Below are positions 1-64,000 of a DNA stretch of 64,000 bases, in pieces; positions within the stretch are counted from its first letter, which is position 1; each line of letters opens with the position of its first letter. Position numbers and translations under genes: made by a program. Under the pieces are notes generated by a model. That model ran no database searches. It was not told the DNA's origin and saw only the letters and a list, made by a program, of their open reading frames with translations. This DNA comes from Bugula neritina. Lineage: Eukaryota; Animalia; Bryozoa. The stretch is from positions 35,302,080-35,366,079 of the forward strand of contig OZ037765.1 of NCBI GenBank assembly GCA_964035545.1. The letters are read 5' to 3'.

Positions 1-77
1 CTCTCTTTCCAATATTCTACATTGTTGCCCCTGAGAGACCATGGGAAGGCAGCAAATTTTTCATTATAGGGCTTTGT

Positions 78-480
78 CTCAGACTTTCTCATCCAGTACG
101 CCGTTGTCCAAGATGAGTAGCAGTTTTGCAGGGCACCAAGTGCTATCAGAGAGTGTCATCTGATTCTATTGTCAACATCTTCATCTGAGAAGCCACATTT
201 CAGTATGCCATCCTTCACTGTATCCGTTAACCTTTTTTGCCCCCTCCCCCCTCTCCGTTTCTCTTTCTCTGTATCTTCATCTCAGCCACCATTATAATAT
301 CTTCCTCCGTATCTCTTCTGCGCACATGTCCATACTATTGAAGAGGTCTTCTCTTCATGTCTATTGCGATAGCTTCTATTTTGGCCTCCTCCTTTATATT
401 ATCATTTGTTACATGGTCTTCCCAATTCATATTGTAAATTTTTTTAAGCATCCTCATCTCAGTTGCACTTATCTGCTTCA
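78..480 (-). mobile_element. RTE-clade non-LTR retrotransposon, degraded 3' fragment
   Basis: Minus-strand translation KQISATEMRMLKKIYNMNWEDHVTNDNIKEEAKIEAIAIDMKRRPLQ*YGHVRRRD matches the RTE ORF C-terminal consensus (EMRMLR...D.I.N..IR...RL.WYGHV.RR). Contains stops and frameshifts; boundaries approximate. Confidence 0.8.
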
Positions 481-1140
481 ATATTGACAAGAGCAACTGG
501 GTGGCATCATTCTTTTAGTGGGTCACTGCAGAGTTCAATCTTCCGTTTGACAGACTCCCTGTCCTTTGAATCAGATTGGATTCTTGATTGCATCTCATCC
601 TTATGAGTAGTGAAAGCATTTATTTCAGACTCATCCCTGATGTCACTGAGGCCATACTATATCTTGTTGCATGCAGAAGTGCTGTACACCCACACCTTGA
701 GAGTTTCGAATTTAGTGGTGATGCCAATGATTCCCCCTTGCTGTGACCAAATCTCACGAAGGTCACCTCAATGGTCATGTCTGACCAGATGCCGTCGAGC
801 TGGCCGCGTTTATGATGCATTGCGTGGTTACCAGCCGCGAATTCAATCCTTACATCTTGTGGCATGACCTCCATGCTATGCAGATAGTGCATTTCCTCTT
901 CTATTGCTAGGTATAAGGCCCAGTCTCATTTTCTAACAGATATGATGTGGGTGTTGATGGTAAAAATTGGTCCAATAAAGCACATGGCCCACAGTTTTGC
1001 TGTTCTTGAGCTCTCTGCAATCTTAATCAACATCTTTTCAAGCTCCTTCATGCTAGTGATTACACTTTCATCAAGACTAGCTTTAACAGTTCTCCCACCA
1101 ATATTCTCAGACCTTGTACATTCTGGAGAAACTTTTTCTA
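481..1140 (-). mobile_element. Degraded DNA-transposon transposase remnant (Academ-like)
   Basis: ORF 620-892 (F..GNH.MHH..G..DGIWSDMTIE.TF.RFG) and the downstream HKDEMQSRIQSDSKDRESVKRKIELCSDPL...HPVALVNI resemble the invertebrate Academ-type transposase family as I recall it. Family assignment is from memory, not from a search. Confidence 0.5.
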
Positions 1141-3279
1141 TTTAGCATTTTGGAGAAACAACCAAAAGTAGAATTAACTACTTCTACCAAACCACTTTCA
1201 GCTATTAGTGTTCCAGTGCACCCAACATAGGTCATTAAAAGGGGAGAAATTAATAGTAAACGTTAATGAAAGGGGATTGGTATGAAAAAGGTAGGAAACC
1301 ACTGTTCTAATAGATGTATTACTTCCCTCAGCATGAAATACATTTTCATTTATAAAAAACTGTTGCAAATGCTTTTAGAGGAAAAGTCAAATGGGCTGAT
1401 TGTAGAAATAGTTTTCGAAAGCAAAAATGTCAATATTTAGATAAATGGTGTGTCAATAATAAAGCAATTAAATTATGTTAAGAAGCCTTGGTGCTGTGTT
1501 ATTAAAATTTTTGACCCCTTTTTATAACTTTAAAAAACATAGCTAAAGTTTTAAAACTAAAAATAACTATTAAGTTGGCAGCTCAACAAACCTTTTCGAT
1601 AGGCATGCCAGTTGGAAATAAATTGCTATTCAACTCATATGGCAATGACGTTGCATTTTAAGTTTGCAGAACTCCTTTCAGCTTTATTTGGTGGACATAC
1701 TTGTAATCAGCATATAACATCACACCATATAGTAAACTTTCATGAAGTTAGAACAAACTGATGCAGAGATAAAAGGAAATTATAAACACGGCAAGGCTAG
1801 GTTAAACTTGAAAAAATGAATGATTAAGGCTTAGCTTAGTTACCCTTGGGTATCATTTGCCTATTACTCAATAATGCATATGAGAAAGGCACAGGCATCT
1901 TTATTATATTAATTTCTAAAGATTTCAAAGCATTGGAACCTTAAATTTAGCCCCAATGGGTAGGTACATTTGAATTAAAAAAATCGTTTGGTGCCTGGCG
2001 GCCATCTTGAATTTCTCGAAATGCTCAAGGGTAAGAAGTCCACACCCACCTGGAAACATTTACCTAGACCCTATATTTGAATAATCAGGAGAGAAAAAAA
2101 CTTTATCCGGGGTTGCGAACCTAAGTCAAAAATTGGCATTTTTCTGCCAGACTATAAGGTGTAGTGTCGAGAGCACCCAGTGATGCTTGTAATGTAGTGG
2201 TGAGTGCGCCTGCTTGCAGGCTGAAGGTCTCAGCATGATTCAAAGTTTTTTAGCGGTCAAATTCTTTTTTGTGCTCTTATTCAGCATCTTTGAGTGCATG
2301 TTCTCAAAAAATGTTATGGGATCTACAACAAAAGATAAAAGTTGGTAATATTTAGATTGTATTAGTATGAACAGTAAACATTTGGTTAAGATATACAATC
2401 ACAAGCAGCGTAAATAAATTAAGTTCAACTTTAAAGAAGCTGAAGTCTAAGGCCAAAACTAATAGTATCAATGATGTTAGCTATGAATCTTTCAGCATAT
2501 TATTTTCAGCACCACCGTACCAATCGTTTGACTCTGAATAACCATACAGGCTTTGGCAAACTTATGATCATTATGTTGCGTAGGGTTTGGGTTAGTTTGA
2601 GCTTATCAAAATTTAGTAACAATTTTGGCCATCATTTTATTTTACTTCTTTCTTAATTACAAATGCAAGAGCTGTTGGGCATAATTAGTTTAGTTAATGG
2701 AAGCTTCTCTGCATTAAAATTATCTCAATTTAAGTTAGATTCAGCATTTTATATGGACCCCTCATATCAAGATAACAGATATTGATAAGTTTCAGTATGT
2801 CTATAAATTGAAAAACAAATAAAGTACTACCAAGAAAAATATTGCTACATAAACATGTTTTTATATTTAATTGTGCTGTGCAAAGACAAATAAAAGAATA
2901 AACTGGTAGCACGGAAGTTAATAAAAGATTTTGCCAACTCACCACTAATATTCATATTGGCTTTTTGGTACTTATCTATAAAACAAGAAGCTAGCTTGGC
3001 AGCTGCTTAAGGCTAATAACTACTTGTAGGCTGCTAAACTGCATTATTAACAATACTTCTACAAGGGGGGGGGGAATTCAAATTAATGAATTTAGCACAA
3101 ATTGCTAGAAGGTGAAGTGGAAATAAAACGATAAATTTTTTGAAAATAGATCGTTACAGGAAAACTTCGTATCAAATTGATATAGGAATAGAGTAGTTTG
3201 GGAAATATCAGTCAATGTGGTCTCTTAAAAGTTATAGTTGCACAAATTCAATTATCTGTCTACAGCAATAGTCATACTG

Positions 3280-4035
3280 CACAGGATAGTTAAGGGCATC
3301 CTCACTAAGAATATCATAAATTTCTCTCAAAATGTAGTTTGGGTTCTTGAATAATATTGCTCTGCGGGTGGCATGCGTGTTGCCTACTTCTAATTGTTTA
3401 GCCTAAGATTAAACTACAACCAATAAGCAGCAACCTTCGTTAGGGCTGCGTTATCTATCAACATTCCATTATTGGTGCTACATAAACAAAGTACAAAGCA
3501 AGCTATTCATTATAGCCTGCCAGCTAGCTAGCCTGTAATTATTATGTAGGCGCCAATATCTTCTCATCCCTACGTGCTCAGTGAAGCGTGAAGCGCTGCG
3601 CGCTGCTAGTTTCTTATGAGAAAATATGGCATTTTCAGTGTATAAGTCACCAATTTATGAGCAATCTAGCAGAGTTATTAAAAAAAGAAAAAAACTTACA
3701 CTGGAGAAATATCTCAGGATTCCAGCAGTGCAATTTTTATTCAGATATCATGCTTTGCTGCTGAGATATTTTACTGGTACTGAAAAGTCAGCTTTTCAGG
3801 CAAAATTGGCCAAAATTCGGCAGTTTTTTGTCTATAACTTCGCAAAAAAAATGAAAATTGAAATTTCCAAAAAACTTACACTGGAGAAAAAGAAGATCTA
3901 CAACATAGTTTTGAAATTTTGACTCTAGCACAATTAGGTGATATTTTATTTTACTGGTACTGAATTCTTATATGATTACAATGCAAACCTCAGCAAGGCA
4001 GTTGCAGCTAAAAGGTTGCCCTTAACTATCCTGTG
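3280..4035. mobile_element. Non-autonomous CMC (CACTA/EnSpm/Chapaev)-type DNA element
   Basis: 19-bp TIR CACAGGATAGTTAAGGGCA at 3280-3298, with its reverse complement at 4017-4035. 2-bp TG flanks on both sides. Internal direct repeats (aaaaaacttacactggagaaa x2; ttttactggtactgaa x2). Confidence 0.75.
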
Positions 4036-5829
4036 TGTCATTGTGATATAAAATGACAACATTAAGCAAATGATTGAGCTTACCTTTTGCTGCAATGACA
4101 ACTTCAGTTCCTAACTCTGAAAGAAAGTGATCATCTTCTATCTCTGAGAGGTAGCTGCAATCTTTACCCATGTGATAAAATGATTCAACGTTTTCCATGT
4201 TGTGAGGTTGTTTGGAAGCACAAATTCACTGAATCTCAAAGCACAACCTCTTAGTCTGAGCCTCTGGTGTTCACTATGCCGGCAGAATATTTCTTTTGTC
4301 AATAGCCGTGAATGAAAACTATGTGCTGTTATGTAATAACCTTTGTTTTGCTCTTTCGATGCTTGGTAAGCCAGTTTCTTGCCTTTGAATTACAATTTAA
4401 ATATTTCCTTACTATAGCTCTGTTATGCAACATCTTCTTTTGTTCCACCATGTAGTTTACACAAGTTACTTAGGCTTTTGAAGTGGTTCACCTGATCCAC
4501 AATTGACTATTCAGTAGCTTGTTTCATTGTTAATTTTAAGCTTCTTGTTTAAAACACATTTGCTGATAACTGAGTACATTGGAGTTTAATGGTGCATCTC
4601 CCTGATCTCTCTTTTACACACATTTTATATTAGTTGGCTTTCCTTTCCATGAATGAAATTGACTAGTGAAGCCTAAACTACCCATGCAAGAGATATGTGC
4701 AGTTGAAGTTTTTTGTTGATAAATTCAACTCAAGTCTTTGATAAACGGAGTGGGGCGATGTTTAATAGTAGTCTGGTAACAAGCTATTTGAAAATGTCTT
4801 GGGTTCAAAAAAATTTCGAAATCATAAACAGCTAGTAGGTTGAAGGAGTTTCATTCCACTTATATGCTCCCCAGTTAGGTTGTATTTTTTGTTTTGGTAC
4901 TAAGTATTATATACCTATATACCGTTATATAACTTTCATATCAATTGCTAGACATAAAATAACCATTAATATGATATATTTGCAATAATATTTAAATTTT
5001 CCCAACTTTGTGTTGAAAGAAAGCATTAAATGCATTAATAATAACATTTTTTCAAAAAACAAAAAATATAGAAAGTGCAAAATTAATAGGTTTATGCAGA
5101 GCAAAGAAATTTATTTGTGTGCCAATTATAAAAAGCAATTGACTCAAATTTTTTTAAATACACATATATTTCAATAGTGTTCAAATAAATTGCACGTAAA
5201 ATGTATAAATAGCATCTAACTGGGAAGCACCAATTGAAATGACCCAAATGTAGGGTTCAACTTCATTCTAGCTTCCTATAAAGGTTTGTGATCATCATTA
5301 GTGCACATGTGAATGAATAATGTTGTTAGGTGAACAACTGCCAATTGTTCCATAATTATTATGTAAATAAAATTTTGCTTGAACATATGTAGTTGTAGCA
5401 TTGATCTTACTTTCTGCTCCTATCAACTACAGTTTAGCTTCATTCAGACCTAGGGATGATGATTACGTAATACTTGTGAAAAGTAGCCTTGACTTAACAA
5501 CTAAGTGGTTTCAGAGCTACTACAAAATATTTTTCAGCTTACACTAATCGGATTAATTTTCAATTTCATCAAAATAAGTGCAGGTCTAACAACTATTAGA
5601 GGTGTGGTGCAGGCTATACCGGCAATAAAAGGCTCTTTGAACAACTTTAGTGCAAGTGCTGCACTAATATTTCTCTCTGTGTACAAACAAATAAGAAAAG
5701 TTCTAGATTCAAAACTGAATGGTGAGAACACAATCAAAGCAATAAACACATGGGCAGTAACAGCAGTGCATTACACAGCTAGAATACTTGACTGAACTGT
5801 TTCATGAGCTAAAAAATATGGACTGAAAG

Positions 5830-6913
5830 ACAAGGAAGCTAATGACAACAAACCGTGCACCCTATCCGAGAGCAGATGTAGGCAGGCTGTATTTTAGCAG
5901 AAGGGAAGGCGGTAGAAGAATGTTGTCAACTGAAAAATTCATAAAGATTGAAAACTGCAGCATGTCAGACTACATAAATATAACATAGACTGATAGAAAC
6001 ACCACACTGAATACCTTCCTAAAAGACAGAACAGCGGTAGAACTAAATAATGACAAAGTGATAGAAAGAACTGATGAGTGTAAAGAAAAGCTTCACGTGG
6101 TCAATACATCAAAATGGTGGAAGACATGAAAGCATTTTCCTGGAACTGGTTGAAGTATGGTTGGCTGAAAAAGGAAACAGAAGGACTGCTGACAGCTGCG
6201 CAAAATCAACTATTAACTACTAGAAATTATAAAGTGGCTATGATGAGAGAACAGGGTAGCAAGAAGTGTGGAATGTGTAACGCAAGAGACAAAACTTCGA
6301 TGCACGTATTGAGTGAGTTTGAGAAGGTAGCAGAAGGAGAATATAAGAAAAAACACAACCTTTTGGCATTGATAATTTCAATAGTAGTTGTGTGAACTTC
6401 GTGGGTTTTAGAAAAGTAAGAATTGGTACGGCCATCAAGCAGAATAAGTACTGGAAAATGATAATGTGAAAACCTTGTAAGATTTTAGCATACACACTGA
6501 CGTAGTCATCAAAGTTAGGAGACCCGATATATTAGTAGTTGACAAGCATAATGCTGAAACAACGATAATTGATATCGGAGTCCCTGTTAACTACAGAGTA
6601 AAAGAAAAAAATTCGAAAAGTTAGGAAAATATCAGAATTTAGCACTAGAATAAACCCGCCTTTGGAAAACATCAAAAAAGTCATCCCGTTGTAACTGGAG
6701 CCTTTGAAGCTTTATACAAGATTGTAGACTGGCTGACACTACTTGGAGTAGCTGAAAACAAATGCTCATTAATTAAGCAGACACCCTTACTATAGGATCA
6801 GGATAAGCTCACATCCTGAGGAAAGTTCTATCCATTTCAGCCTAGTATAACTAGGCCAATGGTAAAAGGTTACACCAGCTAAAAAGCTACGGTCAATCAA
6901 CAATAATAATAAT
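5830..6913 (+). mobile_element. R4/Dong-like non-LTR retrotransposon 3' fragment (CCHC plus restriction-like endonuclease)
   Basis: ORF 6114-6395 SWNWLKYGWLKKETEGLLTAAQNQLLTTRNY...KCGMC...HVLS...EYKKKHN, then RRPDILVVDK...IIDIGVP and KYQ.LA motifs in broken frames, ending in a caacaataataat tail. Boundaries approximate. Confidence 0.8.
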
Positions 6914-7267
6914 ATACAACTATATTAGTGCAGTTGGTTCTATTATTAGATTAGCATATCGATTATGACTTTTCGATTGCCACCCTGATACTATGAGTAA
7001 AATGTAAAAGCATACGTGAAAGTATAGATATGATCATAAGTATAAAAATAGGTATAAGTATAAATATAAATATAGGTACAAGTATAAAACGAATGATTAT
7101 ATTATTAATAATATTAGTCAGTGATACCTATAACCGTAATGGTTTTTAGACTTACAGTTATCATCAACATTAGCTGAGTAATATGATAGATTAGTTAAAA
7201 TAATGGTATTCATTATTATATCATAGTTATAAGTTATAACTCTAGTCTCTAAAGAGCAACAGCAAGT

Positions 7268-7688
7268 GGGTCATTTTACTTAATTTAGTACACACTGGAT
7301 ATCTTCAGTTTTTGGCTATTTTTCTCAATTTAGCTGGTAATGAACATGGTCTTTTGGCCAAAACTAGTAAAACACCAATAAATACACCTAAAGAATCAAA
7401 GTTATTTTTAATTTTGCTTTATTTCCTATGTTTTTTCCTAATTATTCAGCTAGTTTTGGTTACGGACCGTTACGGTTTTTTCATAACGGTCGCACATATA
7501 GAATATTAAGTGCATATGACAATGACCTGTGCTTTAATGTTGGGGAATCCCCTTCCAGCCTTTTCTGTTATGCGTAGTTAAAACCAGCACATAAAAATAG
7601 CATGTATAGTAAATTTCAATTGATTTTGAGCAAACTTCAATATTAGGTCATAAGTTGCTGGTGTGTACTAAATGAAGTAAACTGACTC
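7268..7688. mobile_element. MITE with GRG termini and 4-bp TSD (Sola2-like)
   Basis: Imperfect ~30-bp TIRs (GGGTCATTTTACTTAATTTAGTACACAC vs reverse complement of GTGTGTACTAAATGAAGTAAACTGACTC). AAGT duplicated at 7264-7267 and 7689-7692. Confidence 0.7.
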
Positions 7689-8399
7689 AAGTGTAATTGG
7701 GATATTCATATTAAATTTCATATTCACATAGTGAAATGTTTATGTTATGAACTAATTTATTCCTTCAACATTTAACTATAAATATGATTAACACTAACTT
7801 TGACCAGCAGTATTACTAAAAGAAGCGTATTACAAATATAAGATAATAAAATTTTAGTAGTAGGACTAATAGTATTACTAGGTCCAGTATTATTCTTGTT
7901 ATCTTATTCATCATTCATGAGTTATCAAATTTAAAATTACTACTTATTAGCATCAGCATATAAAAAGTAAGATCATTAGGAATAATTATCATGAGGTATG
8001 ATCTATGATTTGCATTATCCATATATAGTTTAATATCAATATGATATATTATTATTGCTGATAGTCTATGTTATAGTTAAATTTATACTTATCTTTACAG
8101 TTACCTATAGTAGCACTTATTAGTTATTTGTGGTAGCCAAACTAATGTTTAATATTAATAAATTAAACTGAGTATCATAAAAGTGTTACTAAGAATTTTA
8201 ATTATAATCGTAATGGTGATCATATTACTTTATTATAATTATTATATTTTATCATTAATGCTAAACTGAGTTAATGTATATACTTTGAGTTTTACTATTA
8301 CTCATTATATTTACACTTATAGTAAAACTAAATATGTAAAAGTTATACTTATACTATTATTATTCGTATTTCATTAGACTTACATCTAAGATCGCAGTC

Positions 8400-8484
8400 C
8401 TATTACTGCTACCACTGATACTAGTACTACAACTAGTACTAGTACTGCTACTAGTACTACTACTACTACTACTAATAGTACCGT

Positions 8485-8528
<44 letters not shown>

Positions 8529-8550
8529 GGTCTACTACTGTACCAGTACA
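8400..8550. repeat. (TAC/CTA)n trinucleotide microsatellite
   Basis: Directly visible; explains the poly-Ser ORF 8360-8551. Confidence 0.9.
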
Positions 8551-9281
8551 ACTACAAACTTTGAAAATAACTGCAAGAAAGGTATGACTTACTCTTTTTC
8601 TTAGTCTTACTGTGACTCTCAGTCGTAATGTAAAATAAAATTGTGAACTGTAAAGTTAAACCCAAGGCTGAAATTTATTTAATTAAATTTAGACAATCTG
8701 AATCATTGGCTCAATCCTTGAGTTTGACTATTACTATTATTATTACTATTAGTGTTACGATTGTGATTATCATTGGCATTATGCCATTATGATTATCATT
8801 ATGATTGTAATTGTGGTAATTCTTATTCTAACATTAATTATAATCATAAATTAAAAGGTAATGATTAATGATAATTATTTTCATTTTGTAATCATAATGA
8901 TAATCATAATGATGTAAATTTTGATGTAAAACCAAAATACTAAAACTAAAAGTAAAAGTTATAAAATTAAATGATAAAATATTATAATGATAATTATTAT
9001 ATTTATTATATTATTATTGAATATATTATTTCATTAGAAAATAGGTTGCAGCTTAGCATGATTAAAATTCAGTAAAAATTAGTTTACCAACAGCAAACAT
9101 GCATGCGTCTTGTCAACATTCAATTCGTAGTGCCATAGCGAAGCTAGATTACTGGTAGTACGACTACTAGAACTACTACTACTAGTGATGGATTACAGAT
9201 CCTTGGCGATTTTAGCTGTGAGTGACCTTCACCTCACATTCTCGTCATGTGCGCGGCATTAGACTAAGTAGTCGTAGAGGG

Positions 9282-11065
<1,784 letters not shown>

Positions 11066-14000
11066 GTAGAGGGTATGAAGCACTGAGCTGGAAAAGAAAG
11101 AATATATTTTAATTATAGGTAATACTAATAGTAATATAATTTATGGTAATATATAGGTAATATTATTGAGTTCATTGGTATGGAGTATAGACCTATCACT
11201 GATAGTATCAGTATCAACCACCACTTACGTACTACTTCAACTTATAACTTACCTTCAACTCAAACTCAAACTGAAACTGCTTGGAATCATTTGTCTTTGA
11301 TCATATTGGCATTGTCATTGTGATTGTAATAACTATTAATATTTTTAGTTCAACATCAATGCCGAACATATTGTAATAACTAATAAGATAATCATAAGGT
11401 TGATATATTTTGCTAATACTAATACTAATACTAATAGTTATAGTAATAGTTATAGTAATTCAGTGTCACTCTCACTCTGGTGGAGTGAGACTCAGACTTA
11501 GAGTTAGAGACAGAGTGAGTCCGAGTAAGTCTGAGTGTTGGTAATAGTAATAGTCATATAAATTTAAATTATATTTACTTATTTCTAGCAATCACAATGG
11601 CAATGCCAATAGTTATAGTAACTTTCACTTACTCTTAAATCATTGAACCTGAACTAAAAGTAAAATTAAGCATTATGATTATGATTATCATTATGATTAT
11701 ACCTATGATTTTATTATGTTTAAATTAAAAATCAATATCATGATAATATCATAGTGATAGACATATTATTGATAAATGATAATATAAAAGTAGTTTGATA
11801 AATTATACATTGATTTTGAATTAAGGTGATACTGATAGTGATACTAGACCGGTACTGAAAGTGTTAGTAATACTAATAGTAATAGTAATAGTCATATAAA
11901 TTTAAGTTATATTTACTCATTACCGGCAATCACAATGGCAATAGTAACCTAAACTGTAACAGTAATGGTATGGGTATGTTTGAAATTGTCACTATCAGTA
12001 TTGCTATGAATCAAAATATAATGCTATCATACCAATAATTTAAAATAATATTACAAAGCTTAAGTAGCAACTTTTACTTGTACCAGTTTGGAATTTTGAA
12101 TTATACATATTCTTAGTTAAAGTCTTCAAGTTTATTGTCAAAATGAACTTGAAATTAAAGACTTAGTAGTAAAAATTAAACTAAGACTGACTGTAAGTGA
12201 CTAAGATTAAAAATAAGTAATTTTAAATATCGATTTAGTATTTTTCTTACTCTTTGTCTTAAAATTGACTTTTATTTTGCACCTACTCCTGGTCAATGAT
12301 CCTTTTTTCTATTTATATTACTATTGCTATTAGTATAATTGACTTAAATTTAATAATAGATATGATTATATCTTTATAAATGTGATATTTGATTTTATGA
12401 ATAGTAATTCGAAAACTCTTTGGTATTATTTATTTTTGATCATTGTAGTTATTACCATTATATTTGTATAATAATTATGATTATCAAATTCAATATCGAT
12501 ATTTGTATTATGGTATGGATATCTGCCTCCGTCCCATGTTCTGTTTTGCAGTGCCTTTTTACATTCACGTCTAGGTTCACATTGCGATGGTCATACTGAT
12601 AGCACTTGGGGACAGTGATGAGCATAATGATTATCACTAATATTAAGATTATCGTTATTAGGATTTAGAATAATTTAATAAACAAGCAACTTAAAACAAA
12701 TGTTTTTACTAATATACATATTAATTACTAATATAAATATACTACTATGAATATTATAATTATTATACTTTACAATTCGAAGTAAGATAATCATAGTACG
12801 AACTGGTAAAACTAAATATAAAGTAAATGTAATAATACTAATAGTAGTTATCCATTCCCCTTTGGTTTCACATACTAATAATTGGAAACCTCTGTCCTAA
12901 TATTATTTCTATTAATATTGCTCAAAGTTTGATCCCTATTTAATTTTATAGTTCACTCACCAGCTACATAATTTTATTAAAATACATGTGGTATTGGTTA
13001 TAGTACTAGTGAAACTTGAAGTTGAATAGCATGCTTATTACTCACTGCTCTTTGCTTACATTATTAGGGTTACTCTTTAGTCTTAGAGATACCCTAACAT
13101 AAACTTGAAAGCTGGAGGTAGTACTAGTCTAGTGCTGTGTTAATCCTACACTGTTGACTTATCAACACTGTGACTATAATTATGACTTCTAAGTCAAAGT
13201 CATTTTCATATAGTAGTAATCACTATGACAGACTGAAAGTCAGGAAGACTAAATATAATGGTATAAAGTGTGTAAGAATAAATCATACTTAATCAATTAC
13301 TTTTAGTTTTGTTACCAGTGTTGGGTCAACTTTCAGAATAAAGAATAAATATAATTATAAAGATAAATGGATAAAAATTCCAATCATGGTTTAATGTGCC
13401 TATTTTAAGCTGTTAATTTAATTACTATAATATAAGTGCTCAAAATACAACTTTTGATTTTCATAATTATGTTTTAATTTAATACAGATACCATAGTATC
13501 ATATACAGTAGAATCAGTTGTATCTTATTTAATAATGAAGTAACTTATTGGAGCTTTCACAGTTATTAATTATTTACTTGTTAGTCTTTGAACTGGGACA
13601 ATGTTTGAAACTTGAAGTAGAATGAAGTTTGATTTCAGTTACCGCAATGGTATCTGCAGTCACAATAGGAATACGCATATAACTATGTTTATATTTGTGA
13701 AAAATATATAGTCAAAACTAGATAAGGTAATAGTAATTATAATTGGTTTCACTTTTAATATATTCTTATAAACTGGAAAATAGACAGAAGCATTTAATCA
13801 TGAAAGTAAACCTAGTGGAAGTAAATCAATTCACTAAGTATAGTAAAATATTTACTATTTAGTAAGTTTATTTACTTTAGTTAATTGTACTTGATTATTT
13901 CTGTCGGTTTTTCAGTTGATTTTTCTACCTTTTGCTATAGCATATCAAACTACCACAAAGTCATGCTTCCGTATTACAATTATAAACATAGTGTTACTGT

Positions 14001-14899
14001 GTAATGTTATAGTAATGTAATAGTTATATTTGGATCATTGTAAGTATTTCTGTTGTTGTACTGATTGATAAATATTTTTTAGCTTGCATGGATATTTGCA
14101 ACGATCAAGATGTCATTTGAACCTGGACTGGAATAAAGATGGCAAATCGAGAAGCTAGCTACAATTATTCTGCAGAAAGAAACTTGGTAAGCAAAAATAA
14201 GCTGCAGCAGTAAGCAATATGACGATGAACTTTGCTTGATTTTGATTGACCTTAAAATATCTGGTCACCTTTCAGCAACGTGGTCCTGCGCGGGTGGCTG
14301 GTGACCTTAAAATGTCTGTTGCACGTAAAATAAATTTTGTGACAGTCAAAAGTATGCTGATCTTTGTCTTAGCTTAAGAGCTGAACCCAACAATTATGAT
14401 CTAAAGCTGTTTTTTACTAGAAAGTGATTTTACTGTCTTTCTGATTATTCTTGGTTTTTCAGCTTGATGAATTGAATAAATGGATTTGATTTCGGGTATT
14501 ATGTAATGGATGAAAGAAATTTTTCTTAAATTTGTACTGAGCAATTTTTGCTATTGCTTTGATGTTTAGTGATAAAATTGCACCCTTAATAACCCTGAAA
14601 ACTTCCATTACTAGCATTTGTTTATGTTCATTTTTAGGAAATTAAAATGAAGACACAACTCACCGATGCTATCTCACTGTGGCTGCATGCAGTTTATCTA
14701 AAAAGGTACTCCTATTAGCTGGCTCTTGCCCAATACCTGGTTGTCTCTGTAACTATTTTTTGCTCGCAGATGAGTTTTTTGAACTTGACATTTTATTGAT
14801 TTTGAAAGTTATAGTGAGCTTTGAACTTGCTAGCATCGTTTTTAAAGACTTGCTGCAGTTTTTATCAACATTTTTTAAGTCAATGGTGTTAGTTTGGAA

Positions 14900-15170
14900 G
14901 CTCTCTCACTCCTCTCTCTGTCTCTTTCTCCCACACCTTCCACTCAACCTCTCTCTCTTTCTCCCCCTCTCTCCCACCCTCCCTCTCTCCCACCCTCCCT
15001 CTCTCCCACCCTCTGTCTCTCCCACCTTCTCTCTCTCCTAACCTTTCTCTCTTCCCTTTTCCACTATCTCTCTGACTCTCTCCCTTTCTCTCTTCTACCC
15101 CATCTCTCTTCCATCCTCTCTCCTAACTTTTCTCTCCCACCCCCCCCTCTCCCACTCTCTTTCTCTCTCT
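14900..15170. repeat. CT-rich polypyrimidine low-complexity tract
   Basis: Directly visible; explains the L/S/P-rich ORFs 14679-15172. Confidence 0.85.
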
Positions 15171-18100
15171 AGTTTGCATGGCTTTACCCAATTTTGGTTT
15201 ATTTTTTTATTTTGTTTCAGAGTATCCAAAAGGAAAGCTAAAATTTATTTAATATATATTATACCAACTTGAGCTTTACATATAATATCAAATAAATGCT
15301 GTGTTTTGTTAAAACAATGTTTGCAACTTTGTAGTATATTCAAATTCATAATTTATTTGTAGAGTCACACAACAAGACACTACTCTGACACACTCACAAG
15401 TTGCCACTGATCCAGCAGTATAGATGATTGTTTTCTCCACTGGCTATGCTGTCAAGCTTTACTGTTGTGGTGTTTGAAACAAACCAATTGTTTGCCTACG
15501 CAGATTAGGGTGAGAAATGAAGGCTGTTTTTAATACCAACTACACTTAGTTTTTATTGAATGAAAAACAAAGTGAAATCATTAGTTATCCGTTAAATGAC
15601 TAAATCATTGTTTATAAAGATGAAACACAAATAATCTTATAATATGCTAATGAAATTTGGCTTTCAAATAGCTTTTTTCTGTATATTTGTTGAGGAAGTT
15701 TATCTTCAACAAAACTTCATAGCTGTTGAATATGTGGAGAGTATTTTATATTGCATAAATTTATAGAGTAAAAGGTTCTCATCAAACTTTTACAACTTAG
15801 CTCATCGACGGTTTAAAAGTGTGAGTCACCCTTCACACTAGAGTTTTATAAAGTTTTAATGAATGTGCAGTATTTTATAAAATATTGTGTGTCTCGTAAA
15901 TTTAGCTATTTCTACCTTTTCAGTGAGATTGGAGTAAACACACCTCAAAATTCACATCTGGTATCACATTGATTTATCGCAAGTCAAAGTACACCTACTA
16001 ACTCTTCCTTCCTTAATACCTGCTTGCTTTTGCACTTCTACTCATTTCATATACCTAACATTTCTCTTGCAGATGAATTACATCTTTTAAGTTGTAAAAG
16101 CCTTAAATAGCATGAAATTAATGAGGTTTAAACCGTGGCCACACTAACTATTGATGCGTTTATTGATGGGTTAAATTACACGAAAATATTGTCTCTTTCT
16201 TTTTAGTTTCAACTAAAGTATTACATACTATTGATGGAGGCTTTGCTGAAGTTTTTGGGTGATGATTTGTCAATAATTTTCCAGAGAAGATGATGCCACG
16301 GTGGCTGGCATCATTATGCAGTTTCCAAGTTTCTTTCGGCTTTGCTCTAGTGAAAATGTTGGAAAACAATCAACAAAAAGGTTTGTACCATAAACAAAGT
16401 TATTGTGTGCGTGTTGTCAAAGCATAAAGTGTGCTGGAAAATTTTAGGTTTCTGTTGAGATGCGTTTTTGCTTTTCCTGCATGAAAAAAGTTCCAGTTTC
16501 AGTTAATATTACTAGCGGAGTGCCCACCTATATTTTAAATCATATTGATGCATAAGTTCTTTTTGTAATATTAAAAGTATAACTTGCTTAATTGCTATTC
16601 AATGCCCTTTGAAGTTTCCAACTGTAATTAATTAGTTGATTTGGCAGCATAGTATCGATGATTGATGAAGGCAGCCGATATAATTATAAGCATAAATATC
16701 TATATCTACATGAAGATGTCATTCCCAATGATTGTTATTCTGAAATCAGCTGATTAAGTTATCACAAACTAAACATTTTGACCAGAGGCTTGCAATGCAA
16801 CTCGGTGAAATTTCAGACCTAGATAAATTGAATTTCTTACTGAAAATCGTGAAGGTATTAAAGTTTAAAGTGAAAGTTTAAAGGGTCATCTCTCTGCGAA
16901 TTCTAATAGCATGGTGCCAATTAGACTTGAAAAAATTTCAAGGCACTACAAAGCACTAAGCCCATTCTTACAAGTAGTTTCAAAGTGCACTGGAATTTCA
17001 GTTTACTTGTCATTGTATAGAATCCTGATCTACACTATATAGCATTCACTATTGCCTGCTTCTTCTAAGCATCTATAATGTATTAACTACAGTTTGCTTT
17101 GAGAAGTGAATTTCTACTTGGTATTTTTTCCTTATCGTTCCATTGTTTGCCAGTAGTCTTAATTTAATGGATTTTCCCTTTTCAAAAGTGGTTGTGACAA
17201 TCAAAACACATCATGCAGCCTGCAACTACACAATCAGTCAGTGATTTCTTCCATTAAAGTAGCTCTTCTGGTTACTCTTGCTCACCTAAAAGCCTGAGCC
17301 TCATTCAAATTGCAATTTTTTAAAGTTGTTAGTTTTTCATGCAGTCTTTCATTTTTTTTGTTAGGCACAAAATTAGTATTCACTAGACCTAATCTTTCAT
17401 CTGCATGTATGCCTATTGTTTGTTCATTAAAGAAAAACCTCTGCTGAATATTGAACTAATAATGAAAATAAATTCCCTAAACTAAAAGTAGCAGTGTGAT
17501 TTTGGTATTACAATTAGTTGTTAGCATAGAGTCAAGTTATTGACAGGAATTTTCAAATTGAAATGAATGAATTTCATTGTAAGTCAGCAAGATTTAGTCT
17601 AAGTAAACATAGCATTACATCTTGTTTTATTTAGCATTTGCAGAAGGCAACATATATTTTAAGGATTATTGTAAACTTAAATGTAATTTTAAGTACTTTC
17701 CATGTTTGTTATTGTAGATGGTCTTGTTCTTTAGGATGGATGTGACAACTCCTTGTGTCAAGCTTAACTGATTGACTACTGAATCCCAATCATATGTTTT
17801 GCCAAAAAATGTGAAAATGGAGTGCATGTCTACTTTATTTGAGAAAATATTAAAAATACTTTTGAAACTTCATCTAGCCAAACAATACAACAGTTTCATT
17901 TTATTAAAAAATATCATTTGCACAAAAATGTATTATGTAATCGAACAATTTCTAGAAAAAAAGTGCTTTCCTCCAGTTTTGCTAATGAACTACATTTTTC
18001 ATTATATGCTTGTCTTTATAATTTTATTAATTGTGTTTTCTGGTGAGTCAATTAAAGTCAATTCAACCTAGAAAAGTCTGAATTTCAGACTTAATTTCAA

Positions 18101-19104
18101 GCTAGAATATTCACATTTTTAGGTCTGCGTTTGCAAACATTGTTGTGTTACTTTACTTTTTATATTTTTTGAAATAAATATCTTTTTAGCTTGTGCCTAT
18201 TCATGATTAGAATAGTATAATAATATTTAACTTTTCTTCAATTTCAATAGATGAAAATGTTGATCAGTTGGAGTATTCAGTTTAGCTGAATTTTACTTGC
18301 TTCTGCGAAAAACAATCTTTTGGAGTTGTCTGCCCTCTCTTTAGGTAATTTTTTGACCTATGGTCAACGCAATAATTATAACTTTTTAAAGATGCTTGTG
18401 AACCTAACAATATAGCATAACTATCAAACCACATTATTCAATATCTGCATAAAATTTTGCCGATAATCTGCCACCCAATGAGCTTGAAAAGATATTAGAA
18501 TTCTAGCTCAGTGCTGCCATCAATGTAGATATTTATAATGATATAAAGCCAAAACTCATTATTTATAATGATATAAAGCCAAAACTCATTATTGCATGAA
18601 ATTATCTAACCATTCCTGACAAAGAATCGAGATAATAACTCCAAAGTTGGTCAGTTGAAACCACAGCAATAATATTTTAATCGTTATAATTGTCAGGTTT
18701 AATTTTATACCAAGCCCCAATAAGTACATATCACTATGACAACACAGCCTAAGCACCTCCAATGCAAGAAATTTAGTATTGTGGTGCTGCAAATCCTCCA
18801 GTTACAAATGAGTAGAGCTTTCATGATTATTGGTCTACCATAATGTTTATTTAGTTTTAAGGACTAGCATACATGCTATTATATGTGGGAGGTATTTGAA
18901 AAGCTTCCAACTCCATCTTCAACTACGGGCTATTATAATTATGCCGATAAACGAGATACTACACTCAGACTGCCCTGTTATAGTACTATGATTGGCTACT
19001 GCAAAATTTTTGCCGATAGACAACATTTAATTATGATGTAATGTATCTCGTATTGGTACATAAGTGTTATGTCTGAGGACGAGATACTGTGAAATTATGC
19101 CCTG

Positions 19105-19138
19105 ATTTTTTCATGCATGAGCTCATGCATGAAAAAAT
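19105..19138. repeat. Perfect 34-bp palindrome
   Basis: ATTTTTTCATGCATGAG|CTCATGCATGAAAAAAT. Confidence 0.9.
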
Positions 19139-19479
19139 GCATAATTTACTAGGAGAAAACTAAATGTGGGTATAAATGAACTTTTTTAAAAATGGTTTCA
19201 TTTCAGGTGATTGTGATGAATCTTATCCCAGTAAAAAGCTGAGACTTTTCTAATGTGATATATATATATAACAAAGTATGTAGGTGCTAAAAATATCAAG
19301 ATCATAGCTATTTGTAAAAGGTGAGTTTTAAGTGCCGGAGAATTGACGATTTTGAAAAATTACCAAATTTTTGGCCTAAAAACGCAATGCAACAGAATAT
19401 TTTTCTCAACACTTATGGCAGATTTTTTGCTTTTAGTTGAATAAAATCATGTAGAACTATCATCCATAAATGTATGAAA

Positions 19480-19709
19480 GGTTTGTATTGAATCGTCTCC
19501 GAGATATAAATCTATGAAGTTGACCTTCGGTACCGAAACCCATGAAAGAAGGACTGATTTTTTTACAAACCTTTGCTCACAAAAAGTGCCATAACTACAA
19601 AACTACCAGGAATTAAGAGCTAATATTTATTATTTTTTCATTTGACATGTTCTAGAATACTCTACTAAAATTTTGGTTTTGGCCTTGTTGAGTTGGCGTG
19701 GAATGACCC
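19480..19709. mobile_element. Probable single terminus of a GGG-ended DNA transposon
   Basis: Ends in ...GTTGGCGTGGAATGACCC (reverse complement GGGTCATTCCACGCCAAC, similar to the GGGTCA terminus at 7268). Homology with the paralogous LRR intron flanks starts immediately after 19709. No partner TIR found in the window. Confidence 0.45.
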
Positions 19710-19806
19710 ATACATCAATAAGAAACTTTATGCTAGAATTACATTTCCTTTTACTCTGATGGTTGTATTACTACATGATGTCTCAACTAGTATATGTTTA
19801 CTATAG

Positions 19807-19947
19807 CATGTCTAATCTGAAGAATCTGGATACTCTTTATATGTCAAAGAATAACTTCAGTGAAGGATTACCTGATGTATTCACATCAATGACATCTCTA
19901 AGAAAGTTGGATATTAGTCACTGTAACCTACCAACTCTACCTGAGAG
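19807..19947 (+). CDS. LRR cassette exon 1 (141 nt, phase 2-2, two LRRs)
   Basis: tatag|C ATG ... GAG AG|gttagt; MSNLKNLDTLYMSKNNFSEGLPDVFTSMTSLRKLDISHCNLPTLPE. Confidence 0.9.
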
Positions 19948-22900
19948 GTTAGTAAAAGCAAGCACCCTCCTAGTGTTTTGCCTCCATGTTTATAGACATG
20001 CATCTCCTGTTGCTATGTATTGTTAAAATTATTACAAATTTCTTATTTTGTATTTAAAGTTAACCAACAATCTAGAATTTACCTGTATGTTTTGAGACTT
20101 ACATTTTTTTTGCTATAAAAAATCTGTGAAAATTTCTCAAATCTGTTGAAAGTTTGCTTATCTGATGTATACAATATGCAAATAAATATAAGCTAATAAA
20201 GAGATGCTATGTAATATTATGACATGTGGTTATATGGAATATATAAGAAATGTTCCAATATTCTAATTTCCTATAATGCTTGAATTAAGTAGAAGCTATA
20301 GTAAGCTGAGTTTATTAGACTTTTCTTGTAAAATAAAAAGCTTGAGCTTTATTATGTAATATCCTGCAGACTAAAATCAGGTTCTGATCTAGCAATATAT
20401 AATGTATAGTTGGTATCTAAATAAGTTATATACAGTCGTTTGTTATACTATAAGCAGTAATAACCTTTAATTGAAATGTTATAAATAATAAATTTGTATT
20501 TTGAAGTATGAAACAAAATTGAAATATTTTAGCAAGTGTCTGTAACTATGACAAATATTATTATATATAAAAATATAAATGCATAAACTGTGAAGGGTAT
20601 ATACTTTGTATTCAGCTTGGTGTTGAAAAAAATAACTCATGGAGTACATTTCACATGTATATGTAATATTTATTTATATCTACTGCAGTAGATATAAATA
20701 AATATTACATATACATGTGAAATACACCTCATGAGTTCTTTTATTTTCAAAACCAAGCTGAATACAAACTCGATACACTTCACATGATGTCTTTTATTCC
20801 AACTTCATACTCCATTGAATGAATTTTATATATCAATAATAAACTTTATGCTAGAATTATATTTCCGTTTACTCTGATGGTTGTATTACTATACATGATG
20901 TCTCAACTAGTATATGTTTACTGTAGCATGTCTAACCTGGAGAATCTGGAGACTCTTGATATGTCATGGAATAACTTCAGTGAAGGATTACCTGATGTAG
21001 TCACATCAATGAAACCTCTAAGCTTGTTGCTTATGTCTCACTGTAACCTACTAACTCTACCTGAGAGGTTAGTAAATGCAAGCACCCTCCTAGTGTTTTG
21101 CCTCCATGTTTATAGACATGCATCTCCTGTTGCTATGTATTGTTAAAATTATTGCAAATTTGTTATTCTGTATTTAAGGTTGACCAACAATCTAGAATTT
21201 ACCTGTATGTCTTCAGACTTACATTTTCTTGTTGCTAACTAATCTGTGAAAATTTTTCAAATCTGTTGAAAGTTTGCTTATCTGATGTATACAATATGCA
21301 AATAAAGAGATGCTATGTAATGTTATGACATGTGGTTATGGAATATATTGTGGTGGTTCGTGGAACTACCAGCAGCACAACATGTAGGGTCGCGTAATTG
21401 ACCCGGAACAATGGATAGCCAATTAGCGTAGTTGATAGTTAGCAGCAATTATAGTTTCCCGCTGTTAAGTCAGTCGAAGCTAGAGTGTGAAATAGATTAG
21501 ATGTGTAACTTGTTTGAATATAATGTATTGTTTTTATAATGTATAATTGTGTGTAAAATATACTCGTTCACTCGACTTATCCTGGTGTAGTTCTATAGCA
21601 AATAAATAGACTCTCTAGATAGCACATCAACCCTAAATCTGAAAATCATAACAGTGGTGGCAGCGCTGGGATAGTGCATCCAAGATGGAGACTGAAAATG
21701 CTGGAACTCAACCACCGGCAATAGAAGGTGAGCGTAGAGACAATGCTGTAGAGACAATGCCTGTTAACCATGTAGTAGAAGAGCGAAGGGTTCCGCGAGA
21801 ACTAGCTGAGGACCGCTACAGGTTAAAGGCGCCCACCTTCACGGGTGAAGAGGAGGTGGAACAATTTATCCAAGAGTTTAGCGACGTAATGGACGTCGCC
21901 CAGTGGCCCCCTAGGGTGGCCTTGCTGAAGCTTAGAATGGCATTGATGGACAAAGCCAAGCCTTATGGGCTGGGCGTAGACATTGATAATATCTTTGCTT
22001 CTCTGCAGGCCCGCTTCGGCCTCTCTGCTACAGATGCCAGGGCCCGATTACAGAGGTTGCGGCGTGATCCCCGCACCCCGCTGCGAGAGCATGCCGCTGC
22101 GGTCATGAAGCTGGCACAGATCGCCTACAGCGACTTGCCCCCAGTCAACCGCGAGAGGTATACCCTCGTTGCTTTCATAGCATCTGTCGACGATCTGGGT
22201 CTCCACCATCAGTTTCTAGCTAGGGGAGTCACCACCGTTGAAGATGCTCTGACTGAGGGGGAAGCTTACCTCCTAGCTAATCAAATGCATAAAAGTCGCG
22301 GAAGCTCCCGTCAAGTGGAGATAGACCGCGCAGACACGGCCGCGGGACAAGGGGAGGAAACCCCCGCCGCGGCTGCCGTGTCCCAGTTGGCGATGGCATC
22401 CAAAGTCACTCAACTGACAGACATGCTAGCCAAGCTGATAGCAACACTGACACCAAAAAAAACCCAGTGAGTACCGCCCCTGAGCCCATGCGGCCATCGG
22501 CGCCGCCACAGGGAGAAACGGTCAGTTTTTGCTGGGAGTGCGGAAATCAAGGGCATTTCCGCCGATATTGTCCCTTCCTAAATCAGGGGTTAAACTACCG
22601 CAGCCCGCAGATGTTCCCACCTCCTGCGGGCCGATGATGAAACTCCCAGGGAAGAAGAAACGCAGGTCACCCAGACGGGTACCGCGTACTGGTAACCAAC
22701 AGTGGCAACAGCCACGACGGACCAGCAAGGGGCTTCGCCCCGCGGCTGCCTTTTCTATGCCCCTTCACAACAGATTCACAGGGCTACGAGTCCAAGAATC
22801 TGGATGGGAGCCCACGAAGGTAGCCGGGGATCTAACCTCGGCACCCCCGAGGCCTACCTACCACCGCCCCAAGAGACCTCCTTCGCGACCCAAAGCGAGG

Positions 22901-25900
22901 GAGGTACTCCCTGCGAGAGTAGGGCCTGAAGAGAGAGTTCAGGTGCAGCCCCATGGGAACAGCTATTTCTTGCCCGGTAAACTAGAAGGCAAAGCTGTTA
23001 CTTTCCTCATTGATTCGGGCTCTACCACAAACCTCTTAAGCCGCCAACTCTTCGACACCCTCAGTGCTAGGGTCAGGGGCGAGATGGAATCATACGAAGG
23101 GGAATACGGCACCCTAGCTGACGGGTCGTGCCATCCCTTCTATGGTATAATTGAGCTGACGGGACGAGTCCGTGATCAAACGATCCAAGAGACGTTCATC
23201 GTCAGTCAGCTCAAGGAGGACGCCATCCTCGGGATGCCAATCCTAAAACGGCACGGATGTCACATAGATTTTAACAAATCTGCAATGATGATGTTCGGGC
23301 GGGAACTCGCCTGCGTCGACAAGTTCGGCCGCCCTTTAGTGGGAGGTGTGCAAGTGGTACGCAACCGTATCATACCAGGCCGCTCCCGGGCTACCATTCA
23401 CTGCGGATCTCTGGACTCGGGGTAGTTGAAGGCGCGCACGAAAAGATCCAACTTGCCAGCAGTCTGAATCAGCTGACTGAGCAAGGGGAGATCTTAGTGC
23501 AATGCGTCAACCCCTTTGCCGAGCCTATCAAGCTCTAGGCTGGGTCGATGCTGGGCCGTTTTCACTTTGTTCAGGAGGAAGACGTAGGCCCGTCGCTGGG
23601 TGATGCGACAGAGGCACTCCCTCAGTGCCCTACTCAAGGGCGAGGGGCAGTCCCCGCACATCTCTGGGAGTTGTATGACACAGCCTGTAGCGGCTGCGCG
23701 AGTAACAGAGAACGCCGAGTTATGGCTAAGTTACTACGCGACTACGGTGATGTGTTCAGCAGCGGAGAGCATGACGTGGGACTGACTGGAATTGTCAGAC
23801 ACGAAATACCGCTGACTGCAGGGACAGTCCCTGTCCGGCAGCCCACACGCAGGCTGGGGCCGGAGAAAGAGAAGGAGGTTAGCCGACAAGTACGGGATCT
23901 TCTAGACCGGGGACTGATAGAGCCCGCCCATAGCGCGTGGAGCTCGCCAGTCGTACTGGTCCAAAAGAAAGAGGGCAGTTGGTGGTTCTGTGTGGATTAC
24001 CGCAAACTCAATAGCGTAACCATACAGGACGCCTACCCTCTACCTCGTATTGACGAGTCATTGGACGCCCTAGCCGGCAGCAAGTACTTCAGTACGTTAG
24101 ACTTGCTAAGCGGCTATTGGCAAGTTCCTCTGAGTCCCGACGCCCAAGAGAAAGCAGCGTTTATCACACGGGACGGTTTGTGGAAGTGGAAGGTGCTGCC
24201 TTTCGGGTTGACCTCCGCCCCAGCCACCTTCCAGAGGCTGATGGAGCAAGTCCTCAGCGGGCTCCATTGGAAGACACTGCTGATCTACCTCGATGATGTC
24301 ATCGTGATCTCCCCAGACTTCGAGAGACATGTCAGTCGTCTGCAGGAGGTCTTTGAGAGACTCCGAGGTGCCGGTCTTAAGCTCAAGCCTTCTAAGTGCG
24401 CTCTATTGCAGCCAGAGGTTAAGTACCTGGGGCACGTTGTCGGTCAAGATGGCGTGGCAACGGATCCCGAGAAGGTAGGGGCAGTAGAAGACTGGGTCAC
24501 CCCCCAAGACTTGACCGGACTCCGGGCTTTCTTGGGGCTGGTAGGGTATTACAGACAATACATACCAGACTTTGCGGGCATAGCACAGCCGTTAAACCGG
24601 CTCACCGCAAAGGGAGTAACGTGGCAGTGGACCCCAGTCGAACAAGAAGCGTTCGACCGCCTCAAGGGCTGCCTACTAACGGCGCCCATCTTTGCCTACC
24701 CAGACCCCACTCTGGAGTACATCCTCGACACGGACGCCAGTGACCAAAATATTGGCGCTGTGCTGTCACAAGTGCAGGAAGGCCGAGAAGTAGTAGTAGC
24801 CTACTACAGCAAGTCTCTCTCACCCATTGAACGAAATTACTGCACTACCCGCAAGGAGCTGCTGGCAGTAATAAAGTCAGTGAAGCACTTCAGACCATAC
24901 CTATATGGCAGGAATTTCCGGCTGCGTACGGATCATGCCTCGCTGATCTGGTTGTGCAAGAGAGCAGAGCCCTCTAGTCAGGTCGCCCGGTGGCTCGAAA
25001 TCCTAGCTGAATTCTCATACCGGATCGAACATCGACCGGGCAAGAGACACAGCAATGCGGATGGGTTGAGTCGCCGACCTGACGGAAGTTGCAAACAGTG
25101 TCTCAACATCGAGAGGAGGGATGGAGGTCCCCCGCGATGCGAGTTGGAGACGCTGGCTCATCACGGAGCACCGTTTGACTGGGACCAAGGTCAACTCAGG
25201 CCAAGAGTTGATGAGTCCCCGGAGGATGTACAAAACCTCCGCGCCAACCCTGTACTGGCCGGTAATGTTCGAGAGCTGAAGAAGCTCCAAGAAGAGCTGC
25301 CTGGAGTCGTGGCAGACATATACCGGGCCAAAAGGGAAGGGCGCAACCCAGCGAGGAACGCATACGACAGGGATGCGCCGAGTTCCGGCTATACTGTCAG
25401 CGTTGGGACTCGCTGCGGATCGGGCAGGATGGGTTACTAACCATCTCTCTAGCTGCCAGCGGCAGACACCCGGAAAGGAAGAGGGTAGTCTGCCCCACGG
25501 CCATCCGCCGTGAGTTGATTTGGGATACCCACAAACAGGCCCACGCAGGGGTCAAGAGAGTGATATCCAAATTATGACTCCGGTGGTATTGGCCACAAAT
25601 GGAGCGTGACGTCCGGCTCAGAGTCAAACAGTGTGAGATCTGCCAGGCCAGTAAGCATAGCCGCCCCCCTGGTGAAGCAGGACGGCGGAGGCTATATGCT
25701 GGTAGGCCCTGGCAAGTAGTCGCTGTAGACCTGGTCGGACCCATGCCCCTGACCCCCAGAGGCAATAATTGGATCCTAGTACTAACCGACCACTTTACTA
25801 GGTGGGCGGATGCTCTGGCTATCCCAGATGCATCAGCCCCAACAGTGGCCAGGGCACTAGACCAACATGTATTCTGTTATTTTGGGCTTCCCGAACAGAT

Positions 25901-28900
25901 ACACTCTGATCAAGGCGCTCAATTCCAGTCTCAACTGATGAGCGACCTTTGCCACCTCTGGGGAGTAAATCAGAGCAGGACCACCCCCTACCACCCTCAA
26001 GGTAACGGGGTGGTGGAGCGCAACAACCGGATGCTAGGTGATGCACTCCGGAGTCTCCTCCTTGGACGAGGTCAAGAGGAATGGGATACGGTGTTGCCGC
26101 AAGTCATGCGTGCATACCGTAGCACCCCACACACCAGTACTGGTGAGACCCCAAACCTCTTGATGCTCGGGAGAGAGACTCGTGTCCCTGACCATCTCAC
26201 CTATCACGTTCCAGAGCAAGACAACTCGGTTCACGAGTATGCCAGTGAACTAGTGGAACGGATGAAGGCCGCACACGATATACTGCGCCAACAGCAGTGG
26301 AAGGTGCGGCACGAAGATTCCGATGAACCACCTCTCTATCAAACGGGAGATAAGGTGTGGATGGTCAATTACGGTAGGCGTCGCGGACAGGCTGATAAAC
26401 TGAAGCCTAAGTTCGTAGGCCCCTACGTGGTCGTCGAGGCTATGCCCAATCATACGTACAAGATCGAGCGCTCAGGACAGGTGTCTATCCAGAATGAGTC
26501 TCGCTTGAAACCGTATTGGGCTAGCCCCGACGGAGTGGGAGAAGCCCCCCCGTTGTAGAGCCCAGGAGGCAGACAACGACGCGCGGGCGACGGCGGCATG
26601 GACCTGAATACGAAGTGGTCATACCGCGGGAAAAAAACTTGGTGAGAGAGGAGCGGCAGCTTTTGTCAACAGAAGCGTGTCCGCCACCGCCAAGTCTAAT
26701 TCCATCACTTCCAGCAACCGAACCGGTTCCGGAAGTGCAAACCCCCACGGAGGGAGGGGCTCCATCCGGAGAACAAGAAGAGGTGACCGCTAACGGTGAA
26801 GTAGAGACGCCATTAGAGGCCCCTACTAACGAACCGGCAAGCGTGTCACCCCCCTAGAAAGGGGACAGCGTACGAGGCAACCCCCCGCATACTTGAAGGA
26901 CTTCATATGCGACTGCGTTAAAAGCGGCGTGTATGAAAGTCTAGGGGAAAACCGTACGAGAAAAGTATCGAGCAAATGTGGGAGTTGTCAACACCACGGA
27001 AATATCAACTTTTGTATCGGCGGAAATAGAAACAAAATTCATCCGCCGGGTGCACAAAGTCTTAATCACGCACCCCAACCACGTTGCTCGATCTTTTCAT
27101 ACGCTGATGCAGTCAGGAGTAGACGTGTTTCTAAGCAGTAGTTCAAACCATTTCACACATTCAGTATGTCTTACAACAACAGATCGTGGGGTGAGTTAAC
27201 TATATCTTAATACGAAACTAGATTGCATCGCTCAGCTCTGACTCACTGAGTCAACCGAGCTGGAGATAGGTTAGTGAAATACCGTAGTAAGAACTCAGTT
27301 TGACTTAGAGATTTTTATAATCTCATTGCAATACGTGTTCTATCTGACTATTCACTACCATAATCTCTACGAGGTAACTGAATTAGGAGTTGCCAAGCTA
27401 TTTAAGCTGACAACACGGCAGTGTACTGTATTAACACTGTTGAAACTTTTTCAGATTACACTCGACCCGCTACAACCAGGGTACGGGATAGAACACTTCC
27501 CGCTCCGCATCCGGAGGAGTATGCTAGTGGTGACCGGCCTGAGCCACTACGCCGCCGTTGGCGGTGGGTGTCTCCACAAACAGAGGAAGAAATAGAAACG
27601 GCCTGGGGGTCCAGAGGACGGACGAGATGCCAGATCTGTGGTGAAGATTGCGCCTCTCACCGCTCCCTTAAACTACACGTCAATGCTCATCTCCTACTAA
27701 CATTCTGCCCCTGCGGGTACAATGATGTGTATCTCTACCCCGTCACCAGACACCGAGCGACGGGCTGTTTCCCTGGAGAAAACTACGTGGTCGACGCTAA
27801 GCTATACCCGGAGTTCCTCACACTTATACGACCTCTGGTGAAGAAGGCCATGCTGTTAGCCGTTCTGTCCTCGGGATTCCAACGTGTGTTAGACAACGCC
27901 CGCCAACAATCCCCGTTGGTGTCTGACCGCCCTCAAATTACATACACCCCCGAGGAAATTACATATACAGAAGAAGGAGAGATCTCCCCTACCCCGACGA
28001 AGAGACGAACCAGGTCCCCCAGTCCACCCTTGCGCCGCAGACGGACACCGTCCCCAGACCCAGTCCGCCTAGCCACAGCAGAAGAACGCCTCCTGCGATT
28101 ACAAGAAGAATTCACCCAGCTGGCACCAGATCTACTTAACACTACAACAGGACTCTTCCAGCTAAAGGGATCCGTATGCCGTATGAAACGGAAACTGCGT
28201 ACATGCCAAGCCAAGCACCGGCGTGCCCAACAAGGACTCTAGTTAGACTACCCGGAGTACTCCAACTTCGCCTCTTGGGGGAAACCAAGATGTCATGTAA
28301 ACGTTTGACTGCTTAACAGGTTATCCCCTGTCTAACACCACAGCTAGCTAGTATTCCTCGTCTATCTACAGCTGGCCAATTGTATGCAACGGATCGTTAT
28401 AATGACTCTGTCTATTATTATGTCTCTTCCTGTATATTATGTGTTATTTTTGTCCACTGATGTATGCGGTTACTAATGAATGTTTTTTTTATATATATAT
28501 CAGAAAGATGGCTTTCTGCTGGTGGGGGCGGTGTGGTGGTTCGTGGAACTACCAGCAGCACAACATGTAGGATCGCGTAATTGACCCGGAACAATGGATA
28601 GCCAATTAGCGTAGTTGATAGTTAGCAGCAATTATAGTTTCCCGCTGTTAAGTCAGTCGAAGCTAGAGTGTGAAATAGATTAGATGTGTAACTTGTTTGA
28701 ATATAATGTATCGTTTTTATAATGTATAATTGTGTGTAAAATATACTCGTTCACTCGACTTATCCTGGTGTAGTTCTATAGCAAATAAATAGACTCTCTG
28801 GATAGCACATCAACCCTAAATCTGAAAATCATAACAATATAAGACATGTTCCAATATTTTAATTTCGTATAATGCTTGAATTAAGTAGAAGTTATAATAG

Positions 28901-31900
28901 TAAGCTGAGTTTAGTAGACTTTTTGTGGAAAATAAAAAGCTTGAGCTTTATTATGTAATATCCTGCAGACTAAAATCAGGTTCTGATCTAGCAATATATA
29001 ATGTATAGTTGGTATCTAAATAAGTTATATACAGTCGTTTGTTATACTATAAGCAGTAATAACCTTTAATTGAAATGTTATAAATAATAAATTTGTATTT
29101 TGAAGTATGAAACAAAAATGAAATATTTTAGCAATTGTCTGTAACTATGACAAATATTATTATATATAAAAATATAAATGCATAAACTGTGAAGGGTATA
29201 TACTTTGTATTCAGCTTGGTTTTGAAATGAAGGACTCATGCAGTATATTTCACATGTATATGTGAGATTCGTATCTACTGATGTCTTCTATTCCAACTTC
29301 ATACTCCATTAAATGAAATTTATTATATATCAATGGGAAACTTTATGCTAGAATTATATTTCCTTTTACTCTGATGGTTGTATTACTACATGATGTCTCA
29401 ACTAGTATATGTTTACTATAGCATGTCTAATCTGAAGAATCTGGAGACTCTTGATGTGTCAGAGAATAACTTCAGTAAAGGATTACCTAATGTAATCACA
29501 TCAATGACATCTCTAAGAGAGTTGAATATTACAGAATGTGAACTACCAACTCTACGTGAGAGGTTAGTGAAACCAACTTCATCTGAAATGTTCATTCAGT
29601 AATTTCAAAGAATTATTGAATTATATAATTCAATAATTAGACATACAACTATAATAATAAATACAATTTGCTTTTAGTTTTACAAATACATTTCATTGAA
29701 TTCAAAATATGTTTTTATACTTATTATATTATATTATATTTAATTGCATCAATTATTTTGTTTTATTATAATATTTTATTGCATCGTATCTCAATTATTA
29801 TATTATATGTTTGTTATATGTTTACTGATGTCTTCTATTCCAACTTCATATTCCATAAAATGAAATTTATCATATATCAATAGGAAACTTTATGCTAGAA
29901 TTATATTTCTATTGCTTTAGATGGTTGTATTACTACATGATGTCTCAACTAGTATATGTTTACTATAGCATGTCTAATCTGAAGAATCTGGAGACTCTTT
30001 ATATGTCAGTGAATAACTTCAATGAAGGATTACCTGATTTAGTCACATCAATGACATCTCTAAGGAAGTTGGATATTAGAAACTGTAAACTACCAACTCT
30101 ACCTGAGAGGTTAGTGAAAGTAACTTCATATGATATGTTTATCTAGTAACTCCAAAAGGTATTTTTGACTTCTATAATTTTGATCAGGCATCTATGATTA
30201 TAATAGCGGATGAAATGTGTTTGTATATAGTTTTACTTCATACAATCATCTTTCTTTGTAAGTTTGAGTGCTTTTTTATCTAGTGTGTTACATATTATTA
30301 TATTACACTGTATTATACTATTTTATACTACACTATATTGCATTACATTATATTATAATTATATATATTATGTTATATTATAATATAATATTAGAGTATA
30401 ATTATCTTCACTATCATATATGCTGACTCTAGCATTTCTATAGTACATTGTATTATATATTATATTGTAATATAATCAATTACACTATACTATATTATTT
30501 CAATACGATGTAATATAATATATTACTATTAAATTTTATACTGTATTATAATATATTTTACTGTATAATGGTACACTATACTATAATATATTATAACTCA
30601 ACTAGTATATGTTTACTATAGAATGTCTAATCTGAAGAATCTGGAGACTCTTGATATGTCAAAGAATAACTTCAGTAAAGGATTACCTGATGTAGTCACA
30701 TCAATGACATCTCTAAGAGAGTTGAATATTAGTCACTGTAACCTACCAACTCTACCTGATAGGTTAGTAAAACTAATTTTATATGAAATTTTCATTCAGT
30801 AATTTCAAAGAATAATTGAATTATATAATTCAATAATTAGACACACAACTATAATAATAAATATATTTTATTCAATTCAAAATATGTTATTATATTTAAT
30901 ATATTATATTATATTTAATTACATCAAATATTTTATTTCATTATAATATTTTATTATATTGCATCGTATCTCAACTAGTATTTTATGTGTTTACTGTAGC
31001 ATGTCTAATCTGAAGAATCTGAAGACTCTTGATATGTCAGGGAATAACTTCAGTGAAGGATTACCTGATGTAGTCACATCAATGGCATCTCTAAGAGAGT
31101 TGAATATAGAGACCTGTGAACTACCAACTCTACCTGAGAGGTTAGTAAATGCAAGCACCCTCCTAGTATTTTGCTTCCATGTTTATAGACATGCATCTCC
31201 TGTTGCTATGTACTGTTCAAATTATTACAAATTTCTTATTCCATATTTAATGTTAACCAAAAAGATCCTAAACAATGTTTTAACTCAAAAGAAATATCAC
31301 GTTATATATGCTACTCTTTTAACTTATTCCATAAAAAGCTGCATATATCCTGTTACATGATGTCTCAATCAGTATATGTTATAATATATATATTCATATA
31401 TTACATATGATGTCTCAACTAGTATATGTTTACTACAGCATGTCTAATCTGAAAAATCTGGATACTCTTAATATGTCAGGGAATAACTTCAGTGAATGTG
31501 AAGGATGCAGGATGTAGGATGTAGTTCTGCATTAGAAGTACTTATCCTACATTCCCCTCCCTTCAAACGACATCACAATTACTATAAGACACCAAATTAT
31601 CATAAGCAAATTCTATGGATTAAAATACTAATATACATATAATTATCATTAATGCAGTTATATGTCACAAGGAAACCTCATCTCCATGCTTTTTAGAGAG
31701 AAAACAGTTGCATTAAGGGCAGAATTCATCAAGTTGTATTTTATTGCATGTAACACCTAAGGATTTATCTATCACAACAGCTGTATACAGATGTAATTCT
31801 TTAACTGACAAATTTGAGAAAATTTTCTCATTCTAAATCTACAAACATGTTTACAAACTAATAGATATATCAAATTAATATAGGCTAATTATATGCAGCC

Positions 31901-34900
31901 TTTAATCAGATGAAATACTAAAATGTAAAATTATTATTATTATTATTATTGTTATTATTATTATTGTTGTTATTTTAACATGATGCGAAAAAACTTGGTC
32001 TTTATTTTTTTTCAAATAAAATAGTTGGGTTTAATTTATTAAATTATATTTTGTAATATTTTGTTGTATTTAGTTTACTTCCAAGTGGCGCAGGAGCACT
32101 TCTATAGTAAAACAGTTATTAGGAGTTGTCATTTCTTAAATGACGTGTTTAAGAAAAGTTGCCTGTGATAAGTATGCAGACATTTCGCAAATTCATAACA
32201 GTCTGAATAAGTGTTGAGTTGAGGTTGTAAGACTTTTCTAAACATTTTCAAAAGCTGTAACCAGAAGGAGTATATTTGCTGAATTCTGACTTATAATAAT
32301 ATATGTTTTATCTTAATTGCAGTTTGAAGTATTTGGAGAATCTGGAAGATCTGTATATTCAGAATAACAACTTTACTACAATTCCAGAGGCTGTCTGCAA
32401 CTTGAAGAAATTACAAGTGATACAGGTTGATGGATGCAAGTCTTTAACCACTCCCCCTTATGAAGTCTGCACCAGAGGATTGCCAGCAATCAGACAGTAT
32501 TACAGAGATCTTGCTAAAGGTGAAGGTGAAAGTCTCCCACTAGTCACCATTGCAGTGATTGGTAACACAATGGCAGGGAAGACAAGTCTCATCAGAACAT
32601 TGCAGAGTGAAGAGAGAAAGAGAGTGCTGACAAATCGTGGACCTGAGGCTGCCGTTGATGAAACAACTAAAGTCTTTAAAGTTGAAGAGTTGAAAGTGCA
32701 CAACACGCTTCTGAGACTAATTGACCTGGGAGGACAACCAGTGTACCACATGACGTACCAGCTTACACTTAAACAGAACTGCATCCCAATAGTAGTGGTG
32801 AACATGGAGCAGTATCATCAGCTGGCAGAAAAGAAGGGAAACAGAGAGGCTGTGAAAAGACTGGCTTTTGATTGGCTGGCTCATTTGTACGTGGCAAACC
32901 CTGGCATTGGACCACCAAAACTTGTGTTTACTCACAAAGACAAGTTTGATGAGGATAATTTCACAAAGATGACTACTGCTTTTACCAGCACAGCTGATCT
33001 ACTGAAAGATGAAATTATCAGAGAAGAGAAAAAACTTGACCAAAGCATAGCAAAGATAGAGCACTTCCATCAACACAGAGAGCTGTTCTCGCAAGAAGAT
33101 ATCTACTCAGTTGGAAAAGAAGATAATTATCAAACATACGAAGTCATGAAAACTGCCATTTTCAGGTCAGCTCAAAATTTTGTGAAAGTGTTGCCAAAGC
33201 TATGGGAAGATGTGAATGAGAAAGTCTTGGGATTACAGACAGCATTCAGTACACTTGATGAGATAATTGATACAGTGCTGCAAGTAGATGAAACCATCAC
33301 ATCTGATCAGCTTGCCATAATCCTCATCTACATGCATGATTGTGGTAAAGTCTTGTGGTACAAGGATATCCAGGAGTTGAACCAAATTATTTTTCACAAG
33401 ATTGAGGAAGTAACTAAATTACTCACAGTCTTGTTTCATCACGATGAAGATGTGTGGCAGACACGGCAAGCAAATTTTGAACCACCTCTTCTGACTAACG
33501 GAGCTTTTCTTGAGAAAGAACAGTTTGAGAATTCCATGGAGATTTTCTTGTCAACAGGAATCATGGAGAGCCAACTTCTAGAATATTTAATCAAAGCTGA
33601 GACAGCATTCTCCGATGAAAATGCACATCAACTTGCTGCTACTTTGCTGCAGAAATTCAGCATTCTGTACGGACCAGTTGATCGAGATTCAAAAAGCTGT
33701 TTCATTGTTCCCTTCTACTCCCCTGATTACCTAGAGAACACTCTCACTACTGATCAAGACATCATTCTCCATGCTGAGATCATGTTCAAAGGTCTCTCAA
33801 TCCCACAATATGTCTACCAACAGATGAGTGTTGTTGTCCTACGAATGTTCCCAGATGAGACAAGTGCTCCCCTCGTTACAAAAAATGGTGTAAAGGTTTT
33901 TCACAATGATGTCTCGGTGCGCCTTGTCCATGATGGCCTATCAAGGAAGGCAGATGTTACAGTGTCTGGAGCAGCAGAGAAAATCACAGATTGTTGGAAG
34001 CACATGGTCAGCATAACCAGGAAAATATCCAATGAGATCTACAGTTCATGGCCTGCCAGCAGAATGGTCCACAAGTCTAGTTGTACACACTGCATATTGA
34101 AAGGTGAATCCAGTCCTAAGGTTCAGGTAACTCCCAAATGGTGTGTCGACTTTCAAACGGAGACACCTTATGAGCAGTTCCAGAAGGAGATAGTGACAGT
34201 TCTTTGTAGAGGAGATAAGATCCTAAGCCCATTCATGCACCCATGTAAGTTAAGTTGGTGCGATAAAATAGTTCTGTAAGTTGAGAACTTAAAATATCTA
34301 AGTGTAGATAATATGTTGAATTTTGTTGGCAATCTTAGCTAGCTAAATTATGCATTTAAAATTTTTAAATAAATCAGGGTAACTAAAAGTATTTATGTTT
34401 TATGGGCTTTGTCTATTTATGATAATTATTGTTTATAAAATTGGGTGCAGCAACTTTTTTTGTTAACAAGAGAAGAATTGTTTATCATTCACTAATAAAA
34501 CTTGAAGTTTAATTGTAGGCAAGCCTTTCACTAAGTCTAAACTAAAGGAACTGAAGGCAATGCTGAAAAAGTTAAAGATGCAGCAGAAGCATTGGAAGAA
34601 AGAGACAGATGAATCAGGTATACTATACACTCAAGACTGAAGTGTCCTGCAGTTGTGTCTCCCTGAAGATCTAGAAAGGAAGTGATGTATTAAACAGACA
34701 GATAAAGTGTAATATGTTACAGAGACAAGCAAGCCCACACTCACTATATCTATAGCTCCTCTCCTACGACCAGCAGTACAGCAGACTGTGACAGACGGAG
34801 AGAGTGACCTCTCTGATGATGATGACTACATGGAACCTGCTGATGACCCTGACAGACAACTGGTATCTCTCAGACAGGCAGTTCTACCAACTACTAGGAA

Positions 34901-37177
34901 GGGCATTCGGAGATTATTCTACAACACAGATAAAGTGTGACATCACAATATCTTCTCAATAATACTTTGGTTATCTTATATGGCTACGGCTCTACACTAA
35001 CAATTAACACACATTTTATAAACCTTGACAAATATTGATTATGTATTTAGGTTAAAATTTTTCGGCTATTTATATGATTAAAAAAAGTGGCTTTTAGAAT
35101 GAATATACATGTTTAGAAAATCACATAGAGCACCATCTCTCTGCACAATTATGCCGGAACTATGCTAAAGTTTTCTCAGATTAGGAAGTTATAATACACT
35201 AGCTGTTTGATAGTTTGAAACACTGTTCCTATTATATAGGCCAGTTTAACTGACTTAAAACTTTCTATGTGTCTGTTCCATTTTAATTTTATTGTTTAAT
35301 CACAAAAACATTTCAACTATCCAAAGGTTTTACAAGACCAAACAAGTAGATCAAGTGTTTATATAATTAAGATTCAATGATTACTGACTGCAGGTGTTTC
35401 TAATGACAAAGAACAGAGGAAGAGCTCTGATAATCAACAACAGAGAATTTTCCAATTGCCAGGAAAGACTTGGCTCTGATGCTGACGTTAGAAATCTTGA
35501 AGAAATGTTAGAAACATTCAAATTTGCCACCAAGGTTTTTGAGGAAATCAGCGCTGAGGTAACAGGATATCTGTAAATTATAGAGACTAAATTGAGTGAT
35601 GATTAAAATGTCGATGGTGAATTTTTCGAAGAGTAGGAGAAAAATCATAGGATGAATTATTTTTGCATATTTTTTACAAGTCAACAGTTTTATGTGACCC
35701 AATTCTAAGATGCATCAAGTTACATAAATTCACTGCATACTTGAAATAATGGTGAACTTAAAGTTAACTGCAGTTCCAACTAGCAGAGAGAATTAAATAT
35801 GTTTATAGGACATGTTGCATGTGATAAAGAATGAGGTTGAAAACAGACATCATGCTGAGTCTGGAGTATTCTGGTTGGCTATTCTAAGTCATGGAACTGA
35901 GGCTAATCACATCTATGGCTCTGATGGTGTTCTGGTTAACCTAAAGGATGTCTATGATCTTCTTTCACCAATAAACTTTCCTCTAATGGCTGAGAAGCCA
36001 AAGATAGTCGTGATTCAGGCCTGTAGTGGAAGTGAGTATCACATAATATCTATATAACTATTTGCCTCTATAGAACCTTATTACTACAATGAGCTCATCT
36101 GAAGACTTTTGGGTAAATCAGAAAAGTGTAACTATATTCAGTACTGTTCATCTCCAATACGTTTGCTAGATAGAGTAGATGGAGGCGGGAAAGGAATATT
36201 TCCAGCCAATCAGAATGATAATACAGTTACTGACCAACATTTGGTAGTCAAAGCTGTCAGATCAGCAGCTGGAGAACCTTTGGGAGGAGACAGATTAGAG
36301 AAACTCAACTGTGACAATCTGTTAATATTAAAGTCCAGCTTTGAATGTAAGTAAATAGCATATTCTTTCTCTAAACATGACAAAATTAGTTCTGCATATA
36401 ACAATAAGCAAATAATTTATTTGTACAGTTTTCTAAAAAAGAAATGAATCCAGACTCTACCAGATTCAGGGAATTTAGAAAATGAATAGAATATTTGAAA
36501 GTGGAAGAATCAAATAATATTATGACTTTACAAAATATTGGCAGTCTCGAAATTACTTTGTCTTTTAGTCCCGCATTTAGTTCATAGCCAAATAATAGCT
36601 ACATAACATTTTATGCTGAAAAGACATTTTCCCTACATTTCCTAATATTATATTTTTAAGATTTGTGTTGCAGCATATGTGTCTAGACGTCACCCTGTTT
36701 ATGGATCTCTAGCAATTAGATGTCTGGTCCAAACTATGTACAGGCACGCATGCCACAGACATGTCTATAAAATATTTAGGATTGTAAGTATATATATCAG
36801 AGAAAAACAGCATGTATTGGTATTTGCATATGTGAACATACATCCGATAAACTTAATTTAATTGCTTGGCTGTCACCAATTCTTATGTTTATCTGCAGGT
36901 ACAGCACAGGGTGAGAGAGTTTTGCATTCAGAGAAACCTTGAGAATGGTCAGACAGTCATTGCTATAAATACTCTGACACACATGAGAAAACTCTACCTG
37001 TTTCCTGGATACAATGGCTTTACAAGGAACTCTGAACGATCAAGTAACATGAGACAACAAGTAGAGAGAGAAGTAGAATCAAGTAGCCTCAAGCAACCAG
37101 CAGAAAGAGAAGCAGAGGCAAGTAGCAACACACAACAGCTTGTAGAGAGAGGACCAGAAACAAAAGTTAAACAGTAA
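19807..37177 (+). CDS. LRR-ROC-COR-caspase fusion protein (ROCO family with C-terminal caspase). 14 visible coding exons; 5' end uncertain
   Basis: Exons 19807-19947, 20927-21067, 29422-29562, 29969-30109, 30622-30762, 31000-31140, 32323-34244, 34519-34617, 34723-34934, 35394-35558, 35809-36031, 36170-36346, 36674-36783, 36899-37177. All are AG/GT-bounded with matching phases. 4032 nt from ATG 19808 to TAA 37177 = 1343 aa, with no internal stop by my reading. Confidence 0.88.
20927..21067 (+). CDS. LRR cassette exon 2
   Basis: tgtag|C ATG ... AG|gttagt; MSNLENLETLDMSWNNFSEGLPDVVTSMKPLSLLLMSHCNLLTLPE. Confidence 0.9.
21349..21653 (+). repeat. 5' LTR
   Basis: TGTGGTGG...CATAACA, 305 bp; AATAAA at 21601. 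Confidence 0.95.
21655..21672 (+). promoter_or_regulatory. Primer-binding site, tRNA-Leu type
   Basis: TGGTGGCAGCGCTGGGAT, 1 nt after the LTR. One mismatch to the complement of the tRNA-Leu(AAG/TAG) 3' end (TGGTGGCAGCGGTGGGAT). Confidence 0.8.
21685..22637 (+). CDS. gag: Gypsy gag; CCHC knuckle lies in the -1 frame after an A8 run
   Basis: ORF 21685-22470 has capsid-like motifs (PTFTG...EQFIQEF...W). The -1 frame after the A-run at 22455-22462 encodes CWECGNQGHFRRYC and ends at TGA 22635-22637. Confidence 0.8.
22529..26558 (+). pseudogene. pol: Gypsy pol (protease, RT, RNase H, integrase), disrupted
   Basis: Protease LIDSGS; RT YLDD and LPFGL; RNase H DTDAS...KELLA; integrase HHCC and D..D..E (VDLVGP, HSDQG, VERNNR) with GPY. 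Frame breaks near 23405 and 25345; in-frame stops TAG 23536 and TGA 25575. Confidence 0.93.
27421..28242 (+). CDS. Extra ORF3 of the Gypsy element: C2H2 plus C2HC zinc fingers, R/S/P-rich linker, coiled coil
   Basis: CQIC-x12-HVNAH and CPC-x12-H-x4-C; RRTRSPSPPLRRRRTPSP; heptad-like C-terminus. The ORF has no ATG start; there is a candidate acceptor ttttcag at 27448-27454. Confidence 0.7.
   Translation: MYCINTVETFSDYTRPATTRVRDRTLPAPHPEEYASGDRPEPLRRRWRWVSPQTEEEIETAWGSRGRTRCQICGEDCASHRSLKLHVNAHLLLTFCPCGYNDVYLYPVTRHRATGCFPGENYVVDAKLYPEFLTLIRPLVKKAMLLAVLSSGFQRVLDNARQQSPLVSDRPQITYTPEEITYTEEGEISPTPTKRRTRSPSPPLRRRRTPSPDPVRLATAEERLLRLQEEFTQLAPDLLNTTTGLFQLKGSVCRMKRKLRTCQAKHRRAQQGL
28521..28531 (+). 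promoter_or_regulatory. Polypurine tract
   Basis: GGTGGGGGCGG directly before the 3' LTR. Confidence 0.7.
28532..28836 (+). repeat. 3' LTR
   Basis: 305 bp; 302/305 identical to the 5' LTR by eye. Confidence 0.95.
29422..29562 (+). CDS. LRR cassette exon 3
   Basis: MSNLKNLETLDVSENNFSKGLPNVITSMTSLRELNITECELPTLRE; same splice sites and phase. Confidence 0.9.
29969..30109 (+). CDS. LRR cassette exon 4
   Basis: MSNLKNLETLYMSVNNFNEGLPDLVTSMTSLRKLDIRNCKLPTLPE; same splice sites and phase. Confidence 0.9.
30622..30762 (+). CDS. LRR cassette exon 5 (absent from the ORF track)
   Basis: tatag|A ATG ... GAT AG|gttagt; MSNLKNLETLDMSKNNFSKGLPDVVTSMTSLRELNISHCNLPTLPD. Confidence 0.9.
31000..31140 (+). 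CDS. LRR cassette exon 6
   Basis: MSNLKNLKTLDMSGNNFSEGLPDVVTSMASLRELNIETCELPTLPE; same splice sites and phase. Confidence 0.9.
31439..31517 (+). pseudogene. Truncated seventh LRR cassette (pseudo-exon)
   Basis: Intact acceptor tacag|C ATG, then MSNLKNLDTLNMSGNNFSE. Homology then breaks, giving CEGCRM* (TAG 31515-31517). Confidence 0.8.
32323..34244 (+). CDS. Large exon: terminal LRRs, LRR cap, ROC GTPase and COR
   Basis: ttgcag|T TTG (phase 2, compatible with the cassettes). LRRs LENLEDLYIQNNNF and LKKLQVIQVDGC; cap PPYEVC..G..AIRQY; P-loop VIGNTMAGKTSL; G3 DLGGQ..Y; G4 VFTHKD; COR motifs PKLW, YMHDCGKVLWY, FIVPF; late CTHC. Donor T|gtaagt. Confidence 0.93.
34519..34934 (+). CDS. Two linker exons (34519-34617, 34723-34934): basic helix then acidic linker
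   Basis: CKPFTKSKLKELKAMLKKLKMQQKHWKKETDES / ETSKPTLTISIAPLLRPAVQQTVTDGESDLSDDDDYMEPADDPDRQLVSLRQAVLPTTRKGIRRLFYNTDK. Phases 1-1 and 1-0 bridge COR to the caspase in frame. Confidence 0.75.
35394..37177 (+). CDS. Caspase (peptidase C14A) domain, five exons
   Basis: RGRALIINNREF...ERLGSDADVRNL; catalytic His in ILSHG; KPKIVVIQACSG (catalytic Cys); small subunit YVSRRHPVYGS...NTL...KLYLFPG. Confidence 0.93.
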
Positions 37178-37731
37178 TCCAGAAAAGAGTGGGGATAGCA
37201 AGTGAGCAAGCAAAATACAAAAGGTTTGAGTGATGCTAAGTTTCACAGATTAAATTACATGCTTCAGTTAACTTCTTTACCCATGCAAGAATTTTGAGTG
37301 GTTACATACAATATTATTGTTATTGTTTCTTCTACTCTTTAAAGGTTAATTGAAATATTAGTCAACCTGATTTTTTATTTCTCAAATTACGTGTAATGTA
37401 TTATGCGTATGTATTATTTAAATATTGTAATATTTTAATTTGAGCAACTCAAATTGGCGTTAATTTGGGATTTTACTTGACACAATCTGATCACATGGTT
37501 TGATGTCACTGTTAACTGAAGAATAGAAGATGCTTGTTACACACCGTTATATAATGCTAAGCTTATACATACATCACTAGCAAATGTAATAATTTAACCG
37601 TTATAGTTTACCAAGACTTTATGCTATGTAATGACAATATTTATCATTCTTTGAGCTAATAATATAATATTATTATGTGTGTAGTTCATCAACCTTAGTT
37701 TTTGCACTAATTCAAATGCACTTGTGATTAC

Positions 37732-37747
37732 AATAAAGGCAAATAAA
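37732..37747 (+). promoter_or_regulatory. Candidate polyadenylation signals of the ROCO-caspase gene
   Basis: Two AATAAA (37732, 37742) about 550 nt after the stop. The AT-rich context makes chance occurrence likely. Confidence 0.35.
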
Positions 37748-37998
37748 AATTATTATTAGTATGAAGAGTTTTCTAATTTTTAGTTGGTTGATCCCTACAT
37801 GCAGCATAGATAAAATGGAAATTATGCCATGACAAAATAATAACCTAAATATTAAAAAAATAGTGAAGCACCAATATATTTTAATAAAACGTAATTTATG
37901 AAGTTGTGACAATATATAAAATGATCAATTTCTTGTGATGTGATTGGGCCATGGCATTCAATTATTGGAAACAGCTCCATGCATTCAAATAAAGGTGA

Positions 37999-38149
37999 GT
38001 GTGCGGTGTGTGTGTGTTCGTGGTGTGTGTGTGTGCGTGTGTGTGTGTGTGTGTGTGGTGTGTGTGTGGTGTGTGTGTGTGTGCGTGTGTATGCGTGGTG
38101 TGTGTATGTGTGTCTGTGTGTGTGTGCGTGTGTGTTGTGTATGTGCGTG

Positions 38150-38187
<38 letters not shown>

Positions 38188-38442
38188 TGCGTGTTTGTGC
38201 GTGTGTGTGTGTGTGTGTACGTGTGTGTGCGTGGTGTGTGTGTGTGTGTGCGTGTGTGTGTGTGTGTGCGTGTGTGTGTGCGTGTATGTGTGTGTGCGTA
38301 GTGTGTGTGTGGTGTGTGTGTGTGGTGTGCGCGTGTGTGTGTGTACGTGTGTGTGTATGTGGGTGTGTGTGTGTGTGTGTGGGTGTGCGTGTGTGTGTGC
38401 GTGTGTGTGTGCGTGCGTGCGTGCGTGCATGCGTGCGTGCGT

Positions 38443-38475
<33 letters not shown>

Positions 38476-38518
38476 CGTAGTGTGTGTGTGGTGTGTGTGT
38501 GGGTGCGTAGTGTGCGTG
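37999..38518. repeat. Compound (GT)n/(GCGT)n microsatellite
   Basis: Directly visible; explains the C/V- and H/T-rich ORFs. Confidence 0.95.
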
Positions 38519-39359
38519 AATTTGAAGACGATGATCACTTCATGAGGTTGAGAGTGTTATATATATTACTAGTTGCTGCAGTTCCTCTAAGTAGAATTGG
38601 ATGTTCGCTGAGCTAGTGTTGAAAATGGATACTATGGTAAACAGGTAAAGTGAAACTACCAGGATAAAGGAGCATTAAGGCTTCAGCATTTTTTCACCTT
38701 TTATACACTATGAGAGTGAAACTTTAATAGAGAATCTTTTTTATTAAAAACGATTTTTATGCTCATAATGGCTTTCAACATCTGTTCACTCTTGCAGTTT
38801 GTATTAAATGGAATTATTAATATAATTATGTTAAACACTGACAGTTATCTGCTCTGCTCTGGGAATGTAATACAAGATAAGATAACTTCTCTTTGACTGT
38901 TGAAATTTCCAAAATCTTTTAACCAAGTATACAGCTGTAGTAAACGTTGCTTAGAGTTTTCATTATGTTTATTTTTTGACTTAAAGAACTCTTTGGTGTT
39001 ATATTGAGGGACAATCGGTTACCCCTGTTGCTGTGTATTGCTGGTTTAATACAAAGAACCAAGACTACAATCCTGTAGCTATTTGCAGACAAGCTGCTAC
39101 CTATAACAGTATATGCTTCTGTCATTATGGATACAATAAAGGTGACATGTTTCACTGAGCTGATTCTAGGTATGATCTAAACACACAAACAACTATTTCC
39201 AATAATACTGAGATACATGTTCTGTAGAACAATATATAATGCAGGATTTTGTCTCTTCTCACAAAGTGCTTAGCTTAGTTTGTTTTGTGTTTTAATGCAG
39301 CTTCAGAATGTGAGTTGTATGTTTATCAGCAGAGATTTATATGTTAATATCTTAGTTGT

Positions 39360-39662
39360 TATAGTGTAAGTATACAGTGTAAGCATCTAGTGTAAGTATA
39401 CAGTGTAAGTATCTAGTGTTAGTATATAGTGTAAGTATACAGTGTATATAGTGTAAGTATAGAGTGTAAGTATATAGTGTAAGTATAAAGTGTAAGTATA
39501 TAGTGTAAGTATACTGTGTAAGTATAGAGTGTAAGTATATAGTGTAAGTAAGACTGTAAGTATACTGTGTAGGTATAATATAGTGTAAGTGAGACTGTAA
39601 GTACAGAGTGTAAGTATATAGTGTAAGTCAAAGTGTGAGTCAGATTGTAAGTGTATATAGTG
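39360..39662. repeat. 13-bp minisatellite (AGTGTAAGTATAT)
   Basis: About 22 degenerate tandem copies. Confidence 0.85.
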
Positions 39663-40004
39663 TGGATTCAGAGCATAATTCCAGTGCTCTGCCAACACCA
39701 CTGAATATTCATACTGGTTGAGAGAATGCTGTTCACTATAGAGTAGGATATTTACTGTAAGACACGCTCATTATTCATTATCTAATAGTTATATTATACA
39801 GACTTTTACTGTTTATTCCCAGCCTCCATCTTATCACCTACTACTACACTCAGTTTACTCTCAGTTTAACTGAATTTATCTCCACAGTAACTGGTTAACA
39901 ATAATTATTCTTATCTAATCATGTGATTAGCTGTATCAGAGAGCTACATTGTCTCTGTACTAAAGAATAGGGAACCACAATACCAAATGTTGATCAGTTG
40001 TTTA

Positions 40005-40932
40005 TCTACAGTGTGTTATAGTATTGTAATAGATACGTACAGTGTGTTACAGTATTGTAATATATACGTATAGTGTGTTACAGTATTGTAATATATACGT
40101 ATAGTGTGTTACAGTATTGTAATATATATGTATAGTGTGTTACAGTATTGTAATAGATATGTATAGTGTGTTACAGTATTGTAATATATACGTATAATGT
40201 GTTACAATATTGTAATATATATGTATAGTGTGTTACAGTATTGTAATATATATGTATAGTGTGTTACAGTATTGTAATATATACGTGTAGTGTGTTACAG
40301 TATTGTAATAGATATGTATAGTGTGTTACAGTATTGTAATATATACGTATAGTGTGTTACCGTATTGTAATATATACGTATGGTGTGTTACAGTATTGTG
40401 ATATATATGTATAGTGTGTTACAGTATTGTAATATATACGTATAGTGTGTTACAGTATTGTAATATATACGTATAGTGTGTTTCAGTATTGTAATATATA
40501 TGTATAGTGTGTTACAGTATTGTAATATATACGTATAGTGTGTTACAGTATTGTAATATATACGTATATAGTGTGTTACAGTATTGTAATAGATATGTAT
40601 AGTGTATTACAGTATTGTAATATATATGTATGGTGTGTTACAGTATTGTAATATATACATATAGTGTGTTACAGTATTGTAATAGATACGTATAGTGTGT
40701 TGCAGTATTGTAATATATACGTATAGTGTGTTACAGTATTGTAATAGATACGTATAGTGTGTTACAGTATTGTAATATATACGTATAGTGTGTTACAGTA
40801 CATTGTAATATATATGTATAGTGTGTTACAGTATTGTAATATATACGTATAGTGTGTTGCAGTATTGTAATATATACGTAAAGTGTGTTACAGTATTGTA
40901 ATAGATACGTATAGTGTGTTAAAGTATTGTAA
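40005..40932. repeat. 31-bp minisatellite (AGTGTGTTACAGTATTGTAATATATACGTAT)
   Basis: About 30 tandem copies with no spacers. Confidence 0.95.
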
Positions 40933-41950
40933 AATGAACACTTCGTATTTTTCATGATTTTTATCACTTAATTATTTTCCATGATGAGGAGTTAATATAG
41001 ATATTGAATTGCCATGAAACCGGTTTACTCTTTTAAAATAAGGAACCAGTTAAACTATGACTATAATAATCTAGATATATAGACAGTATACTATGAGTAT
41101 AGTATAGATATATAGACAGTATACTATGAGTATAGTCTAGATATATAGACAGTACAAATATTTTGGCTATATCACAAAAGATATTTTTTCAGACTATGAT
41201 AAATTCCCAGCATATTCTGCTATTCACTCTCATTCATTCAGTCTGTGATGATAAATACGCATCTCTATTGAAACACAACAAGTAATGTAAAATAATTATA
41301 GTATTTTTGTAATGTATATTTTCTTATTATAGCCTGTATATATAATCATATTAGTGTGGGAATTCCTGACTGAGTTGTGTGTATCAATATGGGGAGGCCA
41401 GGCTTCACCCTTCCCTCTCCTCAAGTATCTATTTACTGTTATAAGAAGGCAGATTCAAATCCCTAATACAGCAAAAGTTTGAAAGTGAAATTAGTAGAAA
41501 TAGTGACAAAGCAATTCATTATATTAGACGTGTGTGCATGAGTGAGTTTCAACACCCCTCCCCTATAGTATAACAGGTTGTATAGGATCTTTAGCCTATA
41601 TATTATGGATATAAGGCTATATTTCTGTTCAGTTCTCCTGCTATATGACAGTACAGTGTGTGAGGTATACAGTACTCTAACCTATACTGGGTATAATTAA
41701 ACAAATCAAGGGGAGATAACACACCCATAGCCTAATTACATAGACTAGTGTGCAGGCTCTATTTACAGGGTATTGTCTATAGTTCAACTCTATACTTTCA
41801 CTATTATAATAGATAAGCCAATGTGTCAAAAGATAACATTCACTAAAATCAACAATAAAACAAATGTCTATTGTGTAATTTTCACATAAATTGTAATTAT
41901 ATAATTTCTGTAGTCATTTAGCCAGCTGACTTAGTTACTGAAACATCACA

Positions 41951-63728
<21,778 letters not shown>

Positions 63729-64000
63729 TGGTGCATTTGATCAGTACAACTCCATAGTAGACTGTGGTACGCCTTAGATTGTATTTTGCTGTAGATTGTA
63801 CCATGTTGTAGATTATGCAGTGCAATGCAGCTATTATATTTCATAGACTGCATGGAAAAACTGTGCTGAGCCATTAACTGCAGTATTTTTTATTCAATAT
63901 TTAAATGAATAAGTTTGTGGCAATTTCTATAAAATATTTAAATAATAATTATAGTTCATATCACATGCAGATACACTTTACTAAAACATTTGAAACACTT

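Follow-up and report, generated by a model that had tools for sequence, protein, structure and literature searches.

We describe here a gene of Bugula neritina that encodes an LRR solenoid, a Roc GTPase, a COR region and a complete caspase in a single chain. We consider it rather probable that its product is a cytosolic single-chain receptor for immunity or cell death, with the LRRs sensing and Roc-COR gating the caspase. Positions refer to the window, i.e. the whole stretch of 64,000 nucleotides analysed, and all features lie on its + strand.

Gene model and domains

A sequence-only reading had proposed that 14 exons between 19807 and 37177 join in frame into about 14 LRRs, Roc, COR, an acidic linker and a complete caspase, and the splice model, taken with motifs and Pfam, bears this out. 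All 13 introns are GT-AG with matching phases, and the spliced length of 4032 nt, counted from exon 1, gives 1343 codons and one terminal stop, with no internal stop. The first six exons (19807..19947, 20927..21067, 29422..29562, 29969..30109, 30622..30762 and 31000..31140) are LRR cassettes of 141 nt in phase 2-2, each opened by an in-frame ATG and holding two LRRs; the second repeat of exon 2 is the most diverged. Exon 1 opens at an AG splice acceptor, not at the 5′ end of the gene, and has ATG as its first full codon; neither tblastn with 19 full-length homologs nor an LRR HMM detected an upstream LRR or 5′ exon in 1-19800. A truncated seventh cassette (31439..31497) keeps its acceptor and has no donor, running soon into a stop; it is ruled out as a coding exon, and the full protein must skip it. 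Exon 7 (32323..34244, 1922 nt) carries the last two LRRs, a cap, Roc, COR-A, COR-B and a CxHC...C C-terminal element. The protein contains 14 LxxLxLxxN/C repeats, of which the regular expression missed one degenerate copy while making one false match inside Roc. Exon 8 (34519..34617, phase 1-1) encodes a short amphipathic helix after COR, with a counterpart in paralogs and in Watersipora, and exon 9 (34723..34934, phase 1-0) encodes the acidic linker, which ends in a conserved pre-caspase segment; the exon 9 donor (GTGTGA, 34935) is weak, though paralogs keep its position.

Searches were run with single exons or with homologs, and the joined protein was used for frame checks and one tree. Pfam places Roc above its cut-off (E 1e-6) and COR-A below it (E 6e-4), and the best fold matches of the AlphaFold model of exon 7 (pLDDT 89.8) are 6HLU (C. 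tepidum Roco), LRRK1, 3DPU and LRRK2, over the whole tandem. Roc is thus directly followed by COR, as in ROCO proteins. The G1, G3 and G4 motifs of the GTPase, said to be intact from the sequence alone, are indeed so (GNTMAGKT, the P-loop, at 32561..32584; DLGG; THKD), and the G2 Thr is present and invariant in the homolog alignment. Because COR is weakly matched by sequence, with 12-15% identity to solved Roco proteins in addition to the Pfam score below cut-off, the dimer interface may differ. Unlike in LRRK and the Dictyostelium Roco kinases, COR is followed by a caspase and not by a kinase. The NTPase is a Roc GTPase rather than a NACHT or NB-ARC ATPase, which sets the protein apart from the NLR/STAND class.

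The caspase starts in exon 10 (35394..35558, 165 nt), with the beginning of the large subunit and the first Asp-pocket arginine (RLGS). Exon 11 (35809..36031) contains the catalytic SHG (35887-35895) and QACSG (36016-36030), exon 12 (36170..36346) the inter-subunit linker and the start of the small subunit, exon 13 (36674..36783) small-subunit sequence with the second Asp-pocket arginine (SRRHPVYGS), and exon 14 (36899..37177) the last caspase strand (LYLFP), a low-complexity tail of ~50 residues and the TAA stop. Pfam Peptidase_C14 (PF00656) matches exons 10, 11 and 13. The catalytic His and Cys of metazoan C14A caspases are both present, and are retained in nearly all full-length family members; the Asp pocket is complete when aligned to homologs and caspase-3 (the arginines of RLGS and SRRH..GS and the Q of QACSG). 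AlphaFold models a Watersipora homolog as a folded Roc-COR and a folded caspase (TM about 0.8 by target against caspase-3, -9 and -1), with a helix and a disordered linker between them. The caspase scores similarly against the structures of caspase-3, -8, -9 and CED-3 and is not a clear ortholog of any characterised class; our caspase tree was built without stand-alone caspases and is hence uninformative on the donor class. As the sequence-only reading had it, there is no CARD, DED, DD or kinase, and no bryozoan member has a death-fold Pfam match; the CARD or DED prodomain of the classical initiator caspases (caspase-2/8/9/10) is thus absent. A death fold hidden in the linker was considered and ruled out, since the Watersipora model shows one helix and disorder there and Pfam finds no death fold. 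The linker does contain a conserved S-D-[LVI]-S-D motif (here SDLSD, 34803..34817), which by its sequence is a candidate DxxD self-cleavage site or acidic-kinase phosphorylation site. In the alignment no conserved inter-subunit cleavage site was found, the inter-subunit linker being variable across homologs.

LRR diversification and proposed activation

On the LRR concave face of exons 1-6, 23 nonsynonymous changes occur over 24.3 sites versus 5 synonymous changes over 31.1 sites, a rate 5.9 times the synonymous one (p about 4e-5; concave versus other LRR positions, p about 2e-6), in a comparison of six closely related exons that have few synonymous sites and in which gene conversion could bias the result. 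To judge from these exons, the concave face is under diversifying selection. Roc-COR, compared with that of paralog L002, is under purifying selection (dN/dS 0.24). Four LRR cassettes of 144 nt form a separate array in another paralog, L008. The brown-algal pattern, symmetric LRR exons whose exposed positions are under diversifying selection, is therefore found here as well.

Initiator caspases are activated by pairing, which in the characterised animal examples takes place through death-fold adaptors on platforms. We propose that the bryozoan protein, laid out as an LRR solenoid, Roc-COR, a flexible linker of about 100 residues and a caspase, would achieve this pairing by itself. First of all, the GTP-loaded protein at rest would be a monomer, or would keep its two caspases apart. 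Second, a pathogen or damage ligand at the LRR face, or a drop in cellular GTP, would leave Roc GDP-bound or empty, and COR-B would then dimerise as in C. tepidum Roco, whose GTP-bound form is monomeric and whose nucleotide-free form is dimeric (PMC6337361). Third, the flexible linker would allow the two caspase domains to pair in the manner of initiator caspases, making a death-fold adaptor unnecessary; forced dimerisation is known to activate caspase domains (cited in PMC2575513). Finally, the active dimer would cut after Asp, possibly including its own S-D-[LVI]-S-D, which would release the protease, and downstream caspases or gasdermin-like substrates would then be cleaved, leading to cell death. 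Specificity would be varied by duplication and diversification of the symmetric LRR cassettes within each paralog. By analogy, we expect the protein to be active when Roc is GDP-bound or empty, and since C. tepidum Roco dimerises when nucleotide-free, mutation of the P-loop may raise activity rather than abolish it. The earlier proposal of a one-component receptor thus gains from the diversifying concave face, the large paralog family and the intact caspase, while its COR-driven caspase dimerisation is a step that we infer.

The same activation chemistry could also serve a caspase that signals without killing, by way of cytokine-like or NF-kB substrates, in zooid turnover (brown-body formation) or in colony allorecognition. 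Diversified LRRs would suit any fast-changing ligand, non-self colony tissue and symbionts included, the similar scores against caspase-3, -8, -9 and CED-3 leave the caspase class unclear, and the RNA examined below is from a symbiont study. However, many paralogs with hypervariable LRR faces are typical of pathogen receptors such as NLRs and the brown-algal ROCOs (PMC11378527), and related chassis bear typical conflict effectors, the Roc-COR of other animals being joined to Death, CARD, OTU, GT4 or TIR domains; we thus regard a non-killing role as unlikely. If the cell-death receptor that we favour is real, animals would have a caspase-activation route apart from the apoptosome, the DISC and the inflammasome, one wired by Roc-COR and adaptor-free, unlike the death-fold platforms. 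It would also give a protease read-out for a disputed Roco question in the LRRK2 field, namely whether the GTP monomer or the GDP-bound or empty dimer is the active form.

Integrity of the locus and evidence for fusion

Intron 2 contains a Gypsy-type LTR retrotransposon of 7.5 kb (21349..28836), sense to the gene, with a 4-bp target-site duplication; its protease, RT-RNase H and integrase are each encoded in a reading frame of their own. Its two LTRs (21349-21653 and 28532-28836, 305 bp each) have 3 differences, so the insertion is recent. A sense-strand element at this place may truncate transcripts, and the family could be as described while this copy is crippled or altered, its transcripts ending early in the LTR or starting from the 3′ LTR to give a product with only four cassette exons, or none. 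The young insertion, the truncated cassette at 31439 and the lack of a 5′ exon in 1-19800 are in keeping with such a copy, and the ATG of each LRR exon would allow a product driven by the 3′ LTR. On the other hand, the 1343 codons contain neither stop nor frameshift, every intron is canonical and Roc-COR is under purifying selection against its closest paralog. The RNA bears on both sides: in run X1 (the symbiont-study sample, not an infection, compared as contigs), most contigs are 85-99% alike to the locus and thus represent paralogs, but 28 contigs are at least 99% alike. On balance, we think a crippled copy quite unlikely, slightly more so than a non-killing caspase.

That Roc-COR and caspase are fused in one gene, as had been claimed for a single polypeptide, is supported by paralogs, a second bryozoan genus and spliced paralog RNA. 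The intron chain from COR through helix and acidic exons to caspase is GT-AG and stop-free in the Bugula-sample paralogs L002, L006 and L008, and these three paralogs, at 44-80% protein identity, all keep the phase-1 post-COR donor, both middle exons and the phase-0 caspase acceptor. Watersipora XP_067947674.1 has the same exon chain from COR to caspase, RefSeq models of that genus carry the whole chain, and Roc-COR and caspase stand in one chain in at least nine Watersipora proteins as well as in Bugula KAF6039231.1 and KAF6024315.1. In X1, depth is nil or almost nil across the intron bins, and close-paralog contigs are confined to exons and connect linker and caspase. A 1327-nt contig, about 95% alike, matches exons 9 and 11, and the two matches are 163 letters apart, compared with 165 nt for exon 10; a paralog transcript has a joint at 31144>32330 between an LRR exon, exon 6 in our model, and exon 7; the LRR cassettes are too alike for contigs to be assigned to single copies. 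The joints 34244>34519 and 34617>34723 are absent among the RNA matches listed, and no RNA is proven to come from the locus itself. That an MFHAS1-like LRR-Roc-COR gene stops at the TAA at 34279 and is followed by a neighbouring, separately initiated caspase gene is very improbable. In favour of two genes, the exon 7 frame meets a stop 35 nt beyond its donor, AATAAA occurs at 34368 and 34494, exons 8-10 have in-frame Met codons and some Watersipora models end before the caspase. However, AATAAA is frequent in AT-rich introns, the post-COR chain is kept in three paralogs and Watersipora, and NCBI models from two genera join both halves.

Related systems and origin

The architecture had been put forward as possibly novel, a suggestion that goes too far: LRR-Roc-COR-caspases are found in Branchiostoma, and bacterial versions have been published (Kaur 2021). 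The Branchiostoma set comprises 13 database proteins, one a fragment (B. floridae, B. belcheri, B. lanceolatum and hybrids). Its models (for example BRAFLDRAFT_67388, _80701 and _75631; XP_035697785.1) have the same domain order and an intact caspase, and the introns within the caspase seem to lie at similar places. However, XP_035697785.1 holds LRRs, Roc and COR in one exon without LRR cassette exons, whereas the bryozoan gene has cassettes; the amphioxus linker has 22-42 aa and no S-D-x-S-D, compared with about 100 aa; and the catalytic motif is QACRG rather than QACSG, at 21-24% identity. Zhang et al. 2008 described amphioxus 'LRRs-caspase' genes and suggested that in them recognition is coupled straight to apoptosis (PMC2575513). 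These are probably the amphioxus LRR-Roc-COR-caspases; Zhang et al. do not mention Roc-COR. Our literature search, with most subscription journals outside its coverage, returned neither a publication on a Roc-COR-caspase of bryozoans or other animals nor a functional test. Bryozoan immunity is close to unstudied in the searchable literature, Kaur 2021 being the one paper found that touches on bryozoans, caspases, LRRs, immunity and genomes together.

In the Roc-COR tree, the amphioxus caspase forms group with the OTU and GT4 forms of amphioxus and with one Death-domain form, not with bryozoans. AU tests reject a grouping of the bryozoan and amphioxus caspase forms (p 0.00025, in part from amphioxus forms mixing with other effectors) and, only marginally, one of bryozoans with the whole amphioxus clade (p 0.043), on quick LG+G4 trees that use no mixture model and contain a long bryozoan stem and many unnamed outgroup rows. 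These trees weakly suggest a separate bryozoan fusion event. It is conceivable, at somewhat less than even chances, that cheilostomes evolved, apart from amphioxus and bacteria, adaptor-free death receptors, forming a large family, in which Roc-COR directly dimerises a fused caspase and recognition is varied by shuffling, and possibly alternative splicing, of the symmetric LRR exons.

The bacterial LRR-AP-GTPase(Roc)-COR-effector proteins likewise combine fast-evolving N-terminal LRRs, a Roc-COR core and a variable C-terminal effector, with many paralogs per genome, and caspase is among their predicted effectors (Kaur et al. 2021, Fig. 6D; PMC8195603). Their effectors are caspase-like peptidases and their genes have no exon cassettes, whereas the bryozoan caspase has metazoan-type Asp-specific motifs. 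Brown-algal LRR-ROCOs, proposed as immune receptors, are an expanded family with LRRs on separate exons, shuffling and diversifying selection (Zambounis 2012, PMC3341825; Teng 2024, PMC11378527); each of their LRR exons holds a single repeat and no effector follows at the C terminus, whereas the bryozoan cassettes hold two LRRs each and the protein ends in a caspase. NLR inflammasomes and the Apaf-1 apoptosome share the logic of repeat sensor, nucleotide switch and proximity-induced caspase activation, but use a STAND ATPase, a ring and adaptors or death folds, where the bryozoan protein has a Roc GTPase, a fused caspase and no CARD, DED, DD or PYD, and is expected to dimerise. The layout in bacteria, amphioxus and bryozoans, probably reached by separate fusions, would point to Roc-COR as a switch of general use in immunity, alongside the STAND ATPases of animals. 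A pannexin/LRRC8-like-LRR-caspase (P0215) and an ankyrin-caspase (P0192) were set aside as lacking Roc-COR.

The LRR-Roc-COR core is common to MFHAS1/MASL1 and other kinase-less animal ROCO proteins; MFHAS1 is not known to carry a caspase. RefSeq names bryozoan members 'MFHAS1 homolog', and MFHAS1/MASL1 are the nearest named clusters by language-model features, with scores under 0.9 that serve as a lead only. In the tree, the bryozoan Roc-CORs form a long-branch clade of their own, apart from a Lingula MFHAS1-like protein.

Architecture of the locus, its predicted switch and its predicted protease

The locus (19807-37177, plus strand) lies in DNA of AT-rich animal type, with introns, tandem repeats and transposons. 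Across its 14 exons, every acceptor is AG, every donor is GT and the phases are compatible, and the spliced frame runs for 1343 codons with a sole, terminal stop at 37177. The in-frame chain of LRRs, Roc, COR and caspase proposed in the sequence-only reading is, by its splice sites, phases, open codons and motifs, real and intact. Two LRRs lie in each of six 141-nt exons of phase 2-2, and two more lie in exon 7 (32323-34244). That reading had left three features unstated. First of all, exon 1 opens at a splice acceptor, so that the 5' end is open. Second, intron 2 holds a recent Gypsy-type LTR retrotransposon (21349-28836), which shares the strand of the host gene; its LTRs are 99% identical, and its target duplication measures 4 bp. 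Third, an incomplete seventh cassette (31439-31497), truncated with its acceptor intact, is a trace of continuing cassette duplication and loss. The gag-like, protease, RT-RNase H and integrase regions of the Gypsy element each occupy a separate frame, and an additional 278-codon frame 3' of integrase (27406-28239) matched nothing in Pfam but contains a C2H2-like motif. Intron 1 contains a near-perfect 120-nt palindrome (20626-20745) with 60-nt arms and no spacer.

Within exon 7, Roc scores above the Pfam cut-off and COR-A is weak, while the nearest folds to its AlphaFold model (pLDDT 89.8) are the C. tepidum Roco protein and LRRK1/2, with the whole tandem covered. The G1, G3 and G4 motifs reported earlier as intact are indeed seen, together with an intact G2 whose threonine is invariant in an alignment of 67 sequences, and dN/dS in Roc-COR against the paralog on contig L002 is 0.24. 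At the end of exon 7 (34078-34244), a CxHC motif and a Cys further on show little or no variation across Roc-COR relatives, those of bryozoans and amphioxus included, and may form a zinc site capping COR-B right before the effector. P0053, a Watersipora homolog (XP_067948342.1), has a degenerate P-loop and G4 and an intact caspase, and is possibly a pseudo-GTPase version of the family.

Exons 10-14 supply SHG, QACSG and both Asp-pocket arginines, which bears out the earlier description of a complete caspase. The COR-caspase linker spans about 100 residues in bryozoan members; in the model of a Watersipora homolog it forms a helix followed by disorder, and a death fold sought in this modelled linker was not found. 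An S-D-[LVI]-S-D motif is retained in Bugula and Watersipora amid an otherwise variable linker. It is compatible with a DxxD caspase site, where the acidic residue that follows disfavours cleavage, and also with a site for acidic-directed kinases; under either reading, cleavage or phosphorylation, it would be a regulatory candidate.

Diversification of the putative sensor and its proposed activation

The six cassettes share 83-95% DNA identity and their intron flanks are duplicated along with them. With changes counted at their minimum and synonymous paths preferred, the ten concave-face positions carry 23 nonsynonymous changes over 24.3 sites, against 17 over 82.6 at other positions (p about 2e-6). 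Relative to all synonymous sites in the cassettes (5 changes over 31.1 sites), the concave face changes 5.9 times as fast (p about 4e-5), in a test with few sequences, few synonymous sites and possible gene conversion. The same pattern of LRR diversification is described in brown-algal ROCO genes (PMC11378527). The paralog at L008:5088-7683 has its own array: its four cassettes are 144 nt long, differ in consensus from those here and vary at the same exposed positions, so that every gene seems to multiply a unit of its own.

The simplest model, which we favour at somewhat better than even confidence, is one in which a ligand at the LRR face, or GTP depletion, would shift Roc off GTP; COR would then dimerise, the tethered caspases would pair and cleave after Asp, and the cell would die. 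Initiator caspases are activated upon dimerisation. Zhang et al. 2008 (PMC2575513) cite forced dimerisation of caspase domains. C. tepidum Roco dimerises via the C-terminal half of COR, being mainly monomeric with GTP, dimeric when nucleotide-free and intermediate with GDP, and Roco proteins may serve as GTP sensors (PMC6337361). One prediction of the model is that mutating the P-loop may turn the protein on, not off. A non-lethal or non-pathogen role for the caspase fusion is unlikely.

Probable linkage of COR and caspase in a single gene

Sequencing run X1, presumed to be RNA, shows zero or near-zero depth in intron bins and coverage in exon bins. One joint connects an LRR exon with exon 7, and a 1327-nt contig, about 95% alike, carries exons 9 and 11 separated by 163 letters, exon 10 being 165 nt. 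The X1 contigs at the locus are mostly paralog transcripts and the exon 7-8 joint (34244>34519) is absent among the X1 rows shown, so that the run speaks for expression of the family rather than of this copy. The reading of the locus as a crippled copy is quite improbable.

The COR and caspase exons most likely belong to a single gene. Paralogs on contigs L002, L006 and L008, from a sample labelled Bugula (80%, 59% and 45% identical to the locus in Roc-COR), all have a phase-1 COR donor followed by a short helix exon, an acidic exon and a phase-0 caspase acceptor, all GT-AG and stop-free, and a fourth paralog (L007) likewise has caspase exons downstream. The exon chain of the locus recurs in Watersipora XP_067947674.1, and Roc-COR and caspase share one chain in two GenBank models from Bugula and in no fewer than nine RefSeq proteins from Watersipora; an LRR-Roc-COR gene separate from a caspase gene is highly improbable.

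Relatives, effectors and the surrounding window

By its domains, the locus product is of the LRR-Roc-COR-effector receptor type, its effector being a metazoan caspase and its LRRs being encoded by exon cassettes. It shows the features tested for ROCO proteins and for metazoan caspases, and lacks those tested for NLRs, LRRK kinases and CARD/DED initiator caspases, although its mode of action would resemble that of an NLR-caspase platform. The novelty suggested for this architecture is overstated, since 13 Branchiostoma proteins have it, B. floridae BRAFLDRAFT_67388 among them and one a fragment, and bacterial LRR-AP-GTPase-COR proteins carry at least 24 effectors, caspase included (Kaur et al. 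2021, PMC8195603). In other animals, the effector slot of LRR-Roc-COR proteins holds Death, CARD, OTU, GT4 or TIR. The amphioxus 'LRRs-caspase' genes of Zhang et al. 2008, with QACXG intact and seen as recognition-to-apoptosis shortcuts (PMC2575513), are probably these Branchiostoma proteins with the GTPase unrecognised. In the literature covered, which excludes most subscription journals, no paper on the bryozoan family and no test of any Roc-COR-caspase was found.

Among named sequences, the closest relatives of exon 7 belong to two cheilostome bryozoans, Bugula neritina and Watersipora subatra, and the nearest relative without a species name (P0151) is 80% identical. About 25 JGI clusters, 42-80% identical and counted whatever their source, appear to show a large family. 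Trees of Roc-COR place the bryozoan proteins in a single clade (SH-aLRT 100) and show amphioxus caspase forms interleaved with OTU, GT4 and Death forms. AU tests reject a grouping restricted to caspase-bearing forms (p 0.00025) and marginally reject bryozoans plus the entire amphioxus clade (p 0.043). The caspase fusions may thus have arisen separately in bryozoans and amphioxus, a reading kept tentative because of long branches; differing linkers and gene structure agree with it, but caspase intron positions look alike in the two lineages.

LRR-Roc-COR proteins from Branchiostoma (P0091, P0105, P0110, P0209, P0212), and P0108, have near-identical switches with effectors exchanged or stacked (OTU, OTU+GT4, GT4, Death, caspase+GT4, caspase+Death+GT4). 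An intronless contig (L009:217-2967, P0215) carries one 916-aa frame that joins a channel domain of pannexin/LRRC8-like type to LRRs and an intact caspase, by its domains another adaptor-free caspase fusion. P0192, on a Logan contig, is an ankyrin-repeat protein of 1028 aa with an intact caspase at its end.

Elsewhere in the window, a multi-exon gene at 42083-63725 (plus strand) encodes many MAM domains (Pfam matches at 50732, 53711 and 63351), along with a region rich in Thr near 54728-55096. Minisatellites fill its introns; one of them, at 55092-58168, repeats a 48-nt unit 64 times and gives long open frames. Fragments at 4141-6392 resemble, by eye, a non-LTR retrotransposon reverse transcriptase, and the single piece scanned had no Pfam match. 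Dispersed repeats at 7496-7688, 9346-9680 and 10653-10987 are common to L002 and L006. Two of the copies, at 9346 and 10653, are inverted about a TA-rich tract in a MITE-like arrangement.

What the first reader, a model, noticed from the sequence alone, without database searches (positions are those of the whole stretch)
19807..31140. Array of symmetric 141-nt LRR cassette exons, hypervariable at the ligand-binding face
Seen: six 141-nt exons (47 codons, 24+23-aa LRR pair), all phase 2-2 with near-identical splice sites, so any can be skipped, duplicated or swapped without a frameshift. By my manual alignment about 22 of 46 codons vary in amino acid, but only about 3-4 silent differences exist (AAT/AAC, AGA/AGG, ATT/ATA, AGT/TCT). 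The most diverse sites are x positions of LxxLxLxxN/C: codon 14 K/W/E/V/K/G; codon 37 S/S/T/R/S/E; codon 38 H/H/E/N/H/T; codon 40 N/N/E/K/N/E; codon 11 Y/D; codon 33 K/L/E; codon 35 D/L/N. Established: these positions form the concave binding surface diversified in plant NLRs and lamprey VLRs, and LRR exon shuffling is described for brown algal (Ectocarpus) ROCO genes. Inference: diversifying selection on a modular recognition repertoire in an animal ROCO gene, possibly extended by alternative splicing or copy-number variation.
Basis: partly seen in the sequence, partly recalled or inferred. Interest (0 to 1): 0.9.

Follow-up and report, generated by a model that had tools for sequence, protein, structure and literature searches.

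The report
Fast-evolving LRR exon cassettes, bryozoan ROCO-caspase
Six interchangeable 141-base exons build the sensor arm of a moss-animal (bryozoan) gene that joins leucine-rich repeats, a GTPase switch and a caspase. Their predicted binding-face codons change about three times faster than neighbouring intron DNA, as in immune receptors, but whether cells mix the exons by splicing could not be tested.

Summary
Six 141-nt exons lie at 19807-19947, 20927-21067, 29422-29562, 29969-30109, 30622-30762 and 31000-31140 (+). All have AG|..|GT borders and phase 2-2. Among them 22 of 46 amino-acid columns vary, with 4 silent variants.

The array feeds an exon encoding LRR, Roc and COR (32323-~34245), followed by caspase exons. 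The closest named relative is a Bugula neritina hypothetical protein.

I collected 59 intact cassettes from this and paralogous arrays. Site models reject neutrality: M2a vs M1a gives 2dlnL=146, and M8 vs M7 gives 165. The selected sites are 11, 14, 25, 33, 35, 37, 38, 40 and 42. In independent close pairs, the xxLxLxx codons chosen in advance differ at 23-26% per nt, against 8-9% in flanking intron. Synonymous change matches the intron rate. Cassettes 1 and 2 are a 1.1-kb tandem duplicate: the intron is 4.9% diverged and the exon 12.8%.

Watersipora subatra has the same 141-nt exon design.

Diversifying selection is supported. No 5' end of the gene was found in the window.

This scan has reported the same gene family several times on other DNA of this genome.

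The parts
19807..19947 (+). LRR cassette exon 1 (141 nt, two LRRs of 24+23 aa, phase 2-2)
   Evidence: AG/GT borders and single open frame. Pfam LRR_1 31.5 bits and LRR_8 31.8 bits. Cassette HMM 105 bits. 96% identical to the last cassette of the array 34 kb upstream.
20927..21067 (+). LRR cassette exon 2, the most diverged copy
   Evidence: It is part of a 1.1-kb tandem duplicate of unit 1. The exon is 18/141 diverged and the intron 42/854 (Fisher p=0.0009).
21349..28836 (+). Gypsy-type LTR retrotransposon inserted in intron 2, same orientation as the gene. It is a passenger, not part of the receptor.
   Evidence: 305-nt LTRs with 3 mismatches and a 4-nt target duplication ATAT. Protease, RT, RNase H and integrase matches. 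GC 52-57% against ~33% around it.
29422..29562 (+). LRR cassette exon 3
29969..30109 (+). LRR cassette exon 4
30622..30762 (+). LRR cassette exon 5 (split codon AG|A instead of AG|C)
31000..31140 (+). LRR cassette exon 6
31439..31497 (+). Truncated seventh cassette. It keeps the acceptor and the first ~19 codons, then diverges into stop codons with no GTTAGT donor. Likely a dead pseudo-exon.
   Evidence: HMM match to positions 1-19 only
32323..34245 (+). Large exon encoding the last LRRs, the Roc GTPase (P-loop GNTMAGKTS, DLGGQ, THKD) and COR. The acceptor is in phase with every cassette. The 3' border is approximate (first gtaagt before the stop).
   Evidence: ORF. Pfam Roc 29.3 bits (cut-off 27) and COR-A 20.3 bits (below cut-off). 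PDB sequence matches to Chlorobium and Methanosarcina Roco proteins. Sequence.
35394..36031 (+). Two caspase (Peptidase_C14) exons, about 35394-35558 and 35809-36031, with SHG and QACSG catalytic motifs. Borders were read by eye.
   Evidence: (38 and 48.5 bits, cut-off 21.4). A weak match to the later part of the Peptidase_C14 profile (positions 164-212 of 233) lies at 36646-36858.

Best explanation
The six exons are germline-encoded, interchangeable two-repeat modules of the LRR sensor arm of a bryozoan LRR-Roc-COR-caspase gene. This gene is one of a very large, clustered and partly subtelomeric family.

New modules arise by tandem duplication of exon-plus-intron units. This is shown for units 1 and 2.

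After duplication, the leucine/asparagine/cysteine scaffold is kept by purifying selection. The solvent-exposed residues of the beta-strand and turn (positions 8, 11, 14 of the first repeat; 33, 35, 37, 38, 40, 42 of the second) are driven apart by positive selection. This is shown statistically.

The mechanism is inferred, not shown. The varied concave surface binds diverse ligands (microbial, viral or allogeneic). Binding flips the Roc-COR GTPase/dimerisation switch. That activates the fused caspase by proximity, giving a one-chain sensor-switch-executioner for immunity or cell death.
For: Anatomy:
- Borders and frames of the six exons.
- Downstream Roc-COR and caspase exons.

Family size:
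- At least 93 cassette candidates genome-wide.
- 62 full-length cassettes in the 267 kb I fetched, 59 of them intact.
- 328 first-look candidates for the Roc-COR region, many on C1 between 32.5 and 35.5 Mb of a 35.64-Mb contig.

Duplication: units 1 and 2 align over 1.1 kb once the retrotransposon is removed.

Selection:
- M0 omega is 1.24.
- M2a vs M1a gives 2dlnL=145.8, with 16.5% of sites at omega 4.75.
- For the 27 C1 cassettes alone, 2dlnL=127.9.
- M8 vs M7 gives 2dlnL=164.5.
- Face codons chosen in advance have omega 1.87 (p=0.002). Scaffold codons have omega 0.41 (p=0.0004).
- A tree-free test on 17 independent close pairs gives intron 8.3%, face codons 23.3% per nt (p=2e-22) and the rest of the exon 6.6%.
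- The result holds when conserved splice regions are excluded.
- It also holds with held-out intron columns (x3.0, p~1e-20).
- dS/K_intron is 1.04.
- Single-nt synonymous change at face codons is not elevated, which argues against a mutational hotspot.
- There is no recombination signal inside the exon (PHI p=0.98/0.42/0.65).

Conservation: the same 141-nt phase-2 design occurs in a Watersipora subatra LRR-Roc gene, varying at the same positions.
Against:
- No start exon was found in the window.
- Homology to the neighbouring array begins abruptly at 19092-19105. This copy may therefore be 5'-truncated, or may depend on an array 34 kb upstream.
- A sense-oriented 7.5-kb retrotransposon sits in intron 2.
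- The COR match is below Pfam's cut-off.
- Site 25 is selected by the models but is not on the concave face. It has essentially two states (F/V), so recurrent exchange may have inflated it.
- Per-site FEL-like tests reach p<0.05 at only 4 sites.
- Ligand, localisation and caspase activation are all inference.
Confidence: 0.78

Rival explanations
1. This copy is a broken or fragmentary gene. It would be a 5'-truncated duplicate of the neighbouring array fused to Roc-COR-caspase exons and interrupted by a retrotransposon. The signature of selection would then come from its functional ancestors and paralogues, not from present function here.
For: - No 5' exon in the window.
- Homology with array B starts abruptly at 19092-19105.
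- Array B has no Roc exon of its own.
- There is a truncated seventh cassette.
- There is an LTR retrotransposon in intron 2 with 99% identical LTRs.
- Cassette 2 has lost the conserved R32 and carries unusual residues.
Against: - All six cassettes, the 651-codon Roc-COR exon and the caspase exons are open. GTPase and caspase motifs are intact.
- All splice sites are kept.
- Cassettes B2-B7 and window cassettes 1-6 lie on the same strand and in the same phase. The 34 kb between them holds only LINE reverse-transcriptase remnants and simple repeats. They could therefore be one gene with a long intron.
Confidence: 0.3
2. The excess of amino-acid differences is produced by exchange (gene conversion or unequal crossing-over) of pre-existing variant patches among cassettes and arrays, not by positive selection on new point mutations.
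For: - Nearest neighbours of a cassette's upstream flank, downstream flank and exon usually differ and lie in different arrays. Only 2 of 40 are the same on both sides.
- Patches such as the second-repeat motif of cassettes 1 and 5 recur in cassettes with unrelated introns.
- Homoplasy is high everywhere.
Against: - Discordant flanks are also what simple tandem duplication of exon-plus-intron units produces.
- The PHI test shows no dependence of incompatibility on distance within the exon.
- Exchange only redistributes variants. The 11-12 different residues at positions 14, 37 and 38 still have to arise and be kept.
- Synonymous change equals the intron rate while nonsynonymous change at face codons is 3.4 times that rate.
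Confidence: 0.15
3. Relaxed constraint: the cassettes are redundant repeats drifting neutrally.
For: Outside the face codons dN/dS is about 1 (0.89-1.02). 3 of 62 cassettes carry a stop, a frameshift or an extra codon.
Against: - Neutral drift cannot exceed the intron rate, yet face codons are 2.7-3.0 times faster.
- Scaffold codons have omega 0.41.
- 59 of 62 cassettes are intact, with conserved splice signals.
Confidence: 0.04

Closest known systems
Brown-algal LRR-ROCO genes with shuffled LRR exons (Ectocarpus, Saccharina; PMC3341825, PMC11378527)
   Same: - LRR arm N-terminal to Roc-COR.
- LRRs encoded by tandem, equal-length, frame-symmetric exons.
- Variable exon number between paralogues.
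- M2/M8 positive selection at concave-face residues.
   Different: - Here each exon holds two LRRs (141 nt, 24+23 aa). In the algae it is one LRR of 72 nt.
- The host is an animal (bryozoan).
- A caspase is fused after COR, whereas the algal proteins described in these papers are LRR-Roc-COR.
- Alternative splicing is documented in Ectocarpus and untested here.
Exon-modular LRR domains of vertebrate NLRs such as NLRP3 (PMC6642158)
   Same: Strict exon modularity of the LRR domain allows in-frame skipping. The protein is an intracellular sensor coupled to caspase activation.
   Different: - The switch is a Roc-COR GTPase, not a NACHT ATPase.
- The caspase is in the same polypeptide instead of being recruited through adaptors.
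- The cassettes here are near-identical recent duplicates under strong diversifying selection.
Bugula neritina hypothetical protein EB796_002463 (P0030) and Watersipora subatra LRR-Roc gene (P0051, GCA_963576615.1)
   Same: - P0030 has LRR, Roc, COR-A/B and caspase, with 37% identity to the window's Roc-COR exon. Copies 85-90% identical to it exist elsewhere in this genome.
- P0051's gene has five 141-nt cassettes with the same phase and the same variable positions.
   Different: - Both are unannotated predictions, with no functional or evolutionary description in the held literature.
- The Watersipora donors are gtaagt or gtgagt, whereas here nearly all are gttagt.
Prokaryotic Roco proteins (Chlorobium tepidum Roco, PDB 3dpu/6hlu/8r4b) and LRRK2/DAPK1
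   Same: LRR-Roc-COR order. The Roc domain matches by sequence.
   Different: No kinase, a caspase effector instead, and a hypervariable cassette-built LRR arm.
Lamprey VLR and arthropod Dscam1
   Same: LRR (VLR) or tandem cassette (Dscam) modules that diversify a recognition surface.
   Different: - VLR cassettes lack splice sites and are copied somatically into an incomplete gene. Here every cassette is a normal exon in a collinear gene.
- Dscam uses mutually exclusive splicing with docking and selector RNA pairing, which was not examined here.

Membership tests
Leucine-rich repeat (Pfam LRR_1 / LRR_8) | LxxLxLxxN/CxL motif scoring above the curated cut-off | tested here: met
   Cassette 1 scores LRR_1 31.5 bits (cut-off 20.6) and LRR_8 31.8 bits (cut-off 27). 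It aligns in register with the LRRs of PEPR1 and MIK2.
ROCO proteins | Roc (Ras of complex) GTPase domain with P-loop, DxxGQ and xHxD motifs | tested here: met
   Pfam Roc 29.3 bits against a cut-off of 27. Motifs GNTMAGKTS, DLGGQ and THKD are in the ORF. PDB sequence hits to C. tepidum and M. barkeri Roco.
ROCO proteins | COR domain directly after Roc | tested here: inconclusive
   COR-A scores 20.3 bits at residues 291-463, below the 35.3 cut-off. The relative P0030 has COR-A 30.5 and COR-B 22.1, also below their cut-offs. Position and order fit, but no structural test was run.
Caspase (Peptidase_C14) | Domain match plus catalytic His (SHG) and Cys (QACxG) | tested here: met
   Two exons score 38 and 48.5 bits (cut-off 21.4). 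SHG and QACSG are present. A weak match to the later part of the profile lies at 36646-36858.
Brown-algal type exon-shuffled LRR-ROCO receptors | Tandem equal-length frame-symmetric LRR exons upstream of Roc-COR | tested here: met
   Six 141-nt phase 2-2 exons followed by the Roc exon.
Brown-algal type exon-shuffled LRR-ROCO receptors | One 24-aa LRR per 72-nt exon | tested here: not met
   Here there are two LRRs per 141-nt exon (PMC3341825 read).
Brown-algal type exon-shuffled LRR-ROCO receptors | Positive selection at concave-face residues (M2/M8) | tested here: met
   Intron-based test.
Brown-algal type exon-shuffled LRR-ROCO receptors | Alternative splicing of LRR exons | not testable with these tools
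VLR-type somatic cassette assembly | Donor cassettes without splice sites flanking an incomplete germline gene | tested here: not met
   All cassettes have AG/GT borders and lie collinear and in frame with the Roc exon.
Dscam-type mutually exclusive splicing | Docking and selector complementary intron elements | not tested
   I only saw that the last 40 nt of each upstream intron are 83-96% conserved. No complementarity search was made.

The most novel reading that the evidence does not exclude
The cassettes are not only a germline repertoire. Their uniformly weak GTTAGT donors and perfect phase symmetry would let individual cells skip or choose cassettes. One gene, and several hundred paralogues, would then yield many receptor isoforms. 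The family would serve as a variable one-chain sensor-GTPase-caspase system for pathogen recognition, or for colony self/non-self recognition, in bryozoans.
Probability: 0.2. Interest if true: 0.85.

Novelty: new variant of a known kind. Interest (0 to 1): 0.66.

Why it matters
LRR cassettes built from exons and evolving under diversifying selection in ROCO genes have been described only in brown algae. This locus shows the same logic in an animal, with a caspase fused to the switch.

That points to an unstudied class of candidate intracellular immune or cell-death receptors in a lophotrochozoan phylum whose immunity and colony allorecognition are almost unknown. The architecture is shared by at least two cheilostome families (a Bugula-like genome and Watersipora).

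The family is large enough for proper evolutionary, transcript and biochemical tests. The units 1/2 duplicate gives an unusually clean natural experiment: exon divergence is 2.6 times intron divergence.

Tried and rejected
No reads could be laid, so splicing, exon skipping and expression remain untested.
Only 267 kb of paralogous arrays were analysed.
- Search for a 5' exon gave nothing. I tried blastn and tblastx of the upstream regions against paralogues, a cassette HMM over six frames of the window and tblastn with relatives' N-termini.
- Selecting pairs on one flank and measuring the other gave about 21% 'intron' divergence. Many such flanks are not homologous, so I rejected this as a neutral yardstick and replaced it with held-out columns.
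- Flank and exon nearest-neighbour discordance looked at first like proof of shuffling. I rejected it as proof because tandem duplication of exon-plus-intron units gives the same pattern.
- The PHI test found no recombination signal within the exon.
- A phmmer search of 1.84 billion proteins with one cassette gave only generic LRR proteins at 52% identity or less. Among the few top hits I scanned, two LRR-Roc relatives (P0041, P0051) turned up.
No three-dimensional model of the LRR arm was made. Face positions were assigned from the LRR motif and from alignment to solved LRR receptors.


Full report
**Observation**

A direct-repeat search and a 24-nt core pattern find seven copies of one unit on the + strand between 19.8 and 31.5 kb. 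None is expected by chance. Six copies are complete 141-nt exons at 19807-19947, 20927-21067, 29422-29562, 29969-30109, 30622-30762 and 31000-31140.

Each is preceded by ..tactatag or ..tactgtag and followed by gttagt. Each is open in only one frame, starting at nt 2. That gives 46 full codons and a split codon AG|C (AG|A in exon 5), so the phase is 2-2. The next exon starts at 32323 and accepts the same phase (AG|T). Any cassette could therefore be dropped, repeated or swapped without a frameshift.

Two things were missed:
- A seventh copy at 31439 keeps only the acceptor and about 19 codons, then runs into stops.
- The long gap between exons 2 and 3 is a Gypsy-type LTR retrotransposon at 21349-28836. 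It has 305-nt LTRs with 3 mismatches, a target duplication ATAT, and protease, RT, RNase H and integrase matches. Its GC is 52-57% against ~33% around it.

**What the gene is**

Each cassette is a pair of LRRs of 24 and 23 residues (Pfam LRR_1 and LRR_8 above cut-off). The first repeat aligns in register with the 24-residue repeats of solved plant LRR receptor kinases.

The 1.9-kb exon at 32323 encodes two more LRRs and a Roc GTPase. Roc scores 29.3 bits against a cut-off of 27, and the motifs GNTMAGKTS, DLGGQ and THKD are present. A sub-threshold COR-A match follows. The Roc part matches the Chlorobium and Methanosarcina Roco structures by sequence.

Exons at about 35394-35558 and 35809-36031 encode a caspase with SHG and QACSG. 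A weak match to the later part of the caspase profile lies at 36646-36858.

**Organism and family size**

- The nearest named protein is a Bugula neritina hypothetical protein with LRR, Roc, COR and caspase, at 37% identity.
- Copies 85-90% identical to that protein occur elsewhere in this 216-Mb genome. The source is therefore a Bugula-like cheilostome bryozoan, though apparently not the sequenced B. neritina itself.
- That search gave 328 first-look candidates for the Roc-COR region. Many lie between 32.5 and 35.5 Mb of contig C1. C1 is 35.64 Mb long, and the window is about 275 kb from its end.

**Paralogous arrays**

In the 267 kb I could fetch there are 62 full-length cassettes, 59 of them intact, in arrays of 6 to at least 12. 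Several arrays have their own Roc-COR and caspase exons.

Array B ends 34 kb upstream of cassette 1. It has seven cassettes (one isolated, then six) and no Roc exon. Its last cassette and the 715 nt before it are 96% and 98.6% identical to cassette 1 and its upstream intron. The homology stops abruptly at window 19092-19105.

The 34 kb between holds LINE reverse-transcriptase remnants and AT-rich simple repeats, with no evident gene. I found no start exon in the window. Two readings remain: array B and the window array form one gene with a long intron, or this copy is 5'-truncated.

**How cassettes arise**

With the retrotransposon and one copy of its target duplication removed, unit 2 (exon 2 plus its intron) aligns end to end with unit 1 over about 1.1 kb. 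The intron differs at 42 of 854 aligned sites (4.9%). The exon differs at 18 of 141 (12.8%; Fisher p=0.0009). Nearly all exon changes alter the amino acid. The retrotransposon's LTRs are about 1% diverged, so it inserted after this duplication.

**Selection, tree-based**

- For the six window cassettes, NG86 gives dS 0.041, dN 0.149 and dN/dS 3.6.
- For the 59 intact cassettes, IQ-TREE gives omega 1.24-1.31. My own pruning code reproduces its log-likelihood exactly.
- M2a beats M1a by 2dlnL=145.8 (p=2e-32), with 16.5% of sites at omega 4.75.
- M8 beats M7 by 164.5.
- The 27 C1 cassettes alone give 127.9.
- Sites with posterior above 0.9 are 11, 14, 25, 33, 35, 37, 38, 40 and 42, plus 8 in the C1 set.
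- Seven of these are x positions of xxLxLxx. Sites 40 and 42 lie just after the Cys/Asn of the second repeat. Site 25 (mostly F or V) lies in the non-strand part of the first repeat.
- Site-by-site tests with a free synonymous rate have little power. They are significant at 16, 25, 38 and 42, and borderline at 14 and 35.
- Pooling the ten xxLxLxx codons chosen in advance gives omega 1.87 (p=0.002). The scaffold codons give 0.41 (p=0.0004). The remaining codons give 0.89.

**Selection, tree-free**

- In 17 independent pairs with alignable flanks, the intron differs at 8.3%, the ten face codons at 23.3% per nucleotide (p=2e-22) and the rest of the exon at 6.6%.
- Excluding the conserved splice regions changes little (8.8%).
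- Choosing pairs on half the intron columns and measuring on the other half removes selection bias. It still gives a threefold excess (p~1e-20).
- Synonymous divergence equals intron divergence (ratio 1.04). Face dN is 3.4 times intron divergence, with a bootstrap interval of 2.5-4.6.
- Among codons differing at a single base, synonymous change at face codons is no commoner than expected from the intron rate. A local mutational hotspot is therefore unlikely.
- A PHI test finds no recombination signal inside the exon.
- Upstream flank, downstream flank and exon often have different nearest relatives in different arrays. Tandem duplication of exon-plus-intron units produces the same pattern, so I do not count this as proof of shuffling.

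**Other features**

The last 40 nt of each upstream intron are 83-96% conserved across all 59 cassettes. The donor is GTTAGT in 49 of the 59, and 57 have T at +3. The other donors of the same gene have a purine at +3.

A Watersipora subatra gene (GCA_963576615.1) for an LRR-Roc protein has five 141-nt cassettes with the same borders and variation at the same positions. Its donors are gtaagt or gtgagt. The exon design therefore predates the split of these two cheilostome lineages.

**Comparison with what is known**

The closest described system is the brown-algal LRR-ROCO family. It has tandem 72-nt single-LRR exons, exon shuffling, positive selection on the concave face and, in Ectocarpus, alternative splicing (PMC3341825, PMC11378527). 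Exon-modular LRR domains that permit in-frame skipping are also known in human NLRs (PMC6642158).

Searches of the held literature found no description of a bryozoan or other animal LRR-Roc-COR-caspase family. I therefore file this as a new variant of a known kind.

It is not VLR-like: every cassette is an ordinary exon. Dscam-like selection of exons was not examined.

**Relation to earlier scan notes**

Notes of this scan report the same family at several other places in this genome and reach similar readings. One of them reports recombination among cassettes of another array. My PHI test on this set gave no such signal.

**Verdict**

The immune or cell-death receptor function, any role of alternative splicing, and the completeness of this particular copy remain inference.

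Noticed in passing
window 21349-28836: Gypsy-type LTR retrotransposon in intron 2, in the same orientation as the gene. It has 305-nt LTRs with 3 mismatches and target duplication ATAT. Long open frames carry protease, RT/RNase H and integrase, plus an unassigned 273-codon ORF at 27421-28242. GC is 52-57% against ~33% in the host DNA. Related copies lie beside other arrays.
   Followed up: partly
window 19948 and the donor of every cassette; 59 cassettes in the fetched loci: 57 of 59 cassette donors have T at +3, and 49 are GTTAGT. The other introns of the same gene, and the Watersipora cassettes, use gtaagt, gtgagt or gtaaca. A uniformly weak donor fits regulated or optional exon use, but it may simply be inherited by duplication.
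   Followed up: partly
window 20589-20784: A ~196-nt near-perfect palindrome in intron 1 (arms 20626-20685 and 20686-20745 at 90%; outer arms at 86%). In the duplicated unit 2 the region from mid-palindrome onward is missing (a gap of about 100 nt in the unit 1 / unit 2 alignment). It could be a foldback insertion or a hairpin-mediated deletion.
   Followed up: partly
window 42000-64000 (+), e.g. 43806-44099, 47344-47682, 53747-54037, 63396-63728: A downstream gene with at least four MAM-domain exons (Pfam MAM 27-42 bits). They are interspersed with Thr/Pro-rich (54752-55099) and Tyr/Ile-rich low-complexity stretches.
   Followed up: partly
window 8000-14000 and 37850-38620: The first is a very AT-rich block (GC 20-26%) of TA-type simple repeats. 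The second is a ~0.7-kb TG/CA-type microsatellite with strong GC skew, just after the caspase exons.
   Followed up: no
G000 contig C1, 32.5-35.5 Mb (the window is at 35.30-35.37 Mb of 35.64 Mb): Dozens of Roc-COR matches of this family crowd the last ~3 Mb of the contig. The family is concentrated in a terminal, possibly subtelomeric, cluster. Further clusters lie on C7, C8, C5 and C3.
   Followed up: partly
L051 (Watersipora subatra OY755161.1), 9259-28495: Five 141-nt LRR-pair exons of the same phase are spread over 19 kb of a 37-kb LRR-Roc gene. A caspase-bearing gene model overlaps the same locus.
   Followed up: partly
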